Source: an uncultured virus (IMG/VR IMGVR_UViG_3300042467_002820) (lineage: Duplodnaviria; Heunggongvirae; Uroviricota; Caudoviricetes). From it: a DNA stretch of 64,000 nucleotides. The DNA is taken from IMG/VR virus record IMGVR_UViG_3300042467_002820. One strand, written 5' to 3'. The notes under the pieces were generated by a model. It saw only the letters and a program-made list of their open reading frames with translations, ran no database searches and was not told the origin of the DNA. This document shows positions 1-64,000 of the stretch, one piece after another; the first letter of the stretch is position 1, and every line of letters starts with the position of its first letter. The position numbers and the translations under genes were made by a program.

Positions 1-544
1 TACAGTTGGAGAAACTGCTTCAATCTATGGAGAGGGGGATGGATCTAACGCTGGACGTCTTGTTTTTCATACAACGGCAGGGGGCACAGCATCGGAACGC
101 GCCCGCATCGACAGCTCCGGCAGGTTGCTAGTTGGTACGTCTTCCACGTCTAGCAATACAACACTCCTTCTCCAAGGATACAGCGGTACCACTGGTCCTG
201 GTGTGTTGCGTTGCTGCACAACTACAAATGGACCAACTTCAACAGAAGACCTCGGCTATATCATGTTTGGCGATGCCACGCATGTAAATGCTGCGTGGAT
301 ACAGGCACAAAGGGATGGAGGGACTTGGACTGCTGGATCTAGCTACCCAGGCCGCCTAGTGTTCTCCGTTACTGCTGATGGGGCGTCATCACCTACCGAA
401 GCGATGCGGATCAAGAACTCCCGCATCCTTAATTTTGCCAACACGCCCACTTATGCTGACAACACAGCAGCCAAAGCCGGTGGATTGGTAGACGGTGACG
501 TTTATCGCAAGTCGGATGGCACCTTGATGATCGTCTACACCTGA
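1..544 (+). CDS. Tail fibre protein, C-terminal part (5' end outside window)
   Basis: Frame is open from base 2 (TVGETASIYGEGDGSNAGRLVFHTTAGGTASERARIDSSGRLLVGTSS...); ERxRIDSSGRLLVGT repeats match the fibre gene at 62646-64000. Confidence 0.85.
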   Translation, partial: TVGETASIYGEGDGSNAGRLVFHTTAGGTASERARIDSSGRLLVGTSSTSSNTTLLLQGYSGTTGPGVLRCCTTTNGPTSTEDLGYIMFGDATHVNAAWIQAQRDGGTWTAGSSYPGRLVFSVTADGASSPTEAMRIKNSRILNFANTPTYADNTAAKAGGLVDGDVYRKSDGTLMIVYT

Positions 545-1047
545 TGCCTGCGCCAGTTAAATCGCCTGATCCAAGCGAACTCTGGTGCTGTGGCTGTCAG
601 CAGTTTTTACCGTTTGACAGCTTCTGGCCAGATAAGCATGCAGGCGCATACCGCGTGGGTCCAGACGGCAATCGTCGCAGCGCACGTTGCAAGGAATGCC
701 GCAACAAGGAATACATCAAGATTGACCCACGCAAAAAGCTGTTGTACAACGCAAACAACAGAGCCAAGGATCGAGGGCTTGACTGCGACTTGACCGTTGA
801 CGACATCGTGATTCCTGAACTGTGCCCTGTGCTTGGCATCCCGCTTCAAGCAACAGTCGGTCAAGGCAGGGTTTCGATGAAAGACAACTGGAACGCACCG
901 ACGTTGGATCGCATTGATTCCAATGGTGGCTACACCAAAGGCAACGTCATGGTCATTTCGGCTAGGGCGAACTTCCTTAAGAACGACGCCACACTGGAAG
1001 AAATGCAGGCAATTCTTCGCTACATGGAGAGTCACCAGCCACGGTGA
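544..1047 (+). CDS. HNH-family endonuclease with Zn-binding Cys pairs
   Basis: CxxC pairs, CPVLG, PTLDRIDSNGGYTKGNVMVISARAN (HNH-like core). Confidence 0.75.
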   Translation: MPAPVKSPDPSELWCCGCQQFLPFDSFWPDKHAGAYRVGPDGNRRSARCKECRNKEYIKIDPRKKLLYNANNRAKDRGLDCDLTVDDIVIPELCPVLGIPLQATVGQGRVSMKDNWNAPTLDRIDSNGGYTKGNVMVISARANFLKNDATLEEMQAILRYMESHQPR

Positions 1048-1072
1048 CGAGTCCCCTTCTCTCGTCTGCCTG

Positions 1073-1097
1073 GCTCAGTATCAACAACTGAGCCATC
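1073..1097. other. Intergenic hairpin / inverted repeat upstream of recombinase
   Basis: TGGCTCAG-TATCAACAA-CTGAGCCA. Confidence 0.5.
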
Positions 1098-1208
1098 GCA
1101 GTCTTTGACGCTACCAAGCTGTATTTACCGTACATAGAGCGTACGGATTACCCTACTACTGTACTAATTTATTTACTGCAACAATAGGCGCTGGCTCAAC
1201 CTATCAGC

Positions 1209-2057
1209 ATGCTCCTATCCGATCTGTGGATCGCTTTCCAAACAGAACGCGCCATATCGCTTTGCCCGACAAGTCTTACATCAGACTACAAGCAAGTTAC
1301 TAAATGGCTAGCTCGCTGCCCTCAGCAGGATATTTCCCGAGCTCGTGAGATCATGATCTGGGTACTAGGTCAACAGCCAGTACTGACATCCAGACGTGTT
1401 GCTATGTATCTTAAAACAATGTATCGCTGGGCTGCGCAGGAAGACGTAGCACTTATACCGCGTAACCCGTTAGCTAGCTTCAAAATGCCCAAAGCACCTC
1501 AAAAAGATGAAGATATAATAGTAATACCGCGTAATGAAGTAGGACTTGTTCTAGCCGCATTAGAAGCTAAGCAAACGTACAAGCACGTTAACTGGGCTTT
1601 ATACACAGAGTTTATGCTCCAAACAGCTATGCGCACAGGTGAAGTCCGTGCGCTAACGTGGAACGACATTAAAGATAATCGTGTGTTAGTCCATCAAAAT
1701 TACACACTTACTCATGGAATAAAAAATAGTACAAAAACTAACAAAAAACGCTGGGTACCACTTAACCAACGCTGTCTCGACATACTATCTAGTTTACCTC
1801 AAACAGATGAGTATTTATTTCCTTGGGATCGCCTTGCCTTCCAAAGCTACTTCCGTAAAAAGCTGAGTCCGCTCAAACAAGTAGAACTAATCTCACACTT
1901 ATATCGTCCCTACGACTGTCGCCACACCGCCATCAGCCGCTGGATCGAAGCAGGGATTCCCGTACCTCAAGTCGCTGCATGGGCCGGAAATACCAGCGAG
2001 GTGATCTTCAAGCATTACTGCAACACCACCCAGGAATACGAAATGCCGGTACTATGA
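1209..2057 (+). CDS. Tyrosine recombinase/integrase (no arm-binding domain)
   Basis: TAMRTGE (R), KT (K), YDCRHT (HxxR variant), AWAGN, KHY (Y); 282 aa. Confidence 0.9.
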   Translation: MLLSDLWIAFQTERAISLCPTSLTSDYKQVTKWLARCPQQDISRAREIMIWVLGQQPVLTSRRVAMYLKTMYRWAAQEDVALIPRNPLASFKMPKAPQKDEDIIVIPRNEVGLVLAALEAKQTYKHVNWALYTEFMLQTAMRTGEVRALTWNDIKDNRVLVHQNYTLTHGIKNSTKTNKKRWVPLNQRCLDILSSLPQTDEYLFPWDRLAFQSYFRKKLSPLKQVELISHLYRPYDCRHTAISRWIEAGIPVPQVAAWAGNTSEVIFKHYCNTTQEYEMPVL

Positions 2058-2079
2058 GAAGCGAAAGCTTCCCTTACGC

Positions 2080-2397
2080 ATGGCTGACACCGTATTTGAA
2101 TGGAATGTGGCAAACATGGAGCGCCACACCTCTGATGGTGCAATTTTTACGGTTCATTATACGATTGCAGCTAGCAATGGTATCTACAGCAGCTCTGCCT
2201 ATGGCAGTGTCGGCTTAGAGCAGCCGGATCCTGCCACCATGATCCCCTACGCTGATCTCACAAAAGAAGTTGTACTCGGATGGGTGCAGGACAAGCTGGG
2301 CGGTCCCGAAAAGATCACCGAGATCGAGAACGCCCTGCAAGCCCAAATTGATGAACAACAGGCGCCTACAAAAGCTGCTGGTGTGCCATGGGCGTAA
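2080..2397 (+). CDS. Conserved phage protein typically found downstream of tail fibres
   Basis: IPYADLTKEVVLGWV...GVPW pattern; position. Confidence 0.6.
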   Translation: MADTVFEWNVANMERHTSDGAIFTVHYTIAASNGIYSSSAYGSVGLEQPDPATMIPYADLTKEVVLGWVQDKLGGPEKITEIENALQAQIDEQQAPTKAAGVPWA

Positions 2398-2495
2398 TAG
2401 TCGCCCTTGGCGCATCGCTGCTCGCCATCATAATCCTCGGTTTGATGACGTGGCAGTGGTGCCACACCTATGACTGGCAGGATCGCTACAAATAA
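2388..2495 (+). CDS. Small membrane peptide (35 aa)
   Basis: Read manually: MGVIVALGASLLAIIILGLMTWQWCHTYDWQDRYK; stop overlaps next start. Confidence 0.45.
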   Translation: MGVIVALGASLLAIIILGLMTWQWCHTYDWQDRYK

Positions 2496-2740
2496 TGGAA
2501 CGCTGGATCGTAACTAGCGGTGCAGTAATAGCGGTACTCACAGCCATTGTGGGTACCACTGTTGCTGTAGAAACACGCTACGCCAAAAGCGCTGAGGTCA
2601 AGCAGCAGCTTGAAGAGTACTACGCCAAGCAGCTCAAGCTGCGCATACTTGAAATTGACCTAAAAACAAACCCCACGCCGTCAGACAAGGCCCTACGCCA
2701 ATACCTCCAACAAGAACTCCAAAAAAGCAATGGTAGCTAA
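2495..2740 (+). CDS. Small membrane-anchored protein (lysis region)
   Basis: N-terminal hydrophobic helix followed by coiled coil. Confidence 0.55.
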   Translation: MERWIVTSGAVIAVLTAIVGTTVAVETRYAKSAEVKQQLEEYYAKQLKLRILEIDLKTNPTPSDKALRQYLQQELQKSNGS

Positions 2741-2870
2741 AGCTAAAACAGGTACTGCGCGTCTTGAGCACATACCAGGTCGCCCCAAAACCACAAGCCA
2801 GGGTTATGGCCAAAACTCTCGCCCTCGCCGTCGCGGCAAGAAAAAGCGCGTAGGCCAAGGCAAGCCATAA
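2730..2870 (+). CDS. Small basic protein (46 aa)
   Basis: Read manually: MVAKAKTGTARLEHIPGRPKTTSQGYGQNSRPRRRGKKKRVGQGKP. Confidence 0.5.
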   Translation: MVAKAKTGTARLEHIPGRPKTTSQGYGQNSRPRRRGKKKRVGQGKP

Positions 2871-2927
2871 ACCTCAACCACCTACGATCGCTACTCTGAA
2901 GTATCAGAGCGACTACCAGCCGTCCTC

Positions 2928-3218
2928 GTGACTACCCCACCACCCGCACCGCCCGAGGACTCGCGGCCACAGACTCAGCGCATCAGCCGCATCCAAGTCA
3001 TGGAAGCGACTGCCGCCGCCGTATTAGCTGCCGCCATTATCAGCACCGCCGGCGGCATGAGCTGGCTAGTAATACAACTCCCCAATAGATTACAGCAACT
3101 CGAAGGTCAAATAACCCGCATCTTAAACAACCAAGAACGCTTTGAAGGCCGTTTCGCCAACCTAGAAGAAAAAGTCCAAGAACACGACAGGCGCATCATC
3201 AAGCTGGAAATGCGATGA
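2928..3218 (+). CDS. Membrane protein with coiled coil, possible holin-like
   Basis: One TM segment plus heptad-rich C-terminus, near endolysin. Confidence 0.5.
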   Translation: MTTPPPAPPEDSRPQTQRISRIQVMEATAAAVLAAAIISTAGGMSWLVIQLPNRLQQLEGQITRILNNQERFEGRFANLEEKVQEHDRRIIKLEMR

Positions 3219-3391
3219 GCACCCTAGTTAGCACAATCGACCTCGGTGACGGCTACACCCTCGACCAGCTCTGTTCCGAGGACGGCGCCACCTACTACCG
3301 CACCTGCTTCAACAGCATCTGCCGCTACTGCGAAGACGAGTACATGAGCCGCATGTACGCCGAGCAGATGGGCTACACACCCAAGCCTTAA
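3215..3391 (+). CDS. Hypothetical protein (58 aa)
   Basis: Read manually: MSTLVSTIDLGDGYTLDQL...; ATGA overlap with upstream stop. Confidence 0.55.
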   Translation: MSTLVSTIDLGDGYTLDQLCSEDGATYYRTCFNSICRYCEDEYMSRMYAEQMGYTPKP

Positions 3392-3528
3392 GCCCCAAAC
3401 GCAGGGCCCGGGTCCCGTCCCGTCGTCACCACCGCAACCGCACGCCGGTAAAAATCACAGTCGGTCTTGCCTGATCGCTCGAGCGCAGCCTTGATCTTCG
3501 CCCAGTTCTCCCGAGTGCGGTCATCCAT
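3388..3528 (-). CDS. Small hypothetical protein (46 aa)
   Basis: Read manually: MDDRTRENWAKIKAALERSGKTDCDFYRRAVAVVTTGRDP...; start overlaps endolysin stop. Confidence 0.55.
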   Translation of the reverse strand: MDDRTRENWAKIKAALERSGKTDCDFYRRAVAVVTTGRDPGPAFGA

Positions 3529-4682
3529 TAGTACAACCACTCCGCCGCAGGCCGTGCCCCTGCGCCCGGTACGAAACCACCTCCATCCCGCGTATCTAAG
3601 TGGACAAAACCGCGGTTCCGTCCGTCACCTAACCCGCCCGTCCACCGATTGCGAATCCACTGGTAGAAGCTCTCCAGGCTCCGATCCACCGGATAGACAT
3701 CAAAAGCCTCCCCGGCGACATGCCGCGAGCCTGGTACACCACCAACCTGCGCATTGATGGGCTCCGGCCTGTAAAAGCTCGTCACCCCCAGCGGCCGACC
3801 CCACGCCTCCCTCACCCGTTGAAACTCCGCTGCCGTTCGCAGCAAGCGCGTACGCACCGAGGACGCCGACCCCGGAATCCGCCGCTTATCCCACTGCAGA
3901 ATCTCACCCACGCTGAGGTTCGGCGTCACCATGCACCCAAAATCGCTCCAGTCGACATCGCTGGCCATCCCAGGCGCGTCGGCCACCACCTTCCGCCAGT
4001 GCGGCTCAAACAGGAACCACGTTCCAGAACCGGCTGCCAACTCCACCCGCGCATGCGCATCCGCCACACACTCGGAATATGCAACCACTGCATAGTCCTT
4101 ACCCCTGGCGCAGTACACCTTCTCCTTCTCCCCGAGCTCGGCGGCCTGAACCGGCTCCTTCTTGAGCCACGTCGCCTGAACCGCTTCCACCCGATACAAG
4201 ATCGGCTTCGGACTTGCCTTCACCACAGGCGTGGCCGGGTTTTCCGTCTTCGCTCCGTTCTCCTCTACCAGCCGCAGCAGCTTGCTCGCATAATCAGGAT
4301 CCGTGGCGTAGCCCTGCTTGACCAGCTCTTTCGCTGCCGCCTCAAGCGTTGGCGCCCGATCCACACCCTCGTACTTGTCCCAGTCCTTGTACCACCGAGT
4401 CACGAGATACTTCACACATGCCCCGAGGTCGGAAAAGTCCAAAAACTCCGCCGAGATTGTGATCCACTCGCCATCCACAAACTCGCGAGTCTCATGCGTC
4501 GCACCTTGAGATCCCGCAGCCTTCAGCCCGAAGTAGTTGTGCCGCCCACTGGTGTGCTTTCCGTAACCGGACTCCAAAGCCCACTGCGCAGCTACCAGCT
4601 GCACCCACTTTGCACCGGCGTCTTTAGCCGCCTGCGCCACACCTTCCCACGTATTGGCGTAGCTCCGACTGCGTGATGCCAT
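3528..4682 (-). CDS. Endolysin: GH73 glucosaminidase plus C-terminal M15 peptidase
   Basis: AQWALESGYG, NYFGLK, GYATDPDY; SFYR..N..VGG..SRH..GEAFD...FVHLD. Confidence 0.9.
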   Translation of the reverse strand: MASRSRSYANTWEGVAQAAKDAGAKWVQLVAAQWALESGYGKHTSGRHNYFGLKAAGSQGATHETREFVDGEWITISAEFLDFSDLGACVKYLVTRWYKDWDKYEGVDRAPTLEAAAKELVKQGYATDPDYASKLLRLVEENGAKTENPATPVVKASPKPILYRVEAVQATWLKKEPVQAAELGEKEKVYCARGKDYAVVAYSECVADAHARVELAAGSGTWFLFEPHWRKVVADAPGMASDVDWSDFGCMVTPNLSVGEILQWDKRRIPGSASSVRTRLLRTAAEFQRVREAWGRPLGVTSFYRPEPINAQVGGVPGSRHVAGEAFDVYPVDRSLESFYQWIRNRWTGGLGDGRNRGFVHLDTRDGGGFVPGAGARPAAEWLY

Positions 4683-4706
4683 GAACCGACAGCGAATAGT
4701 GAAAGT

Positions 4707-4934
4707 CTACCCAACACGCTTGCGCACGCTACGCCAGTAGTTTTCTTCAGCTTTAGCCACATTAGCTTTAGCTTGCGCTACCCGGCTGCATTTCCTAGCA
4801 CCTCTTTTCTTTAAGTTCCAATCATAAAAAAACTGGGCATCCTCCACCAAACGATGAAGGAGCCCATTAGGTAAACGCTCTGCAATCCGGTTTAAGCGAG
4901 CCAACAACCGAGACCGCAGCTCGCAATCGTTCAT
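4707..4934 (-). CDS. Hypothetical protein
   Basis: ORF coupled to AbrB gene. Confidence 0.5.
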   Translation of the reverse strand: MNDCELRSRLLARLNRIAERLPNGLLHRLVEDAQFFYDWNLKKRGARKCSRVAQAKANVAKAEENYWRSVRKRVG

Positions 4935-5323
4935 CAGATAGCAGATACAGTGTTAGAACCAACTTTAGTTACCGCCGGCTTAGATCCAGCTGTTTGAGGC
5001 ACCAAGCGAATCGCATCATCCTCAATAACAATTTTGAGTTCATCGCCAGGCTCTACACCGAACTTCTCAGAATAAGTCTTGCCAACCAGAATAACCCCAG
5101 TGCGATGCACGGTGGTCATAAACTGAGCAGTCTTACCCGGCTTCTTACTGGTCTTAAGCTTCACACCCTTAGCATCAAGCAGTGCTTCGTGCAGCTTGTT
5201 GATCAACAAGCGCTCAGTACCTTTATCTGTAGTCTTCACATAGCCAGCTTCACGGGCAAGCTCGGCTTGATCCATGTCGGCATTGGCTTTCACAAACGAA
5301 AGCAGCTCCTGTCCAGTCAGCAT
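4934..5323 (-). CDS. Cyanobacterial-type AbrB-like transcriptional regulator
   Basis: LTGQELL..V...ELAREAGY...EALLDAKG; V...G.ILVGKTY....GVEPGDE..I. Confidence 0.85.
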   Translation of the reverse strand: MLTGQELLSFVKANADMDQAELAREAGYVKTTDKGTERLLINKLHEALLDAKGVKLKTSKKPGKTAQFMTTVHRTGVILVGKTYSEKFGVEPGDELKIVIEDDAIRLVPQTAGSKPAVTKVGSNTVSAI

Positions 5324-5364
5324 CGGTCAAAAAACGCTACAAGCACAGCCTAACACCTAAATCG

Positions 5365-7314
5365 CTATTTGGCGTCAGCCCAGGTAGTACCAAAAGACGC
5401 TTCTGCCACGATAGGTACCTGCTGACAAACCACCGAACCAGCAGCTTCCATGGCAGCTGCTAAGCGTTTCGCCCATTTGTCTACCACCTCCTCTTCGACC
5501 TCGAGGACGATCTCGTCGTGCACCATTGCGATAAGCAGCGCTTCGCCTGCCCGGGCTGCGTTGATTTGCTTCCATATCATGGCAAGAGCTATCTTAGCAA
5601 TATCTCCCGCAGTACCTTGTACCTGCGTGTTGATACGAGTTGTGTATTTATCGTTAAACCCTGTTAGTATGCGCCTCCGTCCATACCTAGTAAATACAGC
5701 TCGTGTTGTCTTATTACCTTCTTCAGTTTGCCACTTATATAGCTGCGGGTAGGCTTCCCTAAACCCAGTAACTAGCTCCTGTGCTTCTTCTAGCGCCATA
5801 TCCACACCATACTGTGCGACAGCTTGCTTCCTCAACGTAGCAGCTCCAGCCCCGTACAAAAGTCCAAAATTACAAAGCTTGGCTGATGTCCGTTCTTTCT
5901 TAGTAATACTATCAGCACTTTTACCTGTTACCAAAGCTGCAGTTTCCGTATGCAGATCCCTACCAGCACGGTACGCGGCAAGCATGCGCTCCTCCCCCGA
6001 AAGCTCCGCTGCTACACGCAGCTCCACCTGTGAGAAGTCGGCCACCACCAAGCAGTAGCCCTCCCGAGCTCGGAAAAGACAGCGAAATTCAGCCTCCCGC
6101 GGCACCTGCTGCAGGTTCGGCGAAGAACAGCTGAGCCTGCCTGTTTCCGTACCCATCTGCCTATACCCGGCATGAATCCTGCCATCCGGCCCGATCGATT
6201 CCAGCAGCTTCTCAATATGAGACACGCGAGTCACAGCCACCTTCCACTGCATGTACATCTCCACGAGCTCGTGCTCACCTTTCAGAAACGCCAGCAAGTT
6301 CTGATCCAGGCTCGGTGCCCCCTTCTCATCCGGCGGCAGCAATATCCCCGCTTGCTCGAAGCGCTCTGCCATCTGCTTCGGCGAGCGCGGATTGAAGCCC
6401 TTGTAGCGCTTCGTCCCTAAGCGAATCGACCCTGAGTCCTTCTCCCGGGTGTTCAGCGTCCCATCGTCATCGCGCGGTAGCCACACCCCAGGCTCATCCG
6501 GGTTCTCCCGCTTGATGGCCTCATCCAGGGCCTCAAGGAACACAGTCTTAAGTGTCTCAGCGTTGTCTTGCAATGAGACTTGCAGAGCTGCGGCAGCCAC
6601 CGCGTCGAACCCAAACCCGTTCCACTGCATCCGTGCAATCGGACGTAGCGCCATCATCTCCAGCCGAAAGACGTCCCACAACGTCACCGAGGGCGACACC
6701 TCGGAGTCTTTCAGTGCCTCCACAAGCGCTGGCACCATCCGTGGAAGGCACACAGCGTCTCGTGCTGCGTAGCGCACCATCTCATCCGAGATCTCGCCAC
6801 TCCAGTCCGCCTTCTGCAACTCCTTGTCGAGCGGCACCTTCAGCACTCGGTTCACCAAGCTTCCGAGATCGTTCTTGGCTCCTGTGCCGTTGTTGACCAC
6901 CTTGGCGGCCACCATCGTGTCGAAGATCGATCCCCCGAGCTCGACGCCCTCCCCAGCAAGGAAGTTCAAGTCAAACGCCGCGTTCTGCAGCACTTTGTGC
7001 TTCGGTCCCTCAAGCAGCGCCTTGAGCTGCTGCAGCCCAGGTGCATCCCACGGAAGCTGACGCTTGCCGTCCTCGCGCCACGCCTCCACGTCCACAACCA
7101 AGGCGTAGTCGCAACTCGCGACTTGGATGAGACGCACGCGATTTGCCAGCGGATCAAGGCCGGTGGTCTCCGTATCCACGCCAAGCGGGCCGGTCACTTC
7201 CCCGAGCTCGGAAACCCTGCGGGCCAGCAACGCTGCTGCCTGTGGCCCCCGGATAAAGTCGAAATCAACATTATCTAAAGCTTCTTTGTGCGCGAGCGAT
7301 TCAGTTGAGGGCAT
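5365..7314 (-). CDS. polA: Family A DNA polymerase with 3'-5' exonuclease
   Basis: DTETTGL (ExoI), YAARD, TGRLS, DFSQVELR (motif A), K..NFGLLYG (motif B), VHDE (motif C). Confidence 0.95.
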   Translation of the reverse strand: MPSTESLAHKEALDNVDFDFIRGPQAAALLARRVSELGEVTGPLGVDTETTGLDPLANRVRLIQVASCDYALVVDVEAWREDGKRQLPWDAPGLQQLKALLEGPKHKVLQNAAFDLNFLAGEGVELGGSIFDTMVAAKVVNNGTGAKNDLGSLVNRVLKVPLDKELQKADWSGEISDEMVRYAARDAVCLPRMVPALVEALKDSEVSPSVTLWDVFRLEMMALRPIARMQWNGFGFDAVAAAALQVSLQDNAETLKTVFLEALDEAIKRENPDEPGVWLPRDDDGTLNTREKDSGSIRLGTKRYKGFNPRSPKQMAERFEQAGILLPPDEKGAPSLDQNLLAFLKGEHELVEMYMQWKVAVTRVSHIEKLLESIGPDGRIHAGYRQMGTETGRLSCSSPNLQQVPREAEFRCLFRAREGYCLVVADFSQVELRVAAELSGEERMLAAYRAGRDLHTETAALVTGKSADSITKKERTSAKLCNFGLLYGAGAATLRKQAVAQYGVDMALEEAQELVTGFREAYPQLYKWQTEEGNKTTRAVFTRYGRRRILTGFNDKYTTRINTQVQGTAGDIAKIALAMIWKQINAARAGEALLIAMVHDEIVLEVEEEVVDKWAKRLAAAMEAAGSVVCQQVPIVAEASFGTTWADAK

Positions 7315-7338
7315 ACTCAGTTAAATGCGAGTGTTTGC

Positions 7339-7560
7339 ATGGACAACATTGCCTTTAGCTTTGCGCAAGAAGCAGCACTGCGGCAAGTCGATGAGTGCAC
7401 CAATATAGCAGATCTAAAAGCTCTAGCTAAGAGTCTCATTAAGTCTCACTTTACATCTCGCAGCTTCATAGCAACGCTACTGCTGCGAGATGCCGCGACC
7501 CCCGTTCACCCGAGCTACCTGACCGAGCTCGATGACGAGCTTCCTTGGCGCCAGGGATGA
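7339..7560 (+). CDS. Hypothetical protein
   Basis: 73-aa ORF between convergent/divergent replication genes. Confidence 0.5.
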   Translation: MDNIAFSFAQEAALRQVDECTNIADLKALAKSLIKSHFTSRSFIATLLLRDAATPVHPSYLTELDDELPWRQG

Positions 7561-7563
7561 GCC

Positions 7564-10326
7564 TCAGCGGTTGCCGGAAGAGCCACCCCACCCGGTGTCG
7601 TCCCAGTCTCCGTAGTCCTGCGTAGAGAGGGGGGTCCCATATATCTCCGAGAGCGTGTCCGTAAATGCAGGCGCGTCCTCGGGAATCTCTGTGCTGGAGT
7701 GGGTTTCGGCCGCCGCATTTACGGACAACCCCCCTTGTGTGTCCGTTTTGTCCGTAAATGTTGGAGGCTCTTCAGTGGGTTTTTCCACAACGCTTTCCAC
7801 AGGCAGCCGGGTCTCGTCTGTCTCACCTGAGACTGTCCCGATTACGCCCTCGGCATTTACGGACAAACCGCCCTCCTCGGCATTTACGGACAACGCGTGT
7901 CCGTAATTCAAATCCCTTGCAGCGGAAGGCCCCTGAAAGAATTCTGGGCATTTACGGACATCCTGTGCCTGGTATATGGGGGTTTTAAGGCTGAAGGCTG
8001 TCCAAGGATGTCCCTTCTTGCCCTCCGGCTGTCTCACCACCGACTCCTCCACGAGACCGGCAACAACCCACCGCTGCACCCACCGCTTCACCGTCTTCTC
8101 ACTCACACACGTCCCCGGCCCCCTGCGCCCCGCCAGCCGCGCATTCAGCGCATAACGCAGCTCCTTGGCCGTCATCGGCACCTCAGCCTCCTTGAGTAGC
8201 CCGAGAACGATCGTCCGCGGTTGCTCATCCCCGTTGCCTCCGTTCTCCCGGGTCACGGTCGGCGTCAGGTCCTCGATGCTCAGCGCCTCCTCGATGTCCT
8301 CCCGCACCAGGAAGCGGTCACCACCTCGCATGCCCCGGCTCTTGTCGATCTCGAGGATGAGCGCATGGTCGCCGTACTGCGCCCGATCCTCATCCGTCAG
8401 ATCCTTGAGCTCCCAGGTCTCGTGCACCGCATTCCGCAACGTGTCCGTCCCTCGGAACTTCGTGCCGTCCTTCGTGTTGTGGTGGATCCACAGGAACGTC
8501 GTCGCCGGAAACGCCGTGCCGTTCTCCCGCGCCAAGCGGTACAGCGTGTTGGCGTACTCCTTCTCGTACTCCTTGGCGGCGATCATCATGCTCACCGAGG
8601 TCAGCGAGTCGACCACCACCAGCACCGGCTTGATCTCCTCCAGCCACCGCACCAGCACCCGGTACTGGCTCTGCTGCCACTGCGGCTTGAAGTGCATCCA
8701 GCGATCAGCCCCGCTGGAATCGATCCCCTGCTGATCGAAGTACTCCGCATAGTCCGTCATCGACATGTCGTTGCCGATGAACAGCACATTCCCCGAGACT
8801 GTCGGCTCCACCGTCAGCCCCCGCACTTTCATCGGGCGCTTCTGCCCCACAATCTTGGAGATCAGCACGGCCAGTCGCGTCTTACCCATGCCTCCGCGGG
8901 CATGCAGCATCACCGAGGACGGCTTCGACAGAAAGTCCGGGATCAGATAGTCCCGGTCACCCCGCACCTTCTCCTGCCACTGCGGATCCGTTACCACCTG
9001 CTCCTGGTGCAGCAGAAACCGCTCGAGCGCGGACTCCACCTGCGGCCCCGACTTGTAGACGTGGGTCAACCCCGAGTCGCGCACCAGCTCCATCAGCTGG
9101 TAGTGCGCCAGCTCCGCGTTGTCGTACCCATTGATGATCCGCTCCGCTGTCGTGAAGAACTCTTCCCCTGTCAGCCGCTTCAGCGGTGCATCCTTGATGG
9201 TGACCTCCGTCGCCGTCGCACACGCCGGATAGTCGTACCCGAGCTCGCCGGCCAGCTCTGCCACATAGGCCTCGAGATCGGGCCCGTTTGGCCGCCCGGC
9301 GTGCATGTCCTTGGTGCGGATCTTGTGCACAAAATCGAGGACGTCACCCCCCACCCCGCACGCCTTGCAGTCCCAGCACCCGGTCTCTTCGGCGTACTGG
9401 AACGTTGTGCCACTGCGGCCTCCATGCCATGGGCAACCGCTCATCCGCTGCGGCCTCTCCCCGCTGCGGCTCTTCCACCCGTACTTGTCGAACACCTCGT
9501 GGCGGAACACCAACTGCTCCAACCGAGGTCGCAGCAACGCCTGCACCTCCTCCTTGAAGAACCACCCGCGGATCTGCCGCGGCGGCACAGCCGTCAGCCC
9601 CCCGAGGTCGCTCATGACCTCCTTCTGCTCCGCCTCAGACAGCCACTGCACCGGCTTCCGATACGGCCGCAGCACATCCAGCACCCACTGCGGTGTCGTC
9701 GCTACCTGGCCCTCGTTGTAGTTGAGGAACCGATAGGGCTGCTTGGTATCCGGGTGTGGTGACCCCGGCACAACGCTCTGGCATGCGTTGAACCGCAGCA
9801 CCACTTCTTCGTAGGCCGCCCCGCTGATCGCATCCACGTCACCACCGGCACCACGGTTGGTATCCCCATGCCCCAGATGCCATCCACCGTCATCGGTGCG
9901 CAGAATCAGCGTCTTGACATGCTCGAGCTCGGTCACCAGCCGCTTCGGAACCTGGTAGAGGATCTGCCGACGCCCCGGCTTACCCGATGTCCACGACATC
10001 GTCCGCTCCTCGCCATAAGGCTCGTACTCAGCGCCCGCTACCTCGCAATAGCGCGCATCTGCTTCAGGCCCATCGATGTCCAAAGCAATCAGTCCCCCCG
10101 AGAACGATCCCGTAACAACGCCTAGGCCGACGTAGTCCTGCCTGAGCTGGTAGGCCGTCATGCACTCAATCCGCGTCAGCGGTTTGGTGCTCCATTCTTT
10201 GACGAAAGTGGCCTTGCCAGCTACGGGCACAAAAGCCCAGCCATCAGGAAATACGTCTCGCCGTAGCAACTCAATGGCGCGACCTTGTAGCAAGTCCGCA
10301 CCGTTGCTTTTGTTCTCTTTGTCCAT
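7564..10326 (-). CDS. Primase-polymerase / Zn finger / AAA helicase fusion
   Basis: Prim-pol motifs (GLGVVTG, ALDIDG, VVPGSPHP), CPWH...CKAC Zn finger, Walker A ARGGMGKT, Walker B VVVDS, IHH; probable start MDKENK at 10326. Confidence 0.9.
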   Translation of the reverse strand: MDKENKSNGADLLQGRAIELLRRDVFPDGWAFVPVAGKATFVKEWSTKPLTRIECMTAYQLRQDYVGLGVVTGSFSGGLIALDIDGPEADARYCEVAGAEYEPYGEERTMSWTSGKPGRRQILYQVPKRLVTELEHVKTLILRTDDGGWHLGHGDTNRGAGGDVDAISGAAYEEVVLRFNACQSVVPGSPHPDTKQPYRFLNYNEGQVATTPQWVLDVLRPYRKPVQWLSEAEQKEVMSDLGGLTAVPPRQIRGWFFKEEVQALLRPRLEQLVFRHEVFDKYGWKSRSGERPQRMSGCPWHGGRSGTTFQYAEETGCWDCKACGVGGDVLDFVHKIRTKDMHAGRPNGPDLEAYVAELAGELGYDYPACATATEVTIKDAPLKRLTGEEFFTTAERIINGYDNAELAHYQLMELVRDSGLTHVYKSGPQVESALERFLLHQEQVVTDPQWQEKVRGDRDYLIPDFLSKPSSVMLHARGGMGKTRLAVLISKIVGQKRPMKVRGLTVEPTVSGNVLFIGNDMSMTDYAEYFDQQGIDSSGADRWMHFKPQWQQSQYRVLVRWLEEIKPVLVVVDSLTSVSMMIAAKEYEKEYANTLYRLARENGTAFPATTFLWIHHNTKDGTKFRGTDTLRNAVHETWELKDLTDEDRAQYGDHALILEIDKSRGMRGGDRFLVREDIEEALSIEDLTPTVTRENGGNGDEQPRTIVLGLLKEAEVPMTAKELRYALNARLAGRRGPGTCVSEKTVKRWVQRWVVAGLVEESVVRQPEGKKGHPWTAFSLKTPIYQAQDVRKCPEFFQGPSAARDLNYGHALSVNAEEGGLSVNAEGVIGTVSGETDETRLPVESVVEKPTEEPPTFTDKTDTQGGLSVNAAAETHSSTEIPEDAPAFTDTLSEIYGTPLSTQDYGDWDDTGWGGSSGNR
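7656..7960. repeat. Iteron-like GCATTTACGGACA repeats, candidate replication origin
   Basis: Copies at 7715, 7853, 7880, 7948 (+) and 7656, 7749 (reverse), partial copies at 7740 and 7898. Confidence 0.8.
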
Positions 10327-10356
10327 TACGATCTGTGGAAGCAAGTGAAGGCCAAG

Positions 10357-10384
10357 ACCCCCTGCCACCCGCAGGGGGTTTTTT
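10357..10384 (+). terminator. Intrinsic terminator-like hairpin
   Basis: ACCCCCTGC-CACCC-GCAGGGGGT followed by T-run. Confidence 0.55.
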
Positions 10385-10484
10385 CTTGGCCGTGGTTCAC
10401 CGTAACCACCCCCAGCAGGGGGCACAACCCGCCTGCATGAGTCTCAATAGACTCATCGATTTCTGCATAAGCGTCCGGGTAGCG

Positions 10485-10513
10485 TTGACAAGGTCATGTC
10501 AATCCACTAGGAT
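10485..10513 (+). promoter_or_regulatory. Sigma70-type promoter for the SSB-sigma operon, with overlapping palindrome
   Basis: TTGACA-17 bp-TAGGAT; TTGACA-AGGTCA-TGTCAA dyad; upstream palindrome ATGAGTCT-CAAT-AGACTCAT at 10437-10456. Confidence 0.7.
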
Positions 10514-10579
10514 CTGCACAAGAGGGCGGTAACCCCCGCACCTCTGGCACATCACCCACTATTCGAGGGATTTCGCCAC

Positions 10580-11113
10580 ATGTCAGCATTCCTATCACCC
10601 GACGCCATCGAGGAGATCTCCAAGGAGTCGTCCGGTTCCGGCCGCTACCTGAACCCCTCCAAGATCACCGAAGAAGTCCGAGTGCGTTTCTTCGGCTCTG
10701 GTATCACCGGCTTCGAGGCTTGGACCAACGACAACAAGCCCATCCGCTGGGAAACCAAGCCCGAGGAGCTGCCCGCCAACATCCGCCAGCAGGAGGGCTA
10801 CCAGACCGTTAAGCGTTTCATCGCTGGTCTTGTCTATGACTACTCCGCTGATGACTTCAAGATTCTGCAGATCACTCAGAAGACTCTGATGGATCAGCTT
10901 TTTAAGTTCATCTCCGACGAAGACTACGGCGACCCTACCGCCTACGACGTTAAGATCGGAAAAACTGGCGAAGGTAAAAAGACCGAGTACACCCTAGTCG
11001 CCGCACCTCCTAAAGCGATCAAAGCTGACATTCAAAAGCGCTTTGACGAACTCAAGTGTGATCTGAACCGTCTATTCGACGGCGAAGATCCGTTTGCTGA
11101 AGCTTCCGCTTAA
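10580..11113 (+). CDS. Single-stranded DNA-binding protein (phage type)
   Basis: Position in replication module; GDPTAYDVKIGKTGEGKKTEY, acidic/aromatic C-terminus (DPF). Confidence 0.65.
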   Translation: MSAFLSPDAIEEISKESSGSGRYLNPSKITEEVRVRFFGSGITGFEAWTNDNKPIRWETKPEELPANIRQQEGYQTVKRFIAGLVYDYSADDFKILQITQKTLMDQLFKFISDEDYGDPTAYDVKIGKTGEGKKTEYTLVAAPPKAIKADIQKRFDELKCDLNRLFDGEDPFAEASA

Positions 11114-11124
11114 TCCTATCCAAC

Positions 11125-11152
11125 GGGGGAGCTCAAAGCTCCCCCTTTCCTT
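11125..11152 (+). terminator. Intrinsic terminator
   Basis: GGGGGAGCT-CAA-AGCTCCCCC-TTTCCTTT. Confidence 0.6.
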
Positions 11153-11161
11153 TACACCTCG

Positions 11162-11395
11162 ATGGATACCACAAAGCTGCTGGGTCGCAACATCCGCTTC
11201 CACCTATTCCGCACAGAACTCACACTGCGCGATGTTGCCGAGTCCGCTGGAATCTCTCCATATTCCCTGGGTCGCATAGCCAGCGGCAAAACCAAGCTAA
11301 TCGACCCGAACATTCTCACTGATCTCATGCGCGTCTTCAAATGCGACGCCAACGCCCTCCTGCTCCCCCTCGAGGGCGTCCCCTATGACAACTGA
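11162..11395 (+). CDS. XRE-family HTH regulator
   Basis: LTLRDVAESAGISPYSLGRIASG. Confidence 0.8.
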   Translation: MDTTKLLGRNIRFHLFRTELTLRDVAESAGISPYSLGRIASGKTKLIDPNILTDLMRVFKCDANALLLPLEGVPYDN

Positions 11396-12065
11396 CGCCA
11401 TCCGCGGTCTCCCCAAGTACGAACCGGTCCGCTCCCACGAGAACGGCGAACGCAGCTACTCCACACCCCTCGGTCCCTGCAGCTCTGTCACCACCATCCT
11501 GAGCAGCACCCGCGACAGCACCGGCCTGCAGGCCTGGCGCGAGTCCGTAGGCGAAGCCCGCGCTGACTTCATCTGCAACCTGGCCAGCTTCCGCGGCACC
11601 CGCCATCACGACGCTGTCGAGCGCTATCTGCTCGACGGCACCGAGCCTGGTTTTGACTTCCTCAACACCCCCTACTGGAACAGCTCACGAGCCTTCCTTG
11701 ATCGAGTGCGTAAACCTCTCGTAATGGAAGGTGCCATTTACCACCCGCTTCGCTACGCAGGGACATTCGATTGCATTGCCTACTTAGACGACGACGGCGA
11801 GCAACCTTCTCTACTTGATTGGAAAACCGCGGACAAAATCCGCAACCCAGCCAAGATGTACGAGTACTCCTTGCAGGTAGCTGCTTACACAGCCGCTGCC
11901 AACTATGTCTACAAACCACAAGGCCTCAACATCACTCGCGCCCTGATCGTTGTAGCTATCCCCGACGAACCCCCTCAAATCGAAGAACTCTCCCCTCGTC
12001 AACTCACCCAATACATACAGCACTTTGAAGCTCGCATCAAACGCTTTACCCGAGCCCGCGCATGA
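11385..12065 (+). CDS. PD-(D/E)xK exonuclease
   Basis: SVTTIL, RGT..H, YAGTFD, LLDWKT, Y.LQVAAY. Confidence 0.85.
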   Translation: MTTDAIRGLPKYEPVRSHENGERSYSTPLGPCSSVTTILSSTRDSTGLQAWRESVGEARADFICNLASFRGTRHHDAVERYLLDGTEPGFDFLNTPYWNSSRAFLDRVRKPLVMEGAIYHPLRYAGTFDCIAYLDDDGEQPSLLDWKTADKIRNPAKMYEYSLQVAAYTAAANYVYKPQGLNITRALIVVAIPDEPPQIEELSPRQLTQYIQHFEARIKRFTRARA

Positions 12066-12451
12066 CTGAAACAACCCCAATTCATGCGCTTGTCTCCAAC
12101 GTGATTGGTGGCGCACTGCTTGTACAGCATGCCCAAGCTCGCGGTATCGATACCACCTGCCTGGAAGATACCAATAGCCCCGACACCTTAGAGCTGTACC
12201 GCGACCTCACTACAACCACAGGTTTGAACTTTGAGCTCACAGCTTCCCACGTTCTGACATCGCTCTGCGCTCTCCTAGCCAACGACGAGGTAAGCGACTA
12301 CAACGTCAAGAATCTCGCTCGCATGCTCTGGGAAGTACTCGGAGACCCCACGCAAAACGGCAGCGAGCCACCCCCGCTCTACACCGAGGCCGGCAAAGCC
12401 GTGTATGCCTGGGTTCTCGTTCTCCTCTACCCCCTCTACCTCAAGCACTGA
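12062..12451 (+). CDS. Hypothetical protein
   Basis: Translationally coupled ORF in operon. Confidence 0.6.
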   Translation: MTETTPIHALVSNVIGGALLVQHAQARGIDTTCLEDTNSPDTLELYRDLTTTTGLNFELTASHVLTSLCALLANDEVSDYNVKNLARMLWEVLGDPTQNGSEPPPLYTEAGKAVYAWVLVLLYPLYLKH

Positions 12452-12453
12452 TC

Positions 12454-13065
12454 ATGCTCATCGGCATCTACTCCCCCGCCGCCGGCAGCGGCAAATCAGC
12501 CATCGCTGATCACCTCGTCACCCACCACGACTACACCCACCTCAGCTTCGCCGAGCCCTTGAAATCCATGATCAGCACCCTGCTGCTGGACTTCGGCTAC
12601 AGCGCCCAGGACGCCCACCACATGACACACGTCGCCAAGACTGCGCCCCTCCCCGAGATCGACGAACACGTCGACGCCCGCCACCTGCTCCGCACCCTCG
12701 GCACCGAGTGGGGCCGCGACTGCGTCCACCCCGAGATCTGGCTCCGCTGCTGGACCTCCCGCTACATGCGCCTCCACCTCCAGGGGATCACCCGCGTCGT
12801 CGTCGACGACATGCGCTTCCCTAACGAGGCCGCCCACCTCGATCGCTTCGGCGCCCAGCTCTGGAAGGTCACTCGCCCCGGTGTCAAGCGCAACACCCGC
12901 CACGCCTCCGAGGGCAGCCTCGATCACCTCCGCGCCCTCGCTGACCCCGAGAACGATTACTCCATAGGCTTCACGCACATTATTGATAACAATAAATCGC
13001 TGGAAGCCTTATACGCTGATATCGACGACATTGTAGCTTTTAATGAGTACACGGTATCTGTATGA
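12454..13065 (+). CDS. Deoxynucleoside monophosphate kinase
   Basis: P-loop AGSGKS, SFAEPLK, R.LL..LGTEWGR, DDMRFPNE. Confidence 0.9.
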   Translation: MLIGIYSPAAGSGKSAIADHLVTHHDYTHLSFAEPLKSMISTLLLDFGYSAQDAHHMTHVAKTAPLPEIDEHVDARHLLRTLGTEWGRDCVHPEIWLRCWTSRYMRLHLQGITRVVVDDMRFPNEAAHLDRFGAQLWKVTRPGVKRNTRHASEGSLDHLRALADPENDYSIGFTHIIDNNKSLEALYADIDDIVAFNEYTVSV

Positions 13066-13247
13066 CCACTCTAACTGTCCTTGAACTGCGTCAGCAGATC
13101 GAACATCTAGAAAAGCACATCACAGCCACCCTTAATGACTTCAGCGAGATTACCGGAACAACCGTTGACGACTTAATCATTACTCCTGTTTCTCGCTTCG
13201 GTTCTTCCTCTACCGCATACTACGTTCAGCTAAAAATCACCGTCTAG
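13062..13247 (+). CDS. Hypothetical protein
   Basis: Coupled ORF. Confidence 0.5.
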   Translation: MTTLTVLELRQQIEHLEKHITATLNDFSEITGTTVDDLIITPVSRFGSSSTAYYVQLKITV

Positions 13248-13450
13248 TGGACTCTCATCTCGCCACTGTGCTGCCCCAGTACATACGCCTCACCTCCAGC
13301 GCATCTGCTGAAACAATCCGCCGTAACCCAGTCACTGGTCCCTACAGCGAGCTGTACTTCAGACTTGCGAAGCAGCACGGCCTCGCTCACGCCCGAGCCT
13401 GGCTCCTCGGCTCCCTGGTCCGAGACCTCCACAGCTCACCCGCCGCTTGA
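13247..13450 (+). CDS. Hypothetical protein
   Basis: Coupled ORF. Confidence 0.5.
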   Translation: MDSHLATVLPQYIRLTSSASAETIRRNPVTGPYSELYFRLAKQHGLAHARAWLLGSLVRDLHSSPAA

Positions 13451-13466
13451 GCCTGCCGCCTGAGCC

Positions 13467-14357
13467 ATGTCGGATCTCATCTCCAAGTACCTCAGCGACA
13501 TCGCCCGGCACCCGATCCTCTCCCGCGAAGCGCAGCTCCGCCACGCCTACCGCATCCGCGCCTGGGTCGACTACACACCACCCGGTGCCTCCGAGCCCGA
13601 TCGCACCGCCGCTCCCGCTCACGTTGCCCGGCTCGGCAAGCGCTCCCTGGACATCATGGTGCGCACCAATCTGCGGCTCGTTGTCCACCTCGCCAAGCGC
13701 TACCAGAACCGTGGCCTCGAGCTGAGCGACCTCATTCAGGAGGGCAGCCTCGGCCTCATCCGCGGTATCGAGCTCTTCGACCCTACCCGCGGCTACGCCT
13801 TTAGCACTTACAGCTACTGGTGGATTCGTCAGTCGATATCACGCGCGCTCTACAATTCATCCCGCACGATACGGCTACCAATTAACGTACAGGATTTAGC
13901 TACAAAAATACGCCGCACAATGCACACATTAACTGCAGCTTATGGCAGACCTCCCACCCTCGAGGAGCTGAGCACTGAGCTCGACCTCCCCTGTGAGCGC
14001 ATAACCGAGACTTTAGTCAGCTGCACCATCACCGATTGCACGTCTATCGATTCCCTTTGCCAGCTATCGGATACATCCATCCTCGAGGTACTCACTACTG
14101 ACAACCCCACCATCAATGAATCCCCGGACCTAGCGGTTCTATCCACCGAGCGCGAAGAGCTGCTCTACCGAGCACTCGGCACGCTCGATCCAACACAGCA
14201 TCTGATCGTGCAATCACTGTACTTTGAGAAGCGCAGCTTGCATCAGCTATCGGAAGAGCTGAACATATCGCGATATCGCATCTCCGCCATGTACAAAAAA
14301 GCCCTACACAAGCTACGTGTAGAGCTCTCCTACACTTGGGAAGCTTTCGATGCGTAG
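13467..14357 (+). CDS. Sigma70-family (RpoD-like) RNA polymerase sigma factor
   Basis: NLRLVVHLAKRY, DLIQEG..GL...E.FDPTRGY.FSTY.YWWIRQ, region 4 HTH. Confidence 0.92.
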   Translation: MSDLISKYLSDIARHPILSREAQLRHAYRIRAWVDYTPPGASEPDRTAAPAHVARLGKRSLDIMVRTNLRLVVHLAKRYQNRGLELSDLIQEGSLGLIRGIELFDPTRGYAFSTYSYWWIRQSISRALYNSSRTIRLPINVQDLATKIRRTMHTLTAAYGRPPTLEELSTELDLPCERITETLVSCTITDCTSIDSLCQLSDTSILEVLTTDNPTINESPDLAVLSTEREELLYRALGTLDPTQHLIVQSLYFEKRSLHQLSEELNISRYRISAMYKKALHKLRVELSYTWEAFDA

Positions 14358-14999
14358 CTACCAAACAGCTATTTGGTCTACTTCTACTCCTTCTAGCGCA
14401 AACGCGTATTTTCCTGTGTACTTGCACCTATGCATACGCTGATAAATGCTAGAGTAATTTAGCTTTAACTTCTCACATAAACTTTTTGCATTATACAGGA
14501 CGCCTTCGTATCGGTACATAGTCTTAGTAACGTTACCTATAACTACTTCTTTTTCTTTTAGCTTTTTTGTCATTTCGTTTTTTAACCACGTAGGCGACGT
14601 AGGTTCGCGATCTTTCTTCGTTTTAGGCACACCTTTTTCATCGTGTCCATTGTCATCTTGCCATCCGAGTATTAAAGCATCTGTGTCTGTGTGCCTTACA
14701 ACCATGTGGCCCGGGTCTTGACCGTACTTTAAGTAGTACACAATTCGATGAGCATAGAACAGACCATGACCACGCACAGACACAAGCCATTTTGCTCCAG
14801 ATTTACTACCTGCGGGTTTGCCAACTTTTGCCCTGCTATTTTTACTAACTACTTTCCACACGAGACCGGAAGGTGAGTCGCCGCACACTGCAAACAGCTC
14901 TTTGACCACGGGAGGGATGGGCCTTGGGCTGCCTTTCTCGTTGAACGCGTAAGCAACGTCGGTCAGCGGTAAGCACAGCTGGTACGTCTGGTTGGGCAT
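14358..14999 (-). CDS. HNH-like endonuclease (possibly degenerate)
   Basis: SGLVWK...GKPAG...YAHRIVYYL..G.DP...VVRH; AT-rich; canonical HNH core shortened. Confidence 0.55.
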   Translation of the reverse strand: MPNQTYQLCLPLTDVAYAFNEKGSPRPIPPVVKELFAVCGDSPSGLVWKVVSKNSRAKVGKPAGSKSGAKWLVSVRGHGLFYAHRIVYYLKYGQDPGHMVVRHTDTDALILGWQDDNGHDEKGVPKTKKDREPTSPTWLKNEMTKKLKEKEVVIGNVTKTMYRYEGVLYNAKSLCEKLKLNYSSIYQRMHRCKYTGKYAFALEGVEVDQIAVW

Positions 15000-15088
15000 G
15001 GCAGGAGCTCAGAACCCCTTGATTATACCCCATACAAAATTTATTCATATACATTTTTTCTAGGCCAGGCCGAGATGTCTGCACCCTT

Positions 15089-15180
15089 ACCCCAGTCTCA
15101 CTGCGACGCAAGGCTGGACTCAACTTGCGACATCGTGAGACTCAAGCCCCTCAGGTGCGACGCATGAGACTCACTGGGGT
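15089..15180. repeat. Operator-like repeat cluster
   Basis: TGAGACTCA at 15136 and 15165, AGTCTCA at 15094, TGCGAC at 15102/15126/15156, flanked by ACCCCAGT/ACTGGGGT. Confidence 0.6.
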
Positions 15181-15183
15181 GGC

Positions 15184-15212
15184 TTGACAGCCGCTCGGCC
15201 CTGTGCCAGACT
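15184..15212 (+). promoter_or_regulatory. Early promoter P1
   Basis: TTGACA-17-CAGACT with extended TG. Confidence 0.75.
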
Positions 15213-15276
15213 GAGCTCACGCGCGCACATCATGCGCGTTTTCGTCTTCCTTGGCAAGCCCGCTACGGCGGGTTGC

Positions 15277-15305
15277 TTGACAGGATCCCGAACCTGTGCC
15301 ATCCT
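15277..15305 (+). promoter_or_regulatory. Early promoter P2
   Basis: TTGACA-17-CATCCT with extended TG. Confidence 0.75.
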
Positions 15306-15395
15306 TCATGGCATCGGAGCACAGCCGCCCCGCGGAGCCTAGGCCACAGGCCAGCTCCCCGCGGCTGCGCGCCGATACCGGCTCCGGCCGGTTGC

Positions 15396-15425
15396 TTGAC
15401 AGATCGGCACCGGGTGTGCCACACT
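15396..15425 (+). promoter_or_regulatory. Early promoter P3
   Basis: TTGACA-18-CACACT with extended TG. Confidence 0.75.
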
Positions 15426-15431
15426 TCTCTC

Positions 15432-15950
15432 AGTTCGAAACCACCGATGCGTTAAACGCAGTGCGCAGCCGATAAAGCGCGGCCGGCCGGGCGGATCCCG
15501 GAGCTATAGCAGCAGTGCGCCCAAACTGACTGGGCGCTAGCTCTTGCACCTCACGGACGGCCTGCTCGGATCACACCGAGCACGAGGACCGTCGCCGAGA
15601 TACCCGAACGCCAGAACGATGGGCGATAGAGGGTGAGGCGACCAGTACCCGATGGCTGGGGGCAAGTAGGCGAACGCGGAACCTCCTGCAGGAGGGCGCA
15701 CTGCATGTGTCTTTACCGATCCCGCTGCTGCAGGGGGATCAACGCTGCCCCCGACAGGGGTCCCAGCGGGTGCGCCGGCCCCTTAACGCCCGGTCTGCAG
15801 ATACGCCCATAGGGTAGCCCGCCGCTCCGGCTTCACTAGGACGGCCAAGCCCTGGCAAACGGCTCTGCCAGGCACAAACCATCTCCCCCAGAAGTTCCCC
15901 CTGGCGCACTGCGTCCGGGGGTCTTTTGGCTGAGGTGCTTTGCACCTCGC
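15432..15950 (+). ncRNA. Putative large structured RNA / leader
   Basis: No credible ORF; more than 10 helices including perfect 11-bp long-range pairs 15456-15466/15904-15914 and 15512-15522/15694-15704. Confidence 0.55.
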
Positions 15951-15970
15951 ATCCACAAGCTGTGACCAGC

Positions 15971-16189
15971 ATGCGTTTCAATTCCCGCCGGGCCAACTGC
16001 CCCGGCTACCTGGAGTTCATCTGGGTGGAAAAGTCCCTCCCCGAGGGCGTCAACCCCCAGGCCATCGCCCTCATCACCGATACCAACGACGGCCGCTTCC
16101 ACGGCATGTACGGCCTGCACACCGTGGCCGGCTCCACCGTGGCCGCCGTCAAGGCGGAACTGTTCGCCCTCATCGAGGCCGGCCAATGA
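15971..16189 (+). CDS. Early hypothetical protein
   Basis: ATG within 20-bp repeat; phage-typical C-ending codons. Confidence 0.6.
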   Translation: MRFNSRRANCPGYLEFIWVEKSLPEGVNPQAIALITDTNDGRFHGMYGLHTVAGSTVAAVKAELFALIEAGQ

Positions 16190-16260
16190 TCACCGAGCAC
16201 GCCACCTTCCACATTGAAGAAGTGTGCCCCGAGGACGCTTTCAACGCTTTCTGACCCGCC

Positions 16261-16464
16261 ATGCAAACCCACTTCCGGGAAGTCGCCTTCCCTCCCGTGA
16301 CCGCCGAGCAGCTCGCCTCGGTCGGCATCGACCGCACCGACCTCTACTGGTCGGCCACTTTCCGCTGCTGGCGCTTCTGCGGCGCCACCGCCGCGGCTTC
16401 CCCGTACTTCACCACCGGCCAAATCCTCCACGAGCTTGGCCTCACCCCCGACCCCCGCGCCTGA
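16261..16464 (+). CDS. Early hypothetical protein
   Basis: Codon usage and operon position. Confidence 0.6.
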   Translation: MQTHFREVAFPPVTAEQLASVGIDRTDLYWSATFRCWRFCGATAAASPYFTTGQILHELGLTPDPRA

Positions 16465-16543
16465 CGCTCCCCCGGAGCTCTACCCCTTTTGTGGGCGAGC
16501 TCCCTGGGCGCCTCGCCCCTTTCCTTCACAAGCTGTGACCAGC

Positions 16544-17254
16544 ATGACCAACCCCAACGGACGGGTCCTCTACGAGGGTCCGTCGATGCTTGATGGCGCG
16601 CCCATCGTCGTCATTGCCACCGGCTTCGCCGAGCGCTCCGCCAACGACAAGACCGGCGGCATGCTGCAGACCTGGATCCTCCGCGCCGACATCCCCCCAC
16701 ACCACGCCTTCAAGTCCCCCGAGGGCGCCTCTGTCTGCGGCGACTGCCCGCACCGCCTCAACCGCACCTGCTACGTCCTCTGGTACCAGGCGCCGCTTGC
16801 TGTCTGGAACTGCTGGCACCACGGCGCCGGCTACGCCCCGGCCACCCCGGCCGACTTCGACGGCTTCGACCTGCGCCTCGGCTCCGCCGGTGACCCGGCC
16901 GCCGTCCCCAGCTGGATCTGGGAGCCGATCCTCCCCCGAGTCCGCAAGCGCACCGGCTATACCCACCAGTGGCGCCGCGCTGTCGGCTCCTGGCTCCGCG
17001 GCGTGGTGCAGGCGTCCTGCGACTCCCTGCAAGACCTCACCGATGCCCGCGCCGCCGGCTGGCGCACCTTCACCGTGCTGCCACTCGGCGCCCCCGACCC
17101 CACCGGCACCATCCACTGCGCCGCCTCCACCGAGCGCGGTAACAAAACCAACTGCGCCACCTGCGGCCTCTGCGACGGTGCCTCCGCCGACGTCGCCATC
17201 TGGGCCCACGGCTCCCGCGCCGCCCACGTCCAACCCACCCCCGCCCTCGCATGA
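16544..17254 (+). CDS. Cys-rich conserved phage protein (gp88-like, possibly Fe-S binding)
   Basis: LYEGPS.LDGAPIVVIATG...KTG.MLQTWIL, CGDCPH..CY, LRLG..GDP, TGYTHQW, C..CGLC. Confidence 0.65.
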   Translation: MTNPNGRVLYEGPSMLDGAPIVVIATGFAERSANDKTGGMLQTWILRADIPPHHAFKSPEGASVCGDCPHRLNRTCYVLWYQAPLAVWNCWHHGAGYAPATPADFDGFDLRLGSAGDPAAVPSWIWEPILPRVRKRTGYTHQWRRAVGSWLRGVVQASCDSLQDLTDARAAGWRTFTVLPLGAPDPTGTIHCAASTERGNKTNCATCGLCDGASADVAIWAHGSRAAHVQPTPALA

Positions 17255-17406
17255 CCCGCCGCCCCACCCCTCCCTGGATCCGCGCCGAGCACCTCGCCGG
17301 CTTCCTCCTCGGCCTGGCCCTCGCCGCCATGGCCGTCGACTACGGCTACCAACGCCCCACCAACACCCTCCCGAGCCTGACGCCCATTCACTACCCCGGC
17401 CCATGA
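17251..17406 (+). CDS. Small membrane protein
   Basis: Read manually: MTRRPTPPWIRAEHLAGFLLGLALAAMAVDYG... Confidence 0.45.
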   Translation: MTRRPTPPWIRAEHLAGFLLGLALAAMAVDYGYQRPTNTLPSLTPIHYPGP

Positions 17407-17609
17407 GCGACTGCCCCGACCCCCGCCCCCTCAGCCCACCAGACCCTGAGCCCGCCGCCTCACCCGTGCGCGTCTGGCACTTCCTCTCCGCCGACCACGA
17501 CCACGAGCACTGGACCGAGTGCGCCACCGAAGCGGAAGCCCTCTACACCGAGTACGGCCTCCGCGGCACCCCATACGAAGTCATCTGCACCCTGGAGCCC
17601 GCGCACTAA
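17403..17609 (+). CDS. Hypothetical protein
   Basis: MSDCPDP...LEPAH; coupled start. Confidence 0.45.
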   Translation: MSDCPDPRPLSPPDPEPAASPVRVWHFLSADHDHEHWTECATEAEALYTEYGLRGTPYEVICTLEPAH

Positions 17610-17669
17610 CGTGTGAGCTCTTGCTAACTTCCTTGCGTTCATCACAACTACCTGCTACAAATCACCCAC

Positions 17670-18017
17670 ATGCGCACTTCCCCCCAACGCACGACCCGCT
17701 CCTATTCCCCCACCGGCGCCATCGGCCGCCGCCTGTCCACCGCCCACGAGCTCCAGCTCCAGTCCCAACGCATCACCGCCGAGCTCGCCGCCCACCGCCA
17801 CTGGCTCTGCGAGCGCATGCAACGCCTTGACCTCGACCGCATCGAGCAAGGCGACCTCGTCGTCACCCGCAAGCTCCGCCACCGCTGGACCTACACCCCC
17901 GAGACCGAGGCCCTCATGGAGGCCCTCCGCAAAACCCAGCTCCGTGAACAGGCCGAAGGCCTGGCCACCGACGACCCCACCGTCTACGTCGCCCTCACCA
18001 CCCAGTACCAGCCATGA
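17670..18017 (+). CDS. Hypothetical protein
   Basis: Operon position and codon usage. Confidence 0.6.
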   Translation: MRTSPQRTTRSYSPTGAIGRRLSTAHELQLQSQRITAELAAHRHWLCERMQRLDLDRIEQGDLVVTRKLRHRWTYTPETEALMEALRKTQLREQAEGLATDDPTVYVALTTQYQP

Positions 18018-18208
18018 CCAACCTGTCTGCAACCGAGCGCTACCACACCGTCGCCTCCATGGAGCGCCACGGCGGCGGCTTCTGTCGCGCCCTCGCCCAG
18101 GCCTGGTACGTCGCCGATCCGCGCAACAAGCAGCGCATCGAGATGGCCTTCGGCCACATCCTCGAGGACTTCGCCCCCGGCACCCGCTTGTACGAGGGCG
18201 CCCAATGA
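18014..18208 (+). CDS. Hypothetical protein
   Basis: M...GGGF..ALA.AW..AD..N..RI pattern. Confidence 0.65.
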   Translation: MTNLSATERYHTVASMERHGGGFCRALAQAWYVADPRNKQRIEMAFGHILEDFAPGTRLYEGAQ

Positions 18209-18519
18209 AGCGCCTCGCCCTGTTCGCGGCGCTCGCGCTCTGCACCCCAGCACAGGCGCGCCCCGTCACCGCCACCGTCTATCACGAGTGGTATCACGGC
18301 CGCACGACGTACTGCGGCCAGACCTTCCAGCTCTGGGGCGTCTCGGCCGCCCACCCCTGGCTCCCCTGTGGCACCCGAGTGCGGGTGACCCACCGAGGCC
18401 GCTCCCTCACGGTCCCTATTACCGACCGCTGCGACTGCGAACTAGATTTATCTGCAGGCGCCGCCTACTCCCTGGGTATCCCCTTGGATGGCATCAGGGA
18501 AGTCGACATCACCAACTGA
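18205..18519 (+). CDS. RlpA-like double-psi beta-barrel protein with signal peptide
   Basis: Signal peptide; GRTTYCG..F....SAAHPWLPCGTRVRVT.....V.ITDR...LDLS..AA. Confidence 0.8.
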   Translation: MKRLALFAALALCTPAQARPVTATVYHEWYHGRTTYCGQTFQLWGVSAAHPWLPCGTRVRVTHRGRSLTVPITDRCDCELDLSAGAAYSLGIPLDGIREVDITN

Positions 18520-18525
18520 GGTCTT

Positions 18526-19179
18526 ATGGCTAGGAAAGGGCAGTTCAAACCCGCCCCCGAGATCGGCACTGAGTTTGGCAAGCTCACAGTGCTAGATAAC
18601 ACTCACTTCATACAGGAAAGCAGGCAGCGTGTGCCCGCTAGCCTGTGCAGCTGCGTGTGCGGGAAAGAGCTTGTCATTCGCAACTACGTACTTACAAGAA
18701 CCCGCGCACCCGCTCAGAGCTGTGGTTGCACCCGGCGGCATGGGCAGAGTCAAAGGGGCAATAAGTCGCGCACTTACAACGCATGGATGAACATGAAGAC
18801 CAGAGTGCGACGTGATCCCTACTACGCCAATGTCGAGATTGTTAGTACATGGTTGAACGACTTTAACCAGTTCGCTAGCGACATGGGTGAGTGCCCCGAA
18901 GCTCACACCTTAGACAGGATCGACAACTCAGGCAATTACGAGCCTAGTAATTGTCGATGGGCGACTTTTAAGCAACAGAATAACAACAAGAGCTCTAATA
19001 AAGTGATAGAGCATAACGGACAATCCTTGACGGTGCAGGGTTGGATGAATCTGCACGGCTTGGATCCGACCACGTTCTATCGGCGCTTGCAACTCGGCTG
19101 GTCCGAGAAAGAAGCGGCAGTTACCCCAAAGCTGGCGCGTCATGCCAACTGGAATCGCACTTTCCCTACTGAACCATGA
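18526..19179 (+). CDS. HNH homing endonuclease
   Basis: FGKLTV, C.C.CG, SCGC, TLDRIDNSGNYEPSNCRWAT..Q.NN; lower GC. Confidence 0.85.
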   Translation: MARKGQFKPAPEIGTEFGKLTVLDNTHFIQESRQRVPASLCSCVCGKELVIRNYVLTRTRAPAQSCGCTRRHGQSQRGNKSRTYNAWMNMKTRVRRDPYYANVEIVSTWLNDFNQFASDMGECPEAHTLDRIDNSGNYEPSNCRWATFKQQNNNKSSNKVIEHNGQSLTVQGWMNLHGLDPTTFYRRLQLGWSEKEAAVTPKLARHANWNRTFPTEP

Positions 19180-19433
19180 CTAACCCCACCCTCCCCACCA
19201 TCCACCTCAACGGCACCAGCCGCAAGATGCTCGCCGACGGCTACTTCGAGGCCTGGAACCGCCTCAACGAGGCCATCACCGCCTTCAACGCCATCGAGTT
19301 CAACTGCCGCGACTACTACGTGCAGTCCGGTGACGCCTGGACCCGCGCCACCGCGGACCGCACCGAGGCCGCCAAGCACCTACACGCTGCCAGCAAATAC
19401 CTCGAAGCCCACCTCCTCCACCTCGGCGAATGA
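19176..19433 (+). CDS. Hypothetical protein
   Basis: PTIHLNGTS...RDYY. Confidence 0.6.
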   Translation: MTNPTLPTIHLNGTSRKMLADGYFEAWNRLNEAITAFNAIEFNCRDYYVQSGDAWTRATADRTEAAKHLHAASKYLEAHLLHLGE

Positions 19434-19705
19434 ACGACCCCTCCTTCAACCTCGCCATGGCCGCCCGCGTCGGCGACTCTTGGTATACCCACCTCAGCGC
19501 CGTCGAAGCCGCCATGGCCGAGGACGACCGCATTGCCGACGCTCGCTGGCGCGCCGGCTGGACCGGCGACGAGGGCGGCTGGTACGCCCCCTGCGGCACC
19601 CACGAATCCGATTGGGAAGACGAGGGCTACCCACTCCCCGAGGACCCGGCATTCACCGAGTGGGCCTCCGCCTTCTACCACTACGACGCTGCGGACGCCG
19701 CGTAG
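19430..19705 (+). CDS. Hypothetical acidic protein
   Basis: Coupled ORF. Confidence 0.55.
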   Translation: MNDPSFNLAMAARVGDSWYTHLSAVEAAMAEDDRIADARWRAGWTGDEGGWYAPCGTHESDWEDEGYPLPEDPAFTEWASAFYHYDAADAA

Positions 19706-19763
19706 CGGCCGCGGCCCGCTGGAGCCGCACCCAATCCAGCCTTTACCCCACTACCCCACCACC

Positions 19764-20843
19764 ATGCGCGACTACGCCCCCAACACCGTCACCACCGCCT
19801 ACGCCGCCAACGGCCACGGCCCCCTGGTCTACGGCAAGTACCGCGACCACGGCTACGCCGTGAACCCGCTCACCGCCCAAGTCGGCACCTTCGTCCCCGA
19901 GCGCGCCTCCGCCTCCGAGGCCTTCGCCATCGCCGGCCTCAACTGGACCGCCGAGCGCCGCCCCGTCACCTTCATGGGCGCCGACGGCCCACTCACCTCC
20001 AACGACCACGTCGCCATCGTCCGCAGCGACACCGACGGCCTGCTCGGTATCCACGGCGCCGGCTACACCCCGGTGCAGAACAGCGCCCTGATCAACCTCC
20101 TCGACTACCTCCGCGAGGACCTCCACATCGAAAACGTCCTCTCCATCCGCGGCGGCCGCAAGGTGTTCGCCACGGCCACCATCGACACCGAGGACGAAGT
20201 CGTCCCTGGCGACCGCGTCCGCCGTTACCTCCACCTCTTCAACTCCCACGATGGGAGCAGTGGCTTCGGCGTCTTCTTCAGCGACGTCCGCCTCCGCTGC
20301 GCCAACCAGCTCGCCTACCTCACCGGCAAAGCCGTAGGCAACGCCATCCACGAGGGCGCCGGCCTCCGCCGCAAGCACACCTCCTCCGTCACGCAGTTCG
20401 CCGAGCAGCTGCCTCACCTGATCGATCTCGAGCGCCGCAGCTTCTCCCGCTCCATCGACCAACTCCGCGACCTGAGCAACGTGCAGCTCACCACCGAGCT
20501 CGCCCGCCGCGTCCTCGAGGCCACCTACGCCGACAAGCTCGCCACCCCCATCCGCGACAAAACCACCGGCGACAAGCGCCCCCGCACCATCGCGGACCTC
20601 AAAGAGGTCGCCACCATCCGCAACCACTACGCCGGTGACACCGGCCTGGGCATCCGCGACATCCCCGGCGTAGCCGGAACCCTCTACGGCCTCTTCAACG
20701 CCATCACCCAACACGCCACCCACGACACCGGCCGCGCCACCGACGCCACCGAGCGCGCCCGGGCCCGCCTCGAATCCCTCTGGGGCGGCACCTCCGCCAA
20801 GCGCATCGAGCGCGCCCGCGAAGCCTGCCTCGCCCTGGTGTGA
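19764..20843 (+). CDS. DUF932-family phage/plasmid protein
   Basis: AGLNW, R.DT...LG...GYTPVQN, L..NSHDGS, R..CANQL, HT, GTLYGLFNAIT. Confidence 0.8.
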   Translation: MRDYAPNTVTTAYAANGHGPLVYGKYRDHGYAVNPLTAQVGTFVPERASASEAFAIAGLNWTAERRPVTFMGADGPLTSNDHVAIVRSDTDGLLGIHGAGYTPVQNSALINLLDYLREDLHIENVLSIRGGRKVFATATIDTEDEVVPGDRVRRYLHLFNSHDGSSGFGVFFSDVRLRCANQLAYLTGKAVGNAIHEGAGLRRKHTSSVTQFAEQLPHLIDLERRSFSRSIDQLRDLSNVQLTTELARRVLEATYADKLATPIRDKTTGDKRPRTIADLKEVATIRNHYAGDTGLGIRDIPGVAGTLYGLFNAITQHATHDTGRATDATERARARLESLWGGTSAKRIERAREACLALV

Positions 20844-20901
20844 CCCCGCATGGCCGGCTGAGCCGGCCTCCCTACCCTTGCGCTAGAGCGCCCACCACGC
20901 C

Positions 20902-21303
20902 ATGCAGATCCCAGAAACCCCCGAAGCGCTCTTCGAGCACCTCAGCGACAGCAACGTCCGCGAGATGTTCTCCAACTACGACTCGCTGCGCCCCCGCCAC
21001 CGCAAGCTCGTCCACCTGTTCCACACGGAGCTGACCAAGGGCGAGCTCAGCGACGCGTCCTTCCTGGACACCGTCGTGTTCATCACACAGCTCTGGCGCT
21101 GCTTCAACCGCACCGCCTGCCTGCAGATCGAGCAGCTCCTCGACGACAACGACGAGCTCGAGACCCGCTGGATCAACTCCGCCCTCGAATACGCCCGCGT
21201 CGCCCAGTTCATCGAGGCCTGCCTCAACCTCTACGACGCCGCCCCCGACTTCACCGAGCTCGACGGCGAAAGTACCTACCGCATCCACCACACCGCCCCC
21301 TGA
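20902..21303 (+). CDS. Hypothetical protein
   Basis: Codon usage. Confidence 0.6.
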   Translation: MQIPETPEALFEHLSDSNVREMFSNYDSLRPRHRKLVHLFHTELTKGELSDASFLDTVVFITQLWRCFNRTACLQIEQLLDDNDELETRWINSALEYARVAQFIEACLNLYDAAPDFTELDGESTYRIHHTAP

Positions 21304-21398
21304 TGACCCTGCCAGACTGAACGAGCCGGCCCGCCCCGAGCGCTGAGCGCCGCCCGGCCCAACCTTCCCTTCCTTCACGGCCCAGCCGTTGCTTTCGC

Positions 21399-21584
21399 AT
21401 GGCTTCACCTGCGTTTGCCCATTACGACCTGTGCAACCCCACCACAGGCACTGTCCTCTATCGCACCTACGCAACCACCACCGAAATCCTCGCTGCCAAT
21501 GCACGCCTCCGAGATCGCGGCATCCCCAGCCGTTACTACCCCGCGGACACCTACCACGCGCCTCTACTACACGATCCGCGCTGA
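21399..21584 (+). CDS. Hypothetical protein
   Basis: Codon usage. Confidence 0.45.
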   Translation: MASPAFAHYDLCNPTTGTVLYRTYATTTEILAANARLRDRGIPSRYYPADTYHAPLLHDPR

Positions 21585-21767
21585 AGGTGGCTTCCTCACC
21601 GCCAGCCACGCCGCCGACGGCCCCCCGATCGTGACGCGCCCCTCCCCCGAGGACGCCACCCGCTTCGTCGACATCACCGCCGCCAGCCGCCGCGCCGCCG
21701 CCCTGCAACAGCTCGGCTGGCGCGACCTCCGCATCATCGCCGTCTACCTCTCCCCTATCCGCTTGTG

Positions 21768-22157
21768 ATGCGACCCACCCCCACCGAGCGCTACACCGAG
21801 CTGATCTCCCTCGCCGAGAGCCACTACGCCCGCCAGGGCTTCGTCAAGTGGACCGACCTCGCCTCCGAGCTCGGCCTCAGCCGCCAGCGCATCCTCCAGC
21901 TGCTACAGCAGGCCGTCTGCCGGGGCCACCTCACCGAGGACGACCTCGACCGCTACCGCTCCGAGGCCGCCCGCCGCGCCGCAGCTCGCACCAACGAAAG
22001 CCTGCGCCGCGACCTGGAGCGCCTAAAAGTCAAGCTGATCCTCACCCCCGACAACCTCAGCTGGCTCGACTCCGCCCTCGCCGCCGCCCCCCACGGCTCC
22101 ACCCGCAGCGACCTGATTAACGCCGCCATCACCCACTTCCGCACCGCCAATGCCTGA
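21768..22157 (+). CDS. HTH DNA-binding protein
   Basis: WTDLASELGLSRQRILQLL; C-terminal RHH-like TRSDLINAAI. Confidence 0.6.
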   Translation: MRPTPTERYTELISLAESHYARQGFVKWTDLASELGLSRQRILQLLQQAVCRGHLTEDDLDRYRSEAARRAAARTNESLRRDLERLKVKLILTPDNLSWLDSALAAAPHGSTRSDLINAAITHFRTANA

Positions 22158-22335
22158 CACCCGCTTCTGGAGCACCGTCTCCCGCTACTGCTCCGAGCTC
22201 GCCCCTGTGGTCGGCCCCATCTTCAGCGCCGCCTCCGACCTGGCCGGCGCCATCGACCGCGCCTCGCTACCTCCAGCCAGCAGCTCCTCAACCCCGGCGC
22301 TGCCTTTACCCTCTGAGCTCGACTGACCCCGCCCG

Positions 22336-22578
22336 TTGCACCCACACATCGATCCCCTCTCCCTGCCAGATGACAGCTTTCTCGAGCGCGCCCGCGCCAT
22401 GTGCGCGACCAAGATCCCCCACCTGAATCGCCAAGCTGCCTCTGCGCATCTCCGCCGGGGCAGCTACACCGGCACGCCCTACCACTGCCCTATTTGTGGC
22501 GACTGGCACACCACGACCTACGACCGCGTGCAGTCCAAGCGCTTCGCCCGCCGTCTATCCCGATTACTTCGTACTTGA
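22336..22578 (+). CDS. Small Zn-finger protein
   Basis: C..K..H...A...YHCPICGDWHTT. Confidence 0.55.
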   Translation: MHPHIDPLSLPDDSFLERARAMCATKIPHLNRQAASAHLRRGSYTGTPYHCPICGDWHTTTYDRVQSKRFARRLSRLLRT

Positions 22579-22739
22579 ATGCAAAACCTAAAGCTGTATC
22601 AAGCCCGTCTCCAATGTCGCACAGTTGGATTGATGGCATTTGACCTAGAAGACGCTAGGCTCTGCTTGCACGAACTGTACCCCAATGAGAAAGTGCTAAG
22701 CGTGCTCCTCGCCCCCGAGTGGTTCACCGAGGACGACGC

Positions 22740-22943
22740 ATGACAAACGCTCGCAACACCCGTGTGACATTTACCGTTCCTCGACCTATTTATGAGAAGC
22801 TTGTCGAGCTCGCCAACATGAGCGACACAAGTATCTCCGGGCTTGCTAACCGAGCCACTCGTGAGTGGCTGGAAGAAAACTACAAGCAGTTTCTTGCCTT
22901 CTATTCAAAAGACAAACCGGCGACGCAAGAGCGCTGGAAGTAA
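22740..22943 (+). CDS. Ribbon-helix-helix DNA-binding protein
   Basis: RVTFTVP...YEKL..LA....SISGL...A..EWL. Confidence 0.65.
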   Translation: MTNARNTRVTFTVPRPIYEKLVELANMSDTSISGLANRATREWLEENYKQFLAFYSKDKPATQERWK

Positions 22944-22964
22944 ACACCAAACAACACACGCACC

Positions 22965-23360
22965 ATGAAAAACAGCACCCTTGTCACGATCAGCGTGACA
23001 ATCACAAGTCTCGCCGCCCTCGCCTTTGTGCTCTGGGGCCTTCCACAGCTTGGCGTCTACAACCGCACCTTAGCCGGCAAGGCTTCTCTGATGGAAGCCG
23101 AAAGCACACGCCAAGTGAAAGTGCTCGAAGCTAAAGCCAAGAAAGACGCAGCCTCGCTTGAAGCGGATGCCGAGATCGAACGCGCTAAAGGCGTGGCCGA
23201 AGCTAATCGTATTATCGGCGATTCACTGAAAGACAATCCGAGGTATTTGCAATATCTTTATATAGTAGGTTTGCAAGAAGGTAGCGAGAAAGGTAATCGC
23301 ACAATTTACGTACCCACCGAGGGCGGTCTTCCTGTTCCGACACTCGGCATCGAGAAATGA
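22965..23360 (+). CDS. Membrane-anchored SPFH/band-7-like protein
   Basis: N-terminal TM; AEIERAKGVAEANRIIGDSL...YLQYL...TIYVPTE. Confidence 0.7.
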   Translation: MKNSTLVTISVTITSLAALAFVLWGLPQLGVYNRTLAGKASLMEAESTRQVKVLEAKAKKDAASLEADAEIERAKGVAEANRIIGDSLKDNPRYLQYLYIVGLQEGSEKGNRTIYVPTEGGLPVPTLGIEK

Positions 23361-23563
23361 GCGCACGCTATCTCGTCTACCAGATTGGCTGCATCGAATG
23401 CGGCGTCTCGTCTTATCCAATTAAGACTTGCGAGACGATTGCAGAAGCCAAGGAAGTAGCCAAAGCACACCCAAGCACTTGGCACACCGAGGGCGGCGAA
23501 GGCTACATCACCATCATCGACCTAGAAGAATGCAAAACGCTTACTGATCTTCCGTGCTCTTAG
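23357..23563 (+). CDS. Hypothetical protein
   Basis: IGCIECG motif; coupled. Confidence 0.55.
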   Translation: MSARYLVYQIGCIECGVSSYPIKTCETIAEAKEVAKAHPSTWHTEGGEGYITIIDLEECKTLTDLPCS

Positions 23564-23584
23564 ATCTACACACTTCTCTTTCTC

Positions 23585-23926
23585 ATGACTAACAACAATT
23601 ACCCAATCACCCCGCCGCCTGAGCTGGTAAACCAGTGGCTTACTGAAGGGCACCATCAGGACTACTGCAGCGCCACTGAGCACGCCATTGCACAAGCCGC
23701 CCGCTGGGGATCGGACCAAGAGCTGGAGGCGTGCTGTGAGTTGCTAGTTGCAGATCACTGGGAAACTTTAAGCCGGGGTCTCCGCACCGCCCGCCGCACC
23801 AAGCCGCCGAGCTTGAAGGAGCAGGCGCTGGAGCAACTGGATTCGTTGCACTCTGATCTGAAAGTGCACGGGCTTGGCACTAACACCGACACCATCCGCC
23901 GCGCTCTGGAGCAGCTCGATGACTGA
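23585..23926 (+). CDS. Hypothetical protein
   Basis: PITPPPELV.QW...DQELEAC...PPSLKEQAL. Confidence 0.6.
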   Translation: MTNNNYPITPPPELVNQWLTEGHHQDYCSATEHAIAQAARWGSDQELEACCELLVADHWETLSRGLRTARRTKPPSLKEQALEQLDSLHSDLKVHGLGTNTDTIRRALEQLDD

Positions 23927-24146
23927 ACTCACCACCGCCTGGATGTTCGGCTGCGTCTGCGGGTTTTTCTTGGGCGTCACCATCGCCCGCACATCCCGCG
24001 ACCGCGACCCCGACTGGCGCCGCAGCTTCAACCACGAGAACACCAACCTGCCAAGCGGGCCGCCGCCGCTTAAGTTCCGGCGCAGTGAGCCGGTTAAACC
24101 TCAATTCCCATCGCCCCGGATCATCCGGGAAGACTTCCTGCCATGA
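23919..24146 (+). CDS. Small membrane protein
   Basis: Hydrophobic N-terminus from MTELTTAW. Confidence 0.45.
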   Translation: MTELTTAWMFGCVCGFFLGVTIARTSRDRDPDWRRSFNHENTNLPSGPPPLKFRRSEPVKPQFPSPRIIREDFLP

Positions 24147-24171
24147 CCACATGTCCACCTCACTTAACACC

Positions 24172-24477
24172 ATGACCGATTACAAACGACTGTGCGCTGA
24201 GTTGGTTGACGCTATTGATAGCGGTATTCCCACAGATCGGATGCACTTGTCTCCCCTAATGCTGCGTGTCCGCGACGCCCTGGCTGAGCCCGAGCCGGAG
24301 GGGCCGACGCGACCCATCCCAGTGAGCGAGCGCTTGCCAGGTGATCAACTGTGCTGGTGGTACGAGCCTGATGAAGAGGACGGCTATGGCGGCATGTGGA
24401 CATTGCTCCGCATCCGTGGCGGCACAGCTTGCTACAGCCACTGGCTTCCTGCCGACGCTTTGCCCCTACCCGATTAG
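24172..24477 (+). CDS. Hypothetical protein
   Basis: MTDYKRLCAELV...PIPVSERLP...HWLP. Confidence 0.6.
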   Translation: MTDYKRLCAELVDAIDSGIPTDRMHLSPLMLRVRDALAEPEPEGPTRPIPVSERLPGDQLCWWYEPDEEDGYGGMWTLLRIRGGTACYSHWLPADALPLPD

Positions 24478-24489
24478 TCCGATCAACTA

Positions 24490-24708
24490 ATGACTCAACA
24501 ACTTTCACCTGCTGCCCAAGCTGTGTTGGATGCCGCCAATGGCGCTTGCTGCTATGGCCCAGATGACATCCTAAATGACTCTAGGGACATTGCTGCCGCC
24601 GCCCTGCGTGCTGCTGTAGCCCAGACGCAAAGGCATCCTGGCCACGACATATGGCAGTGCGACGCCGACGACTTACTCGCCATCGCTGATGAGCTTGATG
24701 CCAAGTAG
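24490..24708 (+). CDS. Hypothetical protein
   Basis: LSPAAQAVLDAA...LLAIADEL. Confidence 0.6.
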   Translation: MTQQLSPAAQAVLDAANGACCYGPDDILNDSRDIAAAALRAAVAQTQRHPGHDIWQCDADDLLAIADELDAK

Positions 24709-24761
24709 TCAGACCCACTTCTCCTGACGAACTTCAAATTTCCCTCAAATTAGAACTTCAC

Positions 24762-25490
24762 ATGCCCCTAATCGACCCATACCTCCGCGTCGAGGTGCTC
24801 AACCGCACCGAACACCCCCAGACCCTGTGCTGGTGGGCCATGCACCAGGACTACTCCGAGAACTTTGTCTTCGACAAAGAACCCCCGAGTGAATCCGAGG
24901 CCGGCTCCCTCCTCATCAAGCACCTCCTCGCCGGCGAGCGCGGTCACTACGGCCCCCTCGAGCACCCCGCCATCACCTTCAACGTCGGCGGCTTCCCCCA
25001 CTCGGTGATGCAGCAAGCCCGCACCCACCGCGTCGGCGTCAGCTTCGACGTCCAATCCGGCCGCTACACAGGCAAACGCATCCTTGATGTCTGCACAGGC
25101 GCGCGCGACGTCGAAGAAGTCTTCTACCTCCGCCCCGTAGGCACCTACCGAGACCGCCAGGGCAAGAAGTACGAGTACACCGAAGACCAGCGCATGATCC
25201 ACCGGATCATCTGCATCGACTCCGCTGGCCGCTACAAGCTCGCCCTCGAGGACGGCTTCAGCGAAGAGCACGCCCGGGACATCATCCCCTACGCAATCCG
25301 CCAGGACTTCGTGGTGTCCTTCAACCTGCGCTCGCTACTGCACTTCATGGATCTCCGCGCAAAGCGCGACGCCCAACTCGAGATCCAAGCCCTCTGCGAT
25401 CTGATGTGGCCCCACCTCGAAGCGTGGGCCCCCGAGATCACCTCCTGGTACGGCGCCTCGCGCCTGCACAAAGCCCGCCTTGCACCATGA
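24762..25490 (+). CDS. thyX: Flavin-dependent thymidylate synthase
   Basis: GHYGPLEH, QQARTHRVGVSFDVQSGRY, NLRSLLHFMDLR...AQLEI. Confidence 0.95.
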   Translation: MPLIDPYLRVEVLNRTEHPQTLCWWAMHQDYSENFVFDKEPPSESEAGSLLIKHLLAGERGHYGPLEHPAITFNVGGFPHSVMQQARTHRVGVSFDVQSGRYTGKRILDVCTGARDVEEVFYLRPVGTYRDRQGKKYEYTEDQRMIHRIICIDSAGRYKLALEDGFSEEHARDIIPYAIRQDFVVSFNLRSLLHFMDLRAKRDAQLEIQALCDLMWPHLEAWAPEITSWYGASRLHKARLAP

Positions 25491-25660
25491 ACCCCCTCCT
25501 CATCACCATCCGCTCCACTCCCGACGGCTACTACCGCTGGGAGCTCCACGACGGCCCTGACGGTGCCTTCACCTACGCCGGCACCGCCCCCCTCCTCGAG
25601 CGCTGTTTCGAGGACATCCTTCGCGCCCAATGGGCCCTCGCCGAAAGCCTTACCTCGTGA
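25487..25660 (+). CDS. Hypothetical protein
   Basis: MNPLLITIRST...; coupled. Confidence 0.5.
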   Translation: MNPLLITIRSTPDGYYRWELHDGPDGAFTYAGTAPLLERCFEDILRAQWALAESLTS

Positions 25661-26139
25661 CCCCACCCCTCTGCCCCGAGTGCGGCAGCCCTTCCACCTT
25701 TGTCCTCCGCACCGACAATCTCCGCAACGGCACCACCCGCCGCCGCTTCTCCTGTCGCTCCTGCACCCACCGCTGGACCCTCCTCGACGGACCCCTGCCT
25801 GATCGCCCCGCCTACCAACCCCGCGCCACCCCTTACAGCCCCCGCGGCCTCACCGAGCGCGACATTGTCTCCATCCTTCTCTCCACCGAGCCCGACCGCA
25901 CCCTCGCCCCCCTCTACAACTGCAGCCGCCAGTCCATCGTCAACATCCGCCTCGGCCGCACCTTCCCCGCCATTCGCCCCGACATCCCCCGCCGCATCTC
26001 CGGTCGCGCCTACAGCACCCCCGGCCCTTTATGCACAGCCTGCATGAACTGGACGGGCACCGCCTGTAGCTTCGGCTTCCCCGAGGCCGTCACTGAACCC
26101 ACCTTCGCCCGCGACTGCGACCTCTACTTGGCCGCATAA
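25657..26139 (+). CDS. Zn-ribbon/HTH protein
   Basis: CPECGS...RRRFSCRSCTHRWT; LA..YNCSRQSI; C-terminal Cys cluster. Confidence 0.6.
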   Translation: MTPPLCPECGSPSTFVLRTDNLRNGTTRRRFSCRSCTHRWTLLDGPLPDRPAYQPRATPYSPRGLTERDIVSILLSTEPDRTLAPLYNCSRQSIVNIRLGRTFPAIRPDIPRRISGRAYSTPGPLCTACMNWTGTACSFGFPEAVTEPTFARDCDLYLAA

Positions 26140-26158
26140 CGTCATAACACTACCGTCA

Positions 26159-26767
26159 ATGCTCCTCTCCGACACCGAGATCACCGCCCTCGCCACCGAG
26201 GCTGCCATGATCACCCCATTCATCCCCGCCCTCGTCCGCACCCGCCGCGACGAGCGCCGCGTCCTCAGCTACGGCCAGTCCAGCTACGGCTACGACCTGC
26301 GCCTCAGTCCCCGCGAGTTTTACACCTTCCAACCGCTGCGCGAGGGTGACACCGACCACCACGCCGTCGTCGACCCGAAGGACTTCAACCCCGCACACCT
26401 CACCCCCGCCCCGCTCCACCACACCCCCGAGGGCGACTCCTACTTCGTGCTCCCAGCCCACAGCTACGGCCTCGGCGTCGCCATCGAGCACCTAGCCCTA
26501 CCCGCCGACATCACCGCCCTCTTTATCGGTAAAAGTACTTACGCGCGCTGCGGCGTCATCGCCAACACCACCCCCGGCGAAGCCGGCTGGCACGGCCACC
26601 TCACGCTCGAGTTCAGCAACAGCTCCAGCTCCCCCTGCCGCATCTACACCGATGAAGGCATTGTCCAGGCGCTCTTCTTCCGCGGAGCTCCCTGCGCCAC
26701 CTGCTACGAAACCCGCGCCGGCAAGTACCAAGACCAACCCGAGCGCGTCGTCACCGCCCGCATCTGA
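26159..26767 (+). CDS. dcd: dCTP deaminase
   Basis: SYG.SSYGYDLRL, GKSTYARCG, TPGEAGW.G.LTLE, KYQDQ. Confidence 0.92.
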   Translation: MLLSDTEITALATEAAMITPFIPALVRTRRDERRVLSYGQSSYGYDLRLSPREFYTFQPLREGDTDHHAVVDPKDFNPAHLTPAPLHHTPEGDSYFVLPAHSYGLGVAIEHLALPADITALFIGKSTYARCGVIANTTPGEAGWHGHLTLEFSNSSSSPCRIYTDEGIVQALFFRGAPCATCYETRAGKYQDQPERVVTARI

Positions 26768-26829
26768 CAACTTCAAAACCACCGGTACTTTTCACCTATA
26801 ATCTGAACATATCGGAATAAACAGCAGCG

Positions 26830-27321
26830 GTGGCCAATCGCGTTTACGGCTCTGACGGTCTCAACGAACGGCAACGCGTTGCTGCCACCCTGCTCGCCCG
26901 CGGCACCACCATCCGCGAGACCGCCCGCAAAATCGGCGTCAGCGAAAAGTCCGTATACACCTGGCGCCAGCGCCCCGCTGTGCAACAAGCCATCGCCCGG
27001 ATTCAGCAGGAACTTCTCTCCGAGACCGGTGGCATGAACATCAGCACCATCCCTGCTGCCATCAACGTCCTCGACAGCATCATCAACGACGAGGACGCCC
27101 GCGCCTCCGACCGCATCGCCGCCGCCCGCACCCTGATGAGTGGCGCCCAGGCCTATCAGGAACGCCGCATCCTCGAGCGCCAGATCGCCGACCTCGAGCG
27201 CCAACTGCTGCGCCTCACCGCCACCCACGACGCCGCCGCGGACGCCCCCTCCGCCGCTCCCGACTCCGAGGACGACGACCTCTTGCTCCCCTCCGCTGAC
27301 CCCGCGGACTTCGACAGCTGA
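26830..27321 (+). CDS. Terminase small subunit (HTH)
   Basis: N-terminal HTH; immediately upstream of TerL. Confidence 0.7.
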   Translation: MANRVYGSDGLNERQRVAATLLARGTTIRETARKIGVSEKSVYTWRQRPAVQQAIARIQQELLSETGGMNISTIPAAINVLDSIINDEDARASDRIAAARTLMSGAQAYQERRILERQIADLERQLLRLTATHDAAADAPSAAPDSEDDDLLLPSADPADFDS

Positions 27322-28724
27322 TGCCCTCCGTCTCCACCCTCCGCCGCCGCGTCGAGCGTCTCCAAACCGAGCTTGCCCGCCGCCAAGCCCGCGCCGCTCT
27401 CTACGAGGCCGGCACCGCCTCCTCCCTCCCCGCCGTCGGCGACTGGCCGTCGTTCGCACGACGCACCTGGATCCGCACCAGCGGCACCGTCGCCCCGTTC
27501 GACCCCTACGCCTACCAGATCAAGCTGATCCGCTCCATCAACGAGCACCCCAACACCCTCGTCAACAAGTCCCGCCAGACCGGTGTCTCCGAGACCGTCT
27601 GCAACTACCTCCTCTGCCGCGCCCTCACCGAGCGCGGCTTCGCCGCTGTTGTCTTCAGCAAAACCCAGCAGGACGCCTCCGAGCTCGGCCGACGCGTGCG
27701 CGCTATGGCCAACAGCCTCCGCGGCGAAACCGTCCGCTATCTGACCGACAGCAACACTCAGCTCGCCTTCGAAGGCCGCGGCACGCTGTACTTCCTCCCC
27801 GCCTCACCCCGCGCCGCCCGGGGCATCCCCAGCTGCTCCGTCCTCTTCATGGACGAGGCGGCCTTCCTCGAGGGCGCCGCCGAGATCTACCGCGGCGCCA
27901 TGCCGACGCTCTCCATGGTGGGCGACGCGGCCAAGGTCATCGTGGTCTCCACCCCAGACACCGAGCTCGACTGGTTCGGCCAGCTCTGGCACGCCGACGA
28001 AGGCGACTGGAACAAGGTGGCCATCCACTACTCCCAGCACCCGATCTACGGTGCTGACCCGGACTGGGCCCGCCGCACGCGCGAGTCGCGCCGGATGACG
28101 CTCGCGGCATGGAACTCCGAGTACGAGCTGCAGTTCGGTGCGACTGACACCCAGATTTACCCCAACGAGCTGATCAGCCGGGCTTCCCGCGGTCATTGGC
28201 GCGAGTGCGGTTCCATCAACCGCAGCTATGTCATCGGGATTGACCCCAACGGTGGGGGCAACGACTACTTCGTAGCAATGGTGCTGGACATAACTAAGAC
28301 ACCTTACGAAATTGTCGGTATGTACCGTGAAAACGGTAAGAGTACAGATTACAGCTTGAAGCATGTAAAAACCCTAATCGAAGACTACATGCCGCAACGC
28401 GTAATTGTAGAGAAACAAGCGATGGGCTCTGTCATCGCCGAAGCGCTACAGCACGTCCTACCAAACTACGCCATCGAAACGTTCAGCACGAGTCGCCCTT
28501 CCAAGAACGTCGCCACCGATCGCATCCTGTACCTGCTCGAGCGCGATGAGCTTGTGTTTCCGCCAGGCATCATCGCTGACGAGCTCCGCGCGTTTCAGCA
28601 ACAGGAAAGCGGCGCTCGCCAAGCCGTAAGTGGTGCCCATGACGACACTGTTATGGCACTTGCTTTTGCCTGTGCACTGATCCCGGAGACACCGGCTACT
28701 GCCAGCTTCTTCGACAACATCTAA
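27321..28724 (+). CDS. terL: Terminase large subunit
   Basis: KSRQTGVS (Walker A), LFMDEAAF, VSTP, IGIDP, HDDTVMALA. Confidence 0.92.
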   Translation: MPSVSTLRRRVERLQTELARRQARAALYEAGTASSLPAVGDWPSFARRTWIRTSGTVAPFDPYAYQIKLIRSINEHPNTLVNKSRQTGVSETVCNYLLCRALTERGFAAVVFSKTQQDASELGRRVRAMANSLRGETVRYLTDSNTQLAFEGRGTLYFLPASPRAARGIPSCSVLFMDEAAFLEGAAEIYRGAMPTLSMVGDAAKVIVVSTPDTELDWFGQLWHADEGDWNKVAIHYSQHPIYGADPDWARRTRESRRMTLAAWNSEYELQFGATDTQIYPNELISRASRGHWRECGSINRSYVIGIDPNGGGNDYFVAMVLDITKTPYEIVGMYRENGKSTDYSLKHVKTLIEDYMPQRVIVEKQAMGSVIAEALQHVLPNYAIETFSTSRPSKNVATDRILYLLERDELVFPPGIIADELRAFQQQESGARQAVSGAHDDTVMALAFACALIPETPATASFFDNI

Positions 28725-28782
28725 CATATGCGCTACGGTGTAAACACCGAGCGCGTCGGCAGCGGAACGCCTCGCAGGTGAC

Positions 28783-29112
28783 TCAGGCGGCTGCCCACCC
28801 CTGAGTCGCTTCACCTAACCAGAGCCGGATCGCGTCTTCTCTGTGAGAGGACCACCAGCTCTGCTGTCTGAACCATTGCTGCCAGTCCATCTCACTGCCT
28901 TTGGCCCGGTTGCATGGGCCGCAGCAGCAGACCAGATTCGTGCGGTCGCTGCGCCCCCCACGACACCGAGGGCGCACATGATCCAGCGTGTCCCCTGGCT
29001 GCCCGCAGTACGCACAAAGGGACCCCCAGCTGTTGAGGATCCCTTCGCGGAATTGCTGCTTGGCTTGCCGTTTGGTCAGGAGACGTGATCCATCAATCCG
29101 ATGGTCAACCAT
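28783..29112 (-). CDS. HNH endonuclease
   Basis: CAYCG...TLDHVRPRCRGG....NLVCCCGPCNRAK. Confidence 0.9.
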   Translation of the reverse strand: MVDHRIDGSRLLTKRQAKQQFREGILNSWGSLCAYCGQPGDTLDHVRPRCRGGRSDRTNLVCCCGPCNRAKGSEMDWQQWFRQQSWWSSHREDAIRLWLGEATQGWAAA

Positions 29113-29168
29113 GCCCTGGTAGGTGGCTGCTCCAGGCTAGCGATTCAGCCACCTGTCAACCCCCGCAC

Positions 29169-29262
29169 AAGTACGTTACCAGATGCAGAAGTCAGTTACC
29201 GGATACAGATGTACGTTACCAGATGCTCAAGTACGTTACCAGATACACTTGCATCTGGTAAC
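29169..29262. repeat. 20-bp period tandem repeat (4 direct + 1 inverted)
   Basis: GT(AC/CA)GTTACC(A/G)GAT(G/A)C at 29171, 29191, 29211, 29231; inverted GCATCTGGTAAC at 29251. Confidence 0.9.
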
Positions 29263-29330
29263 CGATGTGCATGAGCTCTCGCTACAAACCGCTACGCTTG
29301 CACTAGCTCTCCCCCGAGCCCGTTTGCGCT

Positions 29331-31154
29331 ATGGCTTCCGCACCCTCAGACAATTTCCGGAATGATGGTGCATTAGTTAATGCGCTAACAGGTCTAGGTG
29401 TTCCTGCAAAAGATAAAACAACAGCCACAAGTGTCAGCTTCCAGACGCTGCTGACCGAAGCTGAACTCGAGTCTCTCTATACCAACGGCATCCCACGTCG
29501 CTACGTCGACGCCATTAGCGACGAGATCCTCCGCCATCAGCCCACCATCACCCTGGGTGGTGACGCCGCCTCCGACAACGCCGACCTCCTCACGAACTTC
29601 GACCAGTTCCTCCAGGCCAGCCAATTCCACTTCGCCCTCTCTGAGGTCATCAAGCTGCAGCGCCTCTATGGCGGCGCCGGCTTGGTGCTGCTGATCGACG
29701 ATGGCGCCCAGCCTGATGAACCTGTCGAGCTCAACCGCATTCGCGCCATCCGCGGCTTCATCCCACTCTCGCGCCATGAGTTGATCCCCGAGGACTTCTC
29801 CATCACCGACTACTCCCGTCCTTCGCACTACCGGATCACCACCAGTCAGCGCATCACCCCGGAACAGAACAGCGGCTACGTCAACATCCGCGTCCACCAC
29901 ACCCGCGTAGCACGCTTCGACGGCCTCTACCTTCCCTGGAACCTCCGCTCCCGCAACACCGGATGGGGCCAGTCCGTCCTGCAGCTCATCTGGAACGCCT
30001 TCAAGCGCTACGAGACCGCGATGTCCGGCCTCGAGTCGATGACATCCGATTCAGACGTCTTCGTTCACAAGATCCCCGGACTGTTCAACCGTATCGCCGC
30101 CGGCAACGAGTCCGACCTGCGCAAGCGCCTTGAAGCCAACAATCTCAGCCGCAGCGTCTACGGCGGGATGGTTGTGGACGTCGAAGAAGACATCAGCTTC
30201 ATCAACCGCGCGCTGAGCAACATCGCCACCGCGACCGACCCCTTCATCAAGGATCTGCAAGCCGCCACCGGCTGGCCCGCTTCCATCCTCATGGGTGACT
30301 CTCCTGGCGGTCTCGGTAAGGAAGGCCGCTTCGAAGAACGTGTCTGGTCGTCCCTCGTTGAGCAATGGCAAGAGGTCTACTGCCGCACCCCAATCACCGA
30401 GGTCTTCACCTACATCTTCGCCTCACGCGAAGGACCAACCCGCGGTCGCATCCCCGAGTCCTGGTCGGTGATGTTCCCCTCGGTCTTCACCCAGACCGAG
30501 AAAGAGAAGGCGGAGCTCCACCAGCTCAAAGCCGCTTCAGACGCTCAGTACATCCAGCTCGGCGTTCTGAACCCCCTGGAAGTCCGCGAGTCCCGCTTCG
30601 GCGGCACCACGTACTCACTTGACACAAAACTCAACGAAGCCGTCACCCAGCAGCTCATCGCCAGCACGGACGCCCAGTTCCAATCCCAGATGGCGGGCTA
30701 CGACGCTCAACTGCAGGCCGCCGCGCAACCCCCGGCGCTCCCCGAGGGCGAAGAAGCTCCAGCCGAAGGTGGCGCTGTTCTGCCCCCCGCCGAAGGCGAC
30801 CGCGGCGACGCCCTCTATGCCGAGGCCGAAGGCCTGCGCATCGTCATCACACACCGCCGCGGCGACGTCGTAGCCGGCCCACTCGTCGGACCCGACGGCC
30901 AGCGCATCGACAGCAGCGCTGCAGCCCCTGTGCTGATCCTAGGCCCACACCGCACGCGCACCCGCAAGCTCTACCGAGCTCGTTTCGCTCTCGACAGCGC
31001 CATCACCGATGGCCCTTACACCACCGGCTTCAATTCACTCCGCGCCGCCAAAGTTGCAGTCCAGCACTTCTTCCCCGGTCAGAATGTGGCAGGGCTTTCA
31101 CCAGTGCCCGACGCCGAGGCTGACGCCTTCCGCGCCTACAACGAGGGGTACTGA
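29331..31154 (+). CDS. Portal protein (DUF1073-type) with C-terminal extension
   Basis: L.NALTGLG, RLYGGA, GWGQSVL, A.GWP.SIL.G.SPGG; follows terminase. Confidence 0.85.
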   Translation: MASAPSDNFRNDGALVNALTGLGVPAKDKTTATSVSFQTLLTEAELESLYTNGIPRRYVDAISDEILRHQPTITLGGDAASDNADLLTNFDQFLQASQFHFALSEVIKLQRLYGGAGLVLLIDDGAQPDEPVELNRIRAIRGFIPLSRHELIPEDFSITDYSRPSHYRITTSQRITPEQNSGYVNIRVHHTRVARFDGLYLPWNLRSRNTGWGQSVLQLIWNAFKRYETAMSGLESMTSDSDVFVHKIPGLFNRIAAGNESDLRKRLEANNLSRSVYGGMVVDVEEDISFINRALSNIATATDPFIKDLQAATGWPASILMGDSPGGLGKEGRFEERVWSSLVEQWQEVYCRTPITEVFTYIFASREGPTRGRIPESWSVMFPSVFTQTEKEKAELHQLKAASDAQYIQLGVLNPLEVRESRFGGTTYSLDTKLNEAVTQQLIASTDAQFQSQMAGYDAQLQAAAQPPALPEGEEAPAEGGAVLPPAEGDRGDALYAEAEGLRIVITHRRGDVVAGPLVGPDGQRIDSSAAAPVLILGPHRTRTRKLYRARFALDSAITDGPYTTGFNSLRAAKVAVQHFFPGQNVAGLSPVPDAEADAFRAYNEGY

Positions 31155-31157
31155 CCA

Positions 31158-34100
31158 GTGACGCCACGCAACACCACTCCCGAAGGATTCCGCACCGCGG
31201 CTTACCTGGCGACAAAAGCTCGCCTCGACGCCACAGCCCGCAGCCGCACCGGTAAAACAGCCCGCGGCGTCGATTGCAACCCACCCAACGTCAAATGTGG
31301 CGGCCGTTGCATCCCACCCAACTGGGATTGCCGCCTAGAGGGCAAGGGCCCTGACCCCCACCTGCGCGCCGTCCGCACCGACCCCGTCAGTGGCCTGGCC
31401 AACATCGAGCGCGGCGTCAAGCGCCTAGGCAAGGGCGTCCGCAAAGGCAGCTTCTCCGAGATCGAGGGCGGCAAGCGCGCCATTGTCCGCGGCATCGTCA
31501 AAGCCACCCCGGGCGACCTGCAGCGCAAGAAGGCCCTCCAAGCCCAGCTCGAGCGCCGCGCCGGCGGCATCGCCGCTGCTCTCGCTGTAGTCGGCTTCGG
31601 TCTGTTCACCCACAGCCAACTCAAGAAGGCCCCCTTCTACCGCGACGGCGTGGGCCGCCAGATCGACGACGCCGTTGCTGCCGGCATCAACCGCATCCTG
31701 GATGCCACCCCGGGCATCCGCGGAGCTCGCGCTGAACGCCGGGCAGCTGGTGCCGCCACCGCCGGGGCTGCGGCAGCCCGCGCCGCCGGCGAAGCCGCCA
31801 CGGGTCCGGAAGCACTCAGCGCCGCGCTACTCCGCACTCCCACCGAGCTCGAGCGCCGCGCCACCGACTACGGCAACGCCCGCGTGCTGCTCAATCGCGT
31901 CGGCGCTGTCGACGTTGATGCAGCCGGCCGCGGTGCCAACGCAGAAACCTGGCGGCAGCAGAGTCTCGAAGCCTTCTGGAGCACCAAGCGCACCAACGCT
32001 GCCGGCGCCGGTGATGGCAGTACCTTCTCCGAGCCCGCCACCCACGAGTATCTGTCGCGGCAGTTCGGCTTTCGCCTGGGCGCCAGTGCTTCAGATACCG
32101 ACGTCCGCCGCCAACTCACAAGCGCGCTGAACCGCGAGGCCGCCAGTCTGCAGGCCCTCGCCCGTCAGCAAGGCGTCAACATCAACGACGCCACTCAGCG
32201 CAGCCGTTTCCTTAACCGCCTCGTCGGCCCCAGCACTGCCAACTTCCCCGAGAACGTTCGCGAACGCGCTGTCGGCAACCTGAATCAGATCCTCGGTGCC
32301 GCTCCGCGCACCCGGGAAGCCGCAGTGAGCCGAACCGAGCTCGCTAACCGCATCTACCGCGAGACCCGAGACGGTTTCGACCAGTACTTCGGCCGCATCG
32401 CTGACGAAGTGCGCCAGACCCCGGGCGTCGCCATGCCCACCGAGCAGCGCCGCGCCGGCTACAGCGACTTGCTCAACAGCGCCCGCATCGGCCACTCCCG
32501 CTACCTAGCCCAGCGCCTTGCAAAGCCCGATAACGTCACTAGCCGCATCGGGCAAGGCCTCAGCGACGCCATCTCCAAGGAGTACTTCGCTCGCCAGGTA
32601 AACGGAAGCAGCACTTTTAGCCTTTCGGATCGGGAGACGCGCACCGCTGCCTCCGAGCTCGCCGGTCGCGACATCACCGGCCTAGCTGATGCCACCCGCT
32701 ACCTGCAGCAAAACGGCTTCGAGCGCCTCGTGCCCGTCCGTGCCGCAGCTCAACCCGCCACCGGAATCCGCGCTGCAGCTTCGGCTACCCCACCCCGAGT
32801 ACGCCGCAGCTCCCAAGCACAGATCACCGACCTCGCCCGCTCCCTCCGCGAAGCCGCCCAGCGCCGCGGCGAGACCATGAGCCTCGAGGCCTCTTACCGC
32901 GCCGCCCGCTCCGAAATCACCCGCCGCCAACGCGGTGACGCCCGCATCGACGCCGAGGGAAAGCCCTGCGGCGCCTCGCACATCCCTAAGGCACACGAGT
33001 GCCGGAAGAGCGGAGGCGCCGCTGCAGCCGCACAGCCCACCGAGAGCGGTAAGCCCTCGGCCCGCACCGGTGCAGCCCTAGCCGCCGCAGCCGCCGGCGC
33101 TGCTCTGACCGTCGGTGGCCTCCTCGCCTACAAGCAGCGCCAAACGCTGGTGCCGTCCCTCAGCCAGAAAGCCATCCGAGGCCTCTCGGCTCCACAGGTC
33201 AAAGAGGGCCTCGACAAGTTGCCTGAGAAGTTCCGCGATCCTGCGCGTCAGTTAGTCGGCGATGCCAAGCTCGCCGCCGCCCACATGGCGCTCCGTGCTC
33301 AGGGCTCGCAGATTCGTGCTGTCGACATCAAGAACAACTTCTCCACCTGGGTGACCCCCAACGGCACACACCTTTCGGTGGGGTCCATCGGCGACAGCCT
33401 TCTGACTTTTGGTGCAGAGCGCAAAGGCAACGTCAGCAAGTTCCCTCAGTACGGCCTCGGCTTCACGATCGACAGCAAGTACGACGCTGCCGGTGGCATG
33501 CCCAGCGCCCAGGCCAAGCAGCTGATCCGCACAACCAAGGCGATGTACCAATCGCAACTGGAGATGCTCCCCGAGAACGCTGTCCTCTTCGCAGTCCCCC
33601 ACAAGGACGATGGCAAAGGCGCCAAGCGTAAATCGATCTACGAAGGCATGGGCTTCCAGGCCATCACTGGGTTGAAGACCGACCGCCTGTGGGCGCTGAA
33701 GAACCAGGGCAAGTTCACCAAGATCCCGGAGGAGCAGATGGGCTACATGGCGGGGCTGATCCGGGGAGACCGTGCCGACGCAGCTACAGGCAAACCCTGC
33801 GGTGCTTCTCACATACCCAAAGCACACAACTGCAGCAAGACTGCTGGAGGCATAGCGACCGCAAAAAAGCCTAAAGAGGGTAGTAGCAATAAGCGCTTAG
33901 CCCTCGCCGCTGCCGCTGCCGGTGCTGCTGCCTTAGCGATCACCGCCCCCGCATGGACACCAGCTGCCCAACGCATACTCAATAACGCGAAGCCATTCGA
34001 TAAGAACAACCCCCCTCAGGGAGCCAAATACCTCACCGAGGGCGTTAGCGGCCGCACCTGGATCTCGCAGGACGATAAGTACGTAATTAAGACGCCTAAA

Positions 34101-34604
34101 GGTAAAGTAGATAAAGCAGCGTTCGCTAACGAGGTAAACACACAGAACGCCCTGTACGCTGCAGGTATCAGCGTTCCTAAAATCCACAACGCAGATCCGA
34201 CTAAAGGCGTAGTCATGATGGACTACCTAAAAGGCTACGACACTGTTAAATCGCTTACATCTGAGCAGCGCGGTAAAGCTGTACAAGGAGCTTTACGTGA
34301 AGTAGAAAAGATGCACCGTCTAGGCTATTCCCATGGTGATCTACACATGGGTAATGTCCTAACTAAAGGCAATGACGTAAAGCTAATCGACTTCGGTAAT
34401 GCCGGCGCTACAGCTAAAAACGGGTTATCTGATATTAACAGCTTACTAAGCGCAGCAAAAGACACGAATACGCCGCTATACACCGCAATGGTAAACCGCA
34501 AAAAAGCACTACAAACAAAGATAAGCAAAGGAGAAGCACTTACTCAAAAAGACTTGCTAGCGTTTCACGAAGCAGTACGTCAAGACTTACGGCGTTCCAC
34601 CTAA
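31158..34604 (+). CDS. Multidomain head-associated polyprotein (unknown domain, GNAT-like domain, protein kinase)
   Basis: Three RxD + KxCG..I...C tags; C-terminal EGVSG/VIK/NEV/HGDLHMGN/DFG kinase motifs. Confidence 0.75.
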   Translation: MTPRNTTPEGFRTAAYLATKARLDATARSRTGKTARGVDCNPPNVKCGGRCIPPNWDCRLEGKGPDPHLRAVRTDPVSGLANIERGVKRLGKGVRKGSFSEIEGGKRAIVRGIVKATPGDLQRKKALQAQLERRAGGIAAALAVVGFGLFTHSQLKKAPFYRDGVGRQIDDAVAAGINRILDATPGIRGARAERRAAGAATAGAAAARAAGEAATGPEALSAALLRTPTELERRATDYGNARVLLNRVGAVDVDAAGRGANAETWRQQSLEAFWSTKRTNAAGAGDGSTFSEPATHEYLSRQFGFRLGASASDTDVRRQLTSALNREAASLQALARQQGVNINDATQRSRFLNRLVGPSTANFPENVRERAVGNLNQILGAAPRTREAAVSRTELANRIYRETRDGFDQYFGRIADEVRQTPGVAMPTEQRRAGYSDLLNSARIGHSRYLAQRLAKPDNVTSRIGQGLSDAISKEYFARQVNGSSTFSLSDRETRTAASELAGRDITGLADATRYLQQNGFERLVPVRAAAQPATGIRAAASATPPRVRRSSQAQITDLARSLREAAQRRGETMSLEASYRAARSEITRRQRGDARIDAEGKPCGASHIPKAHECRKSGGAAAAAQPTESGKPSARTGAALAAAAAGAALTVGGLLAYKQRQTLVPSLSQKAIRGLSAPQVKEGLDKLPEKFRDPARQLVGDAKLAAAHMALRAQGSQIRAVDIKNNFSTWVTPNGTHLSVGSIGDSLLTFGAERKGNVSKFPQYGLGFTIDSKYDAAGGMPSAQAKQLIRTTKAMYQSQLEMLPENAVLFAVPHKDDGKGAKRKSIYEGMGFQAITGLKTDRLWALKNQGKFTKIPEEQMGYMAGLIRGDRADAATGKPCGASHIPKAHNCSKTAGGIATAKKPKEGSSNKRLALAAAAAGAAALAITAPAWTPAAQRILNNAKPFDKNNPPQGAKYLTEGVSGRTWISQDDKYVIKTPKGKVDKAAFANEVNTQNALYAAGISVPKIHNADPTKGVVMMDYLKGYDTVKSLTSEQRGKAVQGALREVEKMHRLGYSHGDLHMGNVLTKGNDVKLIDFGNAGATAKNGLSDINSLLSAAKDTNTPLYTAMVNRKKALQTKISKGEALTQKDLLAFHEAVRQDLRRST

Positions 34605-35467
34605 TGCAACTCCTTGAGCGCTACAACGCCGCCCTGCGTCGCTCCGAGGACGTCTCCATCGCCCAGCTCAATCGCATCCTCGACAGCAGCTTCAATCGCC
34701 TCCTCCGCCGCACCCGCATTCAGCTGCGCAGCGGCACGCCAGCCGCCGACCGCAACGTCGTTCTCCTCCAAGAGTTCCGCCAGCTGATCCCCGCCTTCCG
34801 CCCGGACCGCACTGACGGCTACGACCGTGTCCTACGTAGCCTCCTGCGCAGCTCCGAACGCAGTGGCACCGGCGTCGCCCGAGAACTTCTGCGCGACATC
34901 GCCCCCGGCCGCCGGCGCATCGACGTTTCCATCCCCATCGAGGCCACCGTGGCCGCTGCAGCTCAGGCCCGTGGCTACCTCCGCCGCCACGGTGAAGCTT
35001 TTGCCACCACCGCCACCGAGCTCGTCGCCCAGGGCATCGCCGAAGGCCGCCCCACCGACGCCATCACCAACGACCTGCGCCTGCGCCTCGGTGTTGTGAA
35101 ATCGAGGGCGGACGTGATCACCCGCACGGAATCACTTCGTGCCTACAACGCCGCCAGCAATCAGTACTACGCAGCGAACGGCATCGATCTCGTGATGTGG
35201 TACGCCACCAGCGACGATCGAACCTGCCCCGTCTGCAATGCCCGGGCGGGCCGCATCTACAAGCGTGCTAGTACAAACGCACCGGCGCACCCGCGCTGCC
35301 GCTGCTACCTAGCACCCTGGGACCCCGAGATTGCCGCCATCGACCCCGAGTACGCATCCCTACCCCGCCGCCACCGCGAAGAAGTCTCCCGGGTAGCGAC
35401 CGTCGGCCCTGCTGACCTCAACAAAGCCGCAGTATTCGAGCAGTTCGCCCCTCAGCCATTCGATTGA
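34604..35467 (+). CDS. MuF / SPP1 gp7-like minor head protein
   Basis: RA.VI.RTE..RAYN, D.RTCP.C, PAHPRCRC. Confidence 0.9.
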   Translation: MQLLERYNAALRRSEDVSIAQLNRILDSSFNRLLRRTRIQLRSGTPAADRNVVLLQEFRQLIPAFRPDRTDGYDRVLRSLLRSSERSGTGVARELLRDIAPGRRRIDVSIPIEATVAAAAQARGYLRRHGEAFATTATELVAQGIAEGRPTDAITNDLRLRLGVVKSRADVITRTESLRAYNAASNQYYAANGIDLVMWYATSDDRTCPVCNARAGRIYKRASTNAPAHPRCRCYLAPWDPEIAAIDPEYASLPRRHREEVSRVATVGPADLNKAAVFEQFAPQPFD

Positions 35468-35707
35468 TCAGCCCAGAAAGCGCCGCTTGGCTTTGTCGAG
35501 AGCGACATTTGCACCAGTACCTGCCACACCAGATGGAAAGAACAGCGCAGCTGTAGTCATCCACCTATCGAGGCACGCGTTAGCGCTACCTCTGTTCAAT
35601 AGGTTAGGTAGCTCACACGAACCTACAAAGAAAGTAGCAAATACAAGCTGTCCAATCAGCAACCCAGAAGTTGCACCACTCCCAGCGACCAGTCGAAGCA
35701 AGTTCAT
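35468..35707 (-). CDS. Small membrane protein, antisense to head operon
   Basis: Two hydrophobic segments; fills intergenic gap exactly. Confidence 0.5.
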   Translation of the reverse strand: MNLLRLVAGSGATSGLLIGQLVFATFFVGSCELPNLLNRGSANACLDRWMTTAALFFPSGVAGTGANVALDKAKRRFLG

Positions 35708-35794
35708 GGTTTAGACCCACAGTTGCTTCAGCCTATCGGCCCCTATAGCACAGAGCAGCTACGCTGTGTGAAGCAATACTCGGGGCTCTTAGCC

Positions 35795-36520
35795 ATGCCC
35801 GCCACCGCCCGCCGCTCCAAATCCGAGGCCTACGAGAAGGGCATCCGCGAAGGCCGCGCCATGGCCGCCCGCTCCCGCAACATCGAGCCCGAGGAGGGCG
35901 AAGAGGAAGAAGAGGAGATGGACATGGCCATGCAGCCTGGCTATTCACGCAAGCGCAGCGCTAAGGGCGCCAAGGCGACCAAGGCGCCCATGGATGGCGC
36001 CTACGGCAAGAAGCCCATGGACGCCGAGTGCGGTTGCAGCAGCAAAAAGGGTGGCAAATGTGATGGCAACTGCGGCTCGATGCGCAAGCGCGGCGACTCG
36101 CTCAGCCCCCTGGAGTACCTCGATGCCTGCGAGCTCGGCATTCAGGACCGCAGCACCACCTACATCCGCGCCCGCCTCGACGCCGCTGAGCGTCTGGACC
36201 TGAAGTGTGGCAAAGGCTCCATCTCCGAGGGCGAAAAGTGCACCAAAGGTGCGGCGCAGAAGGTAAACCCTGTTCAAAAAGTGGTGCGAGCCTATAAGCG
36301 CAATCGTGCGAACAGCCGAGCAGCACAGGCTGAGATTAAAGCTATGAATCCTAAGTGGAAGAAACAGTACGAAAAAGCGAAAGCTAAAGGAGCTTCACGT
36401 CAGGAGCTGACTAATCTTTCCATTAAACAAGCAGGGGAAATAGACAAAATCCTACGAAAAAACACCTCTAATGTATGGGCGGATGGCTTCTCCTCCAGCT
36501 CCAGCACCTACGACGTCTGA
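35795..36520 (+). CDS. Head-region modular protein with RLDLKCG tag
   Basis: Start MPATARR; RLDLKCGKGSISEGEKCTKG; ends VWADGF. Confidence 0.7.
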   Translation: MPATARRSKSEAYEKGIREGRAMAARSRNIEPEEGEEEEEEMDMAMQPGYSRKRSAKGAKATKAPMDGAYGKKPMDAECGCSSKKGGKCDGNCGSMRKRGDSLSPLEYLDACELGIQDRSTTYIRARLDAAERLDLKCGKGSISEGEKCTKGAAQKVNPVQKVVRAYKRNRANSRAAQAEIKAMNPKWKKQYEKAKAKGASRQELTNLSIKQAGEIDKILRKNTSNVWADGFSSSSSTYDV

Positions 36521-36523
36521 GCC

Positions 36524-37267
36524 ATGACCCTCACTCCCGGCACCCTCCGTCTCGACCTCAAATGTGGCCGCGGATCCATCTCCGAGGGCGAAAAGTGCAC
36601 CAAAGGTGCCGCGCAGAAGGTACAGCCACAGCAGTACAAGCGCGGCAACGTCACCCCTAACACCAAAGCCGCCCAGCGTCTCCGCACCGCTGCAAACGTC
36701 GCAGCGGCCGCCGGTGCCCTCGCGCCTCTCGCTGGTCTGGCCGCAGGCGGCGGTTCAGGCCTGGTCGCCGGTTTTGGCGCGGCCAGCACTGCGTTCAAAG
36801 CAGCCGGCGCCCTCAACACCTTTGCCAAAGCACAAGAAACCAGCAGTGCAGCAGGCAAAGCTCGCCTGAAGAAGGAAGCCACCTTCCGCGCAATCAGCGC
36901 AGGCGGCAGCGCCATCGGCACCGCCGTAGGCGCCGCCTCCATGGCCCGGACAGCACGTCGCTCCAACCAGCGCGCCTCCTTGGAGCGCCTCTATCGCGGC
37001 CCCTCCGCCCGGCGCCCACCCGGTCTCGACTCCGAGGCAGCTGACGCAGAGTCCCGCATGGACCCCCGCGGCACCAAAGTCGCTGCCATGGAAGCTGAGC
37101 TTGCCAAGCAAGCCGCAGCCCGCGGCCTTAAGGGCGCCCGCGCCGAGGCCTACATCTACGGCACCCTCAACAAGATGGGCTACAAGCAGGGCAGCAAGAC
37201 CACCCGCAAGGGCGCTGCCAAAGCCAAGCGCAGCGACTCCATCTGGGCCGCCGGCTTCGACGCATGA
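36524..37267 (+). CDS. Head-region modular protein with RLDLKCG tag and hydrophobic segment
   Basis: MTLTPGTLRLDLKCGRGSISEGEKCTKG; ends RSDSIWAAGFDA. Confidence 0.7.
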   Translation: MTLTPGTLRLDLKCGRGSISEGEKCTKGAAQKVQPQQYKRGNVTPNTKAAQRLRTAANVAAAAGALAPLAGLAAGGGSGLVAGFGAASTAFKAAGALNTFAKAQETSSAAGKARLKKEATFRAISAGGSAIGTAVGAASMARTARRSNQRASLERLYRGPSARRPPGLDSEAADAESRMDPRGTKVAAMEAELAKQAAARGLKGARAEAYIYGTLNKMGYKQGSKTTRKGAAKAKRSDSIWAAGFDA

Positions 37268-38001
37268 ACCTCACCCCCGCGACGCTGCGCCTCCGCTCTG
37301 ACGCTCGCGGGGTGGTTTTCGTCGACGCCAAACTGCACGCCGCCGTCAAAGCCGAGGCCAGACGCAAGTTCAAGATCTATCCGAGCGCCTACGCCAACGC
37401 TTGGATGGTCCGCGAGTACAAAAAGCGCGGCGGCACCTTCCGCAACGACGCCCTCGACAAGTGGTTCAAGGAGAAATGGGTGCGCATGAGCGGCACCGGC
37501 CGCATCCTCGGCCCTTGCGGCGACCGCACCGAGGGCGAAGGCAAGCCCAAATGCCTCCCGGCCGCCAAAGCCATGGCGCTCTCCCCCGCTGAGCGCCGCC
37601 GCCTCGTCGCCCGCAAGCGCCGCGAAGACCCACGCAAGGAGCGCACCGGCGCCCCCGTCATGGTGAGCTCCAAAACCGACGTCTGGGCAGCCGGCTTTGA
37701 TGCCGAGGACGGCAAGAAGTACACCAAAAAGGTCCGCGACCCCGAGACCGGCCGCACCCGCACCGTCCGCTACGGCGCAAAGGGCTACAAAATCGCCCCG
37801 GGCACCGACAAGGGCGACCGCTACTGCGCTCGCAGCTTCGGTGACATGAAATCCGAGGGCTACAACTGCGCCGGCGCCGAGCGCAACACCCCGCTCTGCC
37901 TCTCCCGTGCTAAATGGCGCTGCTCCGGTAAGACCAGCCGCCGCGACGAGGGCCTTACGCCGGCAACCCTTCGGCACCCCTCTATAGCCCTCGTAGCCTG
38001 A
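37264..38001 (+). CDS. Basic head-region modular protein
   Basis: MNLTPATLRLRSD; YPSAYANAW; KWFKEKW; KTDVWAAGFDA. Confidence 0.7.
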   Translation: MNLTPATLRLRSDARGVVFVDAKLHAAVKAEARRKFKIYPSAYANAWMVREYKKRGGTFRNDALDKWFKEKWVRMSGTGRILGPCGDRTEGEGKPKCLPAAKAMALSPAERRRLVARKRREDPRKERTGAPVMVSSKTDVWAAGFDAEDGKKYTKKVRDPETGRTRTVRYGAKGYKIAPGTDKGDRYCARSFGDMKSEGYNCAGAERNTPLCLSRAKWRCSGKTSRRDEGLTPATLRHPSIALVA

Positions 38002-38022
38002 TAGCAACAGCGCTATCTACCC

Positions 38023-39288
38023 GTGGGCCAACGCATTGTCAACAACGATCGCTACGAACTCGAGTACGTTCGCGGCGACGTTGAATACCCAGTACCCGTA
38101 CTCGCCAATACCGGCACAAGCGGTGATGCCTTCGGCCGCCTCCGTACCAGCTCTCCTTTCACAGTCTTCGATAGCCAGCATCGCTATCAAGAAAACGACA
38201 AGTGGGACACTGCACTAAACGGTGGCGCCTCTAAGACATACGTCGCTAACGAAAGCTCCATCAATCTCACCGTTCCCACCACATCCGGCGCCTACGTCTA
38301 TCGCGAAACCAAGCGCGTCTTCCCCTACCAGCCCGGCAAATCGCTGCTGGTGATGACGTCCTTCGCCTTCGCCACCGCCCAGGCCAATCTGCGCCAACGC
38401 ATCGGCTACTTCAGCGCCCAGAACGGCAGCTACCTCGAGAGCGACGGCACCACCACCTACTTCGTCCGCCGCAGCTACGTCACCGGCAGCGTGGTCAACA
38501 CCCGTATCGCTCAAGCCGACTGGAACGGTGACAAGCTCGACGGCACAGGCCTGTCCGGCCGCACCCTAGACCTCGCCAAAACCCAGATCTTCTGGATCGA
38601 CATCGAGTGGCTTGGCGTCGGCGACGTCCGCTGCGGCTTCGTCGTCGATGGCCGCATGGTGATCGCCCACACATTCCACGGCGACAACGTCAACACGACC
38701 AGCTACATGACCACCGCCGTTCTCCCCCTCCGCCAGGAGATCGAGAACACAGGCACCACCGCCGCTTCCGCAACCGCCAAGCAGATCTGCGCCACCGTCG
38801 CCTCCGAGGGCGGATACGAAGGCTTCAGCCGCCGCTACAACCTCTCCACCGGATCCACCGCAGTCACGCTCGCGACCGCTGGCACCAGCTACCCAATCAT
38901 GGCGATTCGCCTCAACAGCACGCGCCTGGACAGCGTGATCGTCCCCTCCAATGTCAGCGCCGCTGTTGAACAGACCACCAACAACAAGCTCGACATCGTC
39001 CAGTACCAGGTACTCCTGAACCCAACCATCACAGGCGGTACTTGGTCCACGCACTTCAACAACAACGTCCAGTACAACACCACAATCAGCAGCTTCACCG
39101 GTGGCACCGAGATCGCCGGCGGCTACCTCACGAGCTCGTCGTCCCTCGACCTAGGCAGCATCACGGACTTCAACTTCCAACTCGGCCGCACCATCTCCGG
39201 CACCAGCGACGTCCTCCTCATTGCAGCTGTTCCCACCAACGACGCCGCCAAGCTGTTCCTCGATCTGGCCTGGTTCGAGATCGTCTGA
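38023..39288 (+). CDS. Virion structural protein (beta-rich)
   Basis: DAFGRLRTS.P.T.FDS, YQPGKS, IEWLGVG.VR.GF; Thr/Ser-rich. Confidence 0.65.
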   Translation: MGQRIVNNDRYELEYVRGDVEYPVPVLANTGTSGDAFGRLRTSSPFTVFDSQHRYQENDKWDTALNGGASKTYVANESSINLTVPTTSGAYVYRETKRVFPYQPGKSLLVMTSFAFATAQANLRQRIGYFSAQNGSYLESDGTTTYFVRRSYVTGSVVNTRIAQADWNGDKLDGTGLSGRTLDLAKTQIFWIDIEWLGVGDVRCGFVVDGRMVIAHTFHGDNVNTTSYMTTAVLPLRQEIENTGTTAASATAKQICATVASEGGYEGFSRRYNLSTGSTAVTLATAGTSYPIMAIRLNSTRLDSVIVPSNVSAAVEQTTNNKLDIVQYQVLLNPTITGGTWSTHFNNNVQYNTTISSFTGGTEIAGGYLTSSSSLDLGSITDFNFQLGRTISGTSDVLLIAAVPTNDAAKLFLDLAWFEIV

Positions 39289-39504
39289 TCAAATATCTTT
39301 TACAAGCTCTTGCAGCCTTACGTCATAGACCTCGCTCAGAGCTATCAGCTTCATCACTGAAACCTCTATTTCACCTTTCTCTAACCGCGAATATGCAGCT
39401 TGACTAATCCCCAATCTCTCTGCAACTTCAAACTGCGTAAGCTTGTGGTACTCCCGTAGCGCTCTGATACGCCTACACAAAGTCAGCTGCCTATGAATCG
39501 CCAA
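39289..39504 (-). CDS. XRE-family HTH regulator
   Basis: RIRALRE...LTQFEVAERLGISQAAYSRLEKGE; probable TTG start at 39504. Confidence 0.8.
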   Translation of the reverse strand: MAIHRQLTLCRRIRALREYHKLTQFEVAERLGISQAAYSRLEKGEIEVSVMKLIALSEVYDVRLQELVKDI

Positions 39505-39566
39505 GTGCTGTAACCGCTCTGTGCATAAACCTAACCAAACGCACAAGAACCGGTAAGCTCTTAAGC

Positions 39567-40844
39567 ATGGAAACATCAGTATCCAGGTACGACTTCGCTC
39601 CCATAACTGGCAGCGAGACCACCCCCGAGGGCTACCTCCGGGTCTGGTGCCGTGCTGCCCGCTCGGGCACACAGCTCTACCGCCGTGCTGATGGCTCCCA
39701 AGTCCGCGAATACCGCCCTCCGGAGGAGGTCAGTAACCCGGACTCCCTCTCCACGTTCGGCATGAAGCCCGCAACGTGGGGTCACCCACCTGTTCTTCTC
39801 GACTCCGCCAACACCAAACAGTTCCAGGTCGGCTACTCCGGTAGCCAGGTCCGGTACAACGACGGTTTTGTCGAAGTCGCGCTCGTCGTCACCGACGCCG
39901 ACGCCATCGAGAAGATCAAGCGCAAGGATGCCACCGAGGTATCCGCCGGCTACAAGGTCGACTTCGACCCAACCCCCGGGATCACCCCCGAGGGCGAAGA
40001 GTACGCCGGCGTCCAGCGCAACATCCGGGTGAACCACATCGCCATTGTCCCCCGCGGCCGGGCTGGCCCGGAGGTACGACTCTTGCTCGACCGAATGGAT
40101 GCAGCCGATGCTGTAGCCGCCTTCCCCGAGCACGAAATGGCGCCCCAGTCCAGTTCAACTGCATCTCCCGTTATGGCAACCGTCAAACTCGACGGCCTGG
40201 AGATCGATCTGCCCGCAGAAGCAGCCAGCGCGGTCCAGTCCTACTCCCGGGACATGGGGCGCCAACTGCAAGCACTCACCACCGAGCGCGACGAGCTTGC
40301 CACCAAGCTCGATTCTCTGCAGGCCGACTTCGACGCTCTGGCCTACGACAAAGAGGCCGCTGAAGGTCGCGCCGACGCTCTCGAGGAGCAGCTCGCTGCT
40401 TCCGGTGAAGCCCGCATCGATACCGCCGAGCTCGACCAGCTCGTCGCCGAGCGCCTCGCCACCCTGCAGCGACTCGCCCCCGCGTTCACCGAGGACTTCA
40501 AGTTCGACGGCATCGACGACGCCTCCCTGTACGTCCAGGCCTTCGAGAACCTCACCGGCTCCGCCCCGCGCGAAGACGCCGAACCCGCCTACATCCAAGG
40601 CGTGGTTGAAGGCATCCTCGCCGCCCGCGCTGACGCCGAAGGCGACGAAGACGCCGACTCCGAGGACGACTCCGCCGAAGGCGACGAGGAGACCAAAGAG
40701 GACGCCGATTCCGACCGCGCCGACAGCACCACCGCCCTGCGTGACGCGCTGAAAGGTGCCGGCCAATCCACCGCCAACCCCATCGCTGCCTACCGCAGCC
40801 GCACGGTTGACGCCTGGAAACGTCCCCTCACCGCCACCAAGTAA
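39567..40844 (+). CDS. DUF2213 head maturation protease/scaffold
   Basis: TPEGYL, EYRPPEEV, EVSAGY, QRNIRVNHIAIV..GRAG; acidic coiled-coil C-terminus. Confidence 0.85.
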   Translation: METSVSRYDFAPITGSETTPEGYLRVWCRAARSGTQLYRRADGSQVREYRPPEEVSNPDSLSTFGMKPATWGHPPVLLDSANTKQFQVGYSGSQVRYNDGFVEVALVVTDADAIEKIKRKDATEVSAGYKVDFDPTPGITPEGEEYAGVQRNIRVNHIAIVPRGRAGPEVRLLLDRMDAADAVAAFPEHEMAPQSSSTASPVMATVKLDGLEIDLPAEAASAVQSYSRDMGRQLQALTTERDELATKLDSLQADFDALAYDKEAAEGRADALEEQLAASGEARIDTAELDQLVAERLATLQRLAPAFTEDFKFDGIDDASLYVQAFENLTGSAPREDAEPAYIQGVVEGILAARADAEGDEDADSEDDSAEGDEETKEDADSDRADSTTALRDALKGAGQSTANPIAAYRSRTVDAWKRPLTATK

Positions 40845-40856
40845 GGAGTACTTCCA

Positions 40857-41477
40857 ATGGCCGTTTCTTTCACCCCCACCGTTGTCAGCAACCCGACCGG
40901 TGCTCAAGGCAGCTATCCCCTGGAGCTGACCGTGGGCCACGAGGGCATGATTGCTGACCTGCAGGCCTATGTGTCCCGCAGCTACTACAACCAGTCCGGC
41001 GTCGCCATCCCCTTTGGCTCCCTGGTTGCCACCGACAACGACCCCGTCGGTAACGATCCCTTCGCCGTCCTGCTGGCCACCAGCGGCACCGGTGTTGTGG
41101 GTCTGTCCGTCGACGGTCTGACCTTCGAGGGCGTCGGCGGCAGCTCCGCCTACACCCCCAACCCCACCAACGTCATCGGCGACGGCTCCCTCCGCGTGGG
41201 CTACCCCGACGGCAAGACCATGAACGTCGTCTCCAAAGGCGTCGTTTGGGTCTACAGCACCGCCGCCATCGCCCTCGGTGACGCAGTGCGCTTCTTCGGC
41301 GTTGACCACTCGTCCACCGTCACTGGTGCCTACGTGGGTCGCTTCACTAAGACCGCCGTGGCCAACAAGACCTTCGCCATGACTGGCGGAGCTCGCTGGC
41401 TGTCTGAAACCAGTGGCGCCGGTCTGGTCCTCCTCGAGATCGACATCCCGGGGATCACCTTCACCGCCGACACCTGA
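40857..41477 (+). CDS. Capsid decoration/cement protein
   Basis: Between DUF2213 and capsid; IPFG..V, G.VWV. Confidence 0.7.
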   Translation: MAVSFTPTVVSNPTGAQGSYPLELTVGHEGMIADLQAYVSRSYYNQSGVAIPFGSLVATDNDPVGNDPFAVLLATSGTGVVGLSVDGLTFEGVGGSSAYTPNPTNVIGDGSLRVGYPDGKTMNVVSKGVVWVYSTAAIALGDAVRFFGVDHSSTVTGAYVGRFTKTAVANKTFAMTGGARWLSETSGAGLVLLEIDIPGITFTADT

Positions 41478-41493
41478 TCCCGGAGCCCCTCCC

Positions 41494-42411
41494 ATGACCA
41501 CCGAAATCCGTAACGACTCGGTCGGCCTCTTTCTTGCCCGCGAGCTGGAATCCATCCTGGCCCGCGCGTTTGAAGTCGAGTACGCCGACATCAAGTACAG
41601 CACTGTCATCCCCGTCTCCTCCGAGGTCGGCAACGGCGCTGATTCCTTCACCTATCGCGTCTTCGACAAGCAAGGCTCGATGAAGGTGATCGGCGACAAA
41701 GCCCAGGACCTGCCCCGCGCTGACGTGCTCCGCAAGGAAGTCACCCACCCGGTTCGCAGCCTCGGCGCTTCCTTCGCTTACACCGTCCAGGAAACCCGTG
41801 CCGCCGCCATGGTGCCCGGCATGAACCTGGAGCAGCGCCGCGCCAACGCCGTGCGCCGCGCCTACGAGGAGAAAGTGCAGGAGATCGCCTACTTCGGCGA
41901 TGCCCCCTCCGGCATGAAGGGCTTCTTCAACAACAACCAGGTGGACAAGCTGGTGCCGGACCATTGGTTCGACACCGCGGACATCACCACCGACGAGATG
42001 CTGCAACTGCTCAACGAGCCCGCCACGCGGATCGTGCAGAACAGCAACATGAAGGAGATGCCCAACACGATGCTGGTGCCCTACAACGTGTACCGCATCA
42101 TCTCCACCACTCCGCGCAGCACCACCTCCGACACCACGGTGATGGAGTTCTTCCTGCGCACCAACCCCATGATCACCGCCATCGAGCCCATCAACGAGCT
42201 CGAGGCCTCCAAGTCCGGCGGCGTCCTCTCGAAGGACCGCGTGATCTGCTACGACCGCAGCCCCGACAAGCTGCAGCTGCACATCCCGCAGCCCCTCGAG
42301 TTCTTCCCGCCCGTGCGCACCGAGCTCGAGTTCTCCGTCGCCGCTCATGCTCGCATCGGCGGCCTCGCGCTCTACTACCCCAAGAGCGCCATCGTGCTCG
42401 AGAAGGCCTGA
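41494..42411 (+). CDS. Major capsid protein (DUF2184 family)
   Basis: FLARELE.I, DLPRADV, IAYFGD...G.FN, GG...YYP. Confidence 0.9.
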   Translation: MTTEIRNDSVGLFLARELESILARAFEVEYADIKYSTVIPVSSEVGNGADSFTYRVFDKQGSMKVIGDKAQDLPRADVLRKEVTHPVRSLGASFAYTVQETRAAAMVPGMNLEQRRANAVRRAYEEKVQEIAYFGDAPSGMKGFFNNNQVDKLVPDHWFDTADITTDEMLQLLNEPATRIVQNSNMKEMPNTMLVPYNVYRIISTTPRSTTSDTTVMEFFLRTNPMITAIEPINELEASKSGGVLSKDRVICYDRSPDKLQLHIPQPLEFFPPVRTELEFSVAAHARIGGLALYYPKSAIVLEKA

Positions 42412-42463
42412 TCTAGGCCTGCAGCCTTGCGCTTGCTTTGTTGGCTCTTTCACCTTTCTGACC

Positions 42464-42877
42464 ATGATCCTCGTCTATCGCCCCGAACTCGAAAGTCCCC
42501 CGATGGACCCCGAGTGCACGATTGGCTTCTCGTTTGTCCAACACAACGGACAGCCCGAAAGCATCCAGGTGAAGTCCGGCGTCAACCGCGACTTCCCCGA
42601 GAACGTGTGGGAGCAGATCAAGGGCTACGACGTCGTCAAGAACATGCTCAAACTCGGCGCCCTGCGCGTCGAAGAAGAGCAATCTTTCGTGGCCGACCCC
42701 GCAGCAGTCGCTGACGTGGACTCCATCGCGGACATGCCTGTGACCCAGGCCCTCCGCCTCGTGGAAGACAGCTTCGACGTCGCTCAACTCAAGCGTTGGG
42801 AGTCCGGTGAGCAACGCATCCGCGTTCGCAACACCATCAGCAAGCGCATCGCTGCCATCACAGAGGGCAACGGCTGA
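42464..42877 (+). CDS. Hypothetical head-associated protein
   Basis: Follows capsid gene. Confidence 0.6.
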   Translation: MILVYRPELESPPMDPECTIGFSFVQHNGQPESIQVKSGVNRDFPENVWEQIKGYDVVKNMLKLGALRVEEEQSFVADPAAVADVDSIADMPVTQALRLVEDSFDVAQLKRWESGEQRIRVRNTISKRIAAITEGNG

Positions 42878-43185
42878 TGGCAGTCCCCACCTCCAACGAG
42901 TTTCTTATCCGCTTTCCCGAGTTCGGTGAGCTTGCCCTCGCCGTAGTCCAAAGCGCACTCACGGAGGCTGGCCGCTCCACCCCCGCGGCCAACTGGGGCA
43001 CTGTTCATACCGAGGCCGTCAGCAATCTGGCGGCCCACATCCTCTCCACTCGCGTCATGCAGGTCGGCTTACAGGTCGGAAGCCAATCCGGCCAGCCCCT
43101 CGGCACCGGTTTGACCGCCAGCTTGTACGGCCAGGAGTACGAGCGCCTCAAAGGCAACCTCGCCCTCTCTGGATTCGCGCTGTAG
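42877..43185 (+). CDS. Head-tail adaptor (DUF4054-like)
   Basis: F..RFPEF, L.AH.L, YGQEY..L. Confidence 0.7.
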   Translation: MAVPTSNEFLIRFPEFGELALAVVQSALTEAGRSTPAANWGTVHTEAVSNLAAHILSTRVMQVGLQVGSQSGQPLGTGLTASLYGQEYERLKGNLALSGFAL

Positions 43186-43187
43186 CC

Positions 43188-43592
43188 ATGGCCATCTCCG
43201 CTGCCACGATCGCCAACTACGCCCCCTGGGGCAATGCCCAGTTGGCGTTCGAGGTTGGTGGAACCACGCTCAGCACTGACGCGGACACCGGCAACACCGT
43301 GCAGACGCTCGAGACCGTCGAATACCTGGCTGCCCTCAAACTCGAGGCTCCCTCGTGGAACGGTCAGCCCGGCGTCGACAACTCCAGCTACCGCTGCAGC
43401 GGACGCCTTTTGAGCCCCGACCGCCTGGACACCCGGATCACAAACGGCAGCCAGGCGGAAGCCATCATCAATGGCTACCGCGGACGATTCGAGCTCGTCT
43501 TCGACCTCGACATGGACAGCGCTGCCTATCAAGACATCCGCCAGTCCATCCAAGGCACGTTCCGTGTCATCGGAGGCTCCATCAGTGGCTAG
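43188..43592 (+). CDS. Putative head closure protein
   Basis: Synteny. Confidence 0.55.
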   Translation: MAISAATIANYAPWGNAQLAFEVGGTTLSTDADTGNTVQTLETVEYLAALKLEAPSWNGQPGVDNSSYRCSGRLLSPDRLDTRITNGSQAEAIINGYRGRFELVFDLDMDSAAYQDIRQSIQGTFRVIGGSISG

Positions 43593-43956
43593 GCGCCCCC
43601 TTGATGCCCAGCTCCGCGCTGCCACCGCGCAAGCGACACGGCAGCTCGCTACTTGGCTCGACACCCGCTTCACGACGGAGATTTCCTCCGTCAAGTGGGA
43701 GTATCCCACACCCCCCAAGGTGCGGGACATCGTAGATACAGGCCGCCTCCGCGCCAGCCAGACTCGCGTCGTCAATCCTGACGGCTCGATCACCTTCACC
43801 TGGCCGGTCGAGTACGCCGCTCAGGTCCACGAGGGCGGAGTAGCCATCACTGGCCTCCGCTTCCCCGGTCGCCCCTGGACAAAAGCCCCTCTTGAGGAGG
43901 CCCCCGCCCAGTTCGACCTCTTTCTGCGCAACGCCCTCCGCGCTGAGCAGTCATGA
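43585..43956 (+). CDS. Neck/tail completion protein (HK97 gp10-like)
   Basis: VDTGRLRAS, YA..VHEG, GRPW; GTG start. Confidence 0.7.
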   Translation: MARRPLDAQLRAATAQATRQLATWLDTRFTTEISSVKWEYPTPPKVRDIVDTGRLRASQTRVVNPDGSITFTWPVEYAAQVHEGGVAITGLRFPGRPWTKAPLEEAPAQFDLFLRNALRAEQS

Positions 43957-44426
43957 CGATCTCGACCAGCTGTCCCCCGGTGCGCTCACTGCGCACCACC
44001 ATCGAGCGCTACATCCTCGACCTCTACGAGGCCGACGGCACAACGCTCCGCTCCCAAGCCAGCTGGCCCGGCTACTACACGTTGCCAAACAACACCCGCA
44101 TCCCCGCGGTCTACGTCGTGGGTGAAGCAATGGTTCCCTCGGACTGGGTGGTCACCGGCATCGAGTGCACCATCACCGACGTCCCCGAGATCGTCTCTCC
44201 TGGCTCCGTCGGAGCCATCGTGTCCTTCGAGCGCTGGCCAGTTCGTTTCACGAACTACGGCACCCGCAAGGGCACCCGCATGCCCGTCACGCTGCTGGAC
44301 ATCAGCCGCCGCCTGGCACGCACCTTTCCCCGGGACAGTGCCACGCACACACCCCGGACCGAGGCCACCTACGAGGCCTTGACGGTGTCCATCCTGGGCC
44401 CCGTTCTGAACCCCCCGATCCCCTAA
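43953..44426 (+). CDS. Putative tail terminator
   Basis: Synteny before tail tube. Confidence 0.55.
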   Translation: MTISTSCPPVRSLRTTIERYILDLYEADGTTLRSQASWPGYYTLPNNTRIPAVYVVGEAMVPSDWVVTGIECTITDVPEIVSPGSVGAIVSFERWPVRFTNYGTRKGTRMPVTLLDISRRLARTFPRDSATHTPRTEATYEALTVSILGPVLNPPIP

Positions 44427-44438
44427 GGAGTCCCAACC

Positions 44439-45449
44439 ATGGCCGACTACGCCATCGGGCTGTCGTTCCACAAGGCTCACCGGACCCTCGTCCGCGCCGT
44501 GGACCTGACGCCGCCCTGCCGCTACTTCGCTACCCGCGACACTGCCGGCATGATCACCCTGCCCACGCTGGACGCTGGCTCCCGCTACGTCGAGCTGCAG
44601 GGCGTCAGCAACACCACTTTCGCCATCAACGACACCAACCAGGAGTTCCGCCTCCTGGGTGACAACGGTTGGGGTGACTCGCTGATCACCGGCTCCACCG
44701 TGCAGGCCTCTGTGACGGCCTATTTCCTCAAGGACACGGGTATCCCGGCTGGACAGAATTGCCCACAGTTCCGTGGCAACTACGAAGAGGGCTTTGCTCT
44801 CATCGAAAAGGCCCGTTACAACAAAGACTACGAGATCTATGTCGAATTCCTTAAGGAACTCGGCCAAGAAAATGGCACCAGCGGCGATTACATCTACGAC
44901 TTCACCGGCTTCAACGCCGTCGTGATGAATTACAACGAGAATCTCACGGCTGAGGGTCTCACCGAGGTCTCCTTCGACCTGATGTCCCGAGGTCGTCCAG
45001 TCTTCGGCCGCTACGACGCCGGCTCCACCGCCCTGGCCTTCGGTGGCGTGCAGTCAAGCCTGCTCTTCACCGCGCCTAGCTCCGGCACCCGCCGCTATGC
45101 CACGGTTCCCGCCAACAACGCGGGCTCGGTCGCTGTTGGTGACAACCTCACCGTCACCTACACCAGCGATGGCAGCACCGCTCTGACTCAGCTGTTCCTC
45201 GGCCAGACCGACGGGGGCGGTTTCCGCCTCGAGGTCGCTTCCACCGGCGTCCGCGTCCCTGCCACGGTCTCCCTGGCAAGCAACGTGGTCACCATCAACC
45301 CCACTGCGAACCTCACCGCTGCCACCATCTATCGCCTCGTTGTGGCAGATGGCGCCATCAAGCAGGCCCTCGACAACAGCGGCAACCCTTCTGCCAGCGG
45401 CGTGCTGTTCCCTCTCCAAGGCTTCACTACCCTCTTCACGACCGCCTAA
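44439..45449 (+). CDS. Major tail tube protein with C-terminal Ig-like domain
   Basis: Synteny; C-terminal P...A..V...VTINPTANL...T.Y.L.V..G.IK; followed by terminator. Confidence 0.75.
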   Translation: MADYAIGLSFHKAHRTLVRAVDLTPPCRYFATRDTAGMITLPTLDAGSRYVELQGVSNTTFAINDTNQEFRLLGDNGWGDSLITGSTVQASVTAYFLKDTGIPAGQNCPQFRGNYEEGFALIEKARYNKDYEIYVEFLKELGQENGTSGDYIYDFTGFNAVVMNYNENLTAEGLTEVSFDLMSRGRPVFGRYDAGSTALAFGGVQSSLLFTAPSSGTRRYATVPANNAGSVAVGDNLTVTYTSDGSTALTQLFLGQTDGGGFRLEVASTGVRVPATVSLASNVVTINPTANLTAATIYRLVVADGAIKQALDNSGNPSASGVLFPLQGFTTLFTTA

Positions 45450-45479
45450 CGGTCAGACTGAGCTCGAGCCAACTACCCT

Positions 45480-45508
45480 GCCCCGCCACCGCGGGGCTTT
45501 TTTTTTTT
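45480..45508 (+). terminator. Intrinsic terminator
   Basis: GCCCCGC-CACC-GCGGGGC followed by 11 T. Confidence 0.9.
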
Positions 45509-45520
45509 GTTATCACCACG

Positions 45521-45754
45521 ATGCAACACGACCTCTTAATGGATGCCGCCCACATGGTCTATGCAGTGAACTGCCAAGTACAGGGCGACACCCTTCACTG
45601 CGGCGCCTTGTACTTGGAGCCCCTGATCCCGTTTAAGTCTATACGCCTGGCGTATGAAGCTGCTAGCGTGATGGTTGAACTACCTGACGAGCTCGTCAAT
45701 CAAGCTGAGCCCTTCAGGTCCTGGTCCATCGATCTACCACTCACCGATGTCTAA
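45521..45754 (+). CDS. Hypothetical protein
   Basis: ORF overlapping chaperone start. Confidence 0.55.
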   Translation: MQHDLLMDAAHMVYAVNCQVQGDTLHCGALYLEPLIPFKSIRLAYEAASVMVELPDELVNQAEPFRSWSIDLPLTDV

Positions 45755-46289
45755 ATACGCGTCGCTACTCTTTTCACCCGAGGAGTACCACGAGATTGGA
45801 CCTTTCCGCTTTCCTGTTTACCACGACTTGGTACCCGGCGAAGCTAAAGGCATCGAAGCGCTAGGTCGCAAACAATCTAAATCAACCTTTCGCTCTATCA
45901 AGCTCGCGCAGCGAATCGCTAAAGATAAAGGCATCACAACCAAAGAAGCAATCGACCTACTGAGCAGCTCTGCCGAGAACGACCAAGAGCTCCTCTACGA
46001 CTACGCCGGCGATCTTGAAGAACTGCAGCGTGACTCGGTCGGCGCCGTCGAGCAGCAGGTGGCCTTCGTCACCCTCTTCATGCAATACCGCGGCGAAGCC
46101 AAGCTCCCCCGCTCCAAGGACTGGCAGAAGCTCGACGACTGGACCGAGGCCGACACCGAGGCCATCCCCACCCGGTTGATGGAGCAAATCTTTGAGCTTC
46201 TCACCTGGGAGCGCGATGGCTGGCCCACTGCGGAGGGAAACGAACCGGAGGCCGAGCCCGAGTTCAGCCCACCCCCGAGCAAATCCTGA
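45747..46289 (+). CDS. Tail assembly chaperone (gpG-like)
   Basis: Between tail tube and tape measure; in-frame G GGA AAC slippery site at 46235-46241. Confidence 0.75.
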   Translation: MSKYASLLFSPEEYHEIGPFRFPVYHDLVPGEAKGIEALGRKQSKSTFRSIKLAQRIAKDKGITTKEAIDLLSSSAENDQELLYDYAGDLEELQRDSVGAVEQQVAFVTLFMQYRGEAKLPRSKDWQKLDDWTEADTEAIPTRLMEQIFELLTWERDGWPTAEGNEPEAEPEFSPPPSKS

Positions 46290-46720
46290 AGAACGCGGAG
46301 GACACCCTTCGTGCTCCACTAGCGGACTGGGACTCGGTCTACTTCCGCCTTCGTGCCTCTCCAGTAGGGGGAGATTTCACACCGGCGCGCTTCCTCCGCA
46401 CCCCAATCAGCACAATTCGCTGGCTGCTGCGCCAGATCGATGATCTTGATCGCGGTCTGGCCAACATGCAGAGCATGAGCACCGCACGCCTCACCGCGGT
46501 GCTCATTCAAATCGCGCATGGCTTCTCAGGCTCGAAGCGCTCCGCGCCCAAAGCGCAACCGCGCGATTTCCTACCCTTCCCCGATTGGAAACCTGCATCG
46601 GCCACTGCCGATGGCCCCGATGCCCCCACGAAGTTCATCCTCTCCGAGCTCGTGCGCACACGTCGGGTACCTCTGCACGTCTACGCCTCTCTCGCAGCCG
46701 GCGCCTCTGACCCTGCGTAA
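46235..46720 (+). CDS. -1 frameshift extension of tail chaperone (gpGT-like)
   Basis: -1 frame is open from 46235 (GKRTGGRARVQPTPEQILKNAEDTLR...) to stop at 46720. Confidence 0.75.
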   Translation, partial: GKRTGGRARVQPTPEQILKNAEDTLRAPLADWDSVYFRLRASPVGGDFTPARFLRTPISTIRWLLRQIDDLDRGLANMQSMSTARLTAVLIQIAHGFSGSKRSAPKAQPRDFLPFPDWKPASATADGPDAPTKFILSELVRTRRVPLHVYASLAAGASDPA

Positions 46721-46744
46721 CATACGAGTAGCGCATAACGACTC

Positions 46745-49700
46745 GTGTCTGACTTTCGGCTCAACGTAATAGCTGAGACTCAGGCAGCCGAGCGCAGTCT
46801 GAAGCAGGTAGAGCAGGTTGCGGACAAAGCAACCCGAGAGCGGAAGCTAAACATTGATCTTAGGTCGCTAAATAAAAACTTCAGCAGCCTTACAAGTGAC
46901 ATAAAATCAGCTACCAATAACATTAAAACATTTTACAGTTTTAGTAAAAAAGTCCCAGGTCTAAGCGATAAAATTGAGCAGTACGAAAAATTAGCTAAAA
47001 GCACAGCATCGGCAGCTAAAGCAGGTATCGGACTAAAAGAGAACGCAAAAGCGGGCAGCATACTAGCTAACAGCCTAGAGTTTGCGGCAGGTAAGGGTGG
47101 GCAGCTCATCAATGCCTTAGCAAAAGTAGGCCTTGCCACGTTCGCGATTAAAGAAGCGGTCGGCGTATTGCAATCCGCGTGGAACGGCTTTTTTAACAAC
47201 ACGATTGGGCGTGAGATCAAGCTACGCGAGACAATCCTAAAGACTCAAACTACACTCGCTTCTACAAACCGCGTATTTGCCAACGGTCGCGAGATCACCG
47301 ATCCCTACCAGAAAATCATCACATTGACCGGAGCGGTCAAGAAGAATATCGACTCCATCCGAGAGCGGTCCATCGCCCTCGCTGGTGTCACCTCCAACGA
47401 CGTCATTGAAGTTTTTGGTCTCGTCGCTTCACAGATCGGGCAAATCGGCGGAGGTCTCAAAGATGCAGAAGACCTGGCGATCAACTTTGCGGCCGCCCTG
47501 GGGACCTTCGGCATCCCCCTGTATCAGGCCAACCAAGAGATCGGTTCGATCCTGCGTGGGCAAATTACCGAGGACTCGAGGCTGGCTACAGCTTTGGGAA
47601 TTCGCAGCCAAGACATTGTCAAGGCCAAGAGTGAAGTCGGTGGCGTAGTCAAGTTTCTCGAAGAGCGCCTCGCAGCCTCAGTTGCTGGCCAACGCATCGC
47701 CGCCCAAGGCTTCTCCGGCGTCGTCTCCAACATCGCCGACCTCGGTGAGCTCATCGGCCAAAACTTCGGCCGTGGCTTGCTGGATCCACTGCTCGCGGGC
47801 CTCACCGCGGTCTTCGAGTCCCTGTTCCGCATTCGGACACAGCTTTTCGACATCGCTTCCGGCGCAGGCGCTGCGATCGGTCGCGCAGGCCAGCTCATTG
47901 TGGGTCTCACCGCCGGCCGAACTGGCCTCGGCACCGGCGATCCCAGCGCCGCAGCCAGCGCTGCTGCCTCCGTCGCCCAACGCGGCTTTGCCGAGCTCGA
48001 GCAAGTCGCACAGCGCACTGTCGGCGCGCTGTCACAGGCCATCGAAGCACTGAAGCCCACCGCTCTGATCCTCGTCGACGCCTTCAAGAACATCGCCGAG
48101 GCCTTCGTCAACATCAAGGTCGGCACCTTCGAGGCTCTCGCATCCGCCCTGGCCAACATCGCCAGCGTTGTAGGCGCCCTCGCCCCGAGCGTGGCCACAC
48201 TCTTCAACTTCTACGCTCGCTTCCTCAACACCCCGGCCGTCCAGTACTTCTCCGAGGTCGCCGCCGTCCTTGGCCTCCTCAAGCGCGTCGGCCTGGATGC
48301 CGCCACGCAGTTAGTACTGTTTGGTCGTTTTATATTTGGTAGTGTAATACCTGCTGTAGGTGGTTTAGGTACAGCTTTAGGTGGCCTTGTAGCCGTCATA
48401 GCCACAGTCGTAGTAGCACTAGGTAAGTTAATTGTTGTACTAGCGGGTTTAGCTACAGCGCTTGTAGGTCCAGCCGCCGCTATTCCTGCGGTAGCTGCTG
48501 CGCTGAAAGCCTTAGGCATTGAGCTGTTAACTGTAGGCAAAGAAGCCATCGTCTCAGGTGGCAGGCTCAACGGACTCGCTGCCGGCTTCCGCGGTCTCGG
48601 CGCAAGCGCAAAAGCCGCCGGCGCCTCAATCCTCGCCTCCCTGGGCTGGGTAGCCGCCATTCAGATCGGCATCTCGGTCTTGGTCGACGCCCTCGGGCGC
48701 TACCAGCGTGCTCAGGAAAATCAACGCTCCAATGCCCGCGCGGTTGAGGCACTGCGCCGCTTGCAAACCACATACAAAGATGTAGGCGATACAGCCGACA
48801 GTGCGACTAAAGCTGCACGCGACTTTGAGCGTGCAATAGTTGACGCCAATTACAGCCGCAACATCGAACAGCTAGAAGAAGTACGTAAAAAGATCAACCA
48901 AATACGCTACGAACTCAAGCCCGGCATCCAAAGCTGGGGCGAATTCTGGGACGCACTGTCCGGCTCCGAGGCCGGTCGTTTTGAAGAGCGCTCGCGCCAA
49001 GTCCTTAAAGGACTGCAATCCGAAGAGGCCAAAATCAAAGCCCAGCTCCGAGGCGTCGATGCGCAGCGCGATCGTGAACGTGCCGCCGAGGACATCAAGC
49101 TCCAAGCCACTAACCGCGTCAATCTCGAGAAAGAAATATTCGAGCTACGTCGTCAGCTCGAGAGCGACCTATTCCAGCAACGCCAAGCCTTAGCCCAAAA
49201 GGAAGTAGAAATCTTTCGCGCTGCCGGCGAGCTCCGCATTAAGCAGATCGAGAAGGCCAACGCCAAACTCATCGAGGGCGAGGAAGGTGCCTCCCGCGCC
49301 GCTCTCGAGGCGCTCAACAATTACATCGCCACCCGCGAGCGCGGCGAGCTCGAGATCGAAGCTGCCAAGAAGACTATCGCCATCGAGGTCACCAACCTTG
49401 AAAAGGCCATCAGCGACTACCGCTACGAGACCGAGAAGAAGATCGCGGAACTCCGTAAGAAATCCGCCGACTACGAACGCGACTCCGCAGACGCCCGCCA
49501 GCGTGCTGCTGGCGGCACCACTGCTGCAGCTCCAGGCGTCGCCGCCGGCTTCCGCGTGGGCAGCACAGGCCGCAGCACCGGCCCTCACCTCGACATCCGC
49601 AGCCCAACGGGCAACAAGCAGGCCGTCATCGACGAGGCCACGGCCATCATCAAGGCGTGGCAAGGCCAAGGCCTCGAGTACATCGAGCTCAGCAACGCCA

Positions 49701-51538
49701 AGATCGATGTCAAGAACATGTTCAACGAGGCCGAGCTTCGCAAGGCGCTGGCCAAGGAGCAGGCTGTGCACGCCAAGCGCTCCGGCGGTGGCGCCATCGA
49801 TATCGCTGTCCCCGCAGGCACCCTGGTACCCACGCCTGCCGGTACTCCCTCCTGGGGCGGCGACGGCGGCTGGCAGGCCACATCCCTGCAGACCGGAAAC
49901 CTGTTTCTCCACGGCCTGGGCACTTCAGTCGCGAGCCCGCGCGGCGGAGCCGCCGCTGCAGCTGCCGCTCCCGCTGCTCCCACCACGGGAGGCGACATGC
50001 CCTCCGCCAGTGCAGCAGCCCAGCGTTACGCCGAGGCCGTCCGCAGCCTGGCCGGCGCCATGGAGCGTCTACGTTCCCTTCAGGCCGCGCTTACCGAAGC
50101 AAACACCGCTGAGGCTTTCGATCAGATCGCTAAAGCTGCGTTCCCGCAAGTCGCTCTCGAACAGTATCAGGATCGCCTGGCTGAGCTCCGCTACACCTAC
50201 GACGCTGTCAGCACAAGCTCCGAAGCCATCTTCGATCCTGAGCGCTCCGCCATCGAGGTCACGCGCCTGGCGCAGATCGCCACCAGCAATCGTGAGCTGC
50301 AGCAGATCCAGCAGGGCATCGCGAAACAGACCAAGCTCACCGAGGACGAGCGCAAGCGTGCCCTCGTTGATCTGCAGACACGTCACGCCCAGTACCTACA
50401 GCAGCTCAATCAAGAAGCGCAGCTCAAACAGCGCATTCTCACTTCAGAGCAGGTTACGAACTTCATCCGTCAGGCAACGACTGCGGCGCAGGACATCCGC
50501 AAGGAGATTGAAGCGCTGCAACTCCGCAACCGCCTAGAGGCCGAGGGCGTCGCACCTGAATTCATCCAGGCTGAGGTCGCGAAGTTAGAGATTAAACGTG
50601 AGGTCGAACGACTGACTAAGTCCCTTAACGAGCAGCTAACTACCGAACTCGAGTTGCGCGATCAGCTCCAACAGCGCATCGTTACAGCAGCTGGCCCGGA
50701 AAAAGAAGCGCTTCAGAATCAACTCACTGACGCCCTCAACACCATTAATAACTTGCGCGAGCAATTGAAGAGCGTGGGTGCTGCTGGACAAGCACAAGCC
50801 GGCGCTGTGGACGCTCAAGCTCAAGCTCAGACCGCACCCGGCACGCGTATCGCCAGCTTCATCGGACAGGCCCAACGCCAGCTTCAGGACTACGAAGGCA
50901 TGGCCATTCAGGTGTCACAGAGTGTAGGTGACGCAGTAGGTAACTCACTACAGAGTGGTATTACTGGACTGGTAGAAGGCACTACAACTATAAAAGATAT
51001 ATTCGCGCAGTTCTTAAAGGACATAGGCCAGATTCTGCTAAAACAAGCAACAACAATGATTGCAACTTATGTAGCAATAGGAGTTGCAAAGATATTCGCT
51101 TTCGGTAATCAAGGAAGCGTGGTTAAGGGCATCGATGTGCCAGTAGCACAAATGCCTGCAGGTATGGCATTTGCTGACGGTGGATTCGTAACTAGACCTA
51201 CCAACGCCTTGATCGGCGAAGGCGGAGAACCTGAGTACGTCATCCCTGCCAGCAAGATGCGCACCGCGATGGGACGCTATTCAGCCGGCGCCCGTGGTTC
51301 CAGCGTCATCCCCGGCAACGGCGGCGAACCTGCTGCAGCAGGCGGTGGCGCCGCCACAATGGAGCCAATCGACGTGCGCTACAGCATCGAGCGCATCAAC
51401 AACGTGGATTACGTGACCGCCGATCAGTTCCAGCGCGGCATGGCACAAGCCGCGCAACAGGGCGCCATCCAAGGTGAACGCCGCGCCATGCGCACCTTGA
51501 CCAATAGCGCTGCTGCACGCGGAAGGCTTCGTATCTGA
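46745..51538 (+). CDS. Tape measure protein with embedded M23-like peptidase
   Basis: 1597 aa, Ala/Leu-rich helical, hydrophobic core; GSTGRSTGPHL; FADGG.V..PT.ALIGEGGEPEYVIP. Confidence 0.9.
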   Translation: MSDFRLNVIAETQAAERSLKQVEQVADKATRERKLNIDLRSLNKNFSSLTSDIKSATNNIKTFYSFSKKVPGLSDKIEQYEKLAKSTASAAKAGIGLKENAKAGSILANSLEFAAGKGGQLINALAKVGLATFAIKEAVGVLQSAWNGFFNNTIGREIKLRETILKTQTTLASTNRVFANGREITDPYQKIITLTGAVKKNIDSIRERSIALAGVTSNDVIEVFGLVASQIGQIGGGLKDAEDLAINFAAALGTFGIPLYQANQEIGSILRGQITEDSRLATALGIRSQDIVKAKSEVGGVVKFLEERLAASVAGQRIAAQGFSGVVSNIADLGELIGQNFGRGLLDPLLAGLTAVFESLFRIRTQLFDIASGAGAAIGRAGQLIVGLTAGRTGLGTGDPSAAASAAASVAQRGFAELEQVAQRTVGALSQAIEALKPTALILVDAFKNIAEAFVNIKVGTFEALASALANIASVVGALAPSVATLFNFYARFLNTPAVQYFSEVAAVLGLLKRVGLDAATQLVLFGRFIFGSVIPAVGGLGTALGGLVAVIATVVVALGKLIVVLAGLATALVGPAAAIPAVAAALKALGIELLTVGKEAIVSGGRLNGLAAGFRGLGASAKAAGASILASLGWVAAIQIGISVLVDALGRYQRAQENQRSNARAVEALRRLQTTYKDVGDTADSATKAARDFERAIVDANYSRNIEQLEEVRKKINQIRYELKPGIQSWGEFWDALSGSEAGRFEERSRQVLKGLQSEEAKIKAQLRGVDAQRDRERAAEDIKLQATNRVNLEKEIFELRRQLESDLFQQRQALAQKEVEIFRAAGELRIKQIEKANAKLIEGEEGASRAALEALNNYIATRERGELEIEAAKKTIAIEVTNLEKAISDYRYETEKKIAELRKKSADYERDSADARQRAAGGTTAAAPGVAAGFRVGSTGRSTGPHLDIRSPTGNKQAVIDEATAIIKAWQGQGLEYIELSNAKIDVKNMFNEAELRKALAKEQAVHAKRSGGGAIDIAVPAGTLVPTPAGTPSWGGDGGWQATSLQTGNLFLHGLGTSVASPRGGAAAAAAAPAAPTTGGDMPSASAAAQRYAEAVRSLAGAMERLRSLQAALTEANTAEAFDQIAKAAFPQVALEQYQDRLAELRYTYDAVSTSSEAIFDPERSAIEVTRLAQIATSNRELQQIQQGIAKQTKLTEDERKRALVDLQTRHAQYLQQLNQEAQLKQRILTSEQVTNFIRQATTAAQDIRKEIEALQLRNRLEAEGVAPEFIQAEVAKLEIKREVERLTKSLNEQLTTELELRDQLQQRIVTAAGPEKEALQNQLTDALNTINNLREQLKSVGAAGQAQAGAVDAQAQAQTAPGTRIASFIGQAQRQLQDYEGMAIQVSQSVGDAVGNSLQSGITGLVEGTTTIKDIFAQFLKDIGQILLKQATTMIATYVAIGVAKIFAFGNQGSVVKGIDVPVAQMPAGMAFADGGFVTRPTNALIGEGGEPEYVIPASKMRTAMGRYSAGARGSSVIPGNGGEPAAAGGGAATMEPIDVRYSIERINNVDYVTADQFQRGMAQAAQQGAIQGERRAMRTLTNSAAARGRLRI

Positions 51539-51996
51539 TGGAATTCAACTACGGCCACCTCTTTGAAGTTGGACCCGCCGGGCAAGCCACGCGATTCAAC
51601 TTTCAAAACTTCAGGATTGGCGATCAAATCAACTACAGCAACAAAAAGTATGACTACTTACCATTCGGTTTTGGTGGAGCAGTCGCCTCCTTAAAAGGTG
51701 ACAATTTGGATGCCACCTTGCAACTGGCTAATACCGACATCACGCGCAACTGGGCGACGCAAGCGCTACAAAATTTATGGGTAGGCAAAGTCACAACAGT
51801 CCTTTGGTCAGAAGCAAATATCGCCAGGGTGCTGTATTCCTACTGGGGCGTCTGCTCCACCGGCGGCTGGGATGAAACCGCCATCCAAATCTCCTTGAAC
51901 AGCGTTCTGGACGCTGTTGACGCAAACGTACCAGCCCGCAAGCTAACCCGGTACTCTGTCGGCAACATTCCTTTTACCAGCGCTGTTCGTGTGTAG
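51538..51996 (+). CDS. Minor tail protein
   Basis: Y.YLPFGF.G...L.SVLDAV...VP.R; synteny. Confidence 0.65.
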   Translation: MEFNYGHLFEVGPAGQATRFNFQNFRIGDQINYSNKKYDYLPFGFGGAVASLKGDNLDATLQLANTDITRNWATQALQNLWVGKVTTVLWSEANIARVLYSYWGVCSTGGWDETAIQISLNSVLDAVDANVPARKLTRYSVGNIPFTSAVRV

Positions 51997-52333
51997 CCAT
52001 CTAATCGGCAGGCGCTACACATTCGGCAAAGACGACTGCATCCATCTTGTTGTCGAAGTGCTGCAGGAATTAGGCAAAAATCCACCTGCAGTAGCGGCTC
52101 ACTGGTACGAGCTGACACCGCGCCAGTTAGTCAGTGAAATCAAGGCGTACTGTATGCCCATTGATCGTCCCGAGTACGATGGGGACATCGTGTTACTTGC
52201 GGCGGCGCCACCTACGTTCGGAGTCCTATGGCAGCGTGGCATCCTGTTCATCAATCCATTGACTTTGACCGTCGACTGGAAACCGCCGGCAAACCTTACG
52301 ATCCGCCGCTCCTACCGTATGAAATCGCGCTGA
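51989..52333 (+). CDS. NlpC/P60-like tail protein
   Basis: LIGRRY.FG..DCIHLV. Confidence 0.65.
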   Translation: MCSHLIGRRYTFGKDDCIHLVVEVLQELGKNPPAVAAHWYELTPRQLVSEIKAYCMPIDRPEYDGDIVLLAAAPPTFGVLWQRGILFINPLTLTVDWKPPANLTIRRSYRMKSR

Positions 52334-55300
52334 TCGAAGCGCTGGGTTGCAGCGAGGAAGAATACAAAACTTTTGTTCGTTACGCCGCACAGCAGGCGTA
52401 TATTCGCCCGGCTGAGTACGAGCATATTCCAGAGGTTTACGCTGTTGCGCCTCTTGCTGCCGCAGGCTACTTAGCTGCAACTAGTGCAGCAGCAGCCAAA
52501 AGTGCAACCACAATTATCCTTACAAACCTTGCCATCGGTATTGCGCTGACAGCCGCCAGCTTGTTGCTGGCACCAAAACCGCCAGCAATATCTGACAAGC
52601 GCATCAAGCAACGCGAACTGCGCGATCAAATTGGTCCGACACGCTTCAATCAGACTTCATCATTCGACAACATTGCATCCCTTGCCGAGTACGGGCAGGC
52701 GATTCCAATTCCGTTTGGTAGGTATGACTCCACCACCGGCACCGGCGGCTTAACACTGGCGCCGGCACTTGTCTGGAGCCGTGTTTACTCGTATGGCACC
52801 TACCGCGCATTTGAAGGCATCTACGTTGTCGGGCAATACGGACTGGCGCAACCTCCCGAAATTGCCGGCGTACGCCTTGGCACTTTTGCCCTTAACAACC
52901 TCAATACTGACGAGTATGCGTTGTTTTGGTCGTCTAACCCAGGGTCGAATAATCCAACTTCTGAACGTGTTCTGATTGGTGGATCACAAGGTGACCGCCA
53001 CAAAGGCACATCGGGCAGAAAGAGCCCGTTTACGGCACCGAGCATTACCGTTGATGTTGATGACGCCGCTTCAATGGCGTACTCCCCGCAATCGCAAGTG
53101 CAGTTTGGCACTGCAACACCGATTGCAAACGGCACTGCCTACCGATACAACTGGGAGATCATCAGCGCGCCAAGCGTCAGTTTTGAAGGTGAAGGCGGCG
53201 AGGATGCCAAAAAAGAGACTCGTGCCCGCCGCAAAAAAATTGCTGGTGCCGATGCTGACCAAGTAGGCGGTGAGCCTACCGGCAAATCCGGTCAACCTGG
53301 CATCGGTCGCGCCTATTCGCGCACGATGGGACTAACGCATCACGTCACATCCAGCGCTTTTGCTAACTACGACAACAAAACCACAGTCAACGTAAGCAAA
53401 GGTGACATCTTAAAATTTACAGTATTCCGTCAAAATTATGAAAACCTAAACGATAATTTTACGTATAACGGTTACAAAACACAGGTCAATGTTAAGGACT
53501 TGCGTGATACAGCACGCGAATGGCGCGAGCAGTCATCTGACCTGTTGAGCGTTGGCAGCGAGTGGTTGATTGGTGCAACCGTCTGGCGCGTAGTCAAAAA
53601 TGCTGGCATTGATAATGTCGTCAGTCGCCTAGTGATCGACTTGGAGTGCGTCGAAATTCTCGGCGACAACCGAGTTGGCATTGCGGGTGAAAGAGCAGTC
53701 AGCAATCCATTGGCTGGTTACGAAGGTCAGCAATTTGACGAAACGATCCACTGTGACATCAATCACTGGCCGCTGTGTCGCTATTTCTCGTTCACTATTC
53801 GCCCCGTCCGCAGGGACACTCGTGTCATCGAATTCGGCATCCGCTCGCAGGTGTGGAATCGCGCAGACGGTTTATGTAACTTCAGCGTCATTCCAACGCC
53901 AGCAAAACTTGACCGCCTAGATCGTAAAGACGTCACGCTGACAACACCGCGCCAGTCCCGATATTTTAAGCGTGCAAGTTTTTTCCAAATCGCAGTACGC
54001 CCTGTCCCCACGAGCACTCAAACATCTGACTGGTCCGTCATCCCTCAACTGTTTTGCGTTGTAGGCAGATCCCCTATAGACCTGCACAACTACATTCGAA
54101 TTAAAGCATCAGATTCTGCTTACTACGAGTACAAATTTATTCCAAAAACTGGTGCTGACATTTACCACAACTACAGCAACAGCCGCGCATGGCGACTAAA
54201 AGCAGACGAAGCGCAGTTGCTGGACTGGACTCCGCACAACACCGACTACGGCGTGTTTTATGTGCAAACAAACGGCTTGGAGTTGACCGTAGCGGAATTG
54301 CTTAACTCCCCTCAAATGCTTACGGATAAAAGTGATGTAGGCAATGCACCCAATGTGTTGCCGACAATTATCACGCCATCTGCAGTTTCTATTACGCGCA
54401 CCAGGGTTGACAAGGGCGATAACAAAGACACTGTTGACGCATGGCTAACAAGCGTGCTCGGTTTAGCAACTAACGAAAACCTGCGTGGAACAACACAGCG
54501 GCATACGTTCACCATTGCAAAACCTGGAACGCCTGCGGAAACAATGCAGTTGCGTGTTACGGCTACATCAGTAAAAAATCCGGAAAAACCAAAGGACAGT
54601 ATCAGGCGCTGGACTTGGCAGGACATCAGCTTCAGGATCAATAGTTATGTCGGCACATGGGCGCTTGGCACAGAAGGCGAAATTACTGTCACGGGTCTTA
54701 GCTGGCTGACCAATCCTTTTGCTGCCAAGCACAGATACACAGCCGTCACACTGGTCATCAGCGTTGCGCAAGTGCAAGAAATTGTGCAAAGAGCACAAGA
54801 TGCAGACGTAAGCACTGCTGAGCGATCCTTCGAGATTGGGACTGGCGTTGCTGATTGCAGCTACTTTTCTGAAATTACAAAAAGCAATGACAGCAACCCA
54901 GAGCACGAGATTGTCTATGTAAACGAGTACGTCGAAAACGAAACGACACCCCAGTACACGGGCATGTCCGTTACAGCTTTAAGCCTGAAGAGCAGCGGGC
55001 AAATCAATAGCGTCGATCAGATGCGGATGTGGGTACCTGACGGCATTGCTGTCCGTCGCCTACTAGATGACACCACTGGACCAAGCAACCTCTTTACTGA
55101 TGCTGTTCTGTATCTACTGGAAAACCCCGATCAAGGCTTGGGCAACACAATCCCAGCACCACTGATCGACGAAACTAGTCTTGCAGTAACAGGTAGGTTC
55201 CTTCAGGCCAACGGCATCTTTTTTGATAGCGTCATCGAAGAACCAGAAAATTTGCGTTCGTTCCTTTACGACGCCGCATCGTTGCAACTGTGCAACTTCA

Positions 55301-56088
55301 CAATTAAAAACGGTCGTTTTGGCATGATGCCTGCATTGCCCTACGACGCAAATGGCAAAATTTCAACTGCACCGATCAACATCGAGCAGATCTTTACGGC
55401 TGGCAACATCATCGAAGGCAGTCTGCAGGTCAACTACCTTGATGCCGCCCAGCGATTAAACCTGCAAGCTTTGGTGACCTGGCGGGAAAGCTTGAAGTAC
55501 GACTTACCCAGTCAGCGCTCTGCCGTTGTCTCTTGGAGCGACACTGCTGGCAACACGCAAAATCAACAAAGTTACGACCTGTCTGAGTTCTGCACCAACA
55601 GAGACCAGGCGATATTGACAGCAAAATTCCTGCTATCTACAAGAAGAAAAATTACGCACAGTATTGCGTTCAAGACCGTGCCAGACGGACTTGATATTGA
55701 GCCCGGCTCGTACATCCGCGTCATTACAACAAGTACTACCTACTCAGCGCAAAACAATGGCGTGATTACGGACGCTGGCACTCTTGTGTCTGTTGACTCG
55801 ATTGCAGATGGCGAATACAAAGCGCTTGTGTATAAACCGCAAACGGGAGAAATTGTAGAAAAGCAAATTACGATCGCATCTGACGCCGTGACTGATGCTG
55901 AAGTTTACGGCTGCTTATTCACGCTACTTTCCACGAAAGTCAATCAAGCGGTCTATCAAGTTGAGCAGCTCACGATCGAGGAAGATGGATTGGTTAGTGT
56001 CGCCGCGATCCACGTACCGGTTACCGACACAGGCGCTAGCGTGGTTGCAGATGATGTGCTGAACGGCTTGTTTGAGGTGGAAGAATAA
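52228..56088 (+). CDS. Tail tip / host-specificity protein (J-like)
   Basis: 1286 aa; YGQAIPIPFG, GPSNLF.D, L.IEPG.YI.V; start uncertain. Confidence 0.75.
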   Translation: MAAWHPVHQSIDFDRRLETAGKPYDPPLLPYEIALIEALGCSEEEYKTFVRYAAQQAYIRPAEYEHIPEVYAVAPLAAAGYLAATSAAAAKSATTIILTNLAIGIALTAASLLLAPKPPAISDKRIKQRELRDQIGPTRFNQTSSFDNIASLAEYGQAIPIPFGRYDSTTGTGGLTLAPALVWSRVYSYGTYRAFEGIYVVGQYGLAQPPEIAGVRLGTFALNNLNTDEYALFWSSNPGSNNPTSERVLIGGSQGDRHKGTSGRKSPFTAPSITVDVDDAASMAYSPQSQVQFGTATPIANGTAYRYNWEIISAPSVSFEGEGGEDAKKETRARRKKIAGADADQVGGEPTGKSGQPGIGRAYSRTMGLTHHVTSSAFANYDNKTTVNVSKGDILKFTVFRQNYENLNDNFTYNGYKTQVNVKDLRDTAREWREQSSDLLSVGSEWLIGATVWRVVKNAGIDNVVSRLVIDLECVEILGDNRVGIAGERAVSNPLAGYEGQQFDETIHCDINHWPLCRYFSFTIRPVRRDTRVIEFGIRSQVWNRADGLCNFSVIPTPAKLDRLDRKDVTLTTPRQSRYFKRASFFQIAVRPVPTSTQTSDWSVIPQLFCVVGRSPIDLHNYIRIKASDSAYYEYKFIPKTGADIYHNYSNSRAWRLKADEAQLLDWTPHNTDYGVFYVQTNGLELTVAELLNSPQMLTDKSDVGNAPNVLPTIITPSAVSITRTRVDKGDNKDTVDAWLTSVLGLATNENLRGTTQRHTFTIAKPGTPAETMQLRVTATSVKNPEKPKDSIRRWTWQDISFRINSYVGTWALGTEGEITVTGLSWLTNPFAAKHRYTAVTLVISVAQVQEIVQRAQDADVSTAERSFEIGTGVADCSYFSEITKSNDSNPEHEIVYVNEYVENETTPQYTGMSVTALSLKSSGQINSVDQMRMWVPDGIAVRRLLDDTTGPSNLFTDAVLYLLENPDQGLGNTIPAPLIDETSLAVTGRFLQANGIFFDSVIEEPENLRSFLYDAASLQLCNFTIKNGRFGMMPALPYDANGKISTAPINIEQIFTAGNIIEGSLQVNYLDAAQRLNLQALVTWRESLKYDLPSQRSAVVSWSDTAGNTQNQQSYDLSEFCTNRDQAILTAKFLLSTRRKITHSIAFKTVPDGLDIEPGSYIRVITTSTTYSAQNNGVITDAGTLVSVDSIADGEYKALVYKPQTGEIVEKQITIASDAVTDAEVYGCLFTLLSTKVNQAVYQVEQLTIEEDGLVSVAAIHVPVTDTGASVVADDVLNGLFEVEE

Positions 56089-56453
56089 TGGCGTTCCCGT
56101 CCCTAACACCAACAAGCCGCGAGTTCTCGCCCGGCGACTGGCCGGTCAAGCGATTTAACTCGCAGTCTGGATCCGAAATTCGCATCCTGTACGGCAACCA
56201 ACGCAGCAACGCAAAACTCGGTCTTGGCTACGACAACATCAGCGACACCGAAGCGCAGCAGTTTTTGACTGATTACGACGCACAATTCGGCACACTCCGC
56301 ACTTTTGATTTGCCGGCAGCGGTCACCACTGGCACATCAGTTGCCATGCAATCACCCGCTGGCACGAAGTGGCGTTACGAAGCAGAACCGCAAGTGCGTT
56401 CTGTACGTCCGGGCATTAGCAGCGTTACAGTGAATTTGGTGGCGGTGTTCTAA
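56088..56453 (+). CDS. Minor tail protein
   Basis: FP.LTPTSR.F..G...WRY..EP.V. Confidence 0.6.
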   Translation: MAFPSLTPTSREFSPGDWPVKRFNSQSGSEIRILYGNQRSNAKLGLGYDNISDTEAQQFLTDYDAQFGTLRTFDLPAAVTTGTSVAMQSPAGTKWRYEAEPQVRSVRPGISSVTVNLVAVF

Positions 56454-56878
56454 TGGCCAAGATCTACACTGGCAAAGACGGACGCCTGCTGCTTGACGGC
56501 ATCGAGCAGGTCAAGGTCACCAACTGGACGCTAAGCGGTTCGCTTGAGATGCTGGAAACCACCAGCCTTGGTGAATCGCAGCGCAGCTACGCCCCAGGCG
56601 TACAGGAGTTCAACGGCAGCGCCACGCTCCTGTACTACAAAGACGCTGCAGGTCGCAATGACGCTGGTACAGCACTGCGCAAAATCATCAAGACTGATGG
56701 CGTTTCGGATGGCGACACCGTAACCATCAGACTACGCCTTGTTGATGGCGACACCACAAGCGACATAGCGCTAACCTCATACATCACAAGTGTCAGTATT
56801 GGCGCCAGCGTTGGCGAGATCAGTTCTGCCCAAATCAGCTTCCAAGCAACGGGCGCATTGCAAGCGGTAACAATCTAA
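56453..56878 (+). CDS. Tail-tube-fold minor tail protein
   Basis: YTGKDG, NWTL, ETTSLG, ISFQATG. Confidence 0.6.
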   Translation: MAKIYTGKDGRLLLDGIEQVKVTNWTLSGSLEMLETTSLGESQRSYAPGVQEFNGSATLLYYKDAAGRNDAGTALRKIIKTDGVSDGDTVTIRLRLVDGDTTSDIALTSYITSVSIGASVGEISSAQISFQATGALQAVTI

Positions 56879-57780
56879 TGGGCGTCTTTCTTGGCAACAT
56901 CGGCAACGTCGAGCTGACGCGGCGATCTTTCGAGGGCGTCAAGCTGTCGCTGGTCAATCCCGGCGACGTCAACTACGAACGCAACCGCTTCAGCTTTGAT
57001 TTTGCTGAAGGGATGCTGATCACTGGCGACCTAGTTGAAATAACCGCAACCGACGGAACCAACCTTGATTTCATCTCTCCTGATGGCTGGAGCGATGGCG
57101 TAGTCCGCGAAAGCGGCAAGTGGTTTATCCATGTTGATGAACTCGGCTCCATCCGCCTGTACGACAATTTTGATGACAGCCTTGAAGGCAGCACTGCAGG
57201 CTTGATCGAGCTGGCTCAGATCAGCCGCGACATTCCGATTAAGGTCGACGTCGAAGACACCTCAGGTCGCTTGCTCGCCAGTATTACGGATTATGAACTC
57301 AACACTAACCGCGAAACTGTCGACATCACATCGTTGTCGGATGAATACCGGCAGCAGTACAGCAGTCTGATTACAGGTAGCGGACGCTTCACTGCGCAGT
57401 GGGATTACGTCAATGAATTGCAGCAGGAACCCGTCAACTACTTGATGCAACTGGTGTTGCGCACCGAGATCGGTTCCGGCTTCCATGCCAAGCTGTACAT
57501 CAAAACGCTTGGTGCCAGTGCTTCTGGTGGATCGTTCTCGGGAACGCAAGTCAACGATGCACTGTGGTGGGAGTTTGATGCGCTTGTCACTAGTAGCGCT
57601 ACCAGCTTTGCACCTGGCGACATTGTGGTCAGCACAATAGATTTTGTAGCGACAGGACCGATTAAGTTACGTGCTCGCACTACCCCACGCCGTCGATTGC
57701 TGCAAGAAACGGGCGATCCGATCAAGTTGGAAGCCAAGACAGGCGATGGGTATCTGTTGCTGGAGGACAGTGATGTCTAA
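56878..57780 (+). CDS. Tail structural protein
   Basis: C-terminal tube-like segment (YELNT.RETVDITSL...IDFVATG). Confidence 0.6.
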   Translation: MGVFLGNIGNVELTRRSFEGVKLSLVNPGDVNYERNRFSFDFAEGMLITGDLVEITATDGTNLDFISPDGWSDGVVRESGKWFIHVDELGSIRLYDNFDDSLEGSTAGLIELAQISRDIPIKVDVEDTSGRLLASITDYELNTNRETVDITSLSDEYRQQYSSLITGSGRFTAQWDYVNELQQEPVNYLMQLVLRTEIGSGFHAKLYIKTLGASASGGSFSGTQVNDALWWEFDALVTSSATSFAPGDIVVSTIDFVATGPIKLRARTTPRRRLLQETGDPIKLEAKTGDGYLLLEDSDV

Positions 57781-57809
57781 AATGATGGCATCGACTGACG
57801 AGCGCGTAC

Positions 57810-60287
57810 GTGTCTGACCTCAGAATCAGCGAGCTACTGCAGCTTGCCGGCTCCAACCTTGCCGCTGGCGACTTCCTGCCTGTAGCTGATGTCAGCGCAA
57901 GTGAAACCCGTAAGATCACGGTCACAGACTTTTTCGGTAATGCGTCGACGCTGATTGCCGATGCAACCATTCCAAGCGCCAAAATTTTGTTTGGTGCTGG
58001 CTCTATTCCCGGCAGCGCACTGCAAGGCGAAACCGTTAATACTTCGCAAATCGCTAACGATGCAATTAACGCTGCAAAGCTTGGCAATAATTCCAGTGTT
58101 CGACTTGTAACTACGCTGCCCGCTTCTGGAGATTTTATTGGTCAGATCGCGCTTGACACCGATGATCTGAAGATCTACTGCTGGAACGGTTCCGTTTGGC
58201 TGTCGATCAAAGCAGCGGGCAGCATCAATACCATCGTCGGCGGCGACGCTGGCGTGGTGAACGTCACGGCTTCGCAGACTGGCGATACCGTCACCATCAA
58301 CACGACACTTGATAACACCACCGCCGCAAGTCAGTTTCTCGCTGGTCCGACGTCCGGCGCTGGCGCAGTAGCTTACAGAACAATCCAAGGTGCCGATCTA
58401 CCAACCGCCACGACGACCTCAAAAGGCGGTGTGATTGTCAACGGAAACGGACTAACCGTTTCTGGCGACACCCTGGCAATCAACAACACAGTCGCCGCCA
58501 GCGGAACCAACTACGTCGTCACCTACAACGCTCAAGGTTTGGTGACGGGCGGTCGCGCCATCATTGGTTCCGACGTCCCAGTAGCAACTTCTGGATCTGT
58601 TGGCGTTGTTGCCCCCGGTGCCGGACTCGGCGTTAATGCCGCTGGCACAATCAGCCACACCAATAGTGTTACCCCTGGTACTTACGAAAAAGTCACGGTT
58701 GACGCCCAAGGTCACGTCACTGCCGGTGGTCAACTGGTCAGCGCCGATCTTGCTGACATCAACTTCAGCGCCAGCCAACTCACCACCGGCACAATCAGCG
58801 GTGATCGCTTTGCTGCCAATTCAATCACTGGCTCGAAACTAGCCAACTTCGCCGTTACGCAGATTGGCGGTTCAGGTTCCACCGCAGGCGTCGTTGTCTT
58901 CCCGACCGCTGATTACACCGGTCAGTATTTTTACGACTCGCTAAACGGCGATCTGTATTTGTACGACGGTAACGCTTGGCAGCCGATCACAATTACAGCA
59001 GGCGAAATTATCTTCGCTGGTACGTTTAGCGCCAATCCCACATACAACAGCGGCGCCGGCAAAATCCTTACGCTGACTAGCGCTGGCACAGCACTGGGAC
59101 TGTCGGTTAACAGCGCTCTCCCCGCTGCTGCGGCTACAAACAGCAGGTATTACTTTGTGGTGTCGGAGGGTGGCACCCCGACTACCGGTAACGCACCTCA
59201 AGTTGCGCTTGCTCCACCGGACATTGTTCTGTCGGATGGAACCGCTTGGACACATGTCGATGTGTCGTCGACGGTTGCAGCGCAAACTGCCTCGAACATT
59301 ACAACCACTGCTATTTCCGGCGTAACCGGCAGCAATGTCCAGGACATGCTGGCATCGCTGAACACTATCAAAGCAAACAAGGCTGGAGATACTTTTACCG
59401 GAAATGTCACGCTAGACGCTGTCAGTCTTGTTTACGACACCGGTTCGTTTAACACCACAATCTCGGCAGCTACCGCCTCAGCGGCTCGCGCAATTACTTT
59501 TCCAGATCTAAGCGGCACTGTTCTTGTTAGCGGTAATGCGAATATCGTCAATGCCGATGTTTCCGTTAGTGCTGCTATTGCCTACAGCAAGCTTGCGCTG
59601 ACTGGCAGCGTTGTAAACGCTGACATTGGTGCTAGTGCTGCCGTCGCCTACAGCAAGTTGGCGCTAACAAATAGCATTGTCAATGCTGATATTGCGAGCA
59701 GCGCTGCTGTTGCTTACAGCAAGCTCAACCTGAGCAGCAGTATTGTCAATGCTGATATTGCTTCTGGTGCAGCGGTCGCTTACAGCAAATTGGCGCTCAG
59801 TAACAGCATTGTCAACGCCGACATTTCTTCAAGCGCTGCTATTGCCGATAGCAAACTTGCCACTATTTCTACTGCGGGCAAGGTTAGCGGTGCAGCAATT
59901 ACCAGCGGTACGATTGGAGGCAGCACTGCAATTAACACTAGTGGCGCAATCGCAACATCAAGCACGCTTAATGTTACAGGTCAAACCACGCTTAAAGAAA
60001 TCAAGGAAACTATTTATGACCTGACTGGTACTGCTATTGATCCCGCAAACGGAACGGTTCAGTACAAGTCATTGAGTGGTAACACTACATTCACCGAAGC
60101 ACTGGAGAGCGGGCAGTCAGTATTGCTTCGGCTTGAGAACGGAAGTAGTTATACGGTGACGTGGCCAACAATTACTTGGGTATCGGCGGGCGGCAATGCG
60201 GCTCCCGTACTTACCGCAAAAGATGTGCTGGTATTTTGGAAAATCAGCACAACCCTGTATGGTGCTTATGTCGGGAGTTATGTCTGA
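57810..60287 (+). CDS. Long tail fibre protein
   Basis: Gly/Thr/Ser-rich; KVTVDAQGHVTAG; 22-aa repeats. Confidence 0.8.
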   Translation: MSDLRISELLQLAGSNLAAGDFLPVADVSASETRKITVTDFFGNASTLIADATIPSAKILFGAGSIPGSALQGETVNTSQIANDAINAAKLGNNSSVRLVTTLPASGDFIGQIALDTDDLKIYCWNGSVWLSIKAAGSINTIVGGDAGVVNVTASQTGDTVTINTTLDNTTAASQFLAGPTSGAGAVAYRTIQGADLPTATTTSKGGVIVNGNGLTVSGDTLAINNTVAASGTNYVVTYNAQGLVTGGRAIIGSDVPVATSGSVGVVAPGAGLGVNAAGTISHTNSVTPGTYEKVTVDAQGHVTAGGQLVSADLADINFSASQLTTGTISGDRFAANSITGSKLANFAVTQIGGSGSTAGVVVFPTADYTGQYFYDSLNGDLYLYDGNAWQPITITAGEIIFAGTFSANPTYNSGAGKILTLTSAGTALGLSVNSALPAAAATNSRYYFVVSEGGTPTTGNAPQVALAPPDIVLSDGTAWTHVDVSSTVAAQTASNITTTAISGVTGSNVQDMLASLNTIKANKAGDTFTGNVTLDAVSLVYDTGSFNTTISAATASAARAITFPDLSGTVLVSGNANIVNADVSVSAAIAYSKLALTGSVVNADIGASAAVAYSKLALTNSIVNADIASSAAVAYSKLNLSSSIVNADIASGAAVAYSKLALSNSIVNADISSSAAIADSKLATISTAGKVSGAAITSGTIGGSTAINTSGAIATSSTLNVTGQTTLKEIKETIYDLTGTAIDPANGTVQYKSLSGNTTFTEALESGQSVLLRLENGSSYTVTWPTITWVSAGGNAAPVLTAKDVLVFWKISTTLYGAYVGSYV
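59544..59870 (+). repeat. Five 66-bp (22-aa) coding tandem repeats
   Basis: IVNADIxxSAAVAYSKLAL(T/S)xS x5. Confidence 0.85.
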
Positions 60288-61579
60288 TGATTAGTAAGCT
60301 CTTGCTGTTGGCCGCAACCGGCGAACTCACCAAAGATTATTGGATTGCACGTCTTTCGACAGCAAGCAACGATGAATACGTTAGTGGCATAGCAGTGACC
60401 GCAAATAATGATATTTATTTTTGCGGCAGATATCCGACAAGCCCTGGTTATGCGTTAATTGGAAAAATGGACAAAAATGCTAATCTTAGCTGGCAGCGGT
60501 CTTTGGGTTCTGGCGGATTTTACTCTTATGCCGCTGTTGGCATAGCTTTGGACAGCTCTGAAAACTCATATATCGCACTAAATGAAAGCGGAGGTGGCAC
60601 ACTTGCTGTTGTCTGCAGCTACTCTTCTTCCGGCTCCATTAGATGGCAGAGAAGAATTACAAATGCCTACATAAATGCTATAGCAACAAATTCAAGTGGC
60701 GATACATACATTGCCGGCTATACTGGCAGCTTTGGCGCGGAAGAAGCTTACATAGCAAAATACAATTCGTCTGGCGTGCTGCAGTGGCAAAAAATCTTAT
60801 CAATGGACGAAGGCCAAAGCTCGCTTTATAGGGCAATTACTCTTGACGCTAGCCATAATCCTGTTGTGTGCGGAAATTATGCTCCTAGCACTTTTAATCG
60901 TTTTTTAACAGTTAAATACAATTCATCTGGCGCTCTTCAGTTCCAGCGAAGTGTTCATACAACTGATGCAAACTGGACAGCAACGGCTATCGCAACAGAC
61001 GCTTCTTCCAATGTATTTGTTTTTGGCAAAGGAAATGACGCGTTAGGCGCAATTAAATACACAAGCAATGGCACTTATTCGGCATCTACGATTATTAACC
61101 GAACAATTAACAGTGTTGCCGCCGCTGCAAAAGACTCTTCTGGTAATATATATATCGTTTCAACAGATAATATAGGTACTTATTTTTCGGGCACAGAAAG
61201 ACGCAACGATTTTTATGCTGTAAAATATGACAACAGTCTTTCAGTGCAGTATCAACGTTATTTGGGTACCACAAATTCGGAAACGGCCTATGCAATAGCT
61301 GTGCAGCCATTCAGTTTGTATTTGGCAGGCGCAGCATTTACATCTTTTGTTTTTGGGCCGACCGCCCCTAATGGCTTAGTCGCTCATTTGCCATTAAATG
61401 GCTCCGGAACTGGTACGTATGGCTCGTATTACTACAACAGCGCAAGTTGGAGCACTGCGTCTATGACTCTTCTTTTTAATACAACATCAATTAGCGACAA
61501 CTCGGTAACGCTTACCGAAGCCGCATCGACCCTTGCCGACTCCGCCGTTACACTAACAGTAACGAAAACTGACGTGTAA
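60287..61579 (+). CDS. Beta-propeller receptor-binding-like protein
   Basis: Repeats IA.DSS.N.Y..G...KYNSSG.LQWQ; AT-rich. Confidence 0.7.
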   Translation: MISKLLLLAATGELTKDYWIARLSTASNDEYVSGIAVTANNDIYFCGRYPTSPGYALIGKMDKNANLSWQRSLGSGGFYSYAAVGIALDSSENSYIALNESGGGTLAVVCSYSSSGSIRWQRRITNAYINAIATNSSGDTYIAGYTGSFGAEEAYIAKYNSSGVLQWQKILSMDEGQSSLYRAITLDASHNPVVCGNYAPSTFNRFLTVKYNSSGALQFQRSVHTTDANWTATAIATDASSNVFVFGKGNDALGAIKYTSNGTYSASTIINRTINSVAAAAKDSSGNIYIVSTDNIGTYFSGTERRNDFYAVKYDNSLSVQYQRYLGTTNSETAYAIAVQPFSLYLAGAAFTSFVFGPTAPNGLVAHLPLNGSGTGTYGSYYYNSASWSTASMTLLFNTTSISDNSVTLTEAASTLADSAVTLTVTKTDV

Positions 61580-62034
61580 TGCTCGCTTTTCTCGCTGACC
61601 CGCAAACGCCCATCGGGCGCCAGCAGCTCCAAGAGCGGTATCCGCGCGTCAGTTTTCCAGCCGACCTCGAAAAAGCTGACCTCGCCTCCTACGGCGTGAT
61701 CAGCATCCGCGAAGTCCCAATGCCCGAGTGCGATTACCGCACCGAGCGCGTGGTGCAGCTTCCGGTTGAACAGGTCGAAGGCATTTGGACGCAGCGCTGG
61801 GACGTGCAGCCGCTGTCGAGCGAAGAGCAACAGATCATCGTCGACAACCATGCCAATGGCGTCCGCCGAGAGCGCAATGCACGTCTAACCGCTTGCGACT
61901 GGACCCAGCTCCCCGATACCGGTCTCGATGCTCAAGTTCGTATCAACTGGGCGAAGTACCGCGCTGAACTGCGCAACGTTCCATCGCAAACCGGATTTCC
62001 GTGGAACGTGACTTGGCCACAGCAGCCTGAGTAA
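61579..62034 (+). CDS. Tail fibre assembly chaperone
   Basis: R..RNARL..CDWTQLPD...W..YR..LR.VP.Q.GFP.NV.WP..P. Confidence 0.85.
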   Translation: MLAFLADPQTPIGRQQLQERYPRVSFPADLEKADLASYGVISIREVPMPECDYRTERVVQLPVEQVEGIWTQRWDVQPLSSEEQQIIVDNHANGVRRERNARLTACDWTQLPDTGLDAQVRINWAKYRAELRNVPSQTGFPWNVTWPQQPE

Positions 62035-62057
62035 CCTGTACTTACGGCACTGAAGTC

Positions 62058-62642
62058 ATGATCTACCCCGCTACCTACAACCTGACGATTCTGCAAAACG
62101 CAACTTGGAAAGGTTCGTTTCGTGCCACGCAGAACCGTCAAACGCTCAGCAGTATCAGCATTGCAGGCGGTACGCCTACTTTTAACTGTGATTGCCACGG
62201 CTTAACGGCTGGCGACAAGGTTGTATTTACAGGTGGCACCACAATTCCATGTGGCTTGACGCTTAATACGATCTACTACGTCATCTCTGCGGGTCTTACC
62301 ACAGGTGCTTTTCAAGTCAGCGCTAGCAGCGGCGGTAGCAGCATCAGCGTCACTGGCACAGCAACTGGCACGTTTTACGTCGCCGAGCCCGTCAACTTAA
62401 CCAGCTACGGCATCGACGCTGACATCCGTGGATTGATCGACAACAGTTCGATTGCAACATTCACGCCATCAATTACGACTGCTGCCGATGGTTTGTTTGA
62501 ATTGCTGCTGCCAAAAGAAACCGCATTGACGCTTGCAGAAGGCCGCTACGGCTGGGATTTGTCGCTGACTACCTCCGGCGGTGAGCGTTACTATTGGCTT
62601 ACAGGTGTCGCCACCGTACAGCGCACGTACTCACGGAATTGA
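62058..62642 (+). CDS. Tail/baseplate-associated structural protein
   Basis: PATYNLTI.Q.AT; HGL..GD.V.F...LNTIYYV insertion; YWL.G. Confidence 0.6.
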   Translation: MIYPATYNLTILQNATWKGSFRATQNRQTLSSISIAGGTPTFNCDCHGLTAGDKVVFTGGTTIPCGLTLNTIYYVISAGLTTGAFQVSASSGGSSISVTGTATGTFYVAEPVNLTSYGIDADIRGLIDNSSIATFTPSITTAADGLFELLLPKETALTLAEGRYGWDLSLTTSGGERYYWLTGVATVQRTYSRN

Positions 62643-62645
62643 TCC

Positions 62646-64000
62646 ATGTCTGACGTACAAATTGCGGTTATTGACCAGCAGGATACGCAAATCGTGCTGG
62701 CGGTACCTGGCGTGCAAGGCGCTACCGGCAGCTCAATTCCATCTGGCGGCACAGCAGATCAGGTGCTGCGCAAGAACAGCAGCACCAATTACGACGCCAA
62801 CTGGTCGCAGGTGACCTCGGCGATGATCGCCGATGGAACCATCGTTAATGCAGATGTCAACAACGGCGCTGCCATCGCTGGCACCAAGATCAGCCCGGAT
62901 TTTGGCGGTCAAGCTGTTACGACCACAGGTCAGGTTAATGCTGCACGTGTCAACGTCACTGCAAACACAGCACCCAGCAACGGCATTTATCTACCTGCCT
63001 CAAACACCGTAGCGGTAGCAACTAATGGCACTGGGAGGTTGTTTGTTGATGCGAGTGGCCGCGTAGGGGTGGGCACTACGAGCCCTGCAAGCGGACGCGC
63101 GCTGACATTGGATAACGCTTCTAATTACTATGGATTAGAGTTGCAAGTAGGCGGCACAAGTATTGGAAGTTTAATCCAAGAATCAACGGGCCTTCTTTAT
63201 TTGGGCACTACAACTGCAGGCGGCGCTCTTGTATTGAGAAGTGGTAATCAAGCAGAAGCCGCCCGCATCGACTCCAGCGGCAGATTAGGCATAGGGACTA
63301 GTTCGCCTGGGTTTAAACTTACAATTGAAGACAGCGCAACACCTCGAATTAGAATTGGCGATGGTGTCAGGCATCTAAACGTAGACGGTGGTTCTGCAAG
63401 TCAAAACGCAGCTATTGGCACAGATTACAGCGGTTCGTTTGGAATCTACACCAATGGCGCTGCAAATACTCGTCTTCATATAACCTCGGCAGGGCTTGTA
63501 GGGATTGGCACTACTGACGCTAGAGGCGTATTGCGGCTTGCAGGTTCATCTGCAAATGCTTTTCCAAACAACGGCGGTCTGTTGTGGCTTACCGATACGA
63601 ACGCTGCAACGGACTACAAAAACTGGAGTGTAAGTTCTATCAATGGAGACTTTGGAGTAGCAAGAGGAAGTGACGCCTTTAATACGGGTCAAAACGCATA
63701 CAAGATCACTGGATCGGCGACGCAAGGATATGTAGGCGAACACATCTGGTACACAAACAATTCAAGCGAGAAAGTCCGAATCTCAAACTCGGGGCAGCTC
63801 TTGGTTGGTACGTCTAGTGCGCTTAGCGGCCCCTACTGGACCAATTTGGCAAACTTGCAGGTAGCCGGTTCGTATGGCGTCGGACATTTTGCTACTTTTG
63901 TTAATTCAACTTCTGGCGCGGGCCTGGTTTTTCAAAAGAGCAGAAATGCTTCTGTCGGTGGCAATACCATCGTCAGTAATAACGATTTATTGATGGATAT
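62646..64000 (+). CDS. Modular tail fibre protein, N-terminal part (runs off window)
   Basis: Open from ATG 62646 (MSDVQIAVIDQQ...) to the end; repeated R(I/L)xSxGxVGIGT joints. Confidence 0.85.
   Translation, partial: MSDVQIAVIDQQDTQIVLAVPGVQGATGSSIPSGGTADQVLRKNSSTNYDANWSQVTSAMIADGTIVNADVNNGAAIAGTKISPDFGGQAVTTTGQVNAARVNVTANTAPSNGIYLPASNTVAVATNGTGRLFVDASGRVGVGTTSPASGRALTLDNASNYYGLELQVGGTSIGSLIQESTGLLYLGTTTAGGALVLRSGNQAEAARIDSSGRLGIGTSSPGFKLTIEDSATPRIRIGDGVRHLNVDGGSASQNAAIGTDYSGSFGIYTNGAANTRLHITSAGLVGIGTTDARGVLRLAGSSANAFPNNGGLLWLTDTNAATDYKNWSVSSINGDFGVARGSDAFNTGQNAYKITGSATQGYVGEHIWYTNNSSEKVRISNSGQLLVGTSSALSGPYWTNLANLQVAGSYGVGHFATFVNSTSGAGLVFQKSRNASVGGNTIVSNNDLLMD

Follow-up and report, generated by a model that had tools for sequence, protein, structure and literature searches.

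The window analyzed here (the whole stretch of DNA, 64,000 nucleotides) comes from an uncultured siphovirus whose portal is closest to that of Synechococcus phage S-CBS4 and whose genes include a family-A polymerase and a primase-helicase. Positions 15432 to 15950 lie between three tandem σ70-type promoters and the first early open reading frame (ORF), which begins with an ATG at 15971 and ends at 16189. This region is non-coding: in agreement with a preliminary description of the locus, which had seen no credible ORF, all six frames carry at least two stops each in 14 of 14 homologues. That description had likewise seen no hallmarks of tRNA, tmRNA, RNase P or introns; none of these families was matched in Rfam, and ARAGORN found 0 genes. 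Rfam 15 gave no match at gathering thresholds across the whole 64-kb window, and a search of 14900-16100 with 4,227 models at E values up to 10 yielded nothing beyond a match to HIV_GSL3 on the - strand at 15071-14995, which we dismissed as a chance hit (20.9 bits versus a threshold of 42). The loci of 11 relatives, covering all the types of exchangeable middle (cassette types) described below, gave no Rfam match at E values up to 1, and blastn in its "distant" setting found no match to 15000-16000 among 50,697 phage records. The pattern of the 3′ hairpin of the region, referred to here as the rod, was found in 47 viral contigs, 20 metagenome contigs and 1 MAG contig. The single match in a genome collection, on a contig of 3.4 kb placed in a Myxococcota MAG, was rejected as evidence for the host.

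The promoters and the features between them and the folded RNA are as follows.

15184..15212, + strand: promoter P1, read from the sequence; -35 element TTGACA (15184-89), 17-nt spacer, TG (15204-05), -10 element CAGACT (15207-12)
15219..15248, + strand: hairpin ACGCGCG-CACATCA-TGCGCGT, then TTTTCGTCTT, directly behind the P1 start; terminator-like in the scan
15277..15305, + strand: promoter P2, read from the sequence; -35 element TTGACA (15277-82), 17-nt spacer, -10 element CATCCT (15300-05)
15318..15392, + strand: long hairpin between P2 and P3, folding at -44.2 kcal/mol (z = -3.62)
15396..15425, + strand: promoter P3; -35 element TTGACA (15396-401), 18-nt spacer, TG (15417-18), -10 element CACACT (15420-25)
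15447..15455, + strand: putative two-codon mini-ORF ATG CGT TAA in the unstructured 5′ end

The -35 and TGn-10 elements of P1 are conserved across relatives, with variable spacers; P1 was missing from our consensus promoter scan because its -10 element is too far from TATAAT. P2 coincides with the repeat families D2 and D3. The hairpin behind P1 (z = -2.68) is conserved in cassette types A, B, C and E, and the one between P2 and P3 folds better than all of 200 shuffles. Judging from the spacing behind P3, transcription from this last promoter would start at about 15432. The first 39 nt downstream fold no better than shuffles (z = 0.35) and carry the mini-ORF, whose pattern ATG-NNN-stop recurs 20 to 70 nt behind the last -10 element in 31 of the 34 sequences in which the promoter pattern was found. 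Its middle codon varies (CGT, CAT, GAT, ATT, CAC, CGC, AAC, CTC), as does its stop (TAA, TGA, TAG), while TGG was never seen in the stop position; at least 12 different nine-letter versions occur among the leaders. The placement of AUG-NNN-stop close behind strong early promoters, with start and stop kept and the middle codon varying, resembles the lambda bar minigenes and the bacterial start-stop or two-codon mini-ORFs. Unlike the bar minigenes, the element read here from the sequence has no Shine-Dalgarno motif and no fixed second codon, which makes sequestration of a single tRNA unlikely.

Downstream of this 5′ end lies a core of many helices, for which we curated a structure of 90 pairs on 14 distinct homologues.

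15463..15503, + strand: 5′ frame with hairpin P2h (15487-91/15497-501); 2 of 5 pairs compensatory; block kept in type C
15504..15768, + strand: central domain, cassette type A, for which covariation was counted per helix
15512-20/15696-704, + strand: long-range helix of the central domain, with compensatory support
15543-47/15662-66, + strand: helix of the central domain
15563-69/15576-82, + strand: hairpin of the central domain
15592-96/15637-41, + strand: helix of the central domain
15682-86/15691-95, + strand: helix of the central domain
15718-23/15735-40, + strand: helix of the central domain
15743-47/15764-68, + strand: helix of the central domain
15749-52/15757-60, + strand: helix of the central domain
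15769..15850, + strand: 3′ frame; hairpin 15774-78/15790-94, whose loop CCCCTTAACG is conserved, followed by small hairpins differing between relatives
15851..15872, + strand: hairpin CCTGGCA-AACGGCTC-TGCCAGG with conserved GGCTCTGC, showing compensatory changes

The structure was curated by hand because RNAalifold, run on a 12-sequence alignment, mispaired 15791 with 15870; this pair was rejected, since the columns show pairing of 15777 with 15791 and of 15853 with 15870. Across the 14 homologues, 97.0% of the curated pairs are paired, a percentage that is inflated by deriving the structure from the alignment on which it was counted. The counts of compensatory change are inflated less: 27 of the 90 pairs changed on both sides, compared with 10.4 ± 1.8 in shuffles, none of 500 of which reached this count, and no more than 7 in any of six controls with slid pairings, for homologues that are related and represent about six lineages. 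Helices 2, 3, 6 and 8 have 3 to 4 such pairs each, and one pair of the 3′ frame hairpin changes from G-C to A-U in 5 of 14 sequences. Between the helices of the central domain, unpaired blocks such as ACTGACTGGGCGCTAGCT and GGCGAACGCGGAACC are invariant. Two further pairings, GCGC 15477-80 with GTGC 15770-73 and CCTCA 15549-53 with TGGGG 15657-61, are invariant and hence uninformative, and a CCAG/CTGG pairing near 15642-58 failed at the coordinates examined.

The preliminary description had taken the region for a new large structured phage RNA behind the early promoters, and in this it is borne out by the covariation that it had proposed to look for, by conservation above the neutral level, and by the lack of an Rfam family. 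About half of its individual helices hold on the 14 homologues. Both of its 11-nt perfect inverted repeats, 15456-66/15904-14 and 15512-22/15694-704, exist as sequence, and GCAGTGCGC and its complement do each occur twice inside the region (GCAGTGCGC has 7 copies in the whole window versus 2.25 ± 1.45 in shuffles, 0 of 100 of which reach 7). Only the second repeat is a conserved helix, with compensatory support at 15512-20/15696-704; in the first, five variants of the 5′ arm keep 5 to 10 of 11 pairs and the partner shows no matching change. Compensatory changes also back the proposed TGCTCGG/CCGAGCA, CCTGGCA/TGCCAGG and GAGGTGC/GCACCTC pairings, and the terminator-like stem with TCTTTT is present, with covariation support on a 15-sequence alignment of the 3′ module. 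The remaining helices were not conserved: GGCCGGC/GCCGGCC is mismatched in most relatives, and the variable G/A of its 3′ arm covaries with the local hairpin 15774-78/15790-94; CCTCAC/GTGAGG has just 3 to 4 of 6 pairs in 4 of 14 sequences and GACGG/CCGTC just 2 to 4 of 5 pairs in 7 of 14; and both arms of CCCGCTG/CAGCGGG pair elsewhere.

Three observations show that the structured RNA is genuine and read from the + strand, namely, the covariation, the direction of the promoters, and an excess of G-U (69) over A-C (7) among 1,242 paired cells, which indicates selection on one RNA strand. The dense folding described earlier is reflected in the folding energy of the + strand as a whole only modestly (z = -1.87; 3 of 100 shuffles as good), and clearly in its 3′ 65 to 105 nt (z = -3.3 to -4.2); the - strand has a better z value (-3.03) than the + strand. 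In 10 of 10 pairwise comparisons, the core is more conserved than the 4-fold sites of the neighboring gene (identities of 0.71 to 0.97 versus 0.52 to 0.85), and in 9 of 10 the positions outside the model are more conserved than the helix-paired ones.

The strand asymmetry bears on a role of the locus at the DNA level, either with four CGCA(C/G)TGCG sites as operators for a dimeric protein or with the 3′ block as a transcript-primed origin like that of ColE1 RNA II. There are four copies of this near-palindrome in 460 bp, the 3′ block is nearly invariant as DNA, an RNA of ∼500 nt from strong promoters would have a conserved end site, and the phage encodes the replication proteins named above. 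However, sites 2 and 3 diverge yet stay mutually complementary (e.g., in relative L060), which is not expected of an operator, site 1 is lost in most relatives, and the cumulative GC skew continues across 15-16 kb without changing direction. Together with the G-U excess, this makes a DNA element highly improbable.

The 3′ end of the region and the start of the first gene comprise three further features.

15880..15937, + strand: nearly invariant rod hairpin; 15880-85/15932-37, 15888-94/15923-29, 15897-901/15917-21 and 15903-07/15911-15, loop ACT
15932..15948, + strand: alternative hairpin GAGGTGC-TTT-GCACCTC; 7 pairs, 95% paired, 2 changed on both sides
15954..15973, + strand: box CACAAGCTGTGACCAGC, then the ATG of the first early ORF; repeat family D1

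All 23 pairs of the rod are paired in 15 of 15 sequences (fold z = -4.22), and 6 of them changed on both sides in this set, compared with 0.9 ± 0.8 in shuffles. Its inner part reads as an intrinsic terminator: a candidate stem of 10 bp with one 1x1 internal loop (15897-15921) is followed by TCTTTTGG, which forms the 3′ strand of the rod at 15922-29. The interrupted stem explains why this hairpin (15897-15929) was missing from the consensus terminator scan. The preliminary description had assumed an open terminator loop available as a pairing partner, but the loop is closed, folding into a tip helix of 5 bp that is capped by an ACU triloop. Of the 15 module sequences, 14 have the U-run unchanged, the exception being relative L012, which has TTGCTTGG instead and keeps the middle helix of the rod through 3 compensatory pairs. 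The helix itself is therefore under selection, not only the terminator, and the L012 sequence argues that termination is not universal. The irregular double-stranded stem, which ends 34 nt before the ATG, is of the kind found at the T7 site R0.3, where a stem of at least roughly two helical turns separates the leader from the first cistron, and is thus a candidate RNase III site. GAGGUG at 15932-37 has two mutually exclusive partners, in the outer helix of the rod and in the alternative hairpin, which also forms in the minimum-free-energy prediction for 15846-15950; both pairings covary, so this two-state element is real. The box CACAAGCTGTGACCAGC is conserved ahead of different first ORFs in relatives, and the 20 nt of 15954-15973 are found again at 16527-16546, ahead of the following conserved gene, within a second unit of hairpin, T-rich run, box and ATG (16506-16546). 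Relative L007 keeps this arrangement but with a terminator-like hairpin that is unrelated, a functional analogue.

Comparison of the relatives shows that the RNA is modular, with a conserved 5′ leader, an exchangeable middle and the near-invariant 3′ rod. The 33 distinct viral sequences fall into six middles that are unlinked by blastn, set between the shared promoters and the shared 3′ module, and a seventh type of middle was seen in metagenomes. Type C has only the outer frame, including the 3′ frame hairpin, in common with type A, the type of this window. Middles are swapped while the promoters, the terminator and often the first gene stay the same, and a long non-coding body is present in every phage examined that has these promoters. 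Members of type B, like those of type E, are nearly invariant among themselves and consequently contribute few covarying pairs (6 of 181 and 2 of 148 of those predicted, respectively). A resemblance of AACCCGGCTTA in type B to RNase P was dropped; the sequence forms a covarying hairpin and has no match in Rfam. Relative L057 has lost the equivalent of 15816-15876, and since this includes the hairpin at 15851-15872, that hairpin is dispensable.

Such exchange of whole blocks would also be expected if the variable core were a passenger, i.e., an insert acquired by recent exchange that has no function of its own, and all that mattered were the promoters, the 5′ leader and the 3′ rod. The near identity within types B and E, as a recent spread would give, points in the same direction, as do the modest z value of the whole region and the loss of parts in L057. 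We nevertheless regard a functionless core as quite unlikely: type A cores with identities down to 71 to 74% keep their helices by compensatory change, in the 27 pairs counted above, and their long unpaired blocks remain invariant. The conservation of the core above the 4-fold sites of the next gene and the consistent presence of a long body behind these promoters speak against it as well.

Another explanation, which we consider unlikely, is that the leader works in cis as an attenuator or riboswitch-like element, in which the core would respond to a metabolite, protein, tRNA or ribosome, determine whether the terminator at 15897-15929 forms and thereby gate read-through into the early operon. 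The order of promoter, leader, terminator and genes is the classical one, GAGGUG has its two exclusive and covarying partners, and translation could be linked to the leader through the mini-ORF. Moreover, 15512-21, the 5′ strand of the long-range helix, is also complementary to the 5′ half and tip of the terminator, at 9 of 10 positions in L060 and 10 of 10 in every other type A variant (wobbles counted), and the tip duplexes of type A beat most shuffles, with 0 to 5 of 100 as good. However, this complementarity shifts its site between members of type A, the tip duplexes of types B, D and G are no better than shuffles (26 to 64 of 100 as good), and the motif GCAGTGYG is limited to types A, C and D. 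A search of all types by motif and duplex energy found no conserved antiterminator pairing overlapping the terminator stem that is common to the cassette types, and a kissing or antiterminator partner for the tip was discarded, given the inconsistent results across types. Because of its position 3′ of the U-tract, the two-state element cannot prevent termination. The supposed sensor is replaced by unrelated sequences while the promoters, the terminator and often the first ORF are unchanged, and no riboswitch or leader family was matched. In the specific form first proposed, a put-like antiterminator switch in which 15456-66 pairs with the terminator loop, the idea is not supported, given that this pairing is unconserved, that the tip has no cassette-independent partner and that the sensor-like middle is swapped wholesale.

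We therefore favor the explanation that the locus probably encodes a non-coding, modular early leader RNA, with termination or cleavage at the rod. In the mechanism that we envisage, the three tandem host-type promoters would drive transcription of the + strand, with the last start near 15432, and the RNA would begin with a short open 5′ end carrying the two-codon mini-ORF. The multi-helix core would follow, here of type A and held in the frame common to type C, with unrelated folded cores taking its position in relatives. The RNA would end in the nearly invariant rod of ∼29 bp, whose inner part and U-tract would serve as an intrinsic terminator, so that most transcripts would stop at 15922-29 and release a stable structured RNA of ∼500 nt. 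In transcripts that read through, the full rod at 15880-15937 may be a site for double-strand-specific processing, after which hairpin 15932-48 would form the 5′ end of the early mRNA, at a distance of about 22 nt from the conserved box and the ATG.

Phage early leaders are usually short and have been studied in a handful of coliphages. In the early region of coliphage T7, the tandem promoters A1-A3 are followed by an untranslated leader and by the RNase III site R0.3 just before gene 0.3. The leader RNA described here resembles this arrangement in its three strong host-type promoters ∼100 nt apart, its long untranslated leader, its irregular long hairpin ∼34 nt ahead of the first start codon, and the second unit of hairpin and start before a later early gene. 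In contrast to T7, the leader of ∼540 nt has an intricate, covarying fold and a core that is exchanged among relatives; its hairpin has a U-tract, RNase III cleavage is a prediction here, and there is no sequence similarity, as no phage record was matched by blastn. With the lambdoid nut and HK022 put sites and the boxA/boxB of rRNA operons it shares a conserved RNA element of the early leader that precedes or coincides with a terminator, and a near-invariant sequence, as would fit an interaction with conserved host machinery. The sequence GGCTCTGC...ACAAAC bears what we take to be a loose resemblance to boxA. Unlike in nut and put, however, this motif is not universal: L057 has the rod but neither the GGCTCTGC hairpin nor the ACAAAC spacer, and the motif is less boxA-like in this window. 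Further differences are that no N-like gene was identified here and that the invariant part includes the terminator itself. In its size of ∼500 nt, many helices, conserved junction nucleotides and association with phages, the RNA is similar to GOLLD, ROOL, OLE, HEARO and raiA, from which it differs by the lack of an Rfam match, its fixed position as an operon leader and its cassette-like replacement by unrelated RNAs.

A clade of uncultured freshwater siphoviruses thus carries 0.5 to 0.8 kb of folded, selected, non-coding RNA ahead of its first genes, as a covariation-supported family of ∼500 nt outside all Rfam models, and its natural domain swaps make function testable. If the core acts in cis, this would be an unusually large, modular leader; if it acts in trans, it would represent a new class of phage RNA effector. 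Given that at least six or seven unrelated cores are exchanged behind the same three promoters, we tentatively raise the possibility, which we hold to be rather unlikely at present, that the cores are effectors: the first and most abundant product of infection, freed by the invariant terminator or processing hairpin, with a trans-acting role against some host component, for example the ribosome, RNA polymerase, a nuclease or a defense system. In that case they would parallel, as RNAs, the anti-defense proteins that are expressed first, such as T7 Ocr, and the turnover of cassettes would be driven by an arms race.

A literature search found no description of the element. The catalogue of candidate structured RNAs of viruses that Fremin, Bhatt and Kyrpides compiled from IMG/VR (2023; PMC10690425) includes terminators and cis-regulatory leaders and uses covariation as evidence, so our RNA resembles its candidates in data source (IMG/VR contigs) and in kind of evidence; six contig identifiers were absent from six of its supplementary files, three further files being unsearchable.

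Concerning expression, a search of RNA sequencing runs matched one run, with 5% of words. In this wastewater metatranscriptome, searched as contigs only, none of the contigs covers any of 14500-15200 or 16015-16418, a lack of cover that proves nothing, and 15463-15612, 15622-15842 and 15911-15947 are represented by short contigs from a relative at a depth of 3 to 5, with DNA carry-over being possible; this gives a weak hint that the leader RNA is expressed.

The region at 15432-15950 lies in a ~970-bp interval without genes (15000-15970), and the window covers the greater part of an uncultured siphovirus genome of ~60% G+C. Since the portal protein of this virus most resembles those of an Aphanizomenon phage and, at 38% identity, of Synechococcus phage S-CBS4, the host is likely a cyanobacterium. 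The surrounding genes and control elements are as follows.

Genes and control elements around the flagged region
3.5-10.4 kb, - strand: endolysin, family-A DNA polymerase and primase-helicase
+ strand, same group as the sigma factor: SSB-like protein, exonuclease and dNMP kinase
13467-14357, + strand: full sigma-70-family sigma factor (regions 1.2, 2, 3 and 4), immediately ahead of the early control region
14358-14999, - strand: HNH endonuclease
15184-15212, + strand: promoter P1 (TTGACA, 17-18 nt, TGn, CAnnCT pattern)
15219-15248: terminator-like hairpin with T-run, directly after P1 and a few bases past its inferred start
15277-15305, + strand: promoter P2, same pattern
15318-15392: long hairpin after P2 (fold z = -3.62)
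15396-15425, + strand: promoter P3, same pattern
From 15971, + strand: long array of small early ORFs, then terminase, portal, capsid and tail genes

The promoter units also stand out as repeat families (D2 and D3). In related viruses, the hexamers and the TG of these promoters are constant and the spacers vary, which is the pattern of promoter evolution. Judging by spacing, the last transcription start would be at ~15432. The spacers (15402-15419, 15283-15299 and those of relatives) contain short inverted repeats, GGCAC..GTGCC here and GAATC..GATTC in relatives, and these could be operators that shut off the early promoters. The hairpin at 15219-15248 is common to several of the types (A to G, the window being type A) that we distinguish by the alternative middle of the leader; it might be a 5' stabilizer, a very short RNA, or an insulator. 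Across 1-64000, the + strand has a negative GC skew nearly everywhere, even over the - strand genes at 3.5-10.4 kb, so that the skew does not track the direction of transcription.

We conclude that the region, which separates strong promoters from the first early gene, specifies a non-coding RNA on the + strand that is folded, under selection, and modular. The preliminary description had proposed a new structured RNA without a credible ORF, and this part of it is borne out by covariation, by stop codons in all six frames of the window and 13 distinct relatives, and by an Rfam scan of the region that matched no family at gathering thresholds or at E values up to 10. No tRNA or tmRNA was found in it. 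The inverted repeats listed earlier are present, and the 9-mer GCAGTGCGC is overrepresented (7 copies in the window versus 2.25 expected), with four of the seven inside the region. Folding energy of the whole region was only marginally better than that of shuffled sequences on the + strand (z = -1.87) and better on the - strand (z = -3.03), so energy alone settles nothing. The literature searched contained no catalogued family or published description of this leader RNA; a catalogue of candidate structured RNAs from IMG/VR viruses (PMC10690425) may list it, although six contig identifiers of these loci were absent from the searchable part of its supplement.

The covariation was assessed in an alignment (A4) of 14 distinct type A sequences from about six lineages. 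Standard pairs occupied 97.0% of 1,242 cells of a structure of 90 pairs in 15 helices, which was curated by hand on the same alignment used for counting. Two-sided changes occurred at 27 pairs, compared with 10.4 ± 1.8 in 500 shuffles, none of which reached this value, and 1 to 7 in slid controls (n = 6).

Best-supported helices of the type A core
15512-20 with 15696-704: long range, 3 of 9 pairs compensatory
15543-47 with 15662-66
15592-96 with 15637-41
15718-23 with 15735-40: 4 of 6 pairs compensatory
15743-47 with 15764-68
15774-78 with 15790-94
15851-57 with 15866-72

Among the curated pairs, G-U cells outnumber A-C cells (69 versus 7), indicating an RNA read from the + strand. The long unpaired blocks of the core are invariant, and in 10 of 10 pairs compared the core was better conserved than the 4-fold degenerate positions of the gene that follows. 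Both observations point to selection acting on the sequence in addition to the pairing, although a mosaic history could blur the comparison with the gene.

Close to the 3' end, the nearly invariant block folds into a hairpin with a U-tract, referred to here as the rod.

Helices of the rod (15880-15937)
15880-85 with 15932-37: outer helix
15888-94 with 15923-29: helix
15897-901 with 15917-21: helix
15903-07 with 15911-15: tip helix, ACU triloop

Its fold z is -4.22, and all 23 pairs are formed in 15 of 15 sequences, six of them with compensatory changes. The inner 10 bp, together with TCTTTTGG, have the sequence features of a textbook intrinsic terminator, with CCAGAAG as the matching A-tract. 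In locus L012, three pairs of the A-tract/U-tract helix are swapped for other Watson-Crick pairs and the U-run is lost; given this retention of pairing, what is kept is the double-stranded rod itself. GAGGUG (15932-37) can alternatively pair downstream with GCACCUC (15942-48), forming a hairpin that covaries and belongs to the minimum-free-energy fold. These two states are mutually exclusive, and since both lie 3' of the U-run, they are unable to gate termination.

This leaves the specific switch of the preliminary description, an antiterminator-like element, unsupported, as the pairing of 15456-66 with the terminator "loop" also fails: its 5' arm mutates freely, leaving 5 to 10 of 11 pairs in variants, and the partner is fixed. 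About half of the proposed helices hold up, and the earlier observation as a whole is confirmed in part. GGCCGGC/GCCGGCC and CCCGCTG/CAGCGGG fail: the variable base on the 3' arm of the former covaries perfectly with a local hairpin instead, and each arm of the latter has a better, covarying partner. CCTCAC/GTGAGG and GACGG/CCGTC pair more weakly in divergent members. Of the four 9-mer copies in the region, the second and third pair with each other in a real helix, the fourth makes up the self-paired rod tip, and the first is a lineage-specific coincidence. A boxA-like essential site is disfavored, because locus L057 lacks the GGCTCTGC hairpin as well as the ACAAAC spacer that precede the rod. 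In loci L054 and L121, GGGCACAAACCATCTCC is duplicated with a ~60-nt inserted hairpin just before the rod.

Relatives were collected by searching viral contigs for the neighboring 236-amino-acid protein (a PHROG 2554 member), yielding 52 loci. By blastn, the entire region is kept in a subset of them (92%, 89%, 84%, and 73% identity), and the last ~110 nt (15854-15965) recur at 88 to 93% identity in a much larger number of phages, a level far higher than in the flanking genes. A search for an exact pattern taken from this 3' block retrieved 47 viral contigs, 20 metagenome contigs, and 1 MAG contig, with 41 distinct sequences. The middle between the common promoters and the common 3' block falls into six classes unlinked by blastn, and metagenomes add a seventh. 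The 68 loci, not dereplicated between collections, divide into 26 of type A, 13 of B, 10 of C, 2 of D, 11 of E, 2 of F, and 1 of G, with 3 not assignable. No class had an Rfam match, and no ORF kept in every member examined was seen in any class but type F, where both members (L079 and L095) have a 131- to 136-amino-acid ATG ORF, so that this middle may be protein coding rather than RNA. A type A profile can be aligned with type C over the full length (E = 1e-15), yet the two truly share only the outer frame, made up of 15463-15503 and everything from 15769; in type C, other sequence replaces the central 265 nt. Types E and A have in common only the short motifs GGGCGCTAG, AAGTAGG, and GCGAACGCGRAACC. 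The equivalent of 15854 is where the variable middle gives way to the conserved 3' module, and one assembled contig (L003/L059/L134) starts exactly there, probably because the assembly broke at a recombination boundary.

Both ends of the leader have further conserved elements. Of 34 leaders, 31 have an ATG-NNN-stop mini-ORF 20 to 70 nt past the last -10. Its start and stop are kept, but the middle codon takes at least eight forms and each of the three stop codons is used. In the window it is ATG CGT TAA (15447-55, + strand), ~15 nt after the inferred leader start and within an unstructured 5' end, and L053-L138 have it at the equivalent place. It is probably translated or at least ribosome bound. 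Some type B leaders have ATG-TAA or ATG-TGA directly, with no middle codon. At the other end, two different early genes have their start codon as the last part of a 20-nt box, CACAAGCTGTGACCAGCATG (identical copies at 15954-15973 and 16527-16546), and a hairpin and T-rich run come before each copy. It carries no Shine-Dalgarno motif and is kept before unrelated first ORFs in relatives. A more distant phage (L007) has the same three promoters, mini-ORF, and box with ATG, around a ~800-nt noncoding body related to type B and a terminator-like hairpin unlike that of the window.

We class the element among the phage early leaders that carry a terminator or processing hairpin, a known kind for which its RNA body is unusually large, modular, and selected. 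Most polymerases would stop at 15922-29, giving a stable ~500-nt RNA. In read-through RNA, the complete rod would be cut by a double-strand-specific nuclease, the point of analogy with T7 R0.3, leaving an early mRNA with the 15932-48 hairpin as its 5' cap and the conserved box CACAAGCTGTGACCAGC-ATG behind it. Such an operon design fits the repetition of the hairpin, T-run, box, and ATG at 16506-16546. Given that unrelated folded RNAs replace the core block-wise while the promoters, the rod, and often the first ORF are kept, a trans-acting product of an arms race would fit the core better than a cis sensor. The only hint of expression, a weak one, is from one wastewater metatranscriptome, where the RNA body of a relative is covered by short contigs and the flanking genes that could be compared are not.

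Follow-up and report, generated by a model that had tools for sequence, protein, structure and literature searches.

Four ORFs surround a MuF-like gene between the portal and head-maturation protease genes of an uncultured virus. The first-pass annotation proposed that they encode cleavable effector modules, packed into the capsid behind a cysteine-containing tag. What are these proteins, and what might the tag do? We analyzed the locus within the whole 64-kb stretch of DNA (the window) and compared it with other phages. All window coordinates below refer to features on the + strand.

Gene organization between the portal and the protease

The array follows the portal gene (29331–31154; 607 aa; PF06381, E 2.5e-55; phrog_146). 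Comparison of C-termini indicated that the C-terminal extension of the portal is lineage-specific. It carries R-G-D-A and Y-T-T-G-F. The first ORF, A1148 (31158–34604), encodes a three-module polyvalent protein, composed of a conserved module 1 found in 62 loci, a GNAT-like module 2 found in 34 loci and a kinase module 3. The module 2 domain (33303–33722) was modeled by AlphaFold2 with pLDDT of 75–92. The model matches NatA/Naa10 and other GNATs with VIA Z scores up to 8.6; Foldseek found nothing at E ≤0.001 (best 6.6e-3), and Pfam gave no match. The GNAT-like payload in the annotation is kept here as a predicted fold resemblance. The second annotated payload, a complete protein kinase, is a kinase but a minimal one, consisting of a Bud32/RIO-like core (34029–34466). 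It matches Pfam RIO1 (36.8 bits, cut-off 22), APH and ABC1, and its HGDLHMGN and DFG motifs are legible in the sequence. It also matches NCBIfam Bud32 models, each below its own cut-off.

A1148 is followed by a stand-alone MuF-like minor head protein of 287 aa (34604–35467; PF04233, E 1.8e-14; phrog_115) and three shorter ORFs. B265 (35723–36520), also on record in a 241-aa form starting at 35795, carries tag 4 and a C-terminal W-A-D-G-F (36476–36490); an acidic run and a small Cys-rich stretch are also present. C247 (36524–37267) starts with the leader M-T-L-T-P-G-T-L-R-L-D, carries tag 5 and a Gly/Ala-rich stretch, and has a C-terminal R-S-D-S-I-W-A-A-G-F, with W-A-A-G-F at 37244–37258. D245 (37264–38001) has the leader M-N-L-T-P-A-T-L-R, a DUF5872 domain (PF19197, E 3.8e-11), a second small domain and an internal K-T-D-V-W-A-A-G-F identified by motif scan. 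A virion structural protein (38023–39288; phrog_1645, E 9.2e-116) closes the array. The DUF2213 head-maturation protease, fused to the scaffold (39567–40844; PF09979, E 3e-41; phrog_530), and the major capsid protein (41491–42411; PF09950) are located downstream.

Cysteine tags and flanking motifs

Six-frame translation of the window yielded five matches to C-G-x3-I-x5-C, all on the + strand and spanning 31296–36598. A search for CG-x3-I-x3-6-C returned the same five and no others, confirming the positions of the five annotated tags. Tag 1 (31275–31331) has the four-Cys form C-x6-C-G-G-R-C-I-P-P-N-W-D-C, with its core loop at 31296–31331. The others, located by motif scan and for tag 2 also by the module 2 alignment, are C-G-A-S-H-I-P-K-A-H-E-C (tag 2, 32967–33002), C-G-A-S-H-I-P-K-A-H-N-C (tag 3, 33798–33833), C-G-K-G-S-I-S-E-G-E-K-C (tag 4, 36206–36241) and C-G-R-G-S-I-S-E-G-E-K-C (tag 5, 36563–36598). 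The shared grammar described for four ORFs holds for three of them, A1148, B265 and C247; a motif scan of D245 found no Cys tag. Pfam, PHROGs and NCBIfam contain no model of the tag, in agreement with the earlier remark that no described family was recognized for it. AlphaFold2 gave pLDDT below 50 for the tag inside a module; alone it reached 63, with no secondary structure.

An R-x-D motif precedes every window tag by 2–25 residues (n=5). Motif scans placed R-L-D (31221–31229) before tag 1, R-G-D-R-A-D (33762–33779) before tag 3 and R-L-D-A-A-E-R-L-D (36173–36199) before tag 4. Tag 2 is preceded by R-G-D-A-R-I-D-A (32931–32951), which contains two candidate protease sites whose R and D are invariant in the module 2 alignment. 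The R and D of this upstream motif are at least 90% conserved among 94 diverse tags, and R-x-D is found within 20 residues upstream in 359 of 508 tags, compared to 10% of random 20-mers.

The hydrophobic helix annotated as often following the tags corresponds to a hydrophobic stretch after three of the five (Kyte-Doolittle 1.55–1.87), including an Ala/Gly-rich one after tag 2 (33072–33128; 19-aa mean 1.87) and one after tag 3 (33897–33953; 1.83). The stretch after tag 1 is weak and distant (0.89), and a Kyte-Doolittle scan found none downstream of tag 4. LTPxTLR, assigned to three modules, does occur three times but in two proteins, at aa 3 in C247 and at aa 3 and 231 in D245, the last copy sitting on a 1414-nt deletion scar. 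Stand-alone module ORFs start with M-x-L-T-P-x-x-L-R-x-D, which places the first Cys at residue 14. The (V/I)WAxGF module ends start at 36476, 37244 and 37684, close to the annotated positions, and many modules close with [R/K]-[R/K]-D-S-(I/V)-(W/Y)-A-x-G-F.

Candidate cleavage sites

The protease-scaffold protein contains eight [RK]xD[AS] motifs, compared to 0.9 expected, a number reached in none of 1000 shuffles. In the window’s own cargo ORFs, enrichment of R-x-D is only weak; A1148, for example, contains five such motifs versus 1.8 expected, a count that 31 of 1000 shuffles also attain. The N-terminus of the window capsid protein, M-T-T-E-I-R-N-D-S, lines up with the stretch around the cut site that was sequenced in the T1-like coliphage TLS, in which gp33 is the DUF2213 protease and gp36 the capsid protein (PMC11447400). 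The mature TLS capsid protein starts with ASDMGIW (PMC11447400), and K-N-D directly precedes this sequence in the TLS record. Since R-x-D is found upstream of most tags and the coliphage capsid is cut after K-N-D, cleavage at R-x-D by the DUF2213 protease is plausible. The model of cleavage after Asp rests on this single sequenced site, where the next residue is A or S; in the tags it is variable (L, I, F, A, S or R).

Spread of the tag and exchange of payloads

In 28 sources holding both genes, 126 of 131 strict tag matches lie on the + strand between portal and protease. The remaining five are minus-strand chance hits, four of them with internal stop codons. A tag profile identified 811 proteins at E ≤0.01 among 8000 candidates scored, and 666 clusters at E ≤0.001 among 1.84 billion protein representatives. 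The modules are swappable: the 253 payloads that follow a tag sort into at least 26 unrelated families, and kinases occur behind two distinct tag types. Payload domains in tag-bearing relatives include ART-PolyVal, InPase, NUDIX, lipase-like, LRAT, DnaJ and kinase domains.

Swapping can be seen directly between close relatives. A tag-helix-kinase cassette is present in one phage and absent in the other, with flanks 93–96% identical. In the relative, L004, the extra cassette lies at the indel point in D245, and the 1414-nt indel left a scar with 6-nt microhomology at 37958–37963.

Such exchange raises the question of whether the junction is conserved for its DNA, serving as a recombination linker that encodes a functionless peptide. 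Payloads are shuffled between phages, the same junction occurs both within ORFs and across stop codons, and tags 4 and 5 lie within an 80-nt direct repeat of 88% identity. However, the repeat copies differ mostly synonymously, indicating that selection acts on the protein. In addition, the one mapped indel breaks at its microhomology outside the conserved junction, and the motif is conserved in phages of unrelated DNA, CL131 and G002. We consider a pure DNA linker very improbable.

Tagged proteins in other phages

The tag is confined to head or virion gene clusters, but not to portal-MuF-DUF2213 loci as the annotation had predicted. In the whole 112.8-kb genome of the cultured cyanophage vB_AphaS-CL131 of Aphanizomenon (coding GC near 37–41% in supplementary table rows of PMC6293099), seven in-frame tags are found, all in gp044, gp047 and gp048. 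These genes adjoin the tape-measure gene, and the portal lies some 30 kb away. Their products were all detected by LC-MS/MS among the 23 proteins of purified virions, with coverage of 54.6% for ORF_048 (score 454, 105 peptides), 38% for ORF_047 and 46% for ORF_044 (PMC6293099). The proteomics addresses presence in the virion and covers neither head location, cleavage nor ejection. Because of the position beside the tape-measure gene, the tail lumen is as possible a location as the head.

In the 105-kb phage G002, 13 tags are present, and the assembled 77% of its sequence yielded neither MuF nor DUF2213. A head-maturation protease (phrog_328, E 6e-21) carries one of the tags as a fusion, and the remaining tagged ORFs flank the capsid gene. 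This arrangement would tie the tag to the prohead interior.

S-CBS4, the nearest relative in culture, shares the portal, protease and capsid genes but has no tags. It carries glycosyltransferase and methyltransferase genes between portal and protease, suggesting that this slot tolerates non-structural genes. The window ORFs might likewise lie in the head gene cluster by chance and encode non-structural products, for instance proteins that reside in the membrane of the infected cell. The three CL131 virion proteins, the protease fusion in G002 and the domains in tag-bearing relatives that were defined on polyvalent proteins all argue against this, and we regard it as quite unlikely. The same domains and the CL131 virion proteins support reading the window ORFs as polyvalent or virion cargo, in line with the virion-packaged effectors of the earlier annotation.

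Possible roles of the header

The header, comprising loop, basic linker and hydrophobic helix, could be a membrane anchor for enzymes directed at lipids or the envelope, acting once ejected or within the infected cell, as opposed to a capsid signal. A hydrophobic 19-residue window follows 83 of 85 T2 tags, compared to 10% of controls. In CL131 modules, clear hydrophobic segments precede G-H-S-A-G-G hydrolase-like domains, and payloads of relatives match lipase/Tle3-like, LRAT/NlpC and Kdo/WaaP-like kinase proteins. However, 31 of 67 T3 tags and all 13 G002 tags lack such a stretch, and the transmembrane character comes from a hydropathy scale, with AlphaFold2 modeling no helix (pLDDT below 50 after tag 2). 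We consider an anchor in place of a capsid signal rather unlikely; anchoring is itself compatible with packaging, and both can hold.

The cysteines suggest a role for the loop itself. Of 538 tags, 147 have both Cys(+4) and an upstream Cys, and none has just one of the two. Because cysteines are gained or lost only in pairs, the loop is most likely stapled by a disulfide or a metal, and it would most likely form a cap at the new N-terminus after cutting. The loop may also be a packaging or retention handle, although we hold this as a tentative idea. It is about equally conceivable that the loop is a structural staple only, a disulfide or zinc cap protecting the module N-terminus, with the prohead address residing in the LTPxxLR leader, (W/Y)AxGF or linkage to the portal. 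The strict pairing fits this, the loop would be retained on the mature module if R-x-D is cut, and the terminal peptides, too, are conserved and have R-x-D at their borders: in 84 (W/Y/F)AxGF contexts, [RK]xD ends within three residues upstream in 53, and a stop lies within 25 residues in 62. D245 has leader and WAAGF without the loop, and the portal C-terminus carries the similar Y-T-T-G-F. In contrast, G002 keeps the loop but has lost leader, R-x-D and WAxGF, making the loop the most widely conserved element, which a mere cap hardly explains. As the G002 tags lack both R-x-D and the hydrophobic stretch, the three elements of the header can occur apart. The G002 fusion also places the tag on a protein that must enter the prohead.

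Relation to known systems

Short conserved peptides on cargo are known from phage T4, in which the internal proteins and Alt carry an N-terminal capsid targeting sequence removed by the gp21 prohead protease. The header is similar in being a short conserved N-terminal peptide on unrelated cargo, beside a putative head-protease site. Unlike in T4, the protease is of the DUF2213 and not the gp21 type, the putative site is after Asp and not Glu, the loop lies downstream of it and would be kept, and the header is also repeated inside long proteins.

The modules also resemble the polyvalent proteins known from phages and conjugative elements (Iyer, Burroughs, Anand, de Souza and Aravind, 2017; PMC5512222). 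These also string unrelated enzymes (kinase, GNAT, ART, peptidase-like and nucleotide enzymes) in one polypeptide, their genes sit with MuF, portal and head genes, packing and injection are predicted, and small neighboring ORFs resemble spare cassettes (PMC5512222). Tag-bearing relatives match the Pfam models built on this set, ART-PolyVal and InPase. The main text of PMC5512222 does not use the words ‘cysteine’, ‘transmembrane’ and ‘linker’, and hence gives no description of the header in these terms. The tag is absent from all 67 other loci in which InPase or ART-PolyVal relatives occur, indicating that it marks only some polyvalent-protein lineages.

MuF polymorphic toxins combine the MuF head protein with a variable toxin or enzyme, and gp7 of SPP1 is found in capsids, where it binds the portal (Jamet et al., 2017; PMC5576092). 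Here, MuF is stand-alone, and the variable domains, which are not joined to its C-terminal side, are on neighboring ORFs headed by the Cys loop. TLS shares the protease, cement and capsid families, and its K-N-D fits [R/K]-x-D; its annotation table lists a MuF-like gene but, unlike the window, no cargo array. CL131, which like the window phage has a DUF2213 protease, shows the same order of R-x-D, four-Cys loop (C-x5-C-G-D-x-C-I-P-K-x3-C), hydrophobic segment and enzyme domain in gp044, gp047 and gp048. These are annotated only as hypothetical proteins, their genes lie beside the tape-measure gene and not the portal, and by motif reading their payloads appear hydrolase-like and JAB-like.

A model for the tagged modules

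Taken together, we favor the explanation that the four ORFs encode ‘polyvalent’ proteins carried inside the virion of an uncultured cyanosiphophage, a relative of Synechococcus phage S-CBS4, and that this cargo is probably injected with the DNA. The module header consists of [R/K]-x-D and, 2–12 residues later, the 12-residue loop (K/P)-C-G-x3-I-x5-C, leading into a basic linker, usually an Ala/Gly-rich hydrophobic stretch, and an enzyme that varies between modules, in this phage a GNAT-like domain or a minimal kinase. The cargo proteins would be incorporated into the prohead. The DUF2213 protease would then cleave after the Asp of R-x-D, separating the modules and trimming the L-T-P-x-x-L-R-x-D leader from the N-terminus and the WAxGF peptide from the C-terminus, and the Cys loop would remain at the new N-terminus. 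At infection, the modules would exit with the DNA and may act in or at the host membrane.

Organization of the head gene region

The window DNA is that of a phage. An IMG/VR record has 57% of sampled words in common with it and encodes A1148, the 1148-residue protein of three modules, at 100% identity. The nearest cultured phage is the Synechococcus siphophage S-CBS4, with identities of 38% for the portal and 56% for the capsid protein. The small and large terminase genes (26830–28724) are separated from the portal gene (29331–31154, PF06381) by an HNH-type ORF on the minus strand (28783–29112), whose Cys/His pattern was read by eye. The portal gene is followed by A1148 (31158–34604), MuF (34604–35467; 287 residues, Pfam match spanning residues 139–236) and three ORFs named by their lengths, B265 (35723–36520), C247 (36524–37267) and D245 (37264–38001). 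A phrog_1645 virion protein (38023–39288) and the DUF2213 protease-scaffold (phrog_530, 39567–40844) complete this region. The genes for the cement protein and then the capsid protein are located 3’ of the protease-scaffold, and that for the 1597-residue tape-measure protein lies further 3’ of the capsid protein gene. The order from portal to protease is the same in 28 of 28 sources having both genes. Searches with A1148 (tblastn) and with the head region (megablast) gave no matches among 50,697 phage records, an ESM Atlas search with the first module of A1148 returned nothing usable, and no related loci were found with the protein P0173.

Several additional features are found in the window. 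Its ends (1–16000 and 52000–64000) have a GC content of 0.48–0.55 versus 0.58–0.69 in the head region. Genes for an endolysin, a DNA polymerase, a primase-like protein and an RNA polymerase sigma factor are located in the left part. A phrog_1221 protein is encoded at 19533–20843 (E 7e-43); G002, an unrelated phage, also has a member of this family, two ORFs upstream of its tagged genes (L148 7395–8369, E 4e-56).

No family was found for B265 and C247 in Pfam (including E 10), PHROGs or NCBIfam. The N-terminal half of B265 (35723–36170) contains a Glu run, a Cys-rich stretch C-G-C-x7-C-x3-C and R-G-D-S, after which a stretch S-L-S-P-L-E-Y-L-D-A-C-E-L-G-I-Q-D-R-S is kept in relatives. D245 contains a small second domain (37684–38001) after an internal WAAGF, with cysteines and the motif R-Y-G-A-K-G-Y-x-I-A-P-G-T-x-K-G-D-R-Y-C-A-R-S, which is kept in many loci. 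A likeness of this domain to a stretch of a portal-MuF fusion of 1393 residues in the cultured Aphanizomenon phage vB_AphaS-CL131 (CL131) reached only E 0.13 and was set aside.

A cysteine tag heads proteins encoded between portal and protease

The five Cys tags that the first-pass annotation had read in the window were all recovered. A six-frame search of the whole 64 kb for C-G-x3-I-x3-6-C gave five matches, all on the plus strand. The accompanying R-x-D, (V/I)WAxGF and LTPxTLR elements were also found where they had been placed. The tag grammar had been assigned to four ORFs; it holds for three, but D245 is without a Cys tag. Similarly, LTPxTLR does occur three times, but spread over two proteins and not three.

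No described family was found for the tag, as had been suspected: no model matches it in Pfam (including E 10), PHROGs or NCBIfam, and none is described in the literature searched. The word ‘cysteine’ is absent from the main text of the paper on polyvalent proteins (PMC5512222). A profile of the five tags matched 811 proteins at E ≤0.01 among 8000 candidates scored, and all 120 proteins among the matches listed contain at least one strict tag. With the first module of A1148 as query, 72 related viral loci were found. In the 28 sources with both portal and protease genes, 126 of 131 strict matches are on the plus strand between these two genes. The remaining five are minus-strand matches, and four of these are interrupted by stop codons. 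The arrays in these sources hold 3–8 tags each and are 4.8–11.4 kb long. A broader profile, A3, was built from 94 diverse tags and includes phage-type flanks. Among 1.84 billion representatives it matched 666 clusters at E ≤0.001 and 154 at ≤1e-10. One protein with 14 weak partial matches, P0227, has no true tag and is a false positive.

Loop types and neighboring elements

Four types of loop are distinguished. T1 (C-x6-C-G-G-R-C-I-P-P-N-W-D-C) is found at the N-terminus of a large protein. T2 reads G-K-P-C-G-x-S-H-I-P-K-x-H-x-C and T3 D-L-K-C-G-x-G-x-I-S-x-G-E-K-C-T-K-G, and T4 is a second four-Cys form spaced as T1. The A3 alignment shows no variation at C, G, I and C, and conservation of at least 90% for each of the upstream R and D. 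R-x-D is present within 20 residues upstream of 359 of 508 distinct tags, versus 10% of random 20-residue windows in the same proteins. The hydrophobic stretch, defined as a 19-residue window of Kyte-Doolittle ≥1.2 within 90 residues after the tag, follows 83 of 85 T2, 36 of 67 T3 and none of 41 T1 tags, versus 10% of 2000 control windows.

A tail, [R/K]-[R/K]-D-S-(I/V)-(W/Y)-A-x-G-F, closes many module ORFs, and a leader, M-x-L-T-P-x-x-L-R-x-D-L-K-C-G, opens the next ORF. This junction occurs both within fused ORFs and spanning stop codons. Among 84 distinct plus-strand contexts of (W/Y/F)AxGF, some of which are due to chance, [RK]xD ends at most three residues upstream in 53 and a stop codon lies no more than 25 residues on in 62. 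The scaffold C-terminus, AWKRPLTATK, was considered as an equivalent of WAxGF and has no resemblance to it.

The C-terminal extension of the portal (30650–31154) is specific to the lineage, is missing from the S-CBS4 portal, and carries R-G-D-A and D-G-P-Y-T-T-G-F, which resemble the module-end motif. The ORF after it begins T-T-P-E-G-F-R, which resembles the leader. The chain of modules may begin with the portal itself.

In 147 of 538 tags, a Cys at +4 of the loop is accompanied by one 5–10 residues upstream, and neither is ever found alone. His is present at both +4 and +9 in 119 of 538; the other tags contain two Cys, with no other ligand recurring consistently. The strict pairing of the cysteines suggests paired bonding. 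Judged by these patterns, a disulfide would suit all loop types, and a four-ligand metal site, as in a zinc knuckle or ribbon, would suit T1, T4 and possibly T2. The pairing also raises the idea of a disulfide or metal staple that would hold in seawater and be undone in the reducing cytoplasm of the host. AlphaFold2 gave no confident structure for the tag, with pLDDT below 50 within module 2 and of 63, without secondary structure, for the tag alone. Likeness to a Bowman-Birk inhibitor loop and self-cleavage at Cys were also considered; the size of the loop and its context match neither.

Payloads and cassette turnover

The conserved header is attached to diverse enzymes. A1148 holds a GNAT-like domain, a kinase core and a conserved module of 530 residues. 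Module 2 is predicted by AlphaFold2 with a confident fold (pLDDT 75–92). In VIA nearly all of its top matches are GNATs, with Z up to 8.6, middling for this tool, and an rmsd of 3.0 over 109–112 residues. The best Foldseek E is 6.6e-3, and nothing was matched in Pfam up to E 10. Module 3, a RIO/Bud32-like kinase core of minimal size, exceeds the Pfam RIO1 cut-off (36.8 bits versus 22) and has H-G-D-L-H-M-G-N and D-F-G in its translation. The NCBIfam Bud32 equivalog models all score below their cut-offs, indicating a relative rather than an orthologue.

A Pfam scan of 81 distinct tag-bearing proteins matched 31 at E ≤1e-5, a count that includes the falsely matched P0227. The matches are to LRAT/NlpC, kinases, DnaJ, ART-PolyVal, InPase, poly(A)-polymerase-like domains with HD, NUDIX, histidine phosphatase, lipase-like domains and ATLF; portal, MuF and protease families were not among them. 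In all, 253 payloads from 72 sources form 26 families, and the kinase family is headed by T2 as well as T3 tags.

Cassettes turn over between close relatives. In L004, the closely related locus, flanks 93–96% identical to the window surround a 1414-nt indel (window 37958–37963; L004 13848–15261) with 6 nt of microhomology. The additional L004 sequence codes for a second kinase headed by a T2 tag and a hydrophobic stretch. Frame fusion at the scar creates the C-terminal L-T-P-A-T-L-R-H-P-S-I-A-L-V-A of D245. An 80-nt repeat covers tags 4 and 5 in the window, and its differences are mostly synonymous.

R-x-D is a plausible cleavage site

The first-pass annotation took R-x-D to be the cut site of the maturation protease. 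The T1-like coliphage TLS shares its protease, cement and capsid families with the window. Its mature capsid protein is reported to start ASDMGIW (PMC11447400); in the TLS record this is preceded by K-N-D, giving a site K-N-D|A. In the capsid protein of the window, I-R-N-D-S occupies the equivalent N-terminal position. The protease-scaffold contains eight [RK]xD[AS] versus 0.9 expected, a count reached by none of 1000 shuffles. This motif is absent from the terminase, tape-measure protein and DNA polymerase, and is mildly enriched in the cargo ORFs. At the protease-scaffold boundary, R-M-D-A is found in close relatives only, and L-x-L-D is invariant across four aligned proteins. The TLS site and the scaffold enrichment make cleavage at R-x-D plausible, by analogy with the single site that has been sequenced, in a distant relative. 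Such a cut would leave the loop on the mature module.

Tagged proteins are present in virions of a cultured phage

Four tag queries against 50,697 deposited records matched a single phage, CL131. Its complete genome contains seven in-frame tags, all within gp044, gp047 and gp048. These proteins follow the same grammar of R-x-D, four-Cys loop, hydrophobic segment and enzyme domain. According to the published LC-MS/MS data, all three were detected in CsCl-purified virions, and ORF_048 had a score of 454, the highest among the matches listed, with 105 peptides and 54.6% coverage; coverage was 38% for ORF_047 and 46% for ORF_044 (PMC6293099). The published search was restricted to fully tryptic peptides. 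The tagged proteins of the one cultured carrier are thus virion proteins. Their genes sit directly upstream of the tape-measure gene, away from the portal.

The CL131 ‘portal’ gp012 (L077 8800–12981) has 1393 residues and no Cys tags. Motif reading suggests that it includes a fused MuF-like region near residues 1040–1105. The same data record 59 gp012 peptides in virions (PMC6293099).

Tags outside the lineage

G002, a viral contig of 105 kb, carries 13 tags in five ORFs flanking the capsid gene. In one ORF the tag is fused to a head-maturation protease (phrog_328), which speaks for a link of the tag to the prohead interior. Another encodes a polyvalent protein of 2212 residues in which each domain is preceded by a tag. 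The G002 tags have neither R-x-D nor a hydrophobic stretch. On this contig, which is 77% complete, MuF was looked for and not found, and DUF2213 was not found by a search that detected it in the positive control G001. The expectation that diverse domains would follow the tag was borne out; that of confinement to portal-MuF-DUF2213 loci is broken by CL131 and G002. The header is restricted to virion gene clusters of phages, and was absent from 67 of 67 other loci encoding InPase or ART-PolyVal relatives.

The tag is hardly found in cellular genomes. With two degenerate DNA patterns, 596 Gb yielded 2 and 14 stretches, at 15 loci. The tag HMM confirmed five of the 15, one weakly, and all are MAG contigs. 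A3 matched one of 401 sampled genomes in the phylum of one such MAG, the centre genome itself; with phage-type flanks in the profile, this is a weak test. In a Thermosynechococcus MAG, the 43-kb contig L161 encodes on its minus strand (5535–8258) a 908-residue protein with four tags, preceded by A-R-L-D-K-K, and a second contig of this MAG has two further tags. L161 may derive from a prophage or from a wrongly binned phage, and is a hint of a host among the cyanobacteria.

Relation to known systems and implications

T4-type capsid targeting sequences are N-terminal peptides that are cut off by the gp21-type prohead protease and are sufficient to load foreign proteins. The header system would work most like this arrangement. 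Like the T4 peptide, the tag can be N-terminal, and its first Cys is at residue 14 in 23 of 253 tag-bearing proteins. Unlike it, the loop is located downstream of the putative cut site, and the protease is of the DUF2213/phrog_530 rather than the gp21 type. In MuF polymorphic toxins, MuF is fused to a C-terminal variable toxin (Jamet et al., 2017), whereas the window MuF stands alone and has no tag.

As described by Iyer et al. (2017; PMC5512222), polyvalent proteins join domains of disparate activity in one polypeptide, as A1148 does, and are encoded with head genes such as MuF and portal, as the window array is. Members of the class are also packed into the virion and delivered to the host; for packing, the CL131 virion proteins are indirect evidence. 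The array probably belongs to this polyvalent or internal-cargo kind. ART-PolyVal and InPase domains, typical of the class, were identified in P0130, P0193 and P0241, which are tag-bearing relatives, and in none of the window ORFs.

The modules would be loaded into the head of this phage, cut at R-x-D and ejected. The first-pass annotation proposed the Cys loop as the targeting signal. This may be so, but two other conserved peptides, the leader LTPxxLR and the tail WAxGF, are just as good candidates for addressing; any role of the loop is our inference. A bolder reading, which we consider rather unlikely, is that the loop is a lineage-independent, portable address label that loads or holds arbitrary proteins in tailed-phage particles. 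It would be paired with the cut site of each lineage’s head protease, R-x-D with DUF2213 and an Asn-containing motif with a Mu-I-like protease. If true, a 12-residue stapled loop and a cut site would provide general, programmable packing and release of capsid enzymes, and hundreds of undescribed injected effectors would be recognizable from sequence alone.

Phages inject proteins along with their DNA. We know of no sequence rule for recognizing such cargo outside T4 and a few other models. The header supplies one. When the loop is profiled together with its flanks, at least 666 protein clusters are found; Pfam, PHROGs and NCBIfam have no model for the header, and the loop marks virion-proven proteins in the one cultured carrier phage. 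If the loop or adjacent peptides direct loading, the header could serve for cataloguing injected kinases, acetyltransferases, ADP-ribosyltransferases, lipases and many unknowns in metagenomes, and for putting chosen proteins into capsids. The DUF2213 protease family is large and barely studied, and the R-x-D rule would be its first cleavage specificity.
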